From: Elusimicrobiota bacterium
GTDB taxonomy: Bacteria; Elusimicrobiota; Elusimicrobia; Elusimicrobiales; UBA9959
DNA length: 57,220 bases
Assembly: GCA_037137395.1 (NCBI GenBank)
Contig: JBAXKK010000004.1
Coordinates: 1-57,220 of the forward strand
Reading direction: 5' to 3'
Shown piece by piece: positions 1 through 57,220 of this stretch. A program made the position numbers and the translations under genes. The notes beneath the pieces were generated by a model that was not told where the DNA came from, did not search any database, and worked only from the letters and a program-made list of their open reading frames with translations. Within the stretch, counting starts at the first letter, position 1. Every line of letters begins with the position of its first letter.

Positions 1-2
1 AT

Positions 3-191
3 GTGCAGATAGCCGTGCATCCGCATCTTTTCCGGCACACTTTCGCCTCGCATCTTGTGCAGGCGGGGGCTGACCTCAGATCGGTGCAGGAAATGCTGGG
101 GCACGCGAGCCTCAATAATACGCAGATCTATGCCCACGTTGAGAAATCCGGGGTAAAAGCCGCGCACGAAAAATTTCATCCGGATAAATAA
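3..191 (+). CDS. Tyrosine recombinase XerC/XerD, C-terminal fragment (gene begins before the window)
   Basis: [13 protein letters not shown]...[22 protein letters not shown] carries the H-x-x-R, H and catalytic Y boxes of Xer recombinases. Confidence 0.9.
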
Positions 192-311
192 GGATGCGGC
201 CGGGGAGCAATGCGACAGCGGAAATCGTAAATCGGCAACAGTAAACTTTTTAAGGAATGTCATTTTTACTATTTCCGTTTTACGCTTTCCGTTTTACGGT
301 TTACTAACACT

Positions 312-1862
312 ATGATAGACGAACATGACGATATTTTTGATTCCAAGATAACTCTGCACGACCGGCACCGGTTCGAGATAAAGCTGGATATTGATCTTCC
401 CCCGTCCTCCCGCACGGTTTATGAACTGGAGAGTTACTTCTTCGTGCCAAGCGCGCTTAACATAGGTCCCAATACCTACACAAAGGAAGATTTTTACAAC
501 AATAATCAGCGCTATATCCGTTTCAGAACGCCCAAGATCAGCCTGTCCAGGCTTTGCGATCCCAAATTTGCAACCTCCCCGCTCAACCGGGTGAAGGAGA
601 ATATCTCCCGAATACTTTCCGGCTCCAAAGATCCCGCCCTGGTGGAACTTGCTTACGACGAGTTTAAGCTTTTGGGCTGCGTCATACGCGGCGAGATCCG
701 CGACCTGGTAAAAAGTTTCATGGCGGACATAGAAACCTACTCCCACCCGGCCCCGGAACACGGCAAAAAGCTCTTTGTCGGAGAGGAGCTGGAAAGCTTC
801 CTTGTGGATTTTAAGTATCTGTGCGGCCAGATAAACGCGCTAAAGTCGGAAGTGCTGGATCCCGCGGTGCCGGTCAAGCTGAGAGAGACCTTCAAGTTTT
901 TCGACGAATACCTGAGCCTGATAACAGAGGAATACCTTACCTCCCTGCTGGCGGCTATGCGCCGCAACAAGGCGGCCCTTGCCGCTTTTGAAAACGTGGA
1001 AAAAGAGCTGACCGCTATTATCGTATCGCAGAACCGCTACCGCGCCGCGATGAATTACCCGTCCGTCCTTAAGGAGGGCGAGAATAACGAGGTTATCATT
1101 TACCGCCGGGGAGTGCTTAAAAAATTTATATCCAGCGTGCTTTATTTGAAGCCGGAACTGGACGAGGGGCAGACGCTCACGCAGCTGCTTTTCGGCCTAG
1201 CGGCCGGCCTGGCAATGCTGTTCGCGGTCACGGCCACCATCTACGCGCAGAACCGTTACACCATGAACAGCGTGCCGTTCGTGCTGGTGATAGTAACCAG
1301 CTACATTTTTAAGGATCGTATCAAGGACTGGCTTAAGCTCCTGTTCTCCAGAAATCTGACGCGCTGGTTCTCCGACCGTGAGATAAAGATCCTTGACCCG
1401 TACAACTCTAAGGCTATCGGTCTGCTTAAAGAGGTGTTCACCTTCATCTCGGAAGCCGCGGTGCCGCCGGATATATCGCGCATACGAAAGATAGACAATA
1501 TCACATCCATAGACGAGGATGGGAAGCCGGAGCGCGTTTTTAAATATAAAAAAGAAATAGTCCTCTATCCCGAAAAGATCCTCAGCGTTCATGACCGGCG
1601 CAAGGACCTTAACGATATCATGCGCTTTAACATCAAAGATTTTGTCACTCAGGCCGATGATTCCCGCGTAGAGTACCCGTACGCTGATCCGGCGACCGGC
1701 CAGATCCGCGTCGCTGTCTGCGCGCGCGTCTACCATATCAATATGGTGATAAAATATTCATACGTAGACGCGCAGGGCGCCGCCAGGATACATTTCGACC
1801 GCATCCGGATAGTCATCAACAAGGAAGGCCTGGTTCGCCTGGAAGAAGTGAAGCTGATATAG
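312..1862 (+). CDS. Hypothetical membrane protein (516 aa, two adjacent TM helices)
   Basis: Long ORF with hydrophobic segments LLFGLAAGLAMLFAVTATIY and VPFVLVIVTSYIF. No family recognised. Confidence 0.7.
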   Translation: MIDEHDDIFDSKITLHDRHRFEIKLDIDLPPSSRTVYELESYFFVPSALNIGPNTYTKEDFYNNNQRYIRFRTPKISLSRLCDPKFATSPLNRVKENISRILSGSKDPALVELAYDEFKLLGCVIRGEIRDLVKSFMADIETYSHPAPEHGKKLFVGEELESFLVDFKYLCGQINALKSEVLDPAVPVKLRETFKFFDEYLSLITEEYLTSLLAAMRRNKAALAAFENVEKELTAIIVSQNRYRAAMNYPSVLKEGENNEVIIYRRGVLKKFISSVLYLKPELDEGQTLTQLLFGLAAGLAMLFAVTATIYAQNRYTMNSVPFVLVIVTSYIFKDRIKDWLKLLFSRNLTRWFSDREIKILDPYNSKAIGLLKEVFTFISEAAVPPDISRIRKIDNITSIDEDGKPERVFKYKKEIVLYPEKILSVHDRRKDLNDIMRFNIKDFVTQADDSRVEYPYADPATGQIRVAVCARVYHINMVIKYSYVDAQGAARIHFDRIRIVINKEGLVRLEEVKLI

Positions 1863-1885
1863 GATATTGCCGACGGCAATATCCT
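1861..1885. terminator. Perfect hairpin at the stop codon, possible terminator
   Basis: aggatattgccg-a-cggcaatatcct inverted repeat. No clear U-tract. Confidence 0.35.
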
Positions 1886-2035
1886 GCCATAGGTCATAAG
1901 CCGTAGGCCATAAGTTCTTTAAGGAAGTTCCATATTGATTTTTTCTGCGTATGGCATATGGCGGGCTCGGCGCCCGTACGGCTTATGGCAGTAAATCACG
2001 ATTGTTTTAACGATATCTTGAATGGAGTTTAACGA

Positions 2036-3145
2036 ATGGAAATAAACGCGATAGGCATCATGGGAGCCAACACCACTGGCACGGGCCTGGCTGAGATATT
2101 TCTGAAGCATGGCTACCAGGTGCGCATCTACGACGATTTTAAGGATAGTCTTAATATTTCCCTGGCTAAGATACGCTGGTCAATGCATCAGGCCGGTAAG
2201 GAGGATCTGCTATCCAATATAGAGGGTATCCAGGACCTGTCCAAGTTCAAAGGTGCTGATATCATCATAGAGACGATGGCCAAGGATCTGGAGGAACGGC
2301 AACTGGCTTTCTCCAAGCTGAAGGATTTTGTGGAGCCCAACTGCGTTATTGCGGCTTACTGCGCCGTACAGCCGCTAAAGGCTCTGATTGAGAACACGAA
2401 TCTTCCGAAAGAGCGGATAATGGGATTTCATTTTATTCAGCCGGTGCGGACCAACGCGCTGGTGGAGCTGGTGCGGCTGGATGGCACCAAAGATGAGTAT
2501 CTGGACGCCGCCGTAAATCTTTTAAGAAAGATAGACAAGACGCCGATCTTAGTAAAAGATAATCCGGGGCAGATAGTGGAGCGCCTGTTCAGGCCTTTTA
2601 TTCTCAGTGCCTTTAAATTGCTGGAAGCCGGAAAGGGCCGCCCGCACGAGATAGACGCGGCGTTTAAAGAGGTTGGGCAGCTGCCGGTCGGGCCGTTTGA
2701 GGCGGTGGATTTTGTGGGGCTGGACAGGGATTATAAGGCCACTCAGAGTATTTACGAAGCGCTGGGCAAGCCCGGGCGGCTCACTCCTTCGCCTATGGAA
2801 CTGCGCCTGGTTCAGTACGGTCAGCTTGGCAGAAACGCCACGATAGGTTTTTATATTTATGAAGAGGGACGGATAGTGGGGGAAAATCCGATACTTTCCA
2901 ATGTCGTGAAGTATCTGGGTTTAAAGAAGGTCTCCAAAGAGGAGATCTTCGCGGAACTCATGCGGCCGGTTATAGAGGAAGCCCGGATCCTCGCCTCCGA
3001 GATTATGGCTTCCGAGTATGATGTGGAGACCGGTATGAAGCTGGCCATGGGCTGGCCCAAGGGGCCCTTTGCCTATGCCCGCGATCTTGAGCATCTTTTC
3101 GTAAAAAAGCAGGTCTCCGAATTCGAAAAGTTGGATTCCTACTGA
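2036..3145 (+). CDS. 3-hydroxyacyl-CoA dehydrogenase family protein (divergent)
   Basis: N-terminal Rossmann-like IGIMGANTTGTGLA, GFHFIQPV..LVE, and two C-terminal dimerisation repeats (PVGPFEAVDFVGLD; GWPKGPF). Confidence 0.8.
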   Translation: MEINAIGIMGANTTGTGLAEIFLKHGYQVRIYDDFKDSLNISLAKIRWSMHQAGKEDLLSNIEGIQDLSKFKGADIIIETMAKDLEERQLAFSKLKDFVEPNCVIAAYCAVQPLKALIENTNLPKERIMGFHFIQPVRTNALVELVRLDGTKDEYLDAAVNLLRKIDKTPILVKDNPGQIVERLFRPFILSAFKLLEAGKGRPHEIDAAFKEVGQLPVGPFEAVDFVGLDRDYKATQSIYEALGKPGRLTPSPMELRLVQYGQLGRNATIGFYIYEEGRIVGENPILSNVVKYLGLKKVSKEEIFAELMRPVIEEARILASEIMASEYDVETGMKLAMGWPKGPFAYARDLEHLFVKKQVSEFEKLDSY

Positions 3146-3170
3146 CCAGAAAAAAATCTGCTGATACATC

Positions 3171-3273
3171 GGAGTTCCGGGGAGTTCCGGGAGTTCCGGG
3201 GACAGTATATATATCTCGTAAAAACCAATTAAATATACTGTCCCCGGAACTAAATATACTGTCCCCGGAACTC
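3171..3273. repeat. REP-A cluster (GGAGTTCCGGGGACAGTATA) as an inverted pair, REPIN-like
   Basis: Stuttered ggagttccgg units plus ggggacagtatat, followed by two reverse copies (aaatatactgtccccggaac). Confidence 0.85.
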
Positions 3274-3290
3274 GTCCATTGAAAATATAT

Positions 3291-4265
3291 ATGTGGAAAC
3301 TTAGTATAACGATGGGAAGGTTTATCAGCGGTATGCTTCTCGTCGTATTTATGTCGTTCGCGTGGTACGCTGTATATCCTAATAAAGCGCGGCTTCGCGC
3401 GATAGCCCGCATGGTGAAGAGGCAGGCGTCTCCCTGCGCGACCACTATCACGTATTCGCTGGGTTCCATCGACCCCCGTTTCGACATCACGGCAGATACA
3501 CTTTCCGATGACCTGAAAAAAGCCGAAGCGGTCTGGGAAGGGCCGGCGCGCAGGGATCTTTTTGAATATGTGGAACGCGGCGGCGACATTACGGTCAACC
3601 TGATCTACGACATCCGCCAAGCCGCGGCCGGTAAGCTCAAGACGATGGATATACGGACCGACCAGGGCCGCGCGTCCTACGAAGCAATTAGGGCGCGGTA
3701 CAATAATCTTTCAGCGCTGGTGGATTCTGAGCAGGCCAAGAACGCGGCCCGATTGGCCGCCTATAAACGCCGCGACGCCGCGTTTAAGGACGAGATGCGG
3801 CGATGGACCTATGGCGGATCCGCCGCGCAGTTAAGGCGGCTGAAGGCGGTGAATGCGGCGCTGGAGCGCGAGTTATCTGATATGAGCGCGTCCGAGAAAG
3901 CCGTTAAAGCGCATATTAATACCCTTAACGCGCTCGCGACAATGCTTAACCAGCTCATCGTACAGCTTAATCTGAACATCGCACAGTATAACCGCGTAGG
4001 AGCGGCCTTGGGCAGCGTTGAATCGGGGTCTTACCGGGCTTATTGGGGAATGCAGGAGATAGACATCTACAGCTATACCGACAGCATACAGCTGGCCGGA
4101 CTTCTCGCGCATGAGATGGGGCACGCGCTGGGGATCGAGCACCTTTCCGCCCCCGAAGCCGTCATGTATAAGATAATAAACAGTAGCGGGAATCTGAAAG
4201 CGGGCGATACGGATATATCGGCGCTGGACACGATATGCCGCTCAGGCTTTTTCAAACACAAATAA
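3291..4265 (+). CDS. Matrixin/M10-like zinc metalloprotease with N-terminal anchor and central coiled coil
   Basis: HEMGHALGIEH (HExxHxxGxxH) followed by Met-turn AVMY. N-terminal hydrophobic helix. Start uncertain (3279/3291/3312). Confidence 0.85.
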   Translation: MWKLSITMGRFISGMLLVVFMSFAWYAVYPNKARLRAIARMVKRQASPCATTITYSLGSIDPRFDITADTLSDDLKKAEAVWEGPARRDLFEYVERGGDITVNLIYDIRQAAAGKLKTMDIRTDQGRASYEAIRARYNNLSALVDSEQAKNAARLAAYKRRDAAFKDEMRRWTYGGSAAQLRRLKAVNAALERELSDMSASEKAVKAHINTLNALATMLNQLIVQLNLNIAQYNRVGAALGSVESGSYRAYWGMQEIDIYSYTDSIQLAGLLAHEMGHALGIEHLSAPEAVMYKIINSSGNLKAGDTDISALDTICRSGFFKHK

Positions 4266-4334
4266 TCCTGCAGGATGCAGACCTGGCAGCCGTCTGCCAA
4301 ACCAATTACCGTGGAGCGTAAGCAACGCCACTAG

Positions 4335-4526
4335 CCTGAAAATGCAGTTGGCGCATGTTAGTCGTCGGGTAGCCCAGATTTTTCTATTCCGTCTTTCCGG
4401 CGCAAGCCGGAATCCAGGGTATTCTTGATGCTGGATACCGGCTTGCGCCGGTAGGACGACCGGCTTCCCCACCAATTTCACGGTGGGGAATGCCGCCGGT
4501 GAGACGGACCAACTGAAACTTTCCGG
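4335..4526 (-). mobile_element. MITE-like element with imperfect TIRs, flanked by CTAG and TTAA
   Basis: Ends cctgaaaatgcagttgg / ccaactgaaactttccgg. Close reverse-complement copy of 30201-30448. The flanking TTAA contains the speB stop codon. Confidence 0.75.
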
Positions 4527-5387
4527 TTAACTAAGGTACCCCATTAATCTATAGATCAGTTTGGCGGCGTTGAATTCGGTCATGGGGGAGCCTTTTATCG
4601 GGGCTACCTCCACCACGTCTATTCCTACGACCTTCTTTTTTTTACAGACCGCTTTAAAAAGGCGCAGAGCGTCATACCACATGAAACCGCCAGGCTGCGG
4701 CGTGCCGGTCCCCGGCATAACCGAGGGATCAAAACCGTCTACATCTATGGTCAGATAGACCGTGTCCGAAAGGTCTTTCAGGACATTTTTTTCAAGCTTG
4801 GCCAGGTTCAGGTTCTCATGCATCAGATAGGTTTTTACCTTGCCGGCGTTGATGTATTGCTTCTCGTCGTGGGACACGCTGCGTATCCCTACCTGCACGG
4901 TAGGGATGGTCCGCGACGGGGGATAAAGAGCGGACGCGTGGCTATGCGCGGAACCTTCGTATTCCGGCCGCAGATCCGCGTGCGCGTCAAAATGGAATAT
5001 TGAGAGATCCTTATATTTTTTACTAAAAGCGGGCAGCAGGCCCTGTGTTACGCTGTGCTCTCCACCCAGAAATATAGGGATGCCCTTGAACGCGGCCAAC
5101 AGTTCCGTGACCGAACGCTCAAGATTTTTAAAAAAAGCTTTCTCGCCCTGGGCGCAGTTGAAGGGTGCCAGCGTAATGATGCCTTTTTTCCATATCTCCC
5201 TTTTTGCTTCCTCATCCCAGAATTCCAGCTGCCAAGAAGAATTCAGTATGGCGGCCGGCCCGTTCTTTGTGCCCTTTCCGTAAGAAGTGGTCTTCTCGTA
5301 TGGGACCGGGAGTATCAGGAATCTGGCGTCCGTAAGTGATGCCGCCTCGTCAATAAGAAAAGGGGTTTTGTTTGGTTTTATGTTCAT
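4527..5387 (-). CDS. speB: Agmatinase
   Basis: Ureohydrolase motifs GGEHS, FDAHADLR, DVDGFDPSVMPGTGTP. Adjacent to arginine decarboxylase. Confidence 0.92.
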   Translation of the reverse strand: MNIKPNKTPFLIDEAASLTDARFLILPVPYEKTTSYGKGTKNGPAAILNSSWQLEFWDEEAKREIWKKGIITLAPFNCAQGEKAFFKNLERSVTELLAAFKGIPIFLGGEHSVTQGLLPAFSKKYKDLSIFHFDAHADLRPEYEGSAHSHASALYPPSRTIPTVQVGIRSVSHDEKQYINAGKVKTYLMHENLNLAKLEKNVLKDLSDTVYLTIDVDGFDPSVMPGTGTPQPGGFMWYDALRLFKAVCKKKKVVGIDVVEVAPIKGSPMTEFNAAKLIYRLMGYLS

Positions 5388-5405
5388 ATTTTTCCGCCAT
5401 CATGT

Positions 5406-5440
5406 AAAAATCCGGATCCCGTAAAAGAGATCCGGATTTT
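5406..5440 (-). terminator. Hairpin between pdaD and speB
   Basis: aaaatccggatc...gatccggatttt with T/A tracts on both sides. Confidence 0.55.
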
Positions 5441-5458
5441 AATAGTTCTAAATGTCGC

Positions 5459-6007
5459 TTAAAACACGAATACTGCCGCGGCTACCACTGTGGTCCAGGC
5501 GCCTTCAACGCCGATAGCTGACTGGGTCACATTGGTGGACTTTACGATCTTGCCGCTTACTTTCCAGATCTCTTCTTTTTGGTCCCAGGTGGTTTCGCTG
5601 CCGAACTCTATTCCCTGGATGGTGGAAAGCATCAGCGCGGCGAGGTCCTCGGCGTATTCGCCGGTCTGTTCGTCGGTTTCGCCGAAAGTGTGGTGCTCGG
5701 AGATGTAGCCGTACTGGCTGCGGTCCTTAGGTATAGCAAGGCCCACCGAGGAGGCTATCAGGCGGTGATTTTCATTGACTGCGTTGCGGCTGAGAACGCA
5801 ATGCAGTATCTGCCCGGTTTTAAGCCGCTCCACGCCTTTCTGCCTCGGGATCACTTTGCAGTGGGGGGGGAAAATGCTGGAGACATGCACAAGATTATAC
5901 CTGGCAATCTTGGCATCTCTAAGGGCTTCCTCGAAACTCGCGAGTTTCTCTTTATGGCGCCCGATACCTTTGGTGAGAAATATTTCTTTGGCGACGAATA
6001 TTGACAT
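5459..6007 (-). CDS. pdaD: Pyruvoyl-dependent arginine decarboxylase
   Basis: SFEEALRDAKIARYNLVHVSSIFPP (S-S self-cleavage site), GYISEH, WTTVVAAAVF. Confidence 0.9.
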   Translation of the reverse strand: MSIFVAKEIFLTKGIGRHKEKLASFEEALRDAKIARYNLVHVSSIFPPHCKVIPRQKGVERLKTGQILHCVLSRNAVNENHRLIASSVGLAIPKDRSQYGYISEHHTFGETDEQTGEYAEDLAALMLSTIQGIEFGSETTWDQKEEIWKVSGKIVKSTNVTQSAIGVEGAWTTVVAAAVFVF

Positions 6008-6068
6008 GGTTATTATTATAATAAATATTTAGGAATATGAGTAAAAAGATATGCGAACATGCGTTCTT

Positions 6069-8855
6069 TTACCCCGCGTTTTGCGGCGGCTTCTTTTCGC
6101 GGGCATCAAGGGATTTTAGCCTGGCCTGGTAGTCGGCTTCCAGTCTCTCTTTAGAAATATTGAATTCTTTTATCAGCGCGGCTTCCTTGGCGGTATAATT
6201 TTCCTGAAGCGCGGCTTCGCGTTTCTGCAGATCCGAGATCAGGTTCTGTTCCTGTTCCAGCAAGCCCTTAAACTTAACGCGTTCATTCTCCAGCTGGGCC
6301 GTTTTTATGCGCTGGGTGTCTTCCAGATCTTTTTTTGTCGCGGCGAAAGAAGCTTCCAGCGTCTGCCTGGCTTCCTGTAAGCGCTTATCGTGTTCCTGGA
6401 TCCTGGAGTTGAGCTTCATGTTGCGGGCTTCCAGGTCGGATTTCAGGCGGCTGACGCTTTCAGCCACGGAACGGTCATTATCGAGCTGCATTGCCTTATC
6501 CGAGAGCGCGGCGGAGTAATTGCGCTCCATCTGTTCAAAGCGCGTTGACAAGGCTTTCTCCTTCAGTTTGTAACTCTCTTCCAGAGCCGCGAGCAGTCGG
6601 TTTTCCCTTCCCTGGTAAGCTTCCTCCAGATCCTTGATTTGCCTGTCTGATCTGGCGGTGTATTCCTCTTTTATAAATTCCAGCTTCCTGAAATATTCGT
6701 CCTGCCGGTTTTTTTCTTTTTCTTCGCCGCGGCGTATGGCGTCCGCCATCTGGCCCAGGTAGTTCTTCTCAATGCTCGCTGTTTTATCCGTGAATTCCTT
6801 TTCCATGGAGCTTCTCAGGTCCTTGGCCCCGGAGAGATTCTCACGGATAAGATTCTGTTTTTCGTGCTCGGTTTCCTCCAGCTTGATGTTAGTGAGTTCT
6901 ATTTCCTCTCTTAAAAGGGATAATTGCGTTTGCGCGGAGTCCCTGCTTTGTAAGGCGAACTTAAGGTTCTGTTCCATCGCGTGCTGCCGGTTTTCCATGT
7001 CGCGCAGTTTCAGCTGATGGTTCTCCGCTGTTTTTTTGTTTTCAAGTTCCGATTCGTTTCTCGCGGCCTCAAAAGACTGTTTTTCGCGCGCCAAAAGCAG
7101 CTGTTCGTGCCGAAGGTCTTTTTCCCTAAGGCGGGCCTCGTGCTCCGCACGGAGGGAGGCCGCGGCTTCTTCCGCCCGGCGGCGGACTTCGGCCAGTTCG
7201 GCTGCGGCTGCGGCCTTTGAGGTTTCCAACTGGGAGTTGAGGCTGGCCAGGACTTTTTTTATGTTTTCGGAGTTTTCCGCCTCTTTGGCCTTAAGCGCTT
7301 CCATGAACTTGGCCTCAAGTTTCTGCGACTGGGCGTTCATAAGGTCGCGCTGCGCGGCCAGTCCGGCTTCTTTTATGCGATACTCCTGCGCTAAGCGGGT
7401 GGTTTCGGTCTTGAGGCTCTCTTCCAAATTTTTTCGCGCGGCTTCCTCCTCCGCGGCCAGAGTTTCGCGCAGGGTGATGACTTTGAGGGTGAATTCTTTT
7501 TCCAGCTTCACGCGCAGCGCGGAGGCCCGGGCGTGCTCCTGTTCGTCCATGGCGCGCAGGTAGGCTTCCTTATCGGCCAGCTGGCGCTTAAGTTCAGTGT
7601 TGTTTTCCGCCAGCGTGTTAAGGCGGGCCAGCGCCGCGTCCTTTTGCCCGGAAATTATGGAAAATTGGTTTCGGGTCTCCTCATGTTTTCGCGACAGTCC
7701 CAGTTCGGCTATGCGCGCGGATTCTTCCATGGATTCTTTGAGCAGCGCGTAGCGCTTTTCAAAAGCGCCGGCCAGTTCCGTCTCGCGCTGGCGTATGGTG
7801 TCTGCCACCTGCTTTCTGAAGATGTTCAGTTCTTCCCGCTCGGCCGAGAGCTTCGTCTCCCGCTCATCCAGAAGCTTTTCACGCGCGGCGAATTGTTCCT
7901 TCAGTGCCGCGGCGTTCTCCGCGGCCCCGGCTTCAAGAGCCGCTTCTTTTGCGTCGTAAGATCTTTTCAGCTCGGTGTGCTTTTCCTCCCACTGCGCGTG
8001 CCTGCGCGCGAGCTCCTTTTCCGCCTCTGTGAGGGAGGACTTCAGCGTCGCAGCGCGGGCGGAATAATCGGCTTCGGTCTGGGTCAGGCGCGCCGATAAA
8101 CTCTCCTCCAGCAACTTCTTGTTGTCTGAGAGCCAGCTAAGGTAAGCCGCGTACATCTGCTTTTCTTTCAGGGTAAATTCTTCGTTCAGCCGGTCAGACA
8201 GAGTTTTTATTTCCGTCAGGTGTTCCTGTCGTATTTTATGGCGGGACTCCTGCATTTCCATGTCATGCCGCGCTGCCATTTCAGCGGAGTTCTGCGCCAG
8301 TTTCTCCTTCCAGAGCTCTTCCATCTGCCGGGCACGATCCTCGGCTTCTTTGCGGGCCGTCTCGCGGCCAAGCTTAAGTTCCTCTATAAAGGTTTTGCGT
8401 TCGTTCTTGAAATCTTCCTCGCGCTCGGTCTCCCACTTCTTAAAAAGGGTCTCTATTTCGGCGCGTAGGTTCTTTTTCTGTTCCAGTATTTCGGCCTCTT
8501 TGCGCGCGATGTCGGCGTTCAGGCGGCCGCGTTCCTCTTCCAGCTCGGCGCGGTGCCTGGTAATGGCCTCGTCCAGAATAGTTTGGTGTTTCTGCCAGAG
8601 CCGCGCCTCCTTCTCCACCATCAGCCGGGCTATTTCAGCTTCGCGCTTCTTAAAGCGCCCTTCCTGAGCCTGGTTCAGCGCTTCAAACTCGGCCTCTTTG
8701 GCTTTGTTGTGCTGCTGTATCTCCTCGAATTTTTTAGAACGCAGTGACGCCAGCTCCAGCTCTTTCTCCTTGAGCTCGGAGGTCAGGCTGAATATCATCT
8801 TGGCCGAATCCAGTTCGGTCTCTTTCAGAATTTCGTCAAAGTCGTTAGTTTCCAT
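6069..8855 (-). CDS. Long coiled-coil protein (928 aa)
   Basis: E/K/R/L/A-rich heptad pattern throughout, almost no Pro/Gly, no ATPase motif seen. Confidence 0.8.
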   Translation of the reverse strand: METNDFDEILKETELDSAKMIFSLTSELKEKELELASLRSKKFEEIQQHNKAKEAEFEALNQAQEGRFKKREAEIARLMVEKEARLWQKHQTILDEAITRHRAELEEERGRLNADIARKEAEILEQKKNLRAEIETLFKKWETEREEDFKNERKTFIEELKLGRETARKEAEDRARQMEELWKEKLAQNSAEMAARHDMEMQESRHKIRQEHLTEIKTLSDRLNEEFTLKEKQMYAAYLSWLSDNKKLLEESLSARLTQTEADYSARAATLKSSLTEAEKELARRHAQWEEKHTELKRSYDAKEAALEAGAAENAAALKEQFAAREKLLDERETKLSAEREELNIFRKQVADTIRQRETELAGAFEKRYALLKESMEESARIAELGLSRKHEETRNQFSIISGQKDAALARLNTLAENNTELKRQLADKEAYLRAMDEQEHARASALRVKLEKEFTLKVITLRETLAAEEEAARKNLEESLKTETTRLAQEYRIKEAGLAAQRDLMNAQSQKLEAKFMEALKAKEAENSENIKKVLASLNSQLETSKAAAAAELAEVRRRAEEAAASLRAEHEARLREKDLRHEQLLLAREKQSFEAARNESELENKKTAENHQLKLRDMENRQHAMEQNLKFALQSRDSAQTQLSLLREEIELTNIKLEETEHEKQNLIRENLSGAKDLRSSMEKEFTDKTASIEKNYLGQMADAIRRGEEKEKNRQDEYFRKLEFIKEEYTARSDRQIKDLEEAYQGRENRLLAALEESYKLKEKALSTRFEQMERNYSAALSDKAMQLDNDRSVAESVSRLKSDLEARNMKLNSRIQEHDKRLQEARQTLEASFAATKKDLEDTQRIKTAQLENERVKFKGLLEQEQNLISDLQKREAALQENYTAKEAALIKEFNISKERLEADYQARLKSLDAREKKPPQNAG

Positions 8856-8892
8856 ATATCAGCGCGGCAGACAACGCCGCCGCGGCAGCCGG

Positions 8893-11382
8893 CTATTGGC
8901 GCCGCTCACGCTCGGTTTTCAGCACCTTCTCGTATTTTAATTGGAGCTCCTTCTGTTTATTGTCATAATACGCGAGAAGGTCGTCTTCCTTTTTTTTGTG
9001 CTGGCGTTCCGTTTCCGCTTTTGTGTTTTCAAATTCAATGGTGAGCTTGTCTATCTCGTCCTCTTTCTGTTTTTTAAGGGCTTCCTGGCGTTTTTTGGCC
9101 TTTTCCTCGAAGCGGGCTTCCAGTTCCGTTTCCTTGCGTCGCAGGTCATCAAAACGCTCCTCGTATTCCCGGTCCATTACGGCGCGGTGATCATTAAGCG
9201 CTTTATACATCTCCTCTTTAGCCTTGGCCATCTGGGAGAATTGTTCATGCTCTTTCCCCTGCAGTTCCTGGTAAAGTTTTACTTTCAGTTCGCTGTGCTG
9301 CTGCCGGAGGGCGTTTTGCAGTTTCTCCAGCTCGCTTTCCCGCGCGGTTAAATGTAATTCGCGCGAATGGGCGGCTTCCTCTATCTTTATCTTTTCCGCT
9401 TTAATGCGATCCTCGCAGGCCCGGCGCAGCGCCTCTGCCGCGGTTTCGGCGGCGGCGTCTTTGTCCGACAGGGCCTTCTCCAGAGCCGCTTTTTCCAGCT
9501 CTACTCTACGGGCGTCGGCCTCCCGGTTTTTAGCGAGTTCAGCTTCCTTGCGCTCAAATGCTTCCTTCAGGGACGCTCTTTCCCCGGCCAGAAGTTCGCG
9601 GCCGCGTTCAGCCAGACGGTTTTCAAATTCAGCCCTTTCGGCTTCTATGCGGTGCCTGGCGTTTTCCAGATTTTTTTCAAGTTCGGCCTGCTGGCGGCCC
9701 AGAGCTTTCTTTTTTCCCTCAAGTTCGGCGGCGCAGCGCTGCCTTTCCGCGATAAAGCGCTTTTCAAGCTCTTTCTCTCCGGCGGCATACTCATCTTTTG
9801 ATCTGTCGGCGAGCTCCAGTTCTCTGTGGGCGTATTTCAGCTTAAGTTCGTCTTCAAATTGGACAAGTTTTTCTTTAAGGACGGAGCGGTATTTTGAAAA
9901 CTCCTCTTTAAGGCCTTCGCGCTGTTCAAAGAGGGCGTGCTCCTTTTCCATTGTCCATTCTTCTTCCTTGGCGCGCCAGGCGTCGGAGAGCGCTCTCTCT
10001 CGGGCGGCCAGGCGCTCTTCCATGGTTCTTTCTTTCAGTAGACAGGCGTTTTCAAAAGATTGTTTCACAAGTGCCAGGCGTTCTTCATACGCCTTGCTAA
10101 GTTCAAGTTTGGCTTTTTCAAGCTCGGCGGCCTCTCTGACGGCCAGGTCGTTCTGTTCGCTAAGCAGGGATTTCCGCAGCGCGTCCTCTTTGGCCCTGAA
10201 ATCCGCGGCCAGACGGTCTTTTTCCTCTCTGACCAGCGCGGAACTGCTGTTTGCCAGCTCTTCCTCGCGCCGGGCCCAGTCTTTTTCCCAGCGTGAATTC
10301 ATGGTGGAGACGAGGGCGTCCAGTTTCTTCTGGTTCTCAACGGCCAGGCGGCTCCACTTCTCGCGGGTTTCCATGGTTGCCGCGTTATATGCCGCCTCGC
10401 CCGCATCGTTATGCTTTTTAACCAGCTCCAGCATCTGGTTTTCCAGCTGCAGGCGCAGATTTACGTAGTCCTGGTCGCGCTGCTGAATATTCAGGCGCAG
10501 GCGGTCGCGTATCTCGGCAATTTCTTTCTGGTGAAGCTCTTTAAGATTTGAGATCTCGCGCTCTTTCTCCGTGGAAAATTCTTTTTCCTTCGCGTCAATT
10601 TCGGCACGCAGGGCCGTGTCGTTCCTGGCGGCCAGGTCGCGGCGTTCCTCTGCCAGTTTTGCGGCGCGCTGGGCGGAAAGGTCTTCCGCCTTTTGAAGGT
10701 ACTCGTCCTCAAGCTTCTTTCTGAAATCTTCCAGCTGGTTTTCTTTGGCCTGATAGAGCTTTGAAAACTCGCGCATTTTGATCTCGTATCGCTCTTTAAG
10801 CGCCAGGTCGTCCTGCTCTACTTTAACGCGCTGGCTTGCGATGAGTTCTTTTTCCAGCAACTCAAACCGGGAGCGCATGGCTGCTTCCTGCTCCGCAAGC
10901 GCGTCGCCGCGGGCGCGCAGCAGCGCCTGAGCTTCCGCTTCTTTCAGCTCCGAGGCTTTGCGGATCTCCTCAATGGTAAAAATCTTAAGCTTGCCTATCT
11001 CGGCTTCTTTGGATGACAGTTCTTCCTTGAGGGCGCGGATCTCGTTTTCCAGCTGTACTCTGGCCTGGCGCCAGTTGGCGGTCTCCTCGTTGAGGATCTG
11101 TTCGCGAAGCTTGCCTTTTAAATCCACTTCCATGGCGGTCTGGGTTTTCCAGTTGGCCTCCCAGGTTTTTATCGTGGATTGCCATTTCTTCAGTATCTCA
11201 TCCTTCTGCTCGCCCTGCTGGGTCAGCGTGCGGGAGATATTGGTCTTGGTCTGGTTGTCTTCCTTGAGTCGGGCGTTGTCATCCGCGAGAGCGTGTATCT
11301 TCTCCACGGCCCAGCGCAAGGCGAGTTTGGCGGTTTCCACGTCGGTGATGGTGGACGGGTCAAGCTGATTATCGAAATCCAT
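8893..11382 (-). CDS. Long coiled-coil protein (829 aa)
   Basis: Same composition as its neighbour. RBS ggagg upstream. Co-oriented with a 37-bp gap. Confidence 0.8.
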   Translation of the reverse strand: MDFDNQLDPSTITDVETAKLALRWAVEKIHALADDNARLKEDNQTKTNISRTLTQQGEQKDEILKKWQSTIKTWEANWKTQTAMEVDLKGKLREQILNEETANWRQARVQLENEIRALKEELSSKEAEIGKLKIFTIEEIRKASELKEAEAQALLRARGDALAEQEAAMRSRFELLEKELIASQRVKVEQDDLALKERYEIKMREFSKLYQAKENQLEDFRKKLEDEYLQKAEDLSAQRAAKLAEERRDLAARNDTALRAEIDAKEKEFSTEKEREISNLKELHQKEIAEIRDRLRLNIQQRDQDYVNLRLQLENQMLELVKKHNDAGEAAYNAATMETREKWSRLAVENQKKLDALVSTMNSRWEKDWARREEELANSSSALVREEKDRLAADFRAKEDALRKSLLSEQNDLAVREAAELEKAKLELSKAYEERLALVKQSFENACLLKERTMEERLAARERALSDAWRAKEEEWTMEKEHALFEQREGLKEEFSKYRSVLKEKLVQFEDELKLKYAHRELELADRSKDEYAAGEKELEKRFIAERQRCAAELEGKKKALGRQQAELEKNLENARHRIEAERAEFENRLAERGRELLAGERASLKEAFERKEAELAKNREADARRVELEKAALEKALSDKDAAAETAAEALRRACEDRIKAEKIKIEEAAHSRELHLTARESELEKLQNALRQQHSELKVKLYQELQGKEHEQFSQMAKAKEEMYKALNDHRAVMDREYEERFDDLRRKETELEARFEEKAKKRQEALKKQKEDEIDKLTIEFENTKAETERQHKKKEDDLLAYYDNKQKELQLKYEKVLKTERERRQ

Positions 11383-11600
11383 TTAAGGCCTCCGGCAAAG
11401 ATATTGCGGCTGTAAGAAATGATCGCGGCTATGATAAATATACGGCTTCTGTTTGAAGAGTTACGCGGGCGCTCAGGCAAAAATCAGTGTAATCCTTCGT
11501 TTATCACCGCAACCTCTTATGAGAATTATACAAAAGGTATGTTTAAAAAATATTAAATTATTGTGAAGCCTGAGGGTGCCCTGACGCGGATATAAAAACC

Positions 11601-11642
11601 CAGGCCGCCCGGGGTACAGGTGACTGTATCCATGGCGGCCTG
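11601..11642 (-). terminator. Long hairpin downstream of rpmB, probable terminator
   Basis: caggccgcc..gtacag-gtga-ctgtat..ggcggcctg, followed on the minus strand by ggtttttat. Confidence 0.45.
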
Positions 11643-11712
11643 ATGACAGGAAAGCGCTCTTATGGTCCTTAAAGGTGCTGCGGGCGGTTAATCAGCCTAT
11701 CGGCTATGCCCG

Positions 11713-11913
11713 TCAGGCGGCTTTCAGGGGTCTGTGCGCTTTGCCGCTCTTTATGCAGTTGGTGCAGACCAAAACGGACTGGATCGAACCTTTCAGCAGC
11801 AGCTTCTGCTTCTGAAGGTTGGGTTTAAAGATCCGCTTGGTAGCCTTATGCGAGTGGCTGTAGGAATTGCCGGCAACCGGCCCTTTTCCGCAAATTGTGC
11901 ATTTATATGACAT
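11713..11913 (-). CDS. rpmB: 50S ribosomal protein L28 (Zn-ribbon CxxC..CxxC form)
   Basis: MSYKCTICGKGPVAGNSYSHSHKATKRIFKPNLQK...VCTNCIKSG. Confidence 0.95.
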   Translation of the reverse strand: MSYKCTICGKGPVAGNSYSHSHKATKRIFKPNLQKQKLLLKGSIQSVLVCTNCIKSGKAHRPLKAA

Positions 11914-12055
11914 GGTTTTTATTATAGCAAATACTTTTTCATTCGCCAAGGGACGTTCGGGTATCAGACTGCTTTTTAAAAAGCAGCTGACACCTTTTTT
12001 GTAGAATGTTGCAGGGGCCGGATATTGCGCGTTTCGCGGACATGGGAGCAGAAAA

Positions 12056-12472
12056 ATGAAATCTCATACAGCTTATATTTTGGTCAATACGCCGCACAGA
12101 TACGATATCGTCAACCTCACTTCAAAGGTTGAGGCTGAAGTTAAAAAAAGCGGTATCAAAGAGGGGCTCTGTCTTGTGAACTCCATGCATATCACTTCCA
12201 GCGTGTTCATAAACGATAATGAAAGGGGCCTGCATAAGGATTTTTTGGAATGGGTGGAAAAACTGGCGCCATATTCAAAGGAAGGCTATGACCATAATCT
12301 GACCGGCGAGGACAACGCTGACGCCCATCTGAAGCGCACCATAATGGGCCGCGAAACAGTGATTGCGGTTACGAAAGGCGGGTTGGACTTCGGACCCTGG
12401 GAGCAGATCTTCTACGGCGAGTTCGACGGCCGCAGGGATAAAAGGATACTGGTCAAAATTATAGGAGAATAG
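12056..12472 (+). CDS. yjbQ: YjbQ/UPF0047 family protein
   Basis: [38 protein letters not shown] motifs. Confidence 0.9.
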
Positions 12473-12560
12473 CGATCAGCGCGACAGTTAGACAGCCGAA
12501 CGAATCGCGAAGATTTTACTAACCTGTCCTGCTTTCTTGCTGCCGCGCTGTCGCGCTGGT

Positions 12561-13970
12561 TTAATCTTCTTTTACTGTCACCACATTGCCGAAGACGGAC
12601 AACGGCTTGTCGAACTTCTTAGAATTGCCGATCACGAATATCAGGGCGTTCTCAGGCTTAAAAAGTTTCTTCGCGGTATCGAGAACGGCCTTGGGGTCCA
12701 CCTTGTTCATGTTGTCAACATAAGTGTCCAGATAGTCGGCCGGGTAGGAGTAGTACTCGTAGAGCGCCCTTTCGCTTATCAGGTCGAACGGCGTCGCGAA
12801 GCGGAACACGAACGAGTTGATTATGGAGTCCTTCGCCCTTTTGACCTCGTCGCCGGGGGCGATTTCGGTCTTTATAAGCCCGAACTGCCGGATCATTTCC
12901 GACATCGCCTGTGAGTAGGTCTCCGGCTTGGTGCCGCACGAGGCGTTAATAAAGCCGAAGTCGGGCTTTTTGGAGAAGTAGCTGTAGACGCTGTACGCCA
13001 GACCTTTGCGCGACCGTATCTCCGCCGCCAGGCGCCCGGAAAGGCCGCCGCCCAGTATTTCGTTCGTTATAGAGAGAGGGAATTCCACGGGGTCGTGTCG
13101 CTTTACACCCTTCTGCAGCATCACGATGAAAGTCTGCGATATATCTTTTTCTATAAAATAGACCTGACGGCTTTCATTTATCGCCACCGGCGCTATCACC
13201 GGGAACTTAACCTTGTCCTTCGCCCAGCCCCCGAATTTTTCTTTCAGTTTAGACAGCATCGCTTCGTCGCTGCCGAAATCACCGGCGGCCGCTATGATTA
13301 TATTGTTGGGCCGGTAGTAGTTGGAGTGGTAAGTTTTCAGGTCGTCTTTTGTTATCGGCTCTATGGTTGACAGTTCCTGGCGCCAGCCGTAAGGGTGCTC
13401 CGCTCCGTAGAACGCCCGGACCGCTTCGCGCTGCGCTTCACGCGCGGGATCATCGTTCCTGCGCCGTATAAGCTCAAGCGTTTCGGCTTTCTTCAGGGCC
13501 GTTTTGTCATCCTCAAAAGCCGGCTCCATCAGGACCGAAGCGTAGATATCCAGTACTTTGTCCAGGTCTTTTTTTAAGGTGAACATGTCCGCTCTGGCTT
13601 CTTCCGAAGCTATGGAAGTTTCCACGCTCGCGCCAAGAAATTCCAGGGTTGTGTCTATGTCGTCGGACTTGTATTTAAGCGTGCCGCCGTCTTTCATCAG
13701 GGACACGGCTAATTCGCCCAGGCCTATCTTTTCCTTCGGGTCGTAGATCTTGCCTGTCCTTGTTATGGCGGTGACATGCACCACCGGCAGAGTGGCGTCC
13801 TTCATCAGGTACACGACCAGGCCGTTGTCCAGCTCATAGCGCGAGCCCTTCGGCGGCTTGAAGTCTATCCCGCCTATGTTGGGCAGGATAGGCGGGATCG
13901 CCCACAATGATGATATGCCTAAAGCCATGATAGCTCCTAAGAAGGTAGTTTTTGAGATTATGTTTTTCAT
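12561..13970 (-). CDS. M16 (pitrilysin) family peptidase, non-catalytic partner subunit
   Basis: Signal peptide, LDNGLVVYL, RLAAEIRSRKGLAYSV (R/Y motif). Lacks HxxEH. Confidence 0.85.
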   Translation of the reverse strand: MKNIISKTTFLGAIMALGISSLWAIPPILPNIGGIDFKPPKGSRYELDNGLVVYLMKDATLPVVHVTAITRTGKIYDPKEKIGLGELAVSLMKDGGTLKYKSDDIDTTLEFLGASVETSIASEEARADMFTLKKDLDKVLDIYASVLMEPAFEDDKTALKKAETLELIRRRNDDPAREAQREAVRAFYGAEHPYGWRQELSTIEPITKDDLKTYHSNYYRPNNIIIAAAGDFGSDEAMLSKLKEKFGGWAKDKVKFPVIAPVAINESRQVYFIEKDISQTFIVMLQKGVKRHDPVEFPLSITNEILGGGLSGRLAAEIRSRKGLAYSVYSYFSKKPDFGFINASCGTKPETYSQAMSEMIRQFGLIKTEIAPGDEVKRAKDSIINSFVFRFATPFDLISERALYEYYSYPADYLDTYVDNMNKVDPKAVLDTAKKLFKPENALIFVIGNSKKFDKPLSVFGNVVTVKED

Positions 13971-15514
13971 TTTGCGCCGCCGTTTTCCGACTGGTTTGCG
14001 TCGGGCTCGCGCAGGAACACTATGGTCTTATTATCCCTGGTGAAATACTTTGTCGCGATCCTGGAAATATCGGCGGGCTTAAGCTTGCGCAATTCGTCCG
14101 TCACTTTCCAGTCGAATTTCCAGTCGCCCAGTATCTGCTGGTTGTTCGCCAGGCTCATGCCCAGGCCTGAGTTGGATTCCAGCTGCCTCACAAGGCCGGC
14201 TTCGTAATTGTTCAAAACCTTGTCCATCTCCCACTGAGTCGGCGGCTCTTTGCCGATTTTAGCGATCTCGCCCATTATGGCGTCCTCTAATTCTTCCACG
14301 GTGTGCGGCGCTTTAGGGGCCGCAGCCACTATAAAGAGCGAGGGATAGCGGTCGCCGGGGGTGGAGTGATAGGAATTGGCGTACAGGGCCAGCTGCTTGC
14401 CCTCAACCAGGTTCCGGTAGAAGCGGGAAGTTTTGCCGTTGGACAGAATTTCGCTGAGCATGAGCAGGCCGTAGATGTCGGAGTTTTCATAGCCGGGGTT
14501 ATGAAAACCCATGCGCAGGGCGGGCTGGGCTTTGAAGAACACGTTGATGCGCTTTTCCGATTTCTGGGGCGGTTCCTTGGTGTAATTCCTTTCGGGCAGG
14601 GGGCGTTTTGCCCAGGAGGCGAAATATTTCTCGGCCATCTTTATGACTTCTTCCGGCTTCACGTCCCCGACCACCGCCAGCGTGGCGTTGTTGGGCGCGT
14701 AGAAAGTTTTAAAGAACTGGTCGGCGTCGGTGCGGGTCAGGCGCGTGAGGTCGTCCATCCAGCCGATGGTGGGGTTATGGTAGGGATGCGCCGCGAAAGC
14801 GTTGGTGAAAAGCGTCTCCCACATAAGGCGGTTCGGGTCGGATTCGCCCATGCGGCGCTCTTCCATGACTACGCTGCGCTCGCGGTAGAATTCCCGCAGC
14901 ACGGCGTTCTTAAATCTGTCCGACTCGATTATCATCCAGGCCTCGAGCCGGTTGGAGGGAAGCGATACGACATAGCCGGTATAATCCGTCGAGGTCATGG
15001 CGTTCATGCCCGATTCGCCAAGCTCGTTGTAAAGCTTCCAGTATTCGTCCTTAACGATCAGAGTGTCGGCTTCTTTTTCGGCCTCGGCCAGCTTCCCGCG
15101 CAGCGCTTCCATTTTTGCCGGGTCCGGGGTCTGCTTTGACTCTTCGGTTATCATGGCTTTAGCGGCCAGCTCCACCTTTTCCAGCAGGATCTTTTCTTTC
15201 TCATAGCCGGCCGAATTGATGGTCTTGGTGCCCTTGAAAGCCATATGTTCGAACAGATGCGCGAGGCCGGTCTTGCCGGGGGCTCCGTCCACGTTCCCGA
15301 CTTTGAAGATCATAGTGAAAGACACGGTCGGAACAAATTTTTTCTCAAGGATCAGCAGGCGCAGGCCGTTTTTCATGGTGTAGGAGACCACGGGCGGGAA
15401 CTTCGCGTCTTTTTCCACGGTCGCGCCCATCTTTTCAGCGGGGCCGGCGGAGCTTTCGGCGCCGTACAAGGGGGCGCACATCATTACCAAAGGTAATAAA
15501 ATCGCGGATTTCAT
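13967..15514 (-). CDS. M16 family zinc peptidase, catalytic subunit
   Basis: GLAHLFEHMAFKG (HxxEH), NAMTSTDYT, ERSVVMEERR. RBS ggagg before 15514. Confidence 0.9.
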   Translation of the reverse strand: MKSAILLPLVMMCAPLYGAESSAGPAEKMGATVEKDAKFPPVVSYTMKNGLRLLILEKKFVPTVSFTMIFKVGNVDGAPGKTGLAHLFEHMAFKGTKTINSAGYEKEKILLEKVELAAKAMITEESKQTPDPAKMEALRGKLAEAEKEADTLIVKDEYWKLYNELGESGMNAMTSTDYTGYVVSLPSNRLEAWMIIESDRFKNAVLREFYRERSVVMEERRMGESDPNRLMWETLFTNAFAAHPYHNPTIGWMDDLTRLTRTDADQFFKTFYAPNNATLAVVGDVKPEEVIKMAEKYFASWAKRPLPERNYTKEPPQKSEKRINVFFKAQPALRMGFHNPGYENSDIYGLLMLSEILSNGKTSRFYRNLVEGKQLALYANSYHSTPGDRYPSLFIVAAAPKAPHTVEELEDAIMGEIAKIGKEPPTQWEMDKVLNNYEAGLVRQLESNSGLGMSLANNQQILGDWKFDWKVTDELRKLKPADISRIATKYFTRDNKTIVFLREPDANQSENGGAK

Positions 15515-15606
15515 TAATTCCTCCACAAGGGGTTCCATTCGTAAGGTTATTATATATAAATCAAACCCGTTGCGCCTCTAAAACCGCAGATAAGCCGGCA
15601 CTATTC

Positions 15607-16506
15607 CTATTTTAAATTGTAAAGTTGGGTTTGAAGGCGCTTTATGGCGAGTTCCTTGGCTTTGGCTTCCACTTCGATAGTTATAGTCAGCCCGCGCCAG
15701 CATATAGGAAAATCCTTGATATCGATGTAATCGCTGTGACGGCGCTGATCAGGCCCTTTCCAGCCGGATTTCGGGCTTGAAAGGTGGAACAGCGGTTCTC
15801 TGTTCCAGGTTTTCAGGGCCAGCGCCGTGACTTCCTCCGCGCTCATACCGTCGGGCAGGCAGCGGTGGTGGTGCGCGTCGTAGACGAAAGGCAGGGAATG
15901 CTTTCGGCAGAAAGGCAGCAGGTCGGCCGGAGTATAGACGCGGTCGTCGTTTTCAAAGGCAAGGCGTTTTCGCGCGGCCGGGCTTAACAGCTTAAGCGCG
16001 GCGGCTACTCTTTCCAGGGCGGATCTTTTATCGCCGTACCCTCCGCCGCCGTGAATATTGATGACATCTGCCCCTATCCAGCCGGAAACCTCGGCCTGAT
16101 ATTCCAGCTCCTTTATTGAAGCGGTCGTTACGGCGGATTTCGGCGAGCTTAAAAGAATAAATTGGTCGGGGTGGAAGGTAAGGCGTACGTCCAGCCGTCG
16201 GGCCAGCGCTCCGCAGGCTTTGAAGGCCTTTATAATCCCGGCGCCACCGGGCAGAGTCAGGACTTCGTATCCTAATTTTGGGTGGGTTTTCAGCGGCAGT
16301 AATTGGCTGTTCACCCTGAAACTGCCTATATTGTTGGCAGCGCAGTATTCGATGGAATGTTTAAGCGCGCCGGAGTTGGCCAGGCACAGCGCCGCCAGCT
16401 TTTCCTGGCGCGCTCCTGGCCTGAGTCGTCCGGAGTAAAGCGCGGTGGTCGTAAGGAACTTTATCGGTTCGGCCGCGAACTTGCAGCAGAGGCCAAGGCG
16501 TATCAT
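15607..16506 (-). CDS. uvsE: UV DNA damage repair endonuclease
   Basis: MIRLGLCC, RLTFHPDQFILLSS, INIHGGG, LAFENDD, YDAHHH, HSDYI, EVEAKAKE. Confidence 0.92.
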   Translation of the reverse strand: MIRLGLCCKFAAEPIKFLTTTALYSGRLRPGARQEKLAALCLANSGALKHSIEYCAANNIGSFRVNSQLLPLKTHPKLGYEVLTLPGGAGIIKAFKACGALARRLDVRLTFHPDQFILLSSPKSAVTTASIKELEYQAEVSGWIGADVINIHGGGGYGDKRSALERVAAALKLLSPAARKRLAFENDDRVYTPADLLPFCRKHSLPFVYDAHHHRCLPDGMSAEEVTALALKTWNREPLFHLSSPKSGWKGPDQRRHSDYIDIKDFPICWRGLTITIEVEAKAKELAIKRLQTQLYNLK

Positions 16507-16537
16507 CGGTAAACCGCCATTACCAGGCTTGGCAAGG

Positions 16538-17776
16538 TCACTTCTGCTCGCCGAGCAGCAGTGTTGTTACGGCGAACACCTTTGCGTCGCCCATCATGTG
16601 ATCTATCACGCAATATTCGTTGGGCATGTGCGCGCTATCGTTAAGGCGGGAGTAAACTACCGCCGGCAGGCGCAGGCGTCTGAAGAATGCCGCCACCGTT
16701 CCGCCGCCTATGCCGTAGGCTTTGGGTTCCACTTTAAGGACTTCCTTTATAGCGGCTTTAAGCGCGGTTACGATGGCCGCGTTCGGGTCGGTGGGGGGAG
16801 CGGCCTGGGCCTCCTGCTGGGGCTCAAAAGATATTTTCACGCTGTGCTTTTTTTCCACCTCGTCGGCCAGGCGGCGCATCTCAGCTTTGACTTCGGCCAG
16901 AGGGTATTGCGGCATCACGCGGCAGTCCATATAAAACACGTCTTCACCGGGCAGGGTATTAACGTTGGGAACATTGGCCTCTTTTTTGGTCGGTTCAAAG
17001 GTGCTTGTCGGCGGCTCGTAAAGCGCGTCTTTGTGGGGGAATTTTTCATATAGCGAACCGAACTTCATCACCAGTTCGCTGGCGGCTTTGAACGCGTTTA
17101 TCCCGAGGGACGGCCGCGAGGCGTGGCATTGTTTGCCGTGAGTGATGACCTTCATCCACATTATGGATTTTTCGGCCACCTCTATCATGGATCCGTCCTC
17201 GGTGCCGGAGTCGGGTACGAAGAAAACATCGTCTTTGCCGAAGAGCTCCGGCTTGTTTTCGGAGATGTAGTCGGCGCCGAAGCCTGAGCCTGTTTCCTCG
17301 TCCGCGCAGAACAGCAGGGCTATGTCGTATTCGGGCCGGTAGTTCAACTCCATCATTGCCTTTACTACCATCATGCTGGAAGCTATGGCCTGCTGGTTGT
17401 CCTCCACGCCGCGGCCCACGAGCTTGCGGCCCTGCACTTCCATTTTATACGGATCCGATTTCCACAGTTTTGCTTCGCCGGGGGGGACTATGTCCATATG
17501 CGACATGAACCAGATGGTTTTGGCCGGGCTCTTTCCGTGGTATCGGGCGATCAGATTGGGGCGCACGCCGTTCTTGGCTTCTTTCTGCGGTGCGTTTATC
17601 CATTCTATGGAATCAAATTTAAGTTTTTTCAGCTCTTTCTCAAGATAGATGGCTTTATCGTATTCGCCTTCGCCGCCGCTTAAAGGGGAGATGGCCGGTA
17701 TGGCGGTCAGGTTCCTCTGCAATTCTATCGCGTAAGTTTCGTAGCCCTCAATTTTTTTCAGGATCTTTTCTTTCAT
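16538..17776 (-). CDS. M20 family metallohydrolase (ArgE/DapE-like)
   Basis: SHMDIVPPG, GRGVEDN, ADEETGS, GKQCHAS, AHMPNEY. Confidence 0.88.
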   Translation of the reverse strand: MKEKILKKIEGYETYAIELQRNLTAIPAISPLSGGEGEYDKAIYLEKELKKLKFDSIEWINAPQKEAKNGVRPNLIARYHGKSPAKTIWFMSHMDIVPPGEAKLWKSDPYKMEVQGRKLVGRGVEDNQQAIASSMMVVKAMMELNYRPEYDIALLFCADEETGSGFGADYISENKPELFGKDDVFFVPDSGTEDGSMIEVAEKSIMWMKVITHGKQCHASRPSLGINAFKAASELVMKFGSLYEKFPHKDALYEPPTSTFEPTKKEANVPNVNTLPGEDVFYMDCRVMPQYPLAEVKAEMRRLADEVEKKHSVKISFEPQQEAQAAPPTDPNAAIVTALKAAIKEVLKVEPKAYGIGGGTVAAFFRRLRLPAVVYSRLNDSAHMPNEYCVIDHMMGDAKVFAVTTLLLGEQK

Positions 17777-17884
17777 TGGTGATTTCTCCTATTATTTATC
17801 CCCGGTTACGGCAGGCGGGTAAGTGAAAAACACTGTAATAAGCCGCAACTGCGGCGGTGTAGTTTGCCAAAAAAGACTGATCCG

Positions 17885-18736
17885 TTACCTGCCGCTTTCA
17901 AGAAAGCCTGAGGCGACTTTAATGCGGGGGTCCGCGTAGTAGCGGGGAACGGAGGGCCTGTTGGGGTCAATGGCCGCCGCGGCGGTGTTTATCAGGCAGG
18001 CGTGCATACACCAGGTTCCGGTGCAGCCGGCATTAAGATCAAGCGGCATAAAATGCTCCTGCCCGCACGCCTTTACGCTCTCATAGTTTGGCGATTTAAG
18101 CCCGCCCTGCTTTGCGCCGACGCAGGTGAATTTAAAGGAGGTGGAAGCCGAAGCCAGCTTTTCGCAAACAACGCAGGTGGCGCCGTCCAGATTGTAATAA
18201 ACGGTCTTATCCAGCATGGCTCTGTTTTCCTTCAGGGCCAGCATTGCAAGCAGTTCGTGGGCCACATAAGTCCCGCTTGAATGCGCGGAAATAATTATTT
18301 TTGAAACTTTTGCGCCTGAAAGCGTCTTTATCAGCAGCCCGTTGGCCTTTTTCTTGTTGTGGTCCGAATAATCCACTTTGGCCGGGCCCTTTACGGCGAT
18401 AACCTGTTTAAACCCGCCGGCTGAGGCAAGCGCTTTAGCCCAGTTTTTGACACCCGGCTCATCGGCGCCATAGCCGCCGTACGCGATTAAAATAGTTCCC
18501 TCCCGCGGGTCAGAGGAAAGGTTTTTTTGCCACATCTCGCCGGGATAGAATTCTTCCCAGTCCGCGGCTGCCGATCGGGAAATGTCGGCGTGTTCCGGCG
18601 CGGGTATATTTAAATCATCACTGCTGTCCAGGGAAGCGCGGGAGCCGTAGAAATCAAAACTCGCGGCCAGCGAAAACGCCGCAGCGGCAAGGCCCAGGCC
18701 CAAAGCGGCCGTCATGGTTATCTTTTTATTCAGCAT
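17885..18736 (-). CDS. Secreted hypothetical protein, possible alpha/beta-hydrolase fold
   Basis: Signal peptide, nucleophile-elbow-like ISAHSSGTYVA, Cys-rich C-terminus. Confidence 0.55.
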   Translation of the reverse strand: MLNKKITMTAALGLGLAAAAFSLAASFDFYGSRASLDSSDDLNIPAPEHADISRSAAADWEEFYPGEMWQKNLSSDPREGTILIAYGGYGADEPGVKNWAKALASAGGFKQVIAVKGPAKVDYSDHNKKKANGLLIKTLSGAKVSKIIISAHSSGTYVAHELLAMLALKENRAMLDKTVYYNLDGATCVVCEKLASASTSFKFTCVGAKQGGLKSPNYESVKACGQEHFMPLDLNAGCTGTWCMHACLINTAAAAIDPNRPSVPRYYADPRIKVASGFLESGR

Positions 18737-18809
18737 GGGTTTAGTCCCCTTCCTTATTAAGAATATCTCATAAAAGCGCCGGCTGGTCAAGGGGCTGATG
18801 CCGCGAAAG

Positions 18810-19358
18810 TCAGATTTTTTCGCGCTTTATTAACGCTGACAAAAGTTCCCGCGGACTTTCATCCGTCAGGATAAGATTGCGGTGTTTCTCGTTCACAAAA
18901 CCTTCGCTTACGGCGCTCGCGACCAGTTTCAGCAGCGGATCGTAATAGCCTTTTATGTTCAGCAGGCCGCAGGGCTTGTCGTGAAACCCCAGTTGGGCCC
19001 AGCAAAGCGCCTCAAAAAGTTCGTCAAAAGTTCCTATACCGCCGGGCAGAGCGATGAAAGCGTCCGAGAGCCGGTGCATCCTGGCCTTGCGGGTGTGCAT
19101 ATCCGAGGTCACTATCAGTTCGGTAAGACCCTTATGCTCTAATTCCACGCCGGTCAGGTCCGTGGGAATAACGCCTATAACCTTGCCGCCGGCTTTAAGC
19201 GCCCCGTCGGCCGCCGCGCCCATAAGGCCGGTGCTGCCGCCCCCGTAGACCATAGTGATCTTGCTTTCAGCCAGCAGACGGCCTAGCTCGGAAGCCACAC
19301 GGACATATTCCGGCCTGCATCCGGTCCCGGAGCCGGCGAAAACGCATATATTCCTCAT
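18810..19358 (-). CDS. LOG family (TIGR00730-type) nucleotide monophosphate nucleosidase
   Basis: VYGGGSTGLMG, MHTRKARM, ALPGGIGTFDELFE (PGGxGTxxE). Confidence 0.92.
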   Translation of the reverse strand: MRNICVFAGSGTGCRPEYVRVASELGRLLAESKITMVYGGGSTGLMGAAADGALKAGGKVIGVIPTDLTGVELEHKGLTELIVTSDMHTRKARMHRLSDAFIALPGGIGTFDELFEALCWAQLGFHDKPCGLLNIKGYYDPLLKLVASAVSEGFVNEKHRNLILTDESPRELLSALIKREKI

Positions 19359-19422
19359 AAAAAAAGTATAACAAATTTAGCCACACCCCAGCGCCACCGG
19401 TCACGCGTCCGGTAGCTTTAAC

Positions 19423-19517
19423 AAAAAGGTAGCGTCTACCTTTTTTTGCCTTTAAAAAAAATCCTTATAGATAAACGATTTTTTATTGCCCCCTGAAAAG
19501 GTAGACGCTACCTTTTT
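19423..19517. repeat. REP-B inverted pair (AAAAAGGTAGCGTCTACCTTTTT ... AAAAGGTAGACGCTACCTTTTT)
   Basis: 23-bp palindrome with 3-nt loop, present in both orientations around an AT-rich spacer. Confidence 0.85.
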
Positions 19518-19611
19518 GATGGGGAGGTTTTTTTAGATGGCTGCGGTGTTTGGAATGAGTTCAGGGATGTGATTTGCGCGAAGTGTAACAAAAAGGTGTA
19601 ACAAAAAGGTA

Positions 19612-19640
19612 TTGACAAAGCATGCTGATGGCATTATACT
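19612..19640 (+). promoter_or_regulatory. Sigma70-type promoter of the surface-protein operon
   Basis: TTGACA-17 bp-TATACT, directly preceded by a 13-bp tandem repeat gtgtaacaaaaag x2. Confidence 0.75.
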
Positions 19641-19751
19641 TAACATAGAGAAGCGTTACGGGGGATTTATTTTACCGAAGAACCAAGAGATGATTTGCGG
19701 GCGCGCGGATGCGCGTCGGCTGGCGTGCATTTAATTGGGAGGAAGAAAACT

Positions 19752-22700
19752 ATGCGTGGATTCACTAAAACAATTCTGGCGGCGGCGCTGTTGGCCGTAT
19801 CTTTAGGCGTGGCTTCGGCTCAGGTTGACCCTCCCAAATTAAACGTGTACATAAAGGACCAGCATGGCAATCCCGTGCAAGGCGTACAGGTTGCCGCGAT
19901 AGAATTTGGCATGAATGGCCCGTCCACTCATACTGTAATAGGCGTGACCGGCGCTGATGGAAAAGTAACGCCTTTTGACCTGACCATCAACAAGAATTAC
20001 AACCTCTTCTACAGTTCTCACGGCTATTCTCCCAGTATTTCCGACCAGTTCAATAATCCCGAATACGACCCTAACAGGAATGTGTATGCTACCGGCACTA
20101 ATATATATTATTCCACATTCACCTTAATCTCCGGCCTGACCAGGGTGGGCAGGCTGGTGCAGGAATTTACCGGCGCCACGGCAAATAAAATACTTTTTGG
20201 CGGCGTTTATAATATGAGTTCCCAGATGCAGGGCGGTTCAGGTATTGTGCGCGCCGACGGTTCCGGTAACGGCACACTTGTCGTGGATAATGTGCCTTAC
20301 GCCGAAGCTAATACCTATAATATCGGTCTTTACGACCCCGAACTCAACCGCGGCATAGGCCGCAACGTTATGACCGCGCTTAGCGGGAGTTCCCCTATAG
20401 TCGCCTATGTCGGAGTCGCTAAACTTGATTTTAACCAGTCGGTGCCTCCGGCCAGGGCCGAAAATACTGCTCAGCAGGGCGGCTCGGCTGCCGCGGGCGC
20501 AAGCGTTGAAGGCGTAATAATAAGCACCAATAGCAGTTTCACTCCTATTGCTCATATGGGGATCAGCATCAAAGCCTGCGTAGGCACCCAATGGAATAAC
20601 TGGAGCAATTCCGATGAGAACGGCCGGTTCCAGCTTTACGGTCTTACCCCCGGAGTTACGTATTATTTGCAGGTCATGGGTGGCTGCACATGGAGCCAGA
20701 ACGGTCCCGGCGCCTGCTATGAACCCTATAGCAGCGCGCAGTATGACGCGCAGGATATCTGCAGCGGAGCGGTTGATAATTCCAGCCTTGATCCGTCCGG
20801 GAACGACATAGTCTATGTCAGTTCCGATGTGAAGTTCCACCGCGTTACCCTGCGGGAGATGCCCAAGAGCACCGGGCAGATACGCGTGTACGTGAAATCT
20901 TCTTCCGGTTACAACATTCCTAACGCTAATGTGAATATAAATCCCGACGGCACCCCGTGGGGCAAGACCCCGACCAGCTGCGCCAGCAATGACTTCTCAG
21001 GGTATAGCTCAAACCCTGGTTTTTCCAACGCTAATGTCAACACCTCGGCCACCGGCTACGCCCTGTTAGACGGACTGCCCAGCGGCAACTACAGTATTAA
21101 TATCTGGACGCCCTTCTCCAGCGGCGGCAACGGACCTTCATCTTTTAATAGCGGCACCGACGGCCAGTTCGCTTTCGGTAACAATAGCAATGGTGGCGGC
21201 GACAACTGGCAGCAGGCGCATTGCCAGGGCTATGGCGTGGACGATTACCGCGTTACCATTGATACTGACCCCGTTACCAACGGCGGACTGACAATGCATG
21301 TGTATAACAGCAGCGGTACTCCAATCGCTCTTTCATCAATTACATATATAGTCGCGGCCGGCGGCAATGCGACCGGCGAAGTTAAAGGAACAGTCCGATT
21401 CTCCGGCCTGGTCGACCTGCGCGACAATCCCGTGATGATAACGCTGTATCCCCAATGCACCGGCATGGGTCAGTGCGGCCAGGGCAATTTCGGTGTCGTA
21501 AATTCAAGCGGTTCTGATCATTACGATTATTCCATTTCGGTAGCCAGCGGCGCGGCCTATAATATGAATGTCAACTCCGTGGGCTGGGGCCGCGTGAACC
21601 GCGGCGGCGGCGACAGCACTATACATCTTGAGTCCACCGGCACTTTCACTGTCAATATGGATTTCGAGCCGGCCGGCACGATAAGCGGCACGGTATACAA
21701 GCCAGACGGCACTATTTTTACTCCGACAACCAATCAGTACGTCTCAATTAACGCCAGCGGCAATAACGGTTGGGCCGGCACCCAGCTGCAGAAAGACGGG
21801 ACCTTTGTTATGAACAATGTCCTGCCGGGCATAAGCAGATTGTCGATTATGGCAGGCGGCGGCACCGGCACCGCGTTCAATTACGCGCTGCCTTCTCCGG
21901 CCCCCACGGTCACTGTTGTCGTTAACAGCACTGCCACCGTGAATCTTAACCTTGTTAAGGCCAACTATGTGGGAGTGGAAGCTACTCTGGCCTGGATGCC
22001 GGATCAGACTATTATCATGGACGGATCTAATGCCTTGCTGGGTTTTAGGGTGATCCCATTGCCGGCCGGTTCAGTTCTTAAAGGCGAAACTATCGCAAAA
22101 ATTCTCACCGGCAGTGACGAAGATGGTATGCGGATGCGCTACGCGCCGGCGTCTTCCGGCGAGGGGCCCTGCGGCCAGAACTGGGGCGGAGGTTTCTGCG
22201 CTATCGGTATGCCCTCGCCGTCGGTTTATGATTTCTATCTTATGCGGGCGGGTGATTTTGCTAAATCCACCGGAACCGTGAACAATTCGCCTTACCCGCA
22301 CTTCACGCTTATGAGTTCGTCCAAGAGCGTTATCATAGATGACGCACATGCCACGGCCAGTGTGCGCCCCGGGATGGGTATCCGCGTTTCCAGCGGCGTG
22401 CTGGTAAACCTTACCCCGGCCACCAATATGTCGGGCAGGGGCAACGCCACGCTGAGCGGCGCGATAACCGCGGCCAACTTCTTCCGGAGTTCAGATTATG
22501 ACGCGACCGGAGGGGATTTTGACAAGTTCGTAACCTACCTGCCGGTAGTGACGCTTTATGACGCCAATGGAGTGTTTAAAGCCGCGGGCATGGTGGTGCC
22601 GTCCCCGGCGTTCATCGCCGAACATGACAAGGAATTTAACGCCGCATTCTCGCAGGGCTATACCGCGTTTAAGGATCTGCTGGATTCAGCCGGTTCTTTC

Positions 22701-24629
22701 GGATATGAGATACGCTCGCTTGCTCTGTCAACCTGTTATACAGCGGTGCTGACAACCCCCAACTATCCTCCTTATCAGAGCAGGGTCTGCTCTGGGGGGG
22801 ATGGTTCCAACACCACTGTGTCTATAAATCTGGACGACGCCGTGGGCGCCGGAGCCACTCTGCAGGGCGTGGTTACCAGCACTGACACAAGCGTAACATT
22901 GGCCAACGTTGAGGTTCAGATCTCAGGTGAAAGCGTGGATCCCAAATCGGTGATAACCAACTCCTCAGGCGCCTATAAGTTTGAAGGCCTGCCGCAGGGA
23001 ACGGTGAGGATTAAAGCTACCATGAGTGGTTACGCTCTGGGTGAAGTCGAAAAAGACCTTAGCGACGCCGATACGTTTACGCAGAACTTCGCGCTTATCT
23101 CAGCCCCCGGTTCCATAACCGGCACGGTCTATTCTCAGAAACTTCCTTTCGCCAAGGTGCAGCCCGGCGCGCTGATCTACGCCTACGATGACACCTATAA
23201 CGGCACACATGACACCGTGCCGCTCTTAAAGACAATGACGGGGTCCGACGGCACTTATCAACTGACCGGGCTCGTTGACGGCGATGTTTATAAAATATTC
23301 CTTAAAGTGCCGGGAAAGTATACGCTGAAACTCTCCACGGTGGCGACCTCCGGAATTATTTCCGGCATGGACTTCACGATGCTGGCCAAGCCGCTTGATA
23401 TCGAGATCTTCGCCAAGCGCGGCGAGAGTTTCTACGAGTTTACCGTGCTGAATCCGCAGGATTTCAGGGAAGGTTCGGCGAAGTGGAGCGCCTCTCCTTA
23501 TAACGCGGGCGCGGCGGTCGACCTCCCCCTGGAAAAATTATCCAGCGGGGAACTGCGCGGAACCATACCGCTGACCTCCCTTACCGCGGGCATCACTTAT
23601 GTCCTGCGCGGAGACGCCACGTCTTATTCCAATAAGACGGTCACCAAGGAAATATTGTTCGGCAAAGATTATAAGGGTAATTCCGAACAGAATATCGACG
23701 ATATAATCCTGGGCGACGATTCCGAGGACGCCACCGGCAGGAAGAATAACGAGGCTTCCATGGACCAGAGCGGCGACGATCCGTCGGCGCTGGTTGTGCC
23801 GGCCGGAACTATGCAGACTTCCACCGCCGCTATACCGTCCTGCACCTTCCAGGGTGAGGATAAGGATAGTTCCGCCGTGGCCGATAAAGTGGCCGCGCTG
23901 GGCGCCGATGCCTTCGCCGGGAATCTCTATACCATAGCGCTTACCAGCGTGACCATAAACGACGGCAAGAGCTTCGAAGTCACGCTTGCCTACGATAAGA
24001 GCACCGCTGAACTTAACGACTTGAGCGTCGCCCAATATAACGACACTACTGCCGCGTGGGATACTATCCCTGGCGTAGCAACGATCAACCCTGTAAAGGG
24101 CACCGTTAAAGTGAAGCTTAAGAAACTCGCTTCAGTTCTGTCGGTCAGGGGCCGCCCCAGCTATTCAATAGCTTCGTTCGACGGGCGCGAGTATGCTATG
24201 AAGCCTCTCGCTGCCGCGCCGGCCACAACTTCCGGCACGTTCGCCGTCATAAAGCCGTCGGTCGCCGGCGGGGCTTACACCGGGGCCAAGCTGAAAGTGT
24301 TCAATGTTCCCAACCCCTTCAACCTGGACTCAAAGAGCGTCGCTACCACCTACACCGGAGCTCAGACTACTGACGGCACGCTTATCCACGTGGAAGTGCC
24401 TTCCGCGAACGCCGGCGCCGGGCATATACGTATCTACACCCTGGCCGGAGAGCTGGTGAGGGATATCAGTGTCACTTTTGTTGCCGGCCAGCATAACTAT
24501 GTTAACTGGGACGGCAAAAACAAAGGCGGCCAGGAAGTCGCCAACGGCGTGTATTACGGCATCGTCGAATTGTCCGGCAAATCGCCGAACATTAAAGACG
24601 CCACCTTCAAAATGGCTGTGATTAAATAA
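19752..24629 (+). CDS. Large secreted protein with carboxypeptidase-regulatory-like beta-sandwich repeats and C-terminal FlgD-Ig/T9SS-like sorting domain
   Basis: Signal peptide. Repeated G.I.G.V...G.Y...GL..G units. C-terminus NVPNPFN...IRIYTLAGELVR...WDGKNKGGQEVANGVY...KMAVIK. RBS ggagg. Confidence 0.8.
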   Translation: MRGFTKTILAAALLAVSLGVASAQVDPPKLNVYIKDQHGNPVQGVQVAAIEFGMNGPSTHTVIGVTGADGKVTPFDLTINKNYNLFYSSHGYSPSISDQFNNPEYDPNRNVYATGTNIYYSTFTLISGLTRVGRLVQEFTGATANKILFGGVYNMSSQMQGGSGIVRADGSGNGTLVVDNVPYAEANTYNIGLYDPELNRGIGRNVMTALSGSSPIVAYVGVAKLDFNQSVPPARAENTAQQGGSAAAGASVEGVIISTNSSFTPIAHMGISIKACVGTQWNNWSNSDENGRFQLYGLTPGVTYYLQVMGGCTWSQNGPGACYEPYSSAQYDAQDICSGAVDNSSLDPSGNDIVYVSSDVKFHRVTLREMPKSTGQIRVYVKSSSGYNIPNANVNINPDGTPWGKTPTSCASNDFSGYSSNPGFSNANVNTSATGYALLDGLPSGNYSINIWTPFSSGGNGPSSFNSGTDGQFAFGNNSNGGGDNWQQAHCQGYGVDDYRVTIDTDPVTNGGLTMHVYNSSGTPIALSSITYIVAAGGNATGEVKGTVRFSGLVDLRDNPVMITLYPQCTGMGQCGQGNFGVVNSSGSDHYDYSISVASGAAYNMNVNSVGWGRVNRGGGDSTIHLESTGTFTVNMDFEPAGTISGTVYKPDGTIFTPTTNQYVSINASGNNGWAGTQLQKDGTFVMNNVLPGISRLSIMAGGGTGTAFNYALPSPAPTVTVVVNSTATVNLNLVKANYVGVEATLAWMPDQTIIMDGSNALLGFRVIPLPAGSVLKGETIAKILTGSDEDGMRMRYAPASSGEGPCGQNWGGGFCAIGMPSPSVYDFYLMRAGDFAKSTGTVNNSPYPHFTLMSSSKSVIIDDAHATASVRPGMGIRVSSGVLVNLTPATNMSGRGNATLSGAITAANFFRSSDYDATGGDFDKFVTYLPVVTLYDANGVFKAAGMVVPSPAFIAEHDKEFNAAFSQGYTAFKDLLDSAGSFGYEIRSLALSTCYTAVLTTPNYPPYQSRVCSGGDGSNTTVSINLDDAVGAGATLQGVVTSTDTSVTLANVEVQISGESVDPKSVITNSSGAYKFEGLPQGTVRIKATMSGYALGEVEKDLSDADTFTQNFALISAPGSITGTVYSQKLPFAKVQPGALIYAYDDTYNGTHDTVPLLKTMTGSDGTYQLTGLVDGDVYKIFLKVPGKYTLKLSTVATSGIISGMDFTMLAKPLDIEIFAKRGESFYEFTVLNPQDFREGSAKWSASPYNAGAAVDLPLEKLSSGELRGTIPLTSLTAGITYVLRGDATSYSNKTVTKEILFGKDYKGNSEQNIDDIILGDDSEDATGRKNNEASMDQSGDDPSALVVPAGTMQTSTAAIPSCTFQGEDKDSSAVADKVAALGADAFAGNLYTIALTSVTINDGKSFEVTLAYDKSTAELNDLSVAQYNDTTAAWDTIPGVATINPVKGTVKVKLKKLASVLSVRGRPSYSIASFDGREYAMKPLAAAPATTSGTFAVIKPSVAGGAYTGAKLKVFNVPNPFNLDSKSVATTYTGAQTTDGTLIHVEVPSANAGAGHIRIYTLAGELVRDISVTFVAGQHNYVNWDGKNKGGQEVANGVYYGIVELSGKSPNIKDATFKMAVIK

Positions 24630-24732
24630 GGGTATAGGGTTCAGGGTAGGTAAGATGATAGACGATTAGCAGCCTTCAGCTACAACCTGAATGGTTGCTG
24701 GTATTCTTGCAAATATTCAAGAGGTGATTAAA

Positions 24733-25698
24733 ATGACTACCGGATTAATGAATTCAATAAAAAGCGCGGCTGCAAAAGCCGGGAAAGCCGTTATCCTTCT
24801 GTTTCTTGCCTTAACTATACCCTATACCCTGGCCCCTGACCCCTTATCTGCCGCTGGTGTGGGTACTACGGGCGCGGCGTTCCTTAAGGTGGGCGTCGGC
24901 GCCAGGGAACTCGCTATGGGTTCGGCCGCCAGCGCGCTTACAGAAGGCGCTAATTCGGTCAACTGGAATCCGGGCCGGCTTGCCGCCCTGACCAAAAAAA
25001 ATCTGACCGCCAGCTATAACGCGCTCTTTATAGACGAGTCTCAGGGCTTTATCGGCTACGCTTCACCCCTCAGCTCCAACATGGGCGTCATAGGCGTAGG
25101 CGTGAATTACCTGACCGTTTCCAATATCGAAAAGCGCGCCGGGGATACCGAGGACCCGGACTCAAAATTCAGCAATAACAACACTGCCGTAAACCTGTCT
25201 TACGCGCGGGCCGAAGTGCGCCCCGGGCTGGACCTGGGCGCCAGCCTGAAATATATACAGCAGAAACTGGACACCCGCAACGATAAGGCCATCGCGGTAG
25301 ATGTTGGTTCCGTTTATAAGGTAAATTCTGACTGGACCGCGGGGTTCTCCGTGCGGAACCTGGGCAGCAGCATCGGCCCTGATAAACTGCCGCTCACTCT
25401 TAAAGGCGGCGCGGCGACCCGGTTCCTGAACGGTAAGCTGACCGCGGCCGCGGATCTGGACTGGCTGGCCTATGACGAAAGGTTCTATGTTGACCTCGGC
25501 GCGCAATACGCGCTTAACGGCTACCTGGATTTCAGGGCCGGTTACCAGATCGGGCGCAGCCAGGATAAACTGGGCGGCTTGACCGGGTTAAGCGCAGGTA
25601 TGGGGCTTAAGCTGGAGCGCTTTAATCTGGACTACGCGTACGTGCCGTTCGGCGATCTGGGCGACACGCACAGGATGACCATCGGTTTTAACTTCTAA
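24733..25698 (+). CDS. PorV/PorQ-family outer-membrane beta-barrel
   Basis: GAAFLKVGVGARELAMGSA...NWNPGRLA and C-terminal DYAYVPFGDLGDTHRMTIGFNF. Confidence 0.85.
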   Translation: MTTGLMNSIKSAAAKAGKAVILLFLALTIPYTLAPDPLSAAGVGTTGAAFLKVGVGARELAMGSAASALTEGANSVNWNPGRLAALTKKNLTASYNALFIDESQGFIGYASPLSSNMGVIGVGVNYLTVSNIEKRAGDTEDPDSKFSNNNTAVNLSYARAEVRPGLDLGASLKYIQQKLDTRNDKAIAVDVGSVYKVNSDWTAGFSVRNLGSSIGPDKLPLTLKGGAATRFLNGKLTAAADLDWLAYDERFYVDLGAQYALNGYLDFRAGYQIGRSQDKLGGLTGLSAGMGLKLERFNLDYAYVPFGDLGDTHRMTIGFNF

Positions 25699-25719
25699 TA
25701 AAAACAACAGGAGCGCGCA

Positions 25720-26943
25720 TTGAAATATTTAGTTATAGCTTTGTTGATCTGCGTCCCGCGCATAGCGGACGCGAAAGGTGTTGAAGTAAGCGGAAAACTG
25801 GACCTTTTCGGAGGCCAGTATTTCTTTGAAAATCAAACCGGCGCTTTCAACGGCTACGGCGTTCTTGAGGCCCAGCTGGCTAAAAGTTACTCGTCCAGCT
25901 CGGGTTTTTTTGTCAGCGCCCGCTCTATCTACACCGGCTTCAAGCAGGTTAACGAACTGGCCGGCGGCGGCACCCTTTTCCAGCAGAGTCTGGACGATTC
26001 GCTCGGCGCTAAATGGATAAAGCGCTATGAAGGCGGGTTCTCCCTCAAGCCCCGGATAGGAATTAAAAATCAGCTTTTCCGGGAAACCAAGGACGAAAAA
26101 TGGGGCAAGGGCCTTTACGACTTCACCCGCTACGAAGCCGGCCTTACCCTTGAGCGCAAAACCCGTCTAGGGCTTTCTACGCCCTGGCTTTATCAGTTGT
26201 CCTGGGATATTTATTACACGCGCTATACGCGGTTCAAGTCGCTGGCCAGCCAGTACGGGCAGGAACTTGCCGCCCCGGATCCCGGCAGCAGAGTCCTTGA
26301 TACCGTTACAAATCAGCTTTCCTATGACAGCGAACTGGACCTTCCCGGCTTTATGAAGGCGAACCTCTTTGCCGCGGTCTCGCTGGTGGGGTATAACGAC
26401 CAAAAAGTTATAAACTCGGCCGGCAACTATCTTTCCTCCAAGCGGTCGGACTCCTACCAGGTGCTGAACCTGGGACTATCCAAACGCTATAATGATATCG
26501 ACGCGCTGGGGCGTATCCGGCCGGTGTTAGGCATGACAGTAGGGCTGGCCAATCTGTTCTCCAATCAAAATCATCTGGACACTGACCCGAAGCACTTGAA
26601 GTTTATTAGCGCTTATTACGATTATTTTGAAACGCGCCTGGCCCCCAACGCGCAGTTCACTTTTATTTCCTCCGGCCTGATCCTGAGGCTCGGCTATGAG
26701 TTCGCCGTGCGCAATTACACTGACAGGCTGGCGCAGGAATCGGACGGCGCCTATACCGAACGCAAGCTCGCGCAATATTCCAACAGCGTCAGTTTTGAGG
26801 CCGCCTATCCTCTGACGCGTTCAATGGACCTGAAGCTGCAGGCAAACTGGGCAGCCTCGCGCGCCAACAACCGCTACGAGCAGGTTTACCGCTACAATTA
26901 CGAGAGTTCAATGTATTTTACGGGTCTTGAGTGGAGATTCTAA
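25720..26943 (+). CDS. Putative outer-membrane beta-barrel protein
   Basis: TTG start with RBS aggag, signal peptide, alternating aromatic strands, C-terminal GLEWRF. Confidence 0.7.
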   Translation: MKYLVIALLICVPRIADAKGVEVSGKLDLFGGQYFFENQTGAFNGYGVLEAQLAKSYSSSSGFFVSARSIYTGFKQVNELAGGGTLFQQSLDDSLGAKWIKRYEGGFSLKPRIGIKNQLFRETKDEKWGKGLYDFTRYEAGLTLERKTRLGLSTPWLYQLSWDIYYTRYTRFKSLASQYGQELAAPDPGSRVLDTVTNQLSYDSELDLPGFMKANLFAAVSLVGYNDQKVINSAGNYLSSKRSDSYQVLNLGLSKRYNDIDALGRIRPVLGMTVGLANLFSNQNHLDTDPKHLKFISAYYDYFETRLAPNAQFTFISSGLILRLGYEFAVRNYTDRLAQESDGAYTERKLAQYSNSVSFEAAYPLTRSMDLKLQANWAASRANNRYEQVYRYNYESSMYFTGLEWRF

Positions 26944-26945
26944 GT

Positions 26946-28571
26946 ATGAAAATATTTTATGTTTTTCTTTGGCCTTTTTTAGCCGCGCAGCCCTGCTTTG
27001 CCATGACTTCCGATATAATAATGTCGCCGGAGGGCAAAGTGGAAGCACGCACCGGCCCCTCTTCAGAGTGGATTCAGGTGAAAGGTGACACAAAGATAGC
27101 CGTTGGCGCCGAAATACGCACAGGCAAGGATTCCACGGCCGGAGTCTTTTTTCCGGACGGTTCAAGATTTATGCTAGGCAACAACACTCTATTCTCGGTA
27201 GAAGCGACCGATAAAAAGAAGGCGGGCTTTCAGCTGAAATTAGGCCGCCTGAAGGCAGCCGTCGCCGGTTATTTTTCCAGCCGGTTCGAAGTGCGGACAC
27301 CGTCCGCCGTCTGCGCGGTGCGCGGCACAGAATTTGAACTGGATGTGGCCGATAACGGCGGCACCGAGATGAACGTTTCCGAAGGTCTGGTGGAAGTGAA
27401 CGACTCAAAAGGGGCGATGGCCGTCGTTTCTTCAGAGGAAAGGATAAAAGTCGGCATGGACGGCATGACACCGCCCGAGACGGTTTCGCTGAAGGACGAA
27501 AGAGCCGGCGACGCCGCGCGCCCCATGGCTGTGCGTCAGGAAACTGCCCGTGAGCGCACCCGCACCATGCTGGAAGAGCTGCGCAACCGCGAACTGAAAG
27601 CCAACGAAGCCCAGCTGGGTAAGGATTCAATAGACGCTTTCGGCAAGCGGGTCCGCATCGAGGAATACCTGCTGCGCCCCACCGACAAAGAATTTAAACT
27701 TCTGTTCCTCAGTCGCCGCGCCGAGGAAGACCGTCTCGACTGGGGCCACCTTATAGAGAGGTTCAATTCAAAGATCCCGGACGATATAAGCCAGGTCGGG
27801 GCGATAATAGACAGCATGTATTTTTCAAAGACCGCGCCCTCCAACTGGATGAAATATTTTGAAGTTTATCTGACCAACACGGTGGACAGTATAAAAGAGA
27901 CCATAGATTTCACCCAGCCTGTAGCCATTAACTTCGCTGGTTACGGGGCAGGCGTCCGGTATTATCCCGGGTCGATAGATTACAAACAGATACTTTCCGG
28001 TCCGGGTGTGGCCCTGGCCGCGGGCGCTGACGAGCGCGTGCAGTTCCGGCAAACGCAGGATTACAACTCCACCACGGCCAATCAGTTTACCTTTACGCAG
28101 AAAGTTGTTAACGGCTCAGGTGTGCTTGCCGTCCTTGAAAAAACGACTCTGGACCCTGCTGACAGCGTTAATGTCGCTGCCGGCGGAACCAATATTACGG
28201 ATAATGCTGGCCTTTGGGGAGGGCCTTTCCCGTCTGATCCTGATTATTCCGCCACTATCAACCCTGTGACCACGGAGGAATACCTGAGCGGCGCTGGGAA
28301 GGCTGATTATATGGTCACTACCGCGTATGAGGACGGTTCCACCCTTTCTTCGCGCAAACTGCTTGTGTTGAACGAGGGGGAAATTATGGACACAACATAC
28401 AACCCCGCCGATCCCGCCGGCTCGTTCCTTAAAGAGGGCAGCTTTAACCTTGAGTTAGTGGTTAACTCAAACCTTTTTCAGGGCCGCAACATAGACGTGT
28501 TATTGGCTCCTGAAATACTGTCGCAGAAAAAAGCGGCGACCGATACCCCGGACACCTTCGCCATCCAATAG
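26946..28571 (+). CDS. FecR-domain secreted protein
   Basis: GAEIRTGKDS...DGSRFMLGNNT, FEVRTPSAVCAVRGTEF, VSEGLVEV. Confidence 0.8.
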   Translation: MKIFYVFLWPFLAAQPCFAMTSDIIMSPEGKVEARTGPSSEWIQVKGDTKIAVGAEIRTGKDSTAGVFFPDGSRFMLGNNTLFSVEATDKKKAGFQLKLGRLKAAVAGYFSSRFEVRTPSAVCAVRGTEFELDVADNGGTEMNVSEGLVEVNDSKGAMAVVSSEERIKVGMDGMTPPETVSLKDERAGDAARPMAVRQETARERTRTMLEELRNRELKANEAQLGKDSIDAFGKRVRIEEYLLRPTDKEFKLLFLSRRAEEDRLDWGHLIERFNSKIPDDISQVGAIIDSMYFSKTAPSNWMKYFEVYLTNTVDSIKETIDFTQPVAINFAGYGAGVRYYPGSIDYKQILSGPGVALAAGADERVQFRQTQDYNSTTANQFTFTQKVVNGSGVLAVLEKTTLDPADSVNVAAGGTNITDNAGLWGGPFPSDPDYSATINPVTTEEYLSGAGKADYMVTTAYEDGSTLSSRKLLVLNEGEIMDTTYNPADPAGSFLKEGSFNLELVVNSNLFQGRNIDVLLAPEILSQKKAATDTPDTFAIQ

Positions 28572-28595
28572 CCTCCGGGCCATGCCTCGTTCTTC

Positions 28596-28962
28596 AAAAA
28601 GGTAGCGTCTACCTTTTTTGCCTTTTGCCTTTTTGAAAAAAGTCTTTAAAAATGAAGGATTTTTTCCGCTAACCCATTAAAAAAGCATCTTTAAAAAAGG
28701 TAGACGCTACCTTTTTGTGGCCGCCCGCCCCTTTGAAGTCGCAAAATGCGACCTTAAAGCTTTAGCCCCATCCGTGGTCAACTGAAACACAAAATCTGCC
28801 GGGAATCTTTCTTTATTACGCCGAATCTGTCTGGTTACGCCAAAAAGGTAGCGTCTACCTTTTTTGCCTTTTGACTTTTTGAAAAAAGTCTTTAAAAATG
28901 AAGGATTTTTTTCGCTAACCCATTAAAAAAGCATCTTTAAAAAAGGTAGACGCTACCTTTTT
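28596..28962. repeat. Two near-identical ~120-bp REP-B REPIN units (28596-28716, 28842-28962)
   Basis: Each unit is REP-B, a shared AT-rich spacer, then inverted REP-B. Confidence 0.9.
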
Positions 28963-28982
28963 TATTAAAGGTATAATTTCTT

Positions 28983-30191
28983 ATGATGAAAATATTGATC
29001 GCTTTGATGATCATGGGGCAGGGGCTGGCGCTTCGGGCGGCTGAAATAGAATTTGCCGAGAGCGTACCGGCGGAAACAGTTTATGGTTCTACCCTCGCCG
29101 CGCGTCCGGCCCAGATGTGGGTGGACATGATAAACGGAGCCGTTAAAACCCTGGATTTTGAGGAATTCTATATCGCCGACAAGCCCGGCGAAGCGCTGGA
29201 ACCTGTCATGGCTGCGATCAAGGCGGCGGCCGCGCGCGGCGTCAAGGTGCGCTTTATAGTTGAAAAAGTGATGATGCGGGAGACTTCAAAAGCGCTGCCA
29301 GGCCTGACGGCTGAAAAAAACATAGAGGCCCGCGTAATTGATTTTAAAAAAGCCGCCGGCGGCATACAGCACGCCAAGTTCTTTATCGTGGACGGGCGGG
29401 AAGTTTATGTGGGCAGCCAGAATTTTGACTGGCGCTCTTTAAGCCAGATACACGAGCTGGGCGCCCGGGTGAAAAGCGAGCGCGCGGCGCGGGATTTCGG
29501 CCTTATTTTTGAGGGCGACTGGGCCATCGCCGGCGGCGCGGATCCCAAAAGTGTTTTTTTAGTAAAGACGGAACGACCGCTTAATTCAAAAAATCAGGAA
29601 GCCGCTTTTGTGCGCGGAGCCGAGGCAAAATATCGTCTGGCTTTCAGTCCGCCCGGTCTCATGCCCGGCGGTTTTGATGTTGAAATTAAAGAGATGTTGA
29701 AACTTATAAAAGGCGCTAAAAAAAACATTCACGCGCAGGTGATGACCTACTCGCTGTTCCCGTACGGCAAGAAGAGCCGCTGGGAAGAACTGGACCGCGC
29801 GTTTCGTGCCGCCGGCAAGCGGGGGGTTAAGGTTGAACTCATCTTCGCGGACTGGTCCATGGGCGGCAAGTCCGACGCGGATATCAAATCCCTTTCCCAG
29901 GCCAAAAATGTGAGCGTTAAGATCTCGTCGTTCCCGCCCTACAGCGGCGGTTTTATCCCGTTCGCGCGGGTGGACCACAGCAAGTACCTGGTGTTTGACG
30001 GCGAGAAAGCCATGTTGAGCACCTCCAACTGGTCTCCGGACTACTTTACTGATACACGGGGCGCGGCTCTCATAGTTGAAGGCGCGGCCGGCGCCTCCGT
30101 TCTTGAAGATATATTTCAGCGGTCCTGGACCGGCCCGTACGTGAGCCCGGTGGACCCGAACCTGGATTATAAGCCGGTCAAGAAGGGCTGA
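28983..30191 (+). CDS. Phospholipase D family protein, secreted
   Basis: Two HKD motifs: QHAKFFIVDG...GSQN and DHSKYLVFDG...STSN. Confidence 0.9.
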   Translation: MMKILIALMIMGQGLALRAAEIEFAESVPAETVYGSTLAARPAQMWVDMINGAVKTLDFEEFYIADKPGEALEPVMAAIKAAAARGVKVRFIVEKVMMRETSKALPGLTAEKNIEARVIDFKKAAGGIQHAKFFIVDGREVYVGSQNFDWRSLSQIHELGARVKSERAARDFGLIFEGDWAIAGGADPKSVFLVKTERPLNSKNQEAAFVRGAEAKYRLAFSPPGLMPGGFDVEIKEMLKLIKGAKKNIHAQVMTYSLFPYGKKSRWEELDRAFRAAGKRGVKVELIFADWSMGGKSDADIKSLSQAKNVSVKISSFPPYSGGFIPFARVDHSKYLVFDGEKAMLSTSNWSPDYFTDTRGAALIVEGAAGASVLEDIFQRSWTGPYVSPVDPNLDYKPVKKG

Positions 30192-30200
30192 ATCGTTTAA

Positions 30201-30448
30201 CCGGAAAGCTTTAGTTGGTCCGTCTCACCGGCGGCCTGCCCCACCGTGAAACTGGAGGGGCTTGTCCTCCGTAGCCGGGCGAAGGAGGAAAGCCGGTCGT
30301 CCTACCGGCGACTTGTCCCACCGTGAAAACTGGGGGGAAAGCCGGTATCCAGCATCAAGAATGCCTGGATTCCGGCTTGCGCCGGAAAGACGAAATAGAG
30401 AAATCTGGGCTACCCGACGAGTAAAACGCGTCAACTGCATTTTTCAAG
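30201..30448 (+). mobile_element. MITE-like element with TTAA duplication
   Basis: TTAA on both sides (30197-30200, 30449-30452), ends ccggaaagctttagttgg / tcaactgcatttttcaag, internal GC hairpins. Confidence 0.8.
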
Positions 30449-30460
30449 TTAACCAACTTT

Positions 30461-31456
30461 ATGTGTACGGATTTTTTAAATAAAGCCGCCGCCTGCGTGT
30501 CTAAAACAATCTTCCCTTGTTTCGTTCTTGTCCTTGCCGCCTGCGCGGGACGCCATGCGCGGCTGCTGCCCTCTTTTATCCCTACCGACAGGCCGGCCAT
30601 GGAGGAACTCACCGCCGAACTGCGCTTAAAGACTAATTCGCTGGGGCTTAACGGCCTGGCCGGTAAAGGCGGACAAATTTCCCGCGCGCTGGCGCTTTTG
30701 CCGCGCGACAGGGCGCGGGCCGGGGTCATAAATTTTGAAATAGAGGCCGGCGCCGACGCCGGGATATATCAGTGTGAAACACTTGGCCGGGGCGCGACAT
30801 CGGATACGCCCGTGGCAGGCTGGCCCTCCGGGCTTATAGACGGCGCTACGATCTATTACGCGCCGCAGGACGCGCCAGACGGCGCCACGGTCCCCGGCAT
30901 CTATGACGCCAGGAATATCACCCCGGACCGTTACGAGATAGCCGTTCTGGGCGGACCGGGCGAGCTTGTAGGTGAGGAAGAATTGCTTGCCGGGATAAAA
31001 AATCCGGACGGTAAGCCGAAGCCTTATTTTTCAGCCGTGTACAAACACTGGTATAACAAGGGCCTCGCGGCAGCGCCGGTCGATATGATGTGGAATCAGG
31101 CTTATAGCAGGCGCGGGCCGGGCGCAAATCCTGAATATTTTGAGCGGATACCCGCCGCAGCTTCGCCGGAGGCCCAGGCCAGGCAGGCGGCGCAGCTGGC
31201 GCATAATCCCCGCTATTATTACGGCCCGTACGGGCGGTCCGGGTTGGCCGTGCATACCGACAGGTGGGACGCGCCGGAGCGCCGGGCCGATCCGCGCTAC
31301 GCTGGCCGCCGCGAAATAAAGGATTTCCGCTTCCGCGATACGAGCGGTTGTCTCAAATTGCGCCCCGGCTGTCTGCTGAAGCTGAATAAATTTATATCCG
31401 AGCAGGAAAAGCTGGGCCGCCAGGTCCAGATAGAAGTGAAAGAAATCGAAAAATAA
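30461..31456 (+). CDS. Putative lipoprotein with L,D-transpeptidase (YkuD)-like C-terminal motif
   Basis: Lipobox-like VLAAC. GLAVHT...DTSGCLKL resembles H-xn-(S/T)xGC. Confidence 0.5.
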   Translation: MCTDFLNKAAACVSKTIFPCFVLVLAACAGRHARLLPSFIPTDRPAMEELTAELRLKTNSLGLNGLAGKGGQISRALALLPRDRARAGVINFEIEAGADAGIYQCETLGRGATSDTPVAGWPSGLIDGATIYYAPQDAPDGATVPGIYDARNITPDRYEIAVLGGPGELVGEEELLAGIKNPDGKPKPYFSAVYKHWYNKGLAAAPVDMMWNQAYSRRGPGANPEYFERIPAAASPEAQARQAAQLAHNPRYYYGPYGRSGLAVHTDRWDAPERRADPRYAGRREIKDFRFRDTSGCLKLRPGCLLKLNKFISEQEKLGRQVQIEVKEIEK

Positions 31457-31540
31457 CAAAACAACAACGGCTCTTGACCCCCACAACGGCACACCTGAAT
31501 GTCTTGGTATGCTTGATGATTAATTTGGCGCAGGCTGTCG

Positions 31541-31818
31541 GGGGACTGGAACGCAAAACCGTAGTCGGCCACACCGTGGCCGCTACTCCCGTCCTCGCCT
31601 TCGTCGCTGCGCAAGCCTCAGGCTCCGGAGGGTTTTGCTAACCCAGATCCCCCGGCATCCGCGCCGGCTCAATATGTAAGGCTTTGGCCTTGGAGTGGGG
31701 GGCGAGGGGTCCGGGTTAGCAAAACCGTACCGGAGCTCGACGCTTGCATAAGCGCGTCGAGCGAGGTCCGGAAGGGCGGGCACGGTGTGTCCCGACCCTG
31801 TTTTTGCGTTCCGGCCCC
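31541..31818. repeat. Long nested imperfect inverted repeat between convergent genes (MITE or structured RNA)
   Basis: Outer arms ggggactggaacgcaaaac / gtttttgcgttccggcccc, and perfect inner arms ggttttgctaaccc / gggttagcaaaacc. Confidence 0.65.
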
Positions 31819-31858
31819 TCGCGGGACCCACGAACCCGTAGGTCTGCCGCGACATATG

Positions 31859-33310
31859 TTAGTGTATGCCGTGCATCCATTTTTTGATTTTGGGGGTTAT
31901 TAGAAGCAGCAGAGTGGCCGCGCCTACGGCCGTGCCGGTGGGGATCATATAAAACAGCGTGTGGTTCATCGCGTCGTAGTTGCCGGCGAAGAAGCCGCCC
32001 ACAAATCCCGCGGCCACGCTGGAGAGGAACCAGACGCCCATCATCAGAGAACCGAACTGCACCGGCGCGAGCTTGGTTACAAGCGAAAGGCCGACGGGGG
32101 ACAGGCAGAGCTCGCCGAGCGTGTGAAAAAAGTAAGCGCCTATCAGCCACATAACGCTGACCGGACCCGACTGCTGGTAGGCGGCGGCCGCGGCTATCAT
32201 CACCACAAAACCTATGGCAAGCAGGCCCAGAGCGATCACAAATTTTATGGGGCTTGAGGGCTCTTTATTTCTCTCGCCCAGGCTCACCCACATCTTTGAG
32301 AAGAACGGCGCGAGCAGGATTATAAACAGCGGGTTTATGGACTGGAACAGGCTGGCCGGCACCTGAAAAGACCAGCCGAACAGACTGAGCGCCCTGTTAG
32401 TTTCCCTGTCGGCGAACAGCGTCAGCGAACTGCCCGCCTGTTCGAAGGCGGACCAGAAGAATATTGAGAAGAACACCATCAAAAAGATAACCGCCAGCCG
32501 CTGCTTTTCAACATGGGTGAGTGTGGACTTGCCGGATTTTGAGGCGTAAGCGTAGGTCAGGCCTATCAGGACAAGCGTCGCCAGCATGCCGTAAACCCAG
32601 CCGGGGATAAGGCCTTTTATATCGTAGCCGCTAAACTGGAAAGCGCTGGCAATCAGGAAAACAATCAGCACGGCCAGCATACCGGCCGGCGCGTACCAGC
32701 TGGTGAGCGGCTTGATGGGTTTCATGCATTTATCGCCGAGCAGGGCCTTCTGCCCCCACAGGTACATCACCAGCCCCAGCACCATGCCGACCCCGGCCGC
32801 GCCGAAGCCGTAATGCCAGCCTATCTTTTCGCCCAGAATGCCGCAGACTATAGGCGAGAACAGCGCTCCGACATTAATGCCCATGTAAAAAATAGTGAAA
32901 CCGCCATCGCGCCGCGGGTCGTTTTCCTCGTATAGGGCGCCCACTACGGTGGAAATATTTGGCTTAAAGAAGCCGTTGCCCAGGATAAGCAATATCATGG
33001 CGCCGAAGAAGAAGGGCAGCGGTGGCAAGGCCATGGCGAAATGGCCCAGTGCCATAAGTATGCCGCCTATTACGATGCATTTTCTCTGGCCCAGGTAGCG
33101 GTCGGCTATATAGCCGCCCAGCAGCGGCGTAAGGTAGACCATGCCGGTGTACCAGCCGTAGATCTGGCTGGATTTTTCGGTTGAGAACATCAGGTACTTA
33201 ACCATGTAAAGCACAAGCAGCGCCCTCATACCGTAATACGAGAAGCGCTCCCACATTTCAACAAAGAATAAAAGAAAAAGACCCTTCGGCTGGTTATGGT
33301 GTATGCTCAT
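31859..33310 (-). CDS. POT/PTR family di-/tripeptide:H+ symporter (MFS)
   Basis: EMWERFSYYGMR (ExxERFxYY), GGYIADRYLG, GFFKPNIS, FYMGINVG, GELCLSPVGLS. Start set at MSIHHNQPKG. Confidence 0.93.
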   Translation of the reverse strand: MSIHHNQPKGLFLLFFVEMWERFSYYGMRALLVLYMVKYLMFSTEKSSQIYGWYTGMVYLTPLLGGYIADRYLGQRKCIVIGGILMALGHFAMALPPLPFFFGAMILLILGNGFFKPNISTVVGALYEENDPRRDGGFTIFYMGINVGALFSPIVCGILGEKIGWHYGFGAAGVGMVLGLVMYLWGQKALLGDKCMKPIKPLTSWYAPAGMLAVLIVFLIASAFQFSGYDIKGLIPGWVYGMLATLVLIGLTYAYASKSGKSTLTHVEKQRLAVIFLMVFFSIFFWSAFEQAGSSLTLFADRETNRALSLFGWSFQVPASLFQSINPLFIILLAPFFSKMWVSLGERNKEPSSPIKFVIALGLLAIGFVVMIAAAAAYQQSGPVSVMWLIGAYFFHTLGELCLSPVGLSLVTKLAPVQFGSLMMGVWFLSSVAAGFVGGFFAGNYDAMNHTLFYMIPTGTAVGAATLLLLITPKIKKWMHGIH

Positions 33311-33395
33311 ATTTAAACAATATCGCGCCTGGTTTATTGCCCAAAAGCTCCCGTAAGACCAAGTCGTCTTTCCGGTGATTTGGACTGTCCGCGGA

Positions 33396-33546
33396 ATTCC
33401 CAGCGTGCTGTCTCCCCGGCGAAAGCCGGGGTCCAGGTATTCTTGATGCTGGATACCGGCTTTCCCCCCAGTTTTCACGGTGGGACAAGTCGCCGGTAGG
33501 ACGACCGGCTTTCGCCGGTGAGACGGACTAGTGTAGCGCCATTCTA
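33396..33546 (-). repeat. Hairpin-rich repeat sharing its core with the 4335/30201 MITEs but with different ends
   Basis: Core gtccgtctcaccggcg...gccggtcgtcctaccggcg...ggtatccagcatcaagaatacctgga. Inverted relative to the 36565-36690 copy. Confidence 0.8.
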
Positions 33547-33620
33547 TACTATCGCCGGAATCGTAAAGCGTTAATCGTGAATAGTAAGCAATCTGCCCTT
33601 TTCATAGATGAACTTTTGGT

Positions 33621-34589
<969 letters not shown>

Positions 34590-34765
34590 ATATACCTGGT
34601 GACTTTTCAGCATTCATCCCGGCGGGTTCACGTATCCCACCGGCAAAAATCCATTATACAATTTTATATGAAAACCCAAAAACTCCGGGGTTTCTCCCGT
34701 ATAAATTTCAGACAATTTATGTAAAATCAACATGCAAAGGTTAAAATGCATAATGCGGCGGATTT

Positions 34766-34910
34766 GGGAGTTCCGAGTTCCGGGAGTTCTGGGGAGTTCT
34801 GGGGACAGGGGGAGTTCTGGGGACAGTATATTTAATTCAACACAGGGAGTTCCGGGGAGTTCCGGGGACAGTATATTTCCGGGGAGTTCCGGGGACAGTA
34901 TATTTAATTC
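34766..34910. repeat. REP-A tandem cluster downstream of the RAYT
   Basis: Multiple ggggagttc(c/t)ggggacagtatattt(aattc) units. The last unit overlaps the RAYT stop codon. Confidence 0.9.
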
Positions 34911-35566
34911 AACACAGGTTTAGGACCTGGCTTGTTCCTATGTAAAACCCGGCCAAATTCCGCCTCAAGTTTTTTAACAAAATCGTCACTGCCTAATGGC
35001 CGGCCGGTAGAGCTATGTTCCCGCAACTCCTCTGCTTCCGCTGGACTTAAAGGCTCCGCCAGGAATTTTCCCCAGTCGCCGACAATCTCATCAAGTACAG
35101 AATTTTCAACGAGATTATCTGCAGAGCCATACAGGTGACGCCTTGCGCTGCTCCATAAATAATCGCCGGCCGACGGAACAATCGCAGCAGTGACGGGATT
35201 GCGCTCAATATATTTGGCCGACGCAATAAGATGCAGTTCCTGCATAGGGAACGAGGCAAAACGCTCCTGCCATAAGTGCCCGCGCCAACCATTGCGGAAA
35301 TTTATATGTCTCGTGTAGCGGCGGTGTGCCTCGCCTATTGCCAGGCGGAGTCCAGCCTCATCTGACGGCACGGCGATCAGGTGTATGTGGTTCGGCATAA
35401 GGCAATACGACCATATCACTACAGAGAACTTCCGGCACCATTCACTCATCAGAGTTAAATACAACCGATAATCTTCTTCGCAGAAAAATGTCTGCTGCCG
35501 CCTGTTTCCCCGCTGTGTCACATGATGTGGATATCCCGGCACAACAACTCTTGCGATTCTGGCCAT
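34904..35566 (-). CDS. REP-associated tyrosine transposase (RAYT, IS200-like HUH/Y1)
   Basis: HHVTQRGNRRQQTF, CLMPNHIHL (HUH), GHLWQERF, YIERNP (catalytic Tyr). Flanked by REP-A on both sides. Confidence 0.9.
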   Translation of the reverse strand: MARIARVVVPGYPHHVTQRGNRRQQTFFCEEDYRLYLTLMSEWCRKFSVVIWSYCLMPNHIHLIAVPSDEAGLRLAIGEAHRRYTRHINFRNGWRGHLWQERFASFPMQELHLIASAKYIERNPVTAAIVPSAGDYLWSSARRHLYGSADNLVENSVLDEIVGDWGKFLAEPLSPAEAEELREHSSTGRPLGSDDFVKKLEAEFGRVLHRNKPGPKPVLN

Positions 35567-35668
35567 ATTGCCCCCTTTAAAAAATGGTTATCCCGCCATA
35601 ATGTTATAACGTACCACCCCGACACCGTCATGTCGGGGTAATTTTGTTGTTTTTAATAAATTAAAGGT

Positions 35669-35919
35669 AGTTCCGGGGACAGTATATTTAATTCAACACC
35701 GGCTTGTTTTTATGTAAAACCCAGCCAAACTCAGCCTGATTATCAGGGGAATTCGGTTATTTTTAGGAAATTGATACGCTGCTATCGCAGGAAAAAGGCT
35801 AATAGTTTTTGAATTAAATATACTGTCCCCGGAACTCCCCGGAATACCCCGGAATACCCCCGGAATACCGGAATACACAAGGCTGATGGTTTTTGAATTA
35901 AATATACTGTCCCCGGAAT
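35669..35919. repeat. REP-A copies (35669-35694 forward; 35811-35876 and 35895-35919 reverse) enclosing a RAYT 3'-tail remnant
   Basis: Direct sequence match to the 34886-34966 region. Confidence 0.8.
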
Positions 35920-35923
35920 AGAA

Positions 35924-36433
35924 CATGTAAAAAGGGTCAAGCCACACGGAATGTCTGGGCATTTCATCCGGTTCGCCCTTGCCTTTTTCGGAGCCTATCT
36001 TGTATTCGCCGCCCTGGACTTTTACCATGCCGTCGGTCAGCCTGAGCATGTTTTTCCGCGTGATATTCTCAAAATAGCCGCGCGCGGAATTAAGGCAGAC
36101 GCCGCAGGCAGGGTCGGCCGTGTTGCCGCGAATATAGTTCAGAAGTTTTGAGTCCGCGGCGGCGTTCTTCTGGCGCTGGGCTGCCAGCGGCGCGGCGGAA
36201 AATAAGACCAGAGCCGACTGTAAAATTAACCTGAAAACTTCAGTTGAAGTTTTCCGCCCGTATAACGGGCGCCCTTCGGGAGGAATACACCCCGTCGGGC
36301 CTGTCGCGCATAGCGCTTGGCCCTCCGCCCGCTTCGCGGGGAATCCTGCAGAATAATTTTGTTCCACTGATTTATCTAGGGGAATCATTCTGAACTGCAG
36401 GATTCGGGTTAAACCTGTAATTTTTGTTTTCAT
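35924..36433 (-). pseudogene. 3'-truncated diverged second copy of the FGE-domain gene, with MITE insertion
   Basis: Colinear with about 34263-34589 apart from a 183-nt insert. Homology ends at LDPFYM, abutting REP-A. Upstream non-coding DNA is also duplicated to about 36524. Confidence 0.85.
36230..36408. mobile_element. 179-bp MITE with TTAA target-site duplication
   Basis: Empty site aaaattaaacctg in the intact paralog near 34561, versus ttaa[cctgaaaacttcagttg...tgaactgcaggattcggg]ttaa here. Confidence 0.9.
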
Positions 36434-36534
36434 ATATACCTGGTGACTTTTCAGCATTCATCCCGGCGGGTTCACGTATCCCACCGGCAAAAATCCATTA
36501 TACAATTTTATATGAAAACCCAAAACTATGATGC

Positions 36535-36720
36535 CGGGAGTTCCGGGAGTTCCGGGGACAGTATGGAATGGCGCTACACTAGTCCGTCTCACCGGCGAAG
36601 GCCGGTCGTCCTACCGGCGAAAGCCGGTATCCAGCATCAAGAATACCTGGACCCCGGCTTCCGCCGGGGGGACGGCATGCGGTTGAATTCCTAATTCCGG
36701 GGACAGCTGGCCCCGGAATA
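36535..36720 (+). repeat. Composite repeat: REP-A, hairpin core repeat (36565-36690), partial REP-A
   Basis: gggagttccgggagttccggggacagtat fused to gaatggcgctacactagtccgtctcacc..., then ttccggggacag. Confidence 0.75.
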
Positions 36721-37142
36721 GAAAACCGGAATAGGGGAAAAACGGGATGTATCCTTTGTTACAGTTGATTTGGGGGTAAGCGGGGAGGCATAGTTTCATT
36801 GGGGGAAACCGGGAGGCTGAGGGCCTTTAATAAAAAGTTCATAATTTCTTCAGGATTTATCAACAGGGGTCTACTAGAATATCTTGTATGGTAAGTTAGA
36901 GAGATGTCTTTACGCGGCGGTGGGTGTGTGAAATAAATAGCGCGCCACTTGGTTGAATTTAAGAGGTGAGAAATATTACTTGCTTGCGATTATGGATTTC
37001 TGCTATATATATTAATAGGTATATCCATATGTGGATTTGACAGGTACTGTTATGTCCGGTAACAACAGTATCCGGTAACCGGTAACAACGGGAAGCGGTG
37101 GCCGGTAAGCAGTCAGGGATTAAGCGGCGACGAGAGGGTGAT

Positions 37143-37571
37143 ATGGTTTTGGATTTGAGTAGTTTGGAAAAAGCGGTTAATTCTCTGGAGCGGGCGCTTA
37201 AAGTCGCTTCCGCGGAGATCAAGGGGAAAGTGAACACGGACAGCGGTGAAGTTCTCCGCGCGGGAGTGATACAAAATTTTGAGTTTACCTATGAGTTGTG
37301 CTGGAAGTTCATCCAACGCTGGCTGGGTGAAAACCAGAATCCGGAAGAGGCGGCCAGCCCTATTACGCGCAAGGAGCTTTTTCGCATGGCGGCCCGGAGC
37401 GGTCTGATACAGGACCCTGAAAATTGGTTCGTTTACAGCGCGGCCAGGAATGTTACCGCCCACACTTACGACGCGAAGACGGCTGAAATGGTGTACGCGC
37501 AGGCCCGCCCTCTGCTGGGTGACGCAAAATATCTGCTTGAGAGGTTGGGCGGGAGTAATGATAGACCTTGA
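37143..37571 (+). CDS. HI0074-family nucleotidyltransferase substrate-binding (HEPN) protein, putative toxin
   Basis: GVIQNFEFTYELCWK and ARNVTAHTY (Rx4H). Confidence 0.88.
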   Translation: MVLDLSSLEKAVNSLERALKVASAEIKGKVNTDSGEVLRAGVIQNFEFTYELCWKFIQRWLGENQNPEEAASPITRKELFRMAARSGLIQDPENWFVYSAARNVTAHTYDAKTAEMVYAQARPLLGDAKYLLERLGGSNDRP

Positions 37572-37875
37572 GAAAAAACATTTGGACATGGTTGTGGGCA
37601 TTTTGGCCGCGCGTGTCCCCGAATGCGAGGTTTGGGCTTTCGGTTCCAGAGTGCGGGCGCAGGGTAAGGCAAAAAAATATTCGGATCTGGACCTGGCTGT
37701 AAAGGCGCGCGAGAAGCTGGACTGGAAGAGATTGGAGGAATTGAAGCTGGCCATGTCGGAATCCGATTTGCCGATCACTACGGACATACTGGACTATAAC
37801 GCGATTTCGGACAGTTTCAGGGAAATTATCAGAGAGCACCACGAGGTTGTGCAGGTCGGGAGTAGTTACAAGTAG
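37558..37875 (+). CDS. Minimal nucleotidyltransferase (MNT), putative antitoxin
   Basis: FGSRV...YSDLDLAV, ESDLPITTDILD. Overlaps the HEPN gene. Confidence 0.88.
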   Translation: MIDLEKKHLDMVVGILAARVPECEVWAFGSRVRAQGKAKKYSDLDLAVKAREKLDWKRLEELKLAMSESDLPITTDILDYNAISDSFREIIREHHEVVQVGSSYK

Positions 37876-37968
37876 TAAGGATTAAGTGGTAAGTAGTAAG
37901 ACCTAAAACTTACAACTTAATCCTTATACTGGTTCATCCAGAAAGGCTGGGGCAGCCGGGACTGAAGA

Positions 37969-38175
37969 ATGAAAGTTATCAGGGAACACGCTTGTTTAAA
38001 AAAAATGGCCGAAGATGATGATGGCTATGTAAATATTCCGGTCTCGGCTTCGGTCGGTTTTATGTGGGAATTAACAGAGGAATTGTGGTCTTTGCAAGGG
38101 AAAGAGTATGTTGAACGAAGATTACAAAGAAATGTTGCAAACATTGTTAGAAAAAGCAGAAGGATTAAGTTGTAA
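37969..38175 (+). CDS. Small hypothetical protein, paralog of 41014-41202
   Basis: Highly similar to MKVIREHACLKKM...RRLQRNVANIV. Confidence 0.55.
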   Translation: MKVIREHACLKKMAEDDDGYVNIPVSASVGFMWELTEELWSLQGKEYVERRLQRNVANIVRKSRRIKL

Positions 38176-38214
38176 GTGATAGGTTTTAGGTCCGGCGGGC
38201 AAACGGGAAAAGCA

Positions 38215-38475
38215 ATGCCGAAAATATCGGAATTTTTTGGGATTTCAATATATGTTTATTACCGCGAACATCAGCCGCCGCATTTTCACGCTTTATATGC
38301 CGGTGAAGAAATTTTGGTTTCAGTTAAAGAGTTGTCCGTAATGGGCGGCGCTATTCATCCGCGTGCGATCGGCATGGTTATTGAGTGGGCGGCGCTGCAT
38401 CAAAAGGAGTTGTTGCGTGTTTGGGAGCAAGCAGTTAAACAGGAGCCGTTAAGCGCGATAGAGCCGTTGGAATAA
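38215..38475 (+). CDS. DUF4160 family protein (putative toxin)
   Basis: MPKISEFFGISIYVYYREHQPPHFHA...VIEWAALHQKEL...W. Confidence 0.85.
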   Translation: MPKISEFFGISIYVYYREHQPPHFHALYAGEEILVSVKELSVMGGAIHPRAIGMVIEWAALHQKELLRVWEQAVKQEPLSAIEPLE

Positions 38476-38477
38476 TT

Positions 38478-38729
38478 GTGAATATTATGCACAAGATCGC
38501 TGAAGTGAAACCGCTTGAGGCCTATAAAGTCCGGATACGCTTTTCTGATGGCGTATCAGGTGATGTGGATTTGTCGGATATGGCGGGGAAGGGCGTTTTT
38601 TTAGCCTGGAGTGACCTTGAATTTTTCAACAAAGTGTATATTGACCCGCAAACGCATACATTGTGTTGGCCGGGGGGAATTGATGTAGCCCCGGAAGTTT
38701 TATATGAAAATATTAAAGGAAAGGATTAA
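38478..38729 (+). CDS. DUF2442 family protein (putative antitoxin)
   Basis: IRFSDGVSGDVDL...TLCWPGGIDVAPEVLY. Typical partner of DUF4160. Confidence 0.85.
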   Translation: MNIMHKIAEVKPLEAYKVRIRFSDGVSGDVDLSDMAGKGVFLAWSDLEFFNKVYIDPQTHTLCWPGGIDVAPEVLYENIKGKD

Positions 38730-38865
38730 GTGATAAGTGGTAAGTGGCCGGGAGTCAGGGATTAGTACCGCAAGGTGGCCAGTAACCGGTATTCGGTGAC
38801 CGATAAGCAGTGGTAAGGATTGTGTGGAGGTAAGTGAATCCTTGTTACTGACGATGACGACAATT

Positions 38866-40644
38866 ATGAATCTTATCAAAAGGCTGATGAAAGCGGCGAT
38901 TCTGACGGGGCTGGCGCTTATGGCGGCTCCGGCGTCTTCGTTTGCCGCCATAACGCTGATCTCACCTGCGAACGGTGCGACGGATATTTCACAGAGTCCG
39001 CCGCTTCACGCTGTGGATCTCGCGCTTGGCACTACGGTTCAGTACCATTTTCAGGTGGACACGGCCGAAACCATGGATTCGCAGGGCTCCACTCCGCTGT
39101 TCAGCTTTGACCAGACCGTGGCGCAGTCATTTACATCAGTGGGCACATTCAGCGGTAGGAACTCCACAGCCACAGTGGCCGGTGACGCTTACAGTAGCGT
39201 CAGTGCGGCCACGTTCGTTTTTTACTCTTCAGCCAGCGCGCAGTTAACCGCTAGCGCGCAATATTATTGGCGCGTCAGAGCAAAACCCGCTACAGGCTCT
39301 TATGGTTCGTGGTCCAGTGTTTATGGTTTCGTCACCGGGCGCTTTGCTTCGGCAACTCCGGTGAATAATTTGGCTATAAGCGGGGTAACTCTGTACGGGG
39401 CTACCAGCGCGGGGCTGGCTAGTATAGGCTTTACCATAGCGGAAAACAATGTTTCAACCGGTGTATCGGCGAACCTTGCCGCGTATAATACGGCTGACTG
39501 GATATTTGTGAAGTTTTCCACCGCGGCGGGCGCGGATGGTACCTGGAACCATGCCACGCTGACCGGCGGCACGGTGGACGCGGGGGCAACCCTGACTGCG
39601 GCAAGCGATAATAAAGGTGTTTTCCTGAATCATACGGCTATATCCGCTTATTGGACGGCCGGGACCACGGTAACCTGGAATATGGCGGCGGATGGCGTCG
39701 CGCTTTCAAAAGTGCGCGTGAAGGTATTCGTCATCTCGATGGTGAAAGTGCCGACAGGCAGTTTTGTCTACAATGTCCTTAACTATGGCGGTGCTACATT
39801 CAATAATTACACCGCGGGCGGAAGCCTATCGGCAACAATTACCAATGCGGGGCTGGCCACCGGCACCGGGAGCAATAACCTGCCCTTAAACGCACCGGTA
39901 GGTTGGCCCAACGGCTACAATAGCTTCTATATTGGCCGCTACGAAGTAACGCAGGGCCAGTACGCCGACTTTCTTAATGCGGTGCACTCCAGCACGGCGG
40001 CTCTGCTTAATATTATAGGTCAGGGAATGACTAACACCGGCACATATCCCAATATATATGCTGCGGTGGACCCCAATATGCCCAGGTACTATTCATCGAT
40101 TGGCGACATATGGAGCTATCTAAGCTGGGCAGGGCTGCGCCCGCCCACTGAAATGGAATTTGAAAAGGCCGGGCGTGACCTATCGCCTGACGCACGGCCG
40201 TATTCATGGGGAAGTGCGGTGCCGCCCGCCAGCCCTTGGGTCTCCACATACTATACAGCGCCTAATGAAGGTGTGGTCCGAAGTCGCGTATATGCCAACT
40301 ACTACCAAATGGCTGGACCCTTGGATGTCGGGCGTTATATGAGCGGGGACGTGTACCGCACAGCGGCTGAAACAGGCGCGTCGCCGTGGGGAATAGCGGA
40401 TTTGACAGGTAATGTTGCGGAGTTTGTCTTAAATTGCTCTTACGCAAGCGTGCCGGCTAATGGAACAGGGACTGTATACTGGCCGGCAAATTGGCCAGCG
40501 CCAGGGTCTATTACTATAGGTAGGCGCGGGTTCGGATATTTCTTTAGTTGGAGTGGTTTGAATTTATCCCTGCGCCCGGACGTAAGCTTTGTCGGCACCG
40601 CCAGGGGCTCAGAGCTTGGCGGGCGCGGTTGCAGGACGCCGTAA
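38866..40644 (+). CDS. Secreted protein with N-terminal FN3-like domain and C-terminal FGE-type (C-type-lectin-fold) domain
   Basis: Signal peptide. LISPANG...YYWRVRA. RYEVTQGQYADFLN, LRPPTEMEFEKA, ADLTGNVAEF, terminal GGRGCRTP. Confidence 0.8.
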   Translation: MNLIKRLMKAAILTGLALMAAPASSFAAITLISPANGATDISQSPPLHAVDLALGTTVQYHFQVDTAETMDSQGSTPLFSFDQTVAQSFTSVGTFSGRNSTATVAGDAYSSVSAATFVFYSSASAQLTASAQYYWRVRAKPATGSYGSWSSVYGFVTGRFASATPVNNLAISGVTLYGATSAGLASIGFTIAENNVSTGVSANLAAYNTADWIFVKFSTAAGADGTWNHATLTGGTVDAGATLTAASDNKGVFLNHTAISAYWTAGTTVTWNMAADGVALSKVRVKVFVISMVKVPTGSFVYNVLNYGGATFNNYTAGGSLSATITNAGLATGTGSNNLPLNAPVGWPNGYNSFYIGRYEVTQGQYADFLNAVHSSTAALLNIIGQGMTNTGTYPNIYAAVDPNMPRYYSSIGDIWSYLSWAGLRPPTEMEFEKAGRDLSPDARPYSWGSAVPPASPWVSTYYTAPNEGVVRSRVYANYYQMAGPLDVGRYMSGDVYRTAAETGASPWGIADLTGNVAEFVLNCSYASVPANGTGTVYWPANWPAPGSITIGRRGFGYFFSWSGLNLSLRPDVSFVGTARGSELGGRGCRTP

Positions 40645-40816
40645 GGGCGGTAGTAAGGATTAAGGAGTAAGTGGTAAGTGGTGAGACTTAAAACTTACAA
40701 CTTAATCCTTACGACTGTTCTTACTACTTAATCCTGCAAAAAGGTAGGGAGTTCCGGGGACAGTATATTTAATTCCGGTAAGCAGTAGCATAGATTAGGG
40801 ATTAAGCGGTGAGCGT

Positions 40817-41017
40817 ATGATCGAGAAAATCGTGACGAAAGGAACGCTCGCGGACATGAAGGGGACGCTTAGGGATTTTGAGTATTGGCGCGGTAAGACT
40901 CCGGCGGAACGCGTGGCGGCTGTTGAGTTCTTAAGAAGGCAATACTATGGAAGTGCAGCCAGACTTCAAAGAGTTATCAGCGTCAGAAAGGCTGGGGCAG
41001 CCTGGACTGAAAAATGA
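40817..41017 (+). CDS. Small hypothetical protein
   Basis: DFEYWRGKTPAERVAAVEFLRRQYYG...RLQRV, directly upstream of a nucleotidyltransferase gene. Confidence 0.6.
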   Translation: MIEKIVTKGTLADMKGTLRDFEYWRGKTPAERVAAVEFLRRQYYGSAARLQRVISVRKAGAAWTEK

Positions 41018-41202
41018 AAGTTATAAGGGAACATGCTTGTTTAAAGAAAATGACTAAAGACGATGATTTTTATGTGAACATATCGGCGTCGGAGGTTGTT
41101 GGCTTTATGTGGGATTTAACAGAGGAATTGTGGTCTTTGCAAGGAAAAGAGTATGCTGAACGAAGATTACAAAGAAATGTTGCAAACATTGTTAAGAAAT
41201 GA
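41014..41202 (+). CDS. Small hypothetical protein
   Basis: Overlaps both neighbours. Shares the RLQR C-terminal motif with 40817-41017. Confidence 0.55.
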   Translation: MKVIREHACLKKMTKDDDFYVNISASEVVGFMWDLTEELWSLQGKEYAERRLQRNVANIVKK

Positions 41203-41605
41203 GGCAAAATTCCTCGTTGTGGGTGCCTATGCGATGGGCGCGTGTGGTTATCCCCGAGCAACAGGCGACATTGATATCTGGGTTGAAAGTTCCCCGGATA
41301 ACTCCGGGAAGGTGTACAAGTCTCTTTCCGAATTCGGCGCGCCATTGGCTGAATTGAATAAAGGATCTTTTTGTGAAAAGGGGATAATATTCCAAATTGG
41401 AATTGCTCCAAGAAGAATTGATGTCATTACACAGATTGATGGTGTTGAGTTTTCGCGGGCATATGAAAACAGGCAGGAAGTTGAAATTGAGGGGCTTAAA
41501 ATCCCGTTCCTGTCAAAAGCTGATATTATCACGAACAAGGAAGCCACCGGCCGCGATAAAGATAAAGCCGATGTAAAATATTTGCGAAAGACTCACAAAG
41601 TTTAA
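41153..41605 (+). CDS. Nucleotidyltransferase-fold protein
   Basis: FLVVGAYAM...PRATGDIDIWV, NKEATGRDKDKAD. Confidence 0.8.
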   Translation: MLNEDYKEMLQTLLRNEAKFLVVGAYAMGACGYPRATGDIDIWVESSPDNSGKVYKSLSEFGAPLAELNKGSFCEKGIIFQIGIAPRRIDVITQIDGVEFSRAYENRQEVEIEGLKIPFLSKADIITNKEATGRDKDKADVKYLRKTHKV

Positions 41606-41703
41606 AAGGGAGTAGTAGGGAAGGAGTAAGGCTCAGTACCGCAAAGTGGCCAGTATCCGGTAATCGGTAGTAAGGAAGTAAGAAATAAGGATTGGTGAGA
41701 AAA

Positions 41704-42021
41704 ATGACGGATTTGATAAATGAAATTACAAAAAGGATTGTTGACGGCTACAATCCCGATAAAATTATACTGTTCGGCTCATACGCTTATGGAAATCCCG
41801 CCGAAGGCAGCGATATTGATTTGTTTATTGTGAAAGATGACAGCAGAAGGAGAAGCGCCCGATTTTGCGAAGTGCGGAAAATGCTGAGAAGTTTTACGGG
41901 GATATCAATAGAGCCGTTGGTTTTTACAAATGAAGAATTAAAAAAACGGTTGGAGATAGAAGATGATTTTGTGCTGGAAATCATGAACAAGGGAAGATTT
42001 CTGTATGAGCGAAAGCAATAA
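41704..42021 (+). CDS. Minimal nucleotidyltransferase (MNT)
   Basis: PDKIILFGSYAYG...SDIDLFIV. Confidence 0.9.
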   Translation: MTDLINEITKRIVDGYNPDKIILFGSYAYGNPAEGSDIDLFIVKDDSRRRSARFCEVRKMLRSFTGISIEPLVFTNEELKKRLEIEDDFVLEIMNKGRFLYERKQ

Positions 42022-42400
42022 CGGCAAATTGAAAGCCGAAGAGTGGTTTGAAAAGGCGAAACATGATTTTGAAAGCGCCAGGCTGATCATTGAAAATGAA
42101 GGTTATCCTGATATCTCGGCGGTATTGCTTCAGCAGGCGGCGGAAAAGTATTTAAAAGGGTATCTGATAAGTCGGGGATGGAAGCTGGTTAAGACGCATG
42201 ATTTAAAGCTTTTAATAGATGAGGCGGTAAAATATGACAGCGGATTCGGGGATTTTTACGATTTAGCTGATGAGTTAACACAGTGTTATATCAGTGATAA
42301 ATATCCGCCTTCAACCACGGATGTGACTTCGGGAGAAGCGAAGAAGTATTGTGACGCGGTTCAGGCGATAATAAGTCTGATAGGCAAGGGGAAGGAGTAA
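42005..42400 (+). CDS. HEPN domain protein
   Basis: WFEKAKHDFESA...QQAAEKYLKGYL...KTHDL. Confidence 0.88.
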   Translation: MSESNNGKLKAEEWFEKAKHDFESARLIIENEGYPDISAVLLQQAAEKYLKGYLISRGWKLVKTHDLKLLIDEAVKYDSGFGDFYDLADELTQCYISDKYPPSTTDVTSGEAKKYCDAVQAIISLIGKGKE

Positions 42401-42511
42401 GTTATAAGTGGTAAGACTTGAAACTTACAACTTAATCCTGAAGTAAGAAATAAGTCGTAAGTAGTAAGACTTAAAACTTATTGCTTAATCCTTACTACTA
42501 CTGTTAAGAAT

Positions 42512-45500
42512 ATGAAAACGGTAAAAGAGACTAATGAGAGGGCTAAAAAGGTAGCGTCTACCTTTTTGGGCACCTTTGTCTCTCTTTTTGATCGTTTTGG
42601 TGAAGATTTTAGTAAAAAGGTAGCGTCTACCTTTTTAAGGGGAATTAAATATACTGTCCCCGGAATTACGTTACTGGTTACTGGTTACTGGCTACTGGCT
42701 ACCCAGCCCCTGATGGCGGCGGACTTGTTCCCGGGGCGCGGGTCGGCTATGAGTTCGGAGAGCGCGGACCTGGATGTTTCAGTGCCGGCGCTGCTTATTT
42801 CTACCCCCAGCTACCCCGCTAACGGCGCTTATGTGAATATCCCCAAGGCAGGGTTTTCCTGGGTCGGCGTCAGCACGGCGGTGGCTCAATATCTGGTGGG
42901 GAACTCGTACTATACGCTTCAGATTGATAATGACATTGATTTCACCAGCCCTGCGGTCATTCTTTCAACCCCTATCGTGCTCGGCAGTACCAGCGTCTAC
43001 AGCAGTGACAGCTCTATAGCCATTAGCACTCACTCACTATCGAACGCCACCACTTATTATTGGCGCGTGTTCACGGTTACCAACGGGCTCAGCGTATCCA
43101 GCGGGCCTTATTCCTCCACATTCAGCTTTGTTACTGACTTCAGTTCGCCCACGGCTTCCGGCTATACAATACTCTCAAGCTCCGGCGGATGGATGAGCGA
43201 AAGTCAGATGGTGGGGTTGTTCGGTAACGGTGCAACAGTGCGGATAAATGTGGCTGACGCGATATCCGGGCTTGCGGTTTCAACCGCGGCCATATGGAGC
43301 GGCAATGACTCGCACAACTGGGGGGATCTGACCGGCGGATTCAGCGTAAAATACACAACCTCTGCCGGCGCCAACTGGGTGGAGGGGGCCGGCTGGAAAG
43401 CCTCAAATGGCGGTGCTGTGGTGGTTTCTGGTCAATCGAGCACCTATTCGCTAGCCGCGTATAAGGGCAGATTGTACGCGGGGGTTTACTCACAGGTGGG
43501 TATATCTACTGACGGTGTAAACTGGTCCCAAACCACGCTGCCGGGCAATCCGGCACATGTTAAGTCGCTTACCGCTTACAATAACAATCTTTACGCCGGA
43601 ACCGTCAGCGGTAAAGTCTTTGTGCTTAATGAAACCAATGATACCTGGAGCGCGATTAATGGCGGGAATTCTATAGGCGGGTCGGTCGGGGCTATGGCTG
43701 TTTATAACGGTAGGTTATATGCGGCCATAGATGTCAACAAAGTGGCGGTATTTGACGGCACAAACTGGAGTTTAGCTAATAACGGCAATCCTGTGCTTAC
43801 GAGCGAGCTTTACATGACCGCTATGGCCGTTTACAACGGCAAGCTTTATACCGCAGGCTATTCCAGCGGCAAGGTGGCGGTGTTTGACGGCACTACCTGG
43901 GGCTTGACCAATGACGGTAACGCGTTATTTACAAGTCTACCAAGCGTGATGGCTTTCGCTGTTTACAACGGCAAACTTTATATTGGTTGCAATGGCAAGG
44001 TGTCCGTATTTGACGGCGCAAACTGGACGACAACTAATAGCGGTGCAGTATTGTTTACTGGTGCGAACTTGACGCGGGCTCTTGCAGTTTATAATGGCAA
44101 ACTGTATGCTAATACCGGCACCAACGGTAAAATGGCTGTATTTGACGGCACAAACTGGACCGTCGCTACTGCCAACACGGCGACAACAGGTATAACTTAT
44201 ACGGAAGCGCTGGTTGTTTACAATAATCAATTATATATTGGCGGCGACGGCAAAGTATCATTACTATCTCCGTCTACCATGACACTTACGGGGGCGGACG
44301 GTACTACTGACCCGCAGACGCTGTCGGCGGCCGCCAGCCTTAATCTGGTTCAGTCCACCAATACCCAGGCTTGCAACGGTTCAACCACATGCGGGGCCAC
44401 CAATCAGGTGGTGTTCAATGTTTCAGATATGGCCGGCAATGTGCGCACCTACGGCCCGTACGCCGTGCAGGTTGACCTCAGCGCCAGCCAGTTGTATGTT
44501 GCCACGCCATCCTGGCCGGTAAACGGCGCTTTTGTCAGTTTCCCGCGTCCCAATTTCAGCTTTATCGGAGTAAGCACCAATACTGGGGCCATGATCGGCG
44601 CCGGGTCGTATTATTATGTGGACTACGCGCGTGACGAGAATTTTACTACAGTCGAGGGCTCCACAACTTCGGCGCTGCTTCTGACGGACACCAACGCTTT
44701 TACGCTTGACGGCGCGCCCGGCCCCACCACCGAACTGGCCAACAACACCACTTACTATTGGCGCGTGCGAATCAAGACATTAATAAACAGCAATTACGGC
44801 ATCAATATAAGCACCGGCTGGTTTGTAACCGATTTCAGTTCGCCTACGGCCTCAGGCTATACGATATACTCAAGCACCAATGGGCAGATGAGCGAGAGCC
44901 AGGTGATAAATCTGGCGAACGGCGTAACCGCGCAGATAACGGTGACGGACGCTAGGGCCGGACTTGCGGTTTCAACCTCTGCGCTTTGGGCCGGAGGCGG
45001 CCAGATGTGGGGCGACACTACCAGTGGCTTCAGCGTTAACTATACCACCAGCGCCGGCGCCAATTGGCTGGAGGGCTCAAGCTGGACGGTAGTAAACGGG
45101 GGGCCGGGTGCTTGGGCGATGGCCGTTTATAATGGCATATTGTACGCGAGCGTCGGCCCCAGAGTAACCACATTTAACGGCACAACCTGGACTGCATCTA
45201 ACGGTAATAACGTTGTAATCCCAGCACCTGGGAACGAGTGGATACAGGCGATGGCGGTCTACAAAGGCAACTTATACGTTGGAAGCGGTTATAATGGAGG
45301 CGGTAACGGTCTGGTGGGGGTATTTAACGGCACAAGCTGGAGCGTCGCCAACAGCACACTCGCGGTTGTCCCGGGAGGGGGTGTGCTGAGTTTTGCCGTT
45401 TATAATAACAAACTATATGCGGGTACCACTATCGGTAAGATCGGCGTGTTTGACGGTACGACCTGGCAAGTATCTAATAGCGGCAACCCTGTAATCACAG

Positions 45501-48500
45501 GGGCGGCTAGTATCCACGCTCTTGCGGTTTACAATGGCAAGTTATATGCCGGGGATTGGCCGACAGGCAAGGTTGCTGTATTTGACGGCATAAACTGGAG
45601 CATGTCTAACAGCGGTGCCTCGATTGGAAGTTATCTAGCCGGATTTGTGGTTTACAACGGTAACTTATACGCGCGAAACTCCGGTTCCTACCCCCCTTTC
45701 CGTATGTTTGACGGCACAAGCTGGAGTTCTCCTGCCGCTCAGCCTCCTTCCCTTGACGGTAACACCCGGAATAGTGCGATGACCGTCTATAACGGCAAGT
45801 TGTACACCGGAGGTGTTGCCGCTTCTCCCGACTCTACCAAAGTAGCCGTGTTTAACGGTAAAACATGGGCTATGTCTAATAATGGAGCTCCGGTGGGGAT
45901 TAATTGGTTCCAAGGCTTTGTAGTTTATAATGACAGGTTATACGCGGCAACCGGCAACAGCCTATATGTGATGTCGAAGACAACCGCGACACTTGCCGGA
46001 GCCGACGGCACTACCGTGGGGCAGACCCTGGCGGCGTCCGGCAGCCTGAACCTGGTCCAGTCAACCAGTTCCGTTGGCTGTGGCGGCGTGGCCAACTGCG
46101 GCGCCACCAATCAGGTGGTTTTCAATGTTACAGATATGGCCGGCAATGTCGGGACCTATGGCCCGTACGCCGTGGTGGTGGACAGTATGGTCTCTGGCGC
46201 GCTGGAACTTGCCACGCCCACCTGGCCAGTCAATGGCGCTTTTGTAAATTTCACACGCCCAAATTTCAGCTTTGTCGGTGTAAGCACCAATACTGCGGCT
46301 ATTCTTGGCTCCGGCGCGAAATATCAGGTTGATTACGGGACCGACCCGGGCTTCGGCCTGGGGACTTATGCCTCAACCTCCACGTTTGTGGTTGTGGTTG
46401 ACACCAATATCGCTACGGTTGACGGCGCGCCCGGCCCCAACAGCAATCTGATCGACGCCACAACCTACTACTGGCGCGTGCTGGTTCAATCGGGCGCCGG
46501 CACTTATAGCGTGAACAGAAGCACCGGCTGGTTTATAACCGACTTCACCGCGCCGGTAGCTTCAGCGTTTTCGGTCCTTAATTCCACCGGCGGCGCATAT
46601 GATTATCGAACGCTGATAGATCTGATCAACGGCGTGACAGCGCAGATAAACGTGATTGACGCGGCACCGGGTTCCGGCGTGGGTTCGGGACTCGCGGTTT
46701 CAGCCTCTTCCCTGTGGGGCGGCAGTGACGGGCATGTTTGGAGTGATCTTACCAGCGGGTACAGCGTAAAATACAGCAGCACTGCCGGAGCGGTCTGGAC
46801 GGCCGGAACATGGAACGCGACAAACGGCGGCGCTGCTGTGACCTCTGGCGCGAGCACCTTCTACAGGGCGTTCTCGGCAGCGGTTTTTAATAATAAAATT
46901 TACATCGGAGATCAGAATGGTCGCGTGTTTTGGACAGCCAACAATGGCGTCGATTGGACCGCGTCAAACGGCGGCTCTGCCTTGCCCGGGAACGGCGGCA
47001 GTAAACAGTCAGCCGCGGTTTTTAACAACAAACTTTACTTTGGAGACCAAAGCGGCTATATTTTAGAAAGCTCGGACGGCGGGAGTTGGAGCGTCGTAAA
47101 CGGAGGGGCACCCCTGGATACGGGTACTCCCGCTATTTACGCTCTTGCGGTTTATAACGGCAGGCTGTACGCCGGGGCCAACAATGGTAAAGTGTATTTT
47201 AGCGCGAACGGCAGCCGCTGGAGCACCGGCGTGCCTGTGGCAAACTTTATCGGCTCGCTCGTGGTTTATAACGGCAGGCTGTACGCCGCGGATCAACAGA
47301 CTAAAAAAGTGTATGTGAGCGTTGATGGCGTCACTTGGACAGCGATAAACGGCAATGCGATCGTTTCAGCCACAGCGCTTAATGCGCTTGCGGTTTATAA
47401 CGGCAGGCTTTATGCAGGGGATAATGGTAGGGTGTATGAGAGCTCAAACGGCGATACTTGGACAGGTGGTATTGCCACCGGTAATAATATTGTGGCGGGT
47501 TTTACAACTTTCAACGGAAAGATCTACGCTCCTGACGCAGGCGGCCGCGTGTTTGAGAGCGCCGATCCTGCCGTCAGGTGGAACGCAACCAATTCCGGCG
47601 CGGCAATAACCGGCGGGGATCGGGTGGTTTGCGTTTATAATAATAAAATTTACACCGGCGGAGACGGCAGCTCCAAGATTCACGCCTTCACGCCGACCCC
47701 GGCCACGCTTACCGGAACCGACGGCACTACCACGGCTCAGACCCTTACGGCGACTGGCCTCAGCATGGCCCAGACAACCAATACATACACTTGTAACGGT
47801 GCTTTCCCCTGCGGCGCCACTAACCAGGTTATATTCAACACCACGGACAGGGCCGGGAATGTCACCACCTACGGGCCTTTCTCGGTGCAGGTTGATATTA
47901 TTAATAGCGGCATATTCGTTGCCACGCCGGCCTGGCCGGTCAACGGCGCTTTTGTCAATTTAAGTAAGCCCAATTTCAACTTTGTGGGTATAAGCACTAA
48001 TGCCGCTTCTGTAATAGGCAACGGGGCGCGCTATGTGGTGGAGTACTCGGCCGATGCGAATTTTAGTGTCGTAGGCACCACTTCAACGCTGCTTGTTCTT
48101 ACCGACACAAACGCTATTACGGTGGACGGCGCTATCGGGCCCAATGCCAGTGATCCGAATATCCCGGCTTTGGCTGATAACACCACCTATTACTGGCGCG
48201 TGAAGGTCAAGACGATCCTGAGCACCTACAGTATGTGGATAAGTACCGGCAGATTTATAACCGATTTTACCCAGCCGGTGCCGACTAATTTTAAGGCTGT
48301 CTCCTTTGGCGGCGCCCTGATGAGCGAGGGTTCATTTGTAACGCTGGCGCGCGGGGTTACGGCGCAGATAACCGTAACTGACGCGACCGGGTTGGCGGTT
48401 TCAACTTACGCCTTATCCAGCAGCGACGGCCATGACTGGGGCGATACTACCGCCGGATTTAATGTCAAATATACCACCAATTCCGGTGCCAACTGGATAG

Positions 48501-51500
48501 AGGGCAACGATTGGGCTCTCACAAATGGCGGCAGTACGATACTGGGGGGGACAGCCATAAGAGCTCTCGTCTCTTACAAAGGTAAATTATATGCCGGAGT
48601 TTATCCCGGCGGCAAGATCGCCATATTTGACGACGCGACCGGTACCTGGACCGCGTACAATTCCGGAGCCGCGATCTTGGGTGCTTCGTATGTTTATAAT
48701 TTTGCCGTTTACAACGGTTATTTATACGCAGGAACCAACAACGGTAAAGTGGCTAAATTTGACGGCACGAACTGGACCGACAGCCTGATGAGTTCAGGGG
48801 TGTCAGGGGTGGGGGAGGTTGAGTCGCTTGCCGTTTATAACGGCAAACTATACGCCGGATACTATACCAACGGCAAGGTGGCTGTATTTGACGGCACAAC
48901 ATGGCGGGTATCCAACAACAATAACCCTATAATATCGGGGGGGCCGTTGGAGGTGGATGCGCTTGGCGTTTATAACGGCAAACTATACGCCGGCAATGAG
49001 CGCGGCCAGGTGGCTATATTTGACGGTGCAAACTGGACTATGGCCAATGGCGGAGCCGCGATTTTAGGCGCTGGCTCGGCAACATCCCTTACCGCATATA
49101 ACGGCAACCTGTATTTGGGAAATTATTCAGGTTCCGGTAGCGGAGCAGGCGCTGTATTCAACGGCACAACCTGGGCAGCGACACCAATTGTGGGGGCTGT
49201 TGCCAACTGGACTGAAAGAGGGCAATCATTTGCTGTTTACAATGGCAAGTTATATGAGGGAACCTGGCCTTCCGGCATTGTGACCGTGTATGACGGCACA
49301 ACCCGCAGCTTTGCTAACCGCGGCACACCGGTATTCCCGGGGTCGGGTATGGGCGGTGCGCCGTATATCGCTGTGACCGCTCTTACCGCTCATAACGGTA
49401 AGCTATACGCCGCCAGCGACACCGGCCTGGTGGCTGTGATGTCGCCGTCAAGCGTTACGCTTAGCGGATTTGACGGCACTACCGGGGTTCAGACCCTGAC
49501 AGTGGCCGGAAGCCTGAATCTGGCGCATTCAACCAATACCTCTGTCTGTAACGGTTCCTATACCTGCGGCGCTACCAATCAGGTTGTGTTCAATATGACG
49601 GATATGGCCGGTAATGTTAAAACCTACGGCCCATTCGCGATATCGGTGGATATCGGCGCCGGTCCGCTGGCAGTTGCCACGCCAACCTGGCCGGTAAACG
49701 GCGTTTTTGTAAATTTTAAGCGCCCCAATTTCAGCTTTATCGGCATGAGTACCAATACCGCTGCCATGATAACCGGCGCGCAGTATCAGGTAGATTGGGG
49801 GAAGGACCAGAACTTCGGAAGCTATACCTCCACCTCTATGGCCGTGGTTCTCGACACCAACGCCTTTACCATGGACGGCTCTATCGGCCCCAATGCCGGA
49901 TCAGAGCTGGTCGACAATACCACCTACTACTGGCGCGTGCGGGTTAAAACCAATTACAACAATTATGGCGTCAGCGCCAGCACCGGCAGATTTATAACCG
50001 ACTTCACTATCCCGGCGGTTTCAGCTTATCAGGTTATGTCAGCCGACGGTGCCTCGCTGAACGAGAACCAGCCCACAACTCTGTTCAATAATGTCACGGC
50101 GCAGATAACAGTGACTGACGCGGCCGGGCTTGCGGTTTCAACCTCGGCGATTTGGGCCAATGACGCCCATAGCTGGAGCGATCCGTCAGCCGGGTTCAGC
50201 GTAAAATATACCACCAGCGCCGGCGCCAACTGGCTTGAAGACGCCGGTTGGACGGTTATGAACGGCGGCGATGCTATAATCACTGGTGCGAACAGGGTGG
50301 AGGCGCTGGCTGTTTACAATGGCAAACTATACGCCGGAACCAGGTTTAGCAAAGTAGCGGTATTGGACAGTTCAACCGGGAGCTGGACCGTGGCTAATAA
50401 CGGTAATGCTGTTTTGGATAGTGGTGATGGACCGCTAGTTTTTGCCGTTTATAACGGCAAGTTATACGGGAGCGGGACTAACGGCAAAGTGGCCCAATTT
50501 GACGGCACAGATTGGACCGTGACCAATAACAATACCGTGGTAGTGCCGGGCGCGACTATAATGTCGCTCGCCGTTTATAACGATAAGTTATATGCCGGGA
50601 CCAATATAGGCAAGGTTACTGTATTTGATGGCAACACCTGGAGCGTATCCAATAACGGCAACCCGGTATCTACTGGCGCGCAATATGTGGCCGCGCTTGG
50701 GGTTTACAATGGTAAATTATACGCCGGAACCAATCCCAACGGCAAAGTGGCTGTGTTTGACGGCACAAACTGGTCCCAGGCTAACGGCGGTGTCGGAGTC
50801 GGCGGCACAGCCGTGACGGGATGGGCGGTTTATAACGGCAAATTATACGGAAAGATAGCCAACAACGGCGGCGGGGTGGCAGTGTTTGACGCCGCAACCG
50901 GGGTCTGGAGCTCCATTTCTTATTCGCCCTTGGCTAATAGTTTCAATATTGGCGCGATGGCTGTTTACAACGGCAAGTTATACACCGGATACTGGTTTAT
51001 CCCGAAGGTGGCTGTATATGATGGCACGAACTGGACCACCGCTAACAACAACGCCGCGATAACCACCGGGATTAATCTGTTAGGTATGGCGGTTTATGAA
51101 GGCAAGCTTTATGTGGGTATGGACAGCAAGGTTATCGTTATGTCGCCTTCTACCGCGACGCTCACCGGCTATAACGGCACTACCGGGGGCCAGACACTGG
51201 CGGCGTTCGGCAGCCTGAACAATCTGGTCCAGTCCACTAACACTCTGGTCTGCGGCGGCGTAGCCGGCTGCGGCGCTACTAACCAGGTGATATTCAGCGC
51301 TTCGGATATGGCCGGCAATGTCAGGGCCTACGGCCCCTACGCCGTGCAGGTGAATATCGGCGTAGGCTCGTTGGCGATCGCCACGCCCACTTGGCCAATC
51401 AATGGCGCTTATGTTAATTTTTACCGCCCCAATTTCAATTTTATCGGCGTAAGCACCACTGCCGCGGCTATGCTCGGCACCGCCGCGCAGTATCAGGTGG

Positions 51501-54500
51501 ATTACGGGACCGACCAGAGCTTTGGAAGTTATACATCCACCTCTATGGCCATTGTTCTGGCCGATACCAACGCGTTCACAGTGGACGGCGTCGTAGGCCC
51601 CAATGTCGGTTTAGAGCTGGCCGATAAAACCACCTACTACTGGCGCGTGCGGGTTAAAACGATATTCGCAGATTACGGAATAAACATAAGCACCGGCAGA
51701 TTTATAACCGACTTTGCGATTCCGGCTGCCTCGGCTTTTCAAGTCCTCTCCAGCACTAACGGCTGGCTTGGCGAGAGCCAGGCCATAACCCTGACCAATA
51801 ATGTTACCGCGCAGATAACCGTTACCGACGCGGCTGGTCTGGCGGTTTCAACCTCAGCGCTGTGGGGCGGAGGCGGCGGCCTTAACTGGGGCGGTTATAC
51901 CGGCGGGTTCAGCGTAAAATATACCACTTCGGCCGGCGCCAACTGGGTTGATAATTCCACCTGGACAATTTCAGCTAACGCTGTGATCACCGGGGCGACC
52001 GGCGTTTATTCATTTGCCGTTTATAACGGCACATTGTACGGGGGAATGTATCCGGGCAAGGTGGCAAAGTTGAGCAGCGCAACCGGGATCTGGTCCGAAG
52101 ACACAAGTTTTGACAAGGTGGCACTGGGGCTGGGCGATCAGATACTATCGTTTGCCGTCTATAATAACGAATTATACGCGGGATCAAATAATGGTCATGT
52201 GGCTATATTTAGCGGCACAAGCTGGAGAGTGGCCAACAACGGCAACGCGCTGTCGGGGGCGGTGGAGACTCTTGCAGTTTACAACGGCAGATTGTACGCC
52301 GGAACCTATCCCGGCAAAGTATATGCATTTGACGGTTCAACCTGGAGCGTATCGAACAATGGCAACAAGGTAATTACATATAGCACCGGCGGAGACTACA
52401 TTGTAAATACGCTTTGCTCCTATAATGGCAGATTATACCTTGGAGCCAATTGGTATCAGAAGTTAGGTGTATTTGACGGCTCAACCTGGACCACAACTAC
52501 CGCGGACGGCGGTGATCCGCAATCGTTTGCGGTTTATAACGGAAAGTTGTATTCGGGTGGCGATAATTTTGGCAAAGTAGGCATGTTTAATGGCGCAAGT
52601 TGGAGCGTGACTAATGGCGGCAACGCGGTATTCCCTGCCGGAGGGCGCGTGACCGCGCTTATTGTTTACAAAGGTAAATTATACGCTTTTAGCTACGCCG
52701 GCAATGTGGCCGTATTCGACGGCACAAACTGGACTGCGGTTAATAATGGCACCCCTGTAATCGCGACAACAACCGCGCTATTCGCGGTTGCCGTTTACGA
52801 CGACAAATTATACGTGGGGAACGGGACGAGCGGAAAAGTAGCCGTGATGTCGCCTGCTGCGGTAACGCTTACCGGCGGCGACGGCACTACCAACGCGCAG
52901 ACCTTGTCGGCGGCCGGCAGCCTGAATCTGGCCCAGTCAACCAATACCGCGGTCTGCGGCGGCGTCGCCAACTGCGGCGCTACCAACCAGGTTGTATTCA
53001 ACGCCACTGACCTGGCCGGCAATGTTCTTGCCTACGGCCCTTATGCCGTGCAGGTGGACTATGCCGCGTCCTCGCCGCTGATGATTTCTACGCCGTCGTA
53101 CCCCGCTAACGGGGCGGTGGTCGGTACTTCCAAGCCCGGCTTCAGCTGGATAGGAGCCAATACAACTTTCGCTTCGGGTATAGGGCAAGGCGCTAATTAT
53201 AATCTTGAAATCTCACGCGACCCGAGTTTCGCTTCCTTCGATGTGAGGCTGTCAACGCCTGTTGTTGTCGTAAGCACCATGATTCCTACGGTTGACGGCT
53301 ATATAGTTTTAAGCACGCATACATTAAGTGATAATACCACCTATTACTGGCGCGTGCGCGCTCAGACGGCTTTAGGCAATTACGCGCCGTTCATAAGCAC
53401 TTTTAGTTTTATGACGGATGTTACAGCGCCGCAGGGAACCGCGGTAAAAGTGATGATACCGGGCACGGGTTTTGTGGATGTCAACGCGATTTATTCGCCT
53501 TTGGCCGCCGGGCTTACCGTCCAATTCACCCTTGAGGACCCCTGCTCCGGCCTGGCGCTTTCAACGGCTTCGCTTGATAACCTGGCAGGTGGCATAAGCG
53601 TTTTTTATAGTTCCACTTCCGGCAATTCATGGAGAGGCGGCGACTGGTCCGCGCTGAGCGGTGGCGCGGCTATTCCCATTTTCGGCGGGAACTACCCTCT
53701 ATGTATAGCGGTTTACCAAGACAAACTTTATGTGGGATTAAGCAACGGCACAATTGTTTATTTGGATGGCGCTGTATGGAGCGGGGCCAATGGCGGTTCC
53801 GCGCCGTTGGTGGTAGCTAATACCATTACAAGTATGCGGGTTCTCAACAACAGGCTTTATGTAATAAATGACAGTGGCTACATCGGTTATCTCAGCGGCA
53901 CCACCTGGACCAACCTGGGCCGCGTGGCGCCGTATGCCAATAGATTAGGGCCCGTCAATAACAACAGTATTACCGCCTATGGCCCCGGCCTCTATGTTTC
54001 CAACAGCGATGCCAACTGGGTGTTGCTGAGTAGCGCAATGTGGGGGGCTGGAGGTTGGCCTCCTTCCACATCTTATAACGGCCGGGCATATTTTGGTTGG
54101 GACGGGGGTCCTTCTCTAGCGCTGAATATTTTTGATGGTAAGGGCATTAACCTATGGGCGCCGCCGTGGACTAATGCCAATTATGCGCGCAGTATGTATA
54201 CCTACGACGCTAAGTTGATGTACGGCGGGCAGGCGGGCCAGATCAGGTATAACCACGCGGACAACTCCTATCTATCCTATCCGGGTAGCACTTACGGTTT
54301 TTCCACACTTTATAGATCCACCCTGTTATATGCCTATCGCGCCGGTACTCCTAATGCAATTAGATTTGCTTTTGCTGATGAGAAGTCTGTTTTCACTAGT
54401 CCGATGATAGACTCTGCCATGTACTATGCGCAATATCAGGGCAAGTTATACGCGTTTCATGATGCGAATTCGGGTGTAAATATGGGCAAGGGTCTTGTTT

Positions 54501-57220
54501 ACGACCCGCTAAGAATAGAATACACCGGGGGCGACGGCAGCAAGAGTTCTCTGGTCACCGCCTATGGTTTTGATCTGAGGCAGACCACTAATACCGTGCC
54601 CTGCAACGGCGCCTGGTCCTGCGCCGCCACCAATCAGGTGCTTGTGGTTTTCTCTGACCTGGCCGGCAATGTGAACAGGTACGGTCCGTACTCCGTGCTG
54701 GTGGACTATGTGCCCACCAGTCCCCTGTTTATTGCCACGCCCATCTGGCCGGTTAACGGCGCTTATGTAAATATCAAACGCCCTAATCTTAGTTTTATAG
54801 GTATAAGCACCACAGCCGCTAACTCGCTTGGTTTGGGCGCGCAATATCAGGTGGATTACTCGCTCAAAGCTGATTTCTCCGACATCCCCGTCTCCACCTC
54901 AACCCCGCTGGTTGTAGCCGACACCAACGCCTTTACGGTAGACGGCGCTATCGGCCCCAATGTGGATCTGGCTGATAGCACCACTTACTACTGGCGCGTG
55001 CGGGTTAAAACGTCGCTCAGCACTTTTGGCATAAATACCAGCACCGGCAGATTTATAACCGACTTTACGGTTCCGGCTGGCTCGGCTTATCAGGTTCTAT
55101 CCAGCACTAATGGCTGGCTGAGCGAGAGCCAGTCCATATCACTGACCAATAATGTTACGGCGCAGATAACCATAACTGACGCAACCGGATTGGCTGTTTC
55201 AAGCGCAGCCCTTTGGAGCGGCAACGACGGCCACGACTGGGGCGATTACACCTCCGGTTTCAGCGTAAAATATACCACCAGCGCCGGTGTCAACTGGGTG
55301 GAGGCTTCCACCTGGGCCAGTACAGGTTTCAATAGCCTCACAGCATCCATAAATGATGTGATCTCGCTTGCTGTTTACAATGGCGAACTGTATGTGGGTT
55401 CCTATCCCAGCAAGTTGGGAATCTTTAACGGCACCAGTTGGCGCATGGCTAATAATAACAATATGGTGTTTTCCACACTATTGCAGGTGAAGTGTCTTGC
55501 TGTTTATAACGGCAACTTATATGCAGGATCCACCGATCCAAGCGGACAAGTGGCCAAGTTCGACGGAACGACCTGGAGTTTGACCAATAACGGCGCCGCT
55601 ATAGCCGGAACTACGAGAATCTGGTCGTTAGCTGTTTACAATGGCAAGTTATACGCAGGGCTCGACCAAGGCAAAGTGGCGGTATTTGACGGCACAACCT
55701 GGAGCGTGACCAATAACGGCAATGCAATATATGCCGGTGCGACTGGCGTGTATTCGCTTGCTGTTTACAATGGCAAATTATACGCAGGAATCGCTGATGG
55801 CGAGCCTAACCGCGGAAGAGTGGCGGCCTTTGACGGTGCGAACTGGAGCGCAACTACTGATATAGGGTATATGGCTGTTCAGGCGCTTACCGCTTATAAC
55901 GGTAAATTGTACGCGGGAGTTTGGAGCGGCGTTCCTATGGTCTATAACGGTATAACCTGGGATACTGTTAATGGCGGCCAGGCTATATTAAGCGGAATCA
56001 GCCGCGTGCTCTCCTTCGCTGTTTATAACGGTAAATTATACGCCGGAACCTATCCCGGCGGCAGGGTGGCAGTATTCGACGGCACAACCTGGAGCGCGGC
56101 TAATTCCAATAAAGCTATATTATCGGGGTCCAATGCTTCGGGCACGCTTGCCGTTTATAACGGTAAACTGTATTCCGGAACCGACAATTACCAGGTGGCC
56201 GCAATGTCGCCTTCGGGTGTAAATATTACCGGTATCAACGGGACCACCGGGGCGCAGACACTGTCGGCGACCGGAAGCTTGAACAATTTAGTCCAGTCAA
56301 CCAATACCATAGTCTGTAACAGCATGAACTACTGCGGCGCTACTAATCAGGTGGTATTCAACGCCACTGACCTGGCCGGCAATGTGCAGAACTACGGTCC
56401 GTATTCCGTTATAGTTGACTACATGGCCAGCTCGCCGCTGATGGTGTCCACTCCTTCATATCCCGCGGACGGGGCGTCCGTCAGGTACTCAAAACCGGGC
56501 TTCAGCTGGATTGGCATCAGCACGGTTACAGCCGCGATACTGGGCGGAAGCGCGCAATATATACTGCAGGTGGATAATGACAGCGACTTCTCAAGCCCTA
56601 CGGTGATACTTAATAAACCCATAGTTGTGTACAGCACAACCGATTACACCGTGGACGGATTTATACAGGTTACCACCCACACATTAACCGACGGCACATA
56701 CTACTGGCGCGTGGCAGCACAGTCCGGTGTAAGCCTGGGTCAATGGAGCGCGGTGCGCAGCTTTATCCTTGACACGGCGAAGCCGGCTTTCAATAATTAC
56801 AAGATATTTTCCTCAACCGCCGGGCTTATGTCGGAGACGCAGCTTATAAGCCTCACCGGCGGGGTTACCGTTCAGGTGGATGTGCAGGACCTCGGCTCCG
56901 GCCTGGCGGTTTCAAGCAAATCAGTACTAACGGCCTTATCCGGTTCAGCGGGCAGTGATTTTACCAATGGCTTTGGCGTGATGTATTCCACCAATGCCGG
57001 CACGACATGGATACACGGCGACTGGGACACCGTGGATTTAAGCGCCCTGCTGGGGACAGGTTGTGAAGTTACCAATATGGTGGAGTACCAGAACGACCTT
57101 TATCTAGGCCAATCCGGCGGGTGCAATAAGATGCCTGTTTATAATAGCGCCACTGGGAACTGGGGTGTAACTACATTGCAGGCCGGTTTGGTAGGTACAG
57201 GTGGCGTATCGGCGATGGCA
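42512..57220 (+). CDS. Giant modular surface protein (>4,903 aa, 3' end beyond window): at least 9 repeats of FN3/Ig-like scaffold plus beta-propeller
   Basis: ATG at 42512. Hand translation at the start, middle and end stays in one frame (ends AGLVGTGGVSAMA). The ORF track lists no ORF in this frame, as expected if no stop occurs. Repeat spacings are all multiples of 3. Confidence 0.9.
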   Translation, partial: MKTVKETNERAKKVASTFLGTFVSLFDRFGEDFSKKVASTFLRGIKYTVPGITLLVTGYWLLATQPLMAADLFPGRGSAMSSESADLDVSVPALLISTPSYPANGAYVNIPKAGFSWVGVSTAVAQYLVGNSYYTLQIDNDIDFTSPAVILSTPIVLGSTSVYSSDSSIAISTHSLSNATTYYWRVFTVTNGLSVSSGPYSSTFSFVTDFSSPTASGYTILSSSGGWMSESQMVGLFGNGATVRINVADAISGLAVSTAAIWSGNDSHNWGDLTGGFSVKYTTSAGANWVEGAGWKASNGGAVVVSGQSSTYSLAAYKGRLYAGVYSQVGISTDGVNWSQTTLPGNPAHVKSLTAYNNNLYAGTVSGKVFVLNETNDTWSAINGGNSIGGSVGAMAVYNGRLYAAIDVNKVAVFDGTNWSLANNGNPVLTSELYMTAMAVYNGKLYTAGYSSGKVAVFDGTTWGLTNDGNALFTSLPSVMAFAVYNGKLYIGCNGKVSVFDGANWTTTNSGAVLFTGANLTRALAVYNGKLYANTGTNGKMAVFDGTNWTVATANTATTGITYTEALVVYNNQLYIGGDGKVSLLSPSTMTLTGADGTTDPQTLSAAASLNLVQSTNTQACNGSTTCGATNQVVFNVSDMAGNVRTYGPYAVQVDLSASQLYVATPSWPVNGAFVSFPRPNFSFIGVSTNTGAMIGAGSYYYVDYARDENFTTVEGSTTSALLLTDTNAFTLDGAPGPTTELANNTTYYWRVRIKTLINSNYGINISTGWFVTDFSSPTASGYTIYSSTNGQMSESQVINLANGVTAQITVTDARAGLAVSTSALWAGGGQMWGDTTSGFSVNYTTSAGANWLEGSSWTVVNGGPGAWAMAVYNGILYASVGPRVTTFNGTTWTASNGNNVVIPAPGNEWIQAMAVYKGNLYVGSGYNGGGNGLVGVFNGTSWSVANSTLAVVPGGGVLSFAVYNNKLYAGTTIGKIGVFDGTTWQVSNSGNPVITGAASIHALAVYNGKLYAGDWPTGKVAVFDGINWSMSNSGASIGSYLAGFVVYNGNLYARNSGSYPPFRMFDGTSWSSPAAQPPSLDGNTRNSAMTVYNGKLYTGGVAASPDSTKVAVFNGKTWAMSNNGAPVGINWFQGFVVYNDRLYAATGNSLYVMSKTTATLAGADGTTVGQTLAASGSLNLVQSTSSVGCGGVANCGATNQVVFNVTDMAGNVGTYGPYAVVVDSMVSGALELATPTWPVNGAFVNFTRPNFSFVGVSTNTAAILGSGAKYQVDYGTDPGFGLGTYASTSTFVVVVDTNIATVDGAPGPNSNLIDATTYYWRVLVQSGAGTYSVNRSTGWFITDFTAPVASAFSVLNSTGGAYDYRTLIDLINGVTAQINVIDAAPGSGVGSGLAVSASSLWGGSDGHVWSDLTSGYSVKYSSTAGAVWTAGTWNATNGGAAVTSGASTFYRAFSAAVFNNKIYIGDQNGRVFWTANNGVDWTASNGGSALPGNGGSKQSAAVFNNKLYFGDQSGYILESSDGGSWSVVNGGAPLDTGTPAIYALAVYNGRLYAGANNGKVYFSANGSRWSTGVPVANFIGSLVVYNGRLYAADQQTKKVYVSVDGVTWTAINGNAIVSATALNALAVYNGRLYAGDNGRVYESSNGDTWTGGIATGNNIVAGFTTFNGKIYAPDAGGRVFESADPAVRWNATNSGAAITGGDRVVCVYNNKIYTGGDGSSKIHAFTPTPATLTGTDGTTTAQTLTATGLSMAQTTNTYTCNGAFPCGATNQVIFNTTDRAGNVTTYGPFSVQVDIINSGIFVATPAWPVNGAFVNLSKPNFNFVGISTNAASVIGNGARYVVEYSADANFSVVGTTSTLLVLTDTNAITVDGAIGPNASDPNIPALADNTTYYWRVKVKTILSTYSMWISTGRFITDFTQPVPTNFKAVSFGGALMSEGSFVTLARGVTAQITVTDATGLAVSTYALSSSDGHDWGDTTAGFNVKYTTNSGANWIEGNDWALTNGGSTILGGTAIRALVSYKGKLYAGVYPGGKIAIFDDATGTWTAYNSGAAILGASYVYNFAVYNGYLYAGTNNGKVAKFDGTNWTDSLMSSGVSGVGEVESLAVYNGKLYAGYYTNGKVAVFDGTTWRVSNNNNPIISGGPLEVDALGVYNGKLYAGNERGQVAIFDGANWTMANGGAAILGAGSATSLTAYNGNLYLGNYSGSGSGAGAVFNGTTWAATPIVGAVANWTERGQSFAVYNGKLYEGTWPSGIVTVYDGTTRSFANRGTPVFPGSGMGGAPYIAVTALTAHNGKLYAASDTGLVAVMSPSSVTLSGFDGTTGVQTLTVAGSLNLAHSTNTSVCNGSYTCGATNQVVFNMTDMAGNVKTYGPFAISVDIGAGPLAVATPTWPVNGVFVNFKRPNFSFIGMSTNTAAMITGAQYQVDWGKDQNFGSYTSTSMAVVLDTNAFTMDGSIGPNAGSELVDNTTYYWRVRVKTNYNNYGVSASTGRFITDFTIPAVSAYQVMSADGASLNENQPTTLFNNVTAQITVTDAAGLAVSTSAIWANDAHSWSDPSAGFSVKYTTSAGANWLEDAGWTVMNGGDAIITGANRVEALAVYNGKLYAGTRFSKVAVLDSSTGSWTVANNGNAVLDSGDGPLVFAVYNGKLYGSGTNGKVAQFDGTDWTVTNNNTVVVPGATIMSLAVYNDKLYAGTNIGKVTVFDGNTWSVSNNGNPVSTGAQYVAALGVYNGKLYAGTNPNGKVAVFDGTNWSQANGGVGVGGTAVTGWAVYNGKLYGKIANNGGGVAVFDAATGVWSSISYSPLANSFNIGAMAVYNGKLYTGYWFIPKVAVYDGTNWTTANNNAAITTGINLLGMAVYEGKLYVGMDSKVIVMSPSTATLTGYNGTTGGQTLAAFGSLNNLVQSTNTLVCGGVAGCGATNQVIFSASDMAGNVRAYGPYAVQVNIGVGSLAIATPTWPINGAYVNFYRPNFNFIGVSTTAAAMLGTAAQYQVDYGTDQSFGSYTSTSMAIVLADTNAFTVDGVVGPNVGLELADKTTYYWRVRVKTIFADYGINISTGRFITDFAIPAASAFQVLSSTNGWLGESQAITLTNNVTAQITVTDAAGLAVSTSALWGGGGGLNWGGYTGGFSVKYTTSAGANWVDNSTWTISANAVITGATGVYSFAVYNGTLYGGMYPGKVAKLSSATGIWSEDTSFDKVALGLGDQILSFAVYNNELYAGSNNGHVAIFSGTSWRVANNGNALSGAVETLAVYNGRLYAGTYPGKVYAFDGSTWSVSNNGNKVITYSTGGDYIVNTLCSYNGRLYLGANWYQKLGVFDGSTWTTTTADGGDPQSFAVYNGKLYSGGDNFGKVGMFNGASWSVTNGGNAVFPAGGRVTALIVYKGKLYAFSYAGNVAVFDGTNWTAVNNGTPVIATTTALFAVAVYDDKLYVGNGTSGKVAVMSPAAVTLTGGDGTTNAQTLSAAGSLNLAQSTNTAVCGGVANCGATNQVVFNATDLAGNVLAYGPYAVQVDYAASSPLMISTPSYPANGAVVGTSKPGFSWIGANTTFASGIGQGANYNLEISRDPSFASFDVRLSTPVVVVSTMIPTVDGYIVLSTHTLSDNTTYYWRVRAQTALGNYAPFISTFSFMTDVTAPQGTAVKVMIPGTGFVDVNAIYSPLAAGLTVQFTLEDPCSGLALSTASLDNLAGGISVFYSSTSGNSWRGGDWSALSGGAAIPIFGGNYPLCIAVYQDKLYVGLSNGTIVYLDGAVWSGANGGSAPLVVANTITSMRVLNNRLYVINDSGYIGYLSGTTWTNLGRVAPYANRLGPVNNNSITAYGPGLYVSNSDANWVLLSSAMWGAGGWPPSTSYNGRAYFGWDGGPSLALNIFDGKGINLWAPPWTNANYARSMYTYDAKLMYGGQAGQIRYNHADNSYLSYPGSTYGFSTLYRSTLLYAYRAGTPNAIRFAFADEKSVFTSPMIDSAMYYAQYQGKLYAFHDANSGVNMGKGLVYDPLRIEYTGGDGSKSSLVTAYGFDLRQTTNTVPCNGAWSCAATNQVLVVFSDLAGNVNRYGPYSVLVDYVPTSPLFIATPIWPVNGAYVNIKRPNLSFIGISTTAANSLGLGAQYQVDYSLKADFSDIPVSTSTPLVVADTNAFTVDGAIGPNVDLADSTTYYWRVRVKTSLSTFGINTSTGRFITDFTVPAGSAYQVLSSTNGWLSESQSISLTNNVTAQITITDATGLAVSSAALWSGNDGHDWGDYTSGFSVKYTTSAGVNWVEASTWASTGFNSLTASINDVISLAVYNGELYVGSYPSKLGIFNGTSWRMANNNNMVFSTLLQVKCLAVYNGNLYAGSTDPSGQVAKFDGTTWSLTNNGAAIAGTTRIWSLAVYNGKLYAGLDQGKVAVFDGTTWSVTNNGNAIYAGATGVYSLAVYNGKLYAGIADGEPNRGRVAAFDGANWSATTDIGYMAVQALTAYNGKLYAGVWSGVPMVYNGITWDTVNGGQAILSGISRVLSFAVYNGKLYAGTYPGGRVAVFDGTTWSAANSNKAILSGSNASGTLAVYNGKLYSGTDNYQVAAMSPSGVNITGINGTTGAQTLSATGSLNNLVQSTNTIVCNSMNYCGATNQVVFNATDLAGNVQNYGPYSVIVDYMASSPLMVSTPSYPADGASVRYSKPGFSWIGISTVTAAILGGSAQYILQVDNDSDFSSPTVILNKPIVVYSTTDYTVDGFIQVTTHTLTDGTYYWRVAAQSGVSLGQWSAVRSFILDTAKPAFNNYKIFSSTAGLMSETQLISLTGGVTVQVDVQDLGSGLAVSSKSVLTALSGSAGSDFTNGFGVMYSTNAGTTWIHGDWDTVDLSALLGTGCEVTNMVEYQNDLYLGQSGGCNKMPVYNSATGNWGVTTLQAGLVGTGGVSAMA

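What the first reader, a model, noticed from the sequence alone, without database searches (positions are those of the whole stretch)
42512..57220. Unlisted giant ORF: string of Ig-scaffold modules, each displaying a different beta-propeller
Seen: one open frame of at least 4,903 codons that the ORF track omits because no stop falls in the window. Modules begin at (S/A)TP motifs at 42800, 44501, 46211, 47921, 49676, 51380, 53087, 54734 and 56447 (549-585 aa each). Each has an FN3-like part (TP..P.NG...TTYYWRV...F.TD) and the first half of an Ig-like domain (VTAQITVTD..GLAVS...SVKYTT.AG.NW). About seven LAVYNGKLYAG..GKVAVFDG..W blades follow (seven counted in module 1). The domain then closes with TLTG.DGTT..QTL...C-x5-C-(G/A)ATNQV.F...D.AGNV..YGP. 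Inference: a propeller is inserted into a loop of the Ig-like domain, giving a fibre that carries many binding heads, for example for attachment to host or prey cells.
Basis: partly seen in the sequence, partly recalled or inferred. Interest (0 to 1): 0.85.

Follow-up and report, generated by a model that had tools for sequence, protein, structure and literature searches.

The report
Giant surface fibre with fourteen inserted propellers
An uncultured freshwater Elusimicrobia bacterium encodes a roughly 9,700-residue surface protein built from fourteen repeats, each holding a seven-bladed propeller spliced into a small sandwich-like domain, most likely a many-headed attachment fibre of an undescribed family.

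Summary
The last 55 bases of the window equal the end of another contig of the same assembly (C40). There the frame runs on to a stop, giving a probable 9,710-residue protein. It has a signal-like N-terminus, 14 modules, a stalk of eight ~158-residue repeats, and a type-IX-style C-terminal sorting domain. A PorV/PorQ-like barrel gene follows it.

Each module is an FN3-like domain plus a ~150-residue beta-sandwich interrupted by a closed seven-bladed, Kelch-like propeller. The insertion reading is supported. Relatives carry the same two sandwich halves side by side with no insert, or with a LamG lectin-like domain in a neighbouring loop. The halves almost always occur together and in order. The 3D models of the sandwich itself are weak, and binding is inferred, not shown.

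The family is nearly confined to Elusimicrobiota genomes, is annotated only as hypothetical, and includes open frames up to 20,647 residues. It is a new variant of a known kind: giant adhesins with split-domain display.

This scan had already noted tagged-protein/barrel pairs elsewhere in this genome and in another Elusimicrobia genome. It held no look-alike of the propeller module.

The parts
42512..57220 (+). 5' part (4,903 codons) of the giant gene. It continues on contig C40 (minus strand, C40:22164 down to a stop at 7686) to a probable total of 9,710 residues.
   Evidence: no indel in independently assembled contigs
42644..42721 (+). Hydrophobic, signal-peptide-like segment (residues 45-70, ending ..LMAA before DL). 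It is present only if translation starts at ATG 42512. A public gene call (P0003) starts at residue 80 instead and would lack it.
   Evidence: read from the translation; P0003 equals residues 80-4903; no signal-peptide predictor was run
42800..44500 (+). Module 1 (567 aa)
   Evidence: profile 1-564, E 1.9e-211
44501..46210 (+). Module 2 (570 aa)
46211..47920 (+). Module 3 (570 aa). Its blades carry S.DG..W-type turns.
47921..49675 (+). Module 4 (585 aa)
49676..49999 (+). Module 5, FN3-like sandwich (module residues 1-108)
   Evidence: seven strands in the model; Pfam Ig_Rha78A_N, summed score 74.6 bits against a cut-off of 27.4
50000..50245 (+). Module 5, first half of the split sandwich (residues 109-190). 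It ends in the Asp-box-like turn VKYTTSAGANW.
50246..51145 (+). Module 5, inserted seven-bladed propeller (residues 191-490)
   Evidence: pLDDT about 80-90; Z 29.8 to 2z2n_A over model residues 189-492; Kelch designs and KEAP1 by Foldseek
51146..51379 (+). Module 5, second half of the split sandwich (residues 491-568), with C-x5-C, ATNQ and D.AGN
51380..53086 (+). Module 6 (569 aa)
53087..54733 (+). Module 7 (549 aa). Its propeller is degenerate, and its closest copy is module 11 (59% identity).
54734..56446 (+). Module 8 (571 aa)
56447..57220 (+). First 258 residues of module 9. The rest lies on contig C40.
   Evidence: profile positions 1-254 here and 247-564 at C40:21114-22142(-); the joined module aligns end to end with module 10

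Best explanation
The window holds the first half of one gene for a cell-surface fibre of about 9,710 residues.

Shown:
- a stop-free frame;
- 14 diverged modules of about 550-600 residues;
- in each module an FN3-like domain, then a sandwich-type domain whose chain leaves after an Asp-box-like turn (YTTSAGANW), builds a closed seven-bladed Kelch-like propeller, and returns to finish the sandwich (TLTG.DGTT..QTL, C-x5-C, ATNQ, D.AGN);
- after the modules, eight ~158-residue repeats, FN3-like domains and a type-IX-style C-terminal sorting domain;
- a PorV/PorQ-like outer-membrane barrel gene next downstream.

Inferred mechanism: the protein is exported by Sec and crosses the outer membrane by an unidentified route. 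It is held at the surface by its C-terminal domain docked to the dedicated barrel, as PorZ is held by PorQ. The repeat stalk then lifts an FN3/sandwich axis from which 14 propellers project sideways.

The propeller cores are conserved, but their loops differ and no polar residue that could act in catalysis is conserved. I therefore read the propellers as binding heads of differing specificity: a multivalent adhesin or capture fibre for glycans or proteins on particles or other cells.

In relatives the same scaffold carries no insert, or carries LamG lectin-like or small jelly-roll-like domains. The module therefore works as a socket for interchangeable heads.
For: Gene continuity:
- The 55-base overlap is exact, and C4 and C40 are the only 2 of 174 contigs that hold it.
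- The frame is continuous for 4,825 more codons to a stop.
- The module profile splits as positions 1-254 and 247-564 across the junction.
- The joined module 9 matches module 10 equally on both sides: 153 of 257 and 162 of 308 identical residues.

Modules: 13 complete modules align, with 46 invariant columns. All 14 are found by the profile in the bacterium's own genome.

Propeller:
- AlphaFold pLDDT is about 80-90 over residues 190-490.
- 2z2n_A: Z 29.8, rmsd 2.3 A, 280 of 293 residues, model range 189-492.
- Foldseek's best hits are Kelch designs and KEAP1.
- The consensus of 48 blades is LAVYNGKLYAGt..GKVAVFDGttWs.tN, followed by a variable tail.

Insertion:
- 14 uninterrupted, 4 ~140-aa and 44 ~200-aa variants among 62 half-pairs in relatives.
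- The 48 inserts longer than 100 aa form two clusters, of 44 and 4. One example of the large cluster matches Pfam Laminin_G_3 at E 4.4e-29.
- The halves co-occur in 148 of 184 and 148 of 164 cases.
- Folding the halves as two chains gave weak support: score 0.33 (runs 0.33, 0.03, 0.42) against a best control of 0.01. That mark was reached by 116 of 157 solved complexes and 2 of 215 mismatched pairs. At 0.60 or under it was reached by only 18 of those 157 and by both mismatches. The runs agree in at least 1% of their contacts and the partner's pLDDT is at least 43.

Divergence: propeller 32% mean pairwise identity, against 43%, 43% and 53% for the FN3 part and the first and second sandwich halves. 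The invariant propeller columns are Y, L, Y, N, W, G, G, W, Y, with no conserved acid, base or histidine.

Sorting domain: TIGR04183 at 25.8 bits (cut-off 23) and 32.6 bits.

Barrel: PorV_fam at 81.7 bits, E 6.8e-23 (cut-off 90), in the next gene downstream. 10 of 13 sorting-domain matches in this genome have a PorV-family match just downstream on the same strand.
Against: - No experiment or expression data. No RNA run was listed.
- The split sandwich is poorly modelled: pLDDT 35-60 in the module model. The uninterrupted relative reached only mean pLDDT 57.8 and pTM 0.55. Its best structural matches are Z 6.6 or below, under the level of 8 that the tool calls trustworthy, and none reached Foldseek E 0.001.
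- The two-chain fold is only 'weak support', and one of its three runs scored 0.03.
- The contig join rests on a 55-base overlap. No listed contig of the runs I laid spans it.
- The start codon is uncertain. A public gene call begins after the hydrophobic segment.
- The downstream barrel scores just under its family cut-off.
- Core type IX secretion parts were not found over their cut-offs: GldK 69.6 bits against 350, SprA 77.3 against 200, and PorU only by its tail. How a 1-MDa protein would cross the outer membrane is therefore unknown.
- No ligand can be named. The propeller's fold matches are generic and include enzymes.
Confidence: 0.65

Rival explanations
1. Beads on a string: the two 'halves' are two small independent beta-domains that merely flank an optional propeller, so nothing is inserted.
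For: The uninterrupted variants would also fit two adjacent small domains. The sandwich regions are modelled at low confidence. Family models match only the last two strands of the second half: OmpL47-type domain in 2 of 10 uninterrupted relatives, best 21.6 bits against a cut-off of 40.
Against: The halves co-occur in fixed order in 148 of 184 and 148 of 164 cases. No tandem array of either half alone was seen, whereas the FN3-like part does form such arrays. In relatives the LamG domain splits the first 'half' itself into pieces too small to fold alone. The model of the uninterrupted 143-residue stretch aligns over about residues 1-143 to single Ig-type domains in all 50 rows listed. The two halves scored 0.33 together, against 0.01 or less for the controls.
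Confidence: 0.12
2. The propellers are catalytic, for example lyase-, hydrolase- or cyclase-like, and the protein is a surface enzyme array rather than an adhesin.
For: The best structural match by Z is an enzyme, virginiamycin B lyase (also 2qc5). Many extracellular propellers are enzymes (general knowledge).
Against: Sequence identity to 2z2n_A is 8%. WD40, Kelch, YncE and sensor propellers score within 4 Z units of it. Among the 13 aligned modules the invariant propeller columns are aromatic, Gly, Leu and one Asn, with no conserved Asp, Glu, His, Lys or Arg. In relatives the same socket holds LamG lectin-like domains.
Confidence: 0.08
3. The window's gene ends soon after the contig end. The join to C40 is an assembly coincidence between two similar genes, which would give two proteins of about 5,000 residues each, one lacking an anchor and one lacking a signal.
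For: The assembly broke here. Contamination is 7.71%. No listed contig spans position 57220. A paralogue with one module exists on C55.
Against: The 55-mer is unique to these two contig ends. Both the frame and the module profile continue across it. Both sides of module 9 resemble module 10 to a similar degree. The C40 frame is open from its first base, so it has no start of its own.
Confidence: 0.1
4. The fibre is structural, a surface coat or spacer that shapes the envelope or shields the cell, and has no specific ligands.
For: The genome encodes many large proteins with the same tag (11 matches over the cut-off). No ligand is known.
Against: The propellers diverge faster than the scaffold. 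Heads of lectin type are interchangeable in relatives. Both fit selection on binding better than a uniform coat does (inference).
Confidence: 0.1

Closest known systems
RTX adhesins with a 'split' extender domain that projects a ligand-binding domain (Marinomonas primoryensis ice-binding adhesin, Vibrio cholerae FrhA; PDB 6X5V)
   Same: Both are giant surface fibres of sandwich-type extender domains in which a binding domain is carried by a companion 'split' domain (passages of PMC10523503 read). In both, the binding heads sit away from the fibre axis.
   Different: Those proteins use type I secretion, Ca2+-stiffened near-identical repeats, and one copy of each binding domain near the tip. Here the split-domain device is repeated 14 times, the head is a seven-bladed propeller, the tail is of type IX style, and the modules are only 28-59% identical to one another.
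Gram-positive pilus tip adhesins with nested domains, such as RrgA of Streptococcus pneumoniae (recalled, not checked in any call)
   Same: Ig-like domains are built from two separate chain segments because a binding domain is inserted in a loop.
   Different: RrgA is a single nested set in a protein of about 900 residues, with a von Willebrand A-type head, sortase-linked pili and isopeptide bonds. None of these was seen here.
PorZ-PorQ and PorU-PorV pairs of the Porphyromonas gingivalis type IX attachment complex, and SprB-type giant type IX adhesins of Bacteroidota (roles recalled)
   Same: A C-terminal sorting domain (TIGR04183 over its cut-off) and a PorV/PorQ-family barrel. A very large repetitive surface protein.
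   Different: Here each tagged protein has its own barrel gene next to it: 10 of 13 tag matches. No GldK, SprA or PorU reached its cut-off in this 98.89%-complete genome. The phylum is Elusimicrobiota, judged from the titles of the closest relatives.
Kelch-repeat propellers (KEAP1, designed SAKe proteins) and other seven-bladed propellers (virginiamycin B lyase, Ycf48, YncE)
   Same: Four-stranded blades of about 43 residues, with an aromatic-Gly-x-Leu-Tyr inner strand and a Trp in the outer strand. Foldseek E down to 1.2e-11 and VIA Z up to 29.8.
   Different: No Kelch model reaches its cut-off. Beta-prop_KIB1-4 reaches 95.6 bits only as a sum with no single stretch passing, and Kelch_FKB95 scores 25.6 against 70. 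The designed SAKe proteins and KEAP1 are six-bladed (recalled), whereas this model has seven blades.
BapP of Pseudoalteromonas tunicata, and RCC1-propeller giant proteins of Oscillospiraceae
   Same: Large bacterial surface proteins that combine propellers with sandwich repeats (passages of PMC12153261 and of preprint 10.1101/2023.11.21.568195 read).
   Different: BapP has one terminal five-bladed propeller. The RCC1 giants are propeller repeats in series. Neither is described with a propeller inserted into a sandwich domain.

Membership tests
Type IX secretion cargo with type A C-terminal sorting domain (TIGR04183 / PF18962) | C-terminal domain matches the family model over its curated cut-off | tested here: met
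   25.8 bits against a cut-off of 23 at residues 4740-4821 of the C40 part; 32.6 bits in the genome search. Pfam Por_Secre_tail scored 21.0 against 27 and FlgD_ig 22.1 against 27, both below their cut-offs. The match lies on contig C40, so it belongs to this gene only if the join is right.
Type IX secretion cargo with type A C-terminal sorting domain (TIGR04183 / PF18962) | N-terminal Sec signal peptide | tested here: inconclusive
   A hydrophobic stretch at residues 51-66 and ..MAA before D at residue 70 follow a long N-region. No predictor was run. A public gene call starts at residue 80.
Type IX secretion cargo with type A C-terminal sorting domain (TIGR04183 / PF18962) | The genome encodes the core machine (GldK/PorK, GldM/PorM, SprA/Sov, PorU) | tested here: inconclusive
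   GldK best 69.6 bits against 350, over the sulfatase-modifying-enzyme part only. SprA 77.3 against 200, in a 1,781-aa frame on C6. PorU matched only by its C-terminal tail, 29 bits or less against 420. GldM gave no match, but the control genomes gave none either. GldL and GldN were not searched.
PorV/PorQ family barrel as partner (NF033709) | Neighbouring gene matches the family over its cut-off | tested here: inconclusive
   L010:5607-7220(-) scores 81.7 bits, E 6.8e-23, against a cut-off of 90, covering profile positions 9-207 of 326, and carries a C-terminal TPR part. 13 other frames in the genome pass the cut-off.
Kelch repeat propeller (Pfam Kelch clan) | Blades match a Kelch family model at its gathering score | tested here: not met
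   The propeller alone: Beta-prop_KIB1-4 at 36.2 bits, with no stretch passing on its own, and Kelch_FKB95 at 25.6 against 70. Some relatives carry precomputed Kelch families (P0032).
Kelch repeat propeller (Pfam Kelch clan) | Closed propeller of four-stranded blades of about 44-56 residues | tested here: met
   28 strands in seven sets. Z 29.8 to a complete seven-bladed propeller. Blade period of about 43 residues.
BNR/Asp-box (sialidase-type) propeller | S-x-D-x-G-x-T-W box in the blades; Pfam BNR match | tested here: not met
   The blades read FDGT.W or S.DG..W, one residue shorter than the box. The only BNR match (E 0.074) is to the YSTNAGATW turn of the sandwich in a relative.
FN3-like / Ig_Rha78A_N (PF25788) | Match over the gathering score | tested here: met
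   74.6 bits for the window part and 57.9 bits for the C40 part, against a cut-off of 27.4. These are summed over modules, and only one single stretch passes on its own.
OmpL47-type beta-barrel domain (NF047446) | Match of the sandwich domain over the cut-off | tested here: not met
   2 of 10 uninterrupted relatives match, best 21.6 bits against 40, over the last roughly 22 residues only (profile positions 46-67 of 68).
RTX (type I secreted) adhesins | C-terminal RTX repeats and type I signal; N-terminal retention module | tested here: inconclusive
   No RTX or haemolysin-type calcium-binding family appeared in the Pfam or NCBIfam scans of either half. The C-terminus is a type IX-style domain instead.

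The most novel reading that the evidence does not exclude
The FN3 plus split-sandwich unit is a general 'socket' that Elusimicrobiota use to plug interchangeable binding heads into at least two loops: seven-bladed propellers, LamG lectin-like domains and a small jelly-roll-like domain. The unit is then repeated, up to open frames of 20,647 residues, to build multi-specific capture fibres. These fibres would be held on the cell by a private tag-and-barrel pair that works without a classical type IX machine. If so, this is a new display-and-anchoring system for very large surface proteins in a phylum with few cultured members, and a natural scaffold for domain display.
Probability: 0.35. Interest if true: 0.78.

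Novelty: new variant of a known kind. Interest (0 to 1): 0.62.

Why it matters
Elusimicrobiota have few cultured members (recalled), and one survey lists them among the phyla most prone to huge proteins (passages of PMC11573180 read). What those proteins are built of is largely undescribed.

This gene gives a concrete, testable architecture: a fibre on the order of 100 nm long (a rough estimate from usual domain sizes) carrying 14 sideways-projecting propellers. The scaffold family swaps heads in nature.

It would matter in three ways:
- It is an extreme, repeated case of nested domain insertion, useful for studying how such folds evolve and fold.
- It is a candidate for how free-living Elusimicrobia attach to particles, hosts or prey.
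- Together with the genome-wide pairing of tagged proteins with their own PorV-like barrels, it is a lead to a surface-anchoring route outside Bacteroidota.

Tried and rejected
- Family libraries. Pfam and NCBIfam gave no family for the split sandwich, the propeller, the ~140-aa alternative insert or the ~158-aa stalk repeat. There were only weak or summed matches.
- ESM Atlas. For one stalk repeat it gave only 'hypothetical protein' clusters, one with BNR_assoc_N on 13% of its members, and recognition was below the usual level. This is a lead only.
- Model of the uninterrupted sandwich (10-row alignment). Low confidence: mean pLDDT 57.8. Foldseek found nothing at E 0.001 or better, and the best VIA Z was 6.6.
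- Expression. No RNA holder was listed for the stretch.
- Laid contigs. Runs X2 and X3 cover the stretch only in part. No listed contig bridges position 57220. Four short 'joints' were seen, with 21-23 bases on the shorter side, at 42567/42612, 43769/44140, 44028/44140 and 51715/55191. I read them as repeats or other organisms, as the tool warns, and not as deletions.
- GldM search. No match, but the controls were silent too, so it says nothing.
- Earlier notes. A note on another genome (e1-1453270) mentions a self-cutting joint before the anchor domain. I did not look for one here.
- Thioester idea. I considered whether the invariant Cys-x5-Cys-(G/A)-A-T-N-Q could form a thioester like the CGEQ motif of complement proteins (recalled). 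I dropped it because the spacing differs and nothing tested it.
- Literature. Three full-text searches found no description of this architecture: 'Elusimicrobia / giant protein / beta-propeller' (24 papers), 'Elusimicrobia / type IX secretion' (4 papers) and 'beta-propeller / inserted / Ig-like domain / adhesin / giant' (29 papers). I saw only the listings, plus passages of four papers. Supplements were not opened.
- One script stopped with an index error after printing 10 of 11 sequences. The eleventh was left out of alignment A2.
Full report
OBSERVATION

The window is contig C4 of an assembly of 2,695,951 bases in 174 contigs, with completeness 98.89% and contamination 7.71%. From 42512 to the last base, 57220, the plus strand is one frame of 4,903 codons with an ATG start and no stop.

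I laid contigs built by a different assembler from the run that holds 96% of the sampled words, which is probably the source sample. They cover all 30 bins of 42400-57220, with no insertion or deletion and one substitution. This is a check on the assembly, not independent biological support.

THE GENE IS TWICE AS LONG

The last 55 bases of the window are identical to the end of contig C40 read on its minus strand. No other contig holds that 55-mer. In the matching frame C40 stays open from its first base for 4,825 codons, 18 of them in the overlap, to a stop at C40:7686. The joined product has 9,710 residues.

Three further points support the join:
- A profile of the modules matches positions 1-254 at the window's end and positions 247-564 at the start of C40.
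- The joined module 9 aligns end to end with its closest copy, module 10. Identities are 153 of 257 before the junction and 162 of 308 after it, with no break at the junction.
- The C40 frame has no start of its own.

I put the join at close to 90%. No listed contig of the runs I laid bridges it.

ARCHITECTURE

- Residues 1-96 hold a hydrophobic, signal-like segment (51-66, with ..MAA before D at 70) after a long N-region. A public gene call (P0003) starts only at residue 80, so the start is uncertain.
- Residues 97-8037 are 14 modules of 543-596 residues.
- Residues 8130-9360 are eight repeats with a period of about 158 residues and no known family.
- The remaining ~350 residues look like two FN3-type domains by eye (Pfam fn3 only at E 0.6), followed by a C-terminal sorting domain. 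The sorting domain matches TIGR04183 at 25.8 bits against a cut-off of 23 and at 32.6 bits in the genome search.

The modules are old copies. They are 28-59% identical overall and at most about 75% identical in DNA, so collapse or expansion of repeats by the assembler is unlikely.

THE MODULE

AlphaFold2, run on the 13-row alignment of the gene's own complete modules, gave a mean pLDDT of 71.8 and a pTM of 0.65 for module 5.

- Residues 1-108 form seven strands and are FN3-like. Pfam Ig_Rha78A_N scores 74.6 bits, summed over modules.
- Residues 190-490 are modelled at pLDDT about 80-90 as 28 strands in seven sets of four.
- In a search of 48,161 representative chains, model residues 189-492 superpose on complete seven-bladed propellers. 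The best is virginiamycin B lyase 2z2n_A (Z 29.8, rmsd 2.3 A, 280 of 293 residues, 8% identity). Many WD40 proteins, YncE, Lp49 and Bacteroides sensor propellers follow at Z 25.6-27.9.
- By Foldseek E-value the best hits are designed Kelch proteins and KEAP1.
- The consensus of 48 blades from seven regular modules is LAVYNGKLYAGt..GKVAVFDGttWs.tN, followed by a variable tail of about 12 residues.
- No Kelch or other propeller model reaches its cut-off. I therefore call the propeller Kelch-like and do not file it as a Kelch family member.
- The strand just before blade 1 (..AGWTVMNGG) has the pattern of a blade's outer strand. The seventh blade has only three strands of its own. I infer the usual 'velcro' closure, which puts the two ends of the propeller side by side.

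IS THE PROPELLER INSERTED?

The flanking segments, residues 109-190 and 491-568, are poorly modelled (pLDDT 35-60). I therefore turned to natural variants.

The module profile found 18,686 proteins at E 0.001 or better in a library of 1.84 billion representatives, and 565 at E 1e-30 or better. I re-scored the best 150 with the module profile, leaving out the window's own fragment.

Insert sizes. The estimated insert was -16 to 11 residues in 14 pairs, 138-141 in 4 pairs and 187-229 in 44 pairs.

Uninterrupted variants. These read, for example..VTAQI.VQD..SGL....SV.YSTNAGATW..V.ST..G..PY..L.G..GST.AQTL...CGG..PCGATNQV.F.VSD.AGN...GPYAV.VDT. This is the window's two halves with about a dozen residues in place of the propeller.

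Other inserts. The 48 inserts longer than 100 residues form two clusters, of 44 and 4. An example of the large cluster is a LamG domain (Laminin_G_3, E 4.4e-29). An example of the small cluster has no family.

A second loop. In the three LamG examples I read, LamG sits one loop earlier than the propeller, between D..SGL and the YST.AG..W turn. The two ~140-residue examples printed end just before that same turn. The sandwich therefore tolerates insertions in two loops.

Co-occurrence. 148 of 184 first halves are followed by a second half, and 148 of 164 second halves are preceded by a first. The orphans I inspected lie mostly at the ends of protein fragments or are single hits that span both halves. 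In contrast, the FN3-like part forms tandem arrays on its own.

Weaker lines:
- Folding residues 109-192 and 489-562 as two chains gave weak support: score 0.33 (runs 0.33, 0.03, 0.42) against a best control of 0.01. That mark was reached by 116 of 157 solved complexes and 2 of 215 mismatched pairs. At 0.60 or under it was reached by only 18 of those 157 and by both mismatches. The runs agree in at least 1% of their contacts and the partner's pLDDT is at least 43.
- A model of an uninterrupted relative is of low confidence (pLDDT 57.8, pTM 0.55). All 50 listed structural neighbours are single Ig-, FN3- or similar sandwiches, aligned over about residues 1-143 at Z 5.5-6.6. That is below the level the tool calls trustworthy.

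Taken together, I hold the insertion reading at about 85%. The alternative, two small independent domains, stands at about 12%.

WHAT IT PROBABLY DOES

The scaffold is more conserved than the head. Mean pairwise identities are 43% for the FN3 part, 43% and 53% for the two sandwich halves, and 32% for the propeller, whose range is 18-49%.

The invariant propeller columns are structural (Tyr, Leu, Trp, Gly and one Asn). No conserved acid, base or histidine is present that would suggest catalysis. In relatives the same socket carries lectin-like LamG domains. Stand-alone relatives of the propeller in other phyla are mostly 'hypothetical' and are often fused to LamG.

I therefore read the 14 propellers as binding heads of differing specificity on one fibre. 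No ligand can be named, and nothing here tests binding.

HOW IT IS HELD

The next gene downstream (L010:5607-7220, minus strand, 537 aa) matches the PorV/PorQ family at 81.7 bits, E 6.8e-23. This is just under the cut-off of 90. It also has a C-terminal TPR part.

Across the genome, 10 of 13 sorting-domain matches have a PorV-family match within about 1 kb downstream on the same strand. One of the remaining three lies at a contig end, and two have no such match. Four more barrels sit behind frames whose tail matched only through the tail of the PorU model. One of these pairs lies in this window, at 19695-24629 and 24691-25698.

GldK, SprA and PorU did not reach their cut-offs, and the GldM search was uninformative.

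My counts agree with that note and extend it. The route across the outer membrane remains unknown.

DISTRIBUTION AND NOVELTY

In a scan of one genome per species, 19 of 74 loci cover the module end to end. Of these, 17 are titled Elusimicrobia, Elusimicrobiota, Elusimicrobiales or Elusimicrobiaceae, and 2 are titled only 'bacterium'. Most other loci match the propeller alone and come from Planctomycetota, Latescibacterota, Chloroflexota, Gemmatimonadota, several archaea and other groups.

In a sample of 120 other genomes of the phylum, 4 have the module at E 1e-20 or better. The small genomes of the commonest family have none. One genome, G092, has an open frame of 20,647 residues with at least ten modules.

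Named relatives are 'hypothetical protein' or carry generic labels.

Three full-text searches found no description of the architecture. The principle of a split extender domain that projects a binding domain is known from RTX adhesins (passages of PMC10523503 read). From memory, it is also known from Gram-positive pilus adhesins such as RrgA.

I therefore class this as a new variant of a known kind. The new features are the 14-fold repetition, the propeller head, the head-swapping scaffold family, and the private tag-and-barrel anchoring.

Noticed in passing
window 19695-24629 (+) and 24691-25698 (+): A second pair of the same kind inside the window. A 1,644-aa protein with CarboxypepD_reg and a FlgD_ig-type tail is followed at once by a 335-aa PorV/PorQ-family barrel (160.7 bits, over the cut-off).
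   Followed up: partly
whole genome G000: Nearly every gene with a type IX-style C-terminal tag is followed by its own PorV/PorQ-like barrel gene: 10 of 13 tag matches, plus 4 pairs seen through the tail of the PorU model. GldK, SprA and PorU were not found over their cut-offs.
   Followed up: partly
G000:C55:3044-4696 (+), in a 3,111-aa open frame: A paralogous giant protein with a single propeller module, its own C-terminal tag (C55:11720-11965) and a PorV-like gene (C55:12156-12926).
   Followed up: no
G092:C17 (relative of the same class): An open frame of 20,647 residues with at least ten modules of this family. G072 has one of 6,200 residues.
   Followed up: no
G000:C6:34016-35467 (-), in a 1,781-aa open frame: A weak match to the type IX translocon SprA (77.3 bits against a cut-off of 200). 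It could be a diverged outer-membrane translocon.
   Followed up: no
window 41692-42021 (+) and 42005-42400 (+): A nucleotidyltransferase (Polbeta/NTP_transf_2) and HEPN gene pair, overlapping by 17 bases, directly upstream of the giant gene. This is the usual layout of a toxin-antitoxin-like pair. Another DUF6036 nucleotidyltransferase lies at 41153-41605.
   Followed up: no
window 42400-42511 and 42545-42640: Two copies of a roughly 30-base motif (..gtaagactt.aaactta...cttaatcct..) lie just upstream of the start codon. A 24-base direct repeat inside the first 45 codons encodes KKVASTFL twice. One laid contig skips 44 bases between the repeat copies (42567 to 42612).
   Followed up: no
window 34904-35566 (-): An IS200-like Y1 transposase. 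Genes with sulfatase-modifying-enzyme domains lie at 33621-34613 (-) and 38824-40644 (+).
   Followed up: no
window 6069-8855 (-) and 8893-11382 (-): Two large frames (928 and 829 aa) with no Pfam family, in a stretch with strongly negative AT skew (-0.37 to -0.39).
   Followed up: no
L010:2721-4307 (-), i.e. C40:2721-4307: A 528-aa frame that combines the C-terminal part of FliF (YscJ_FliF_C) with the FliG middle and C-terminal domains. This may be a FliF-FliG fusion. It lies downstream of a histidine kinase gene.
   Followed up: no
every module, e.g. window 51250-51290: An invariant Cys-x5-Cys directly followed by an invariant A-T-N-Q in the second sandwich half. This is probably a disulphide-closed loop. 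Why ATNQ is invariant is unexplained.
   Followed up: no
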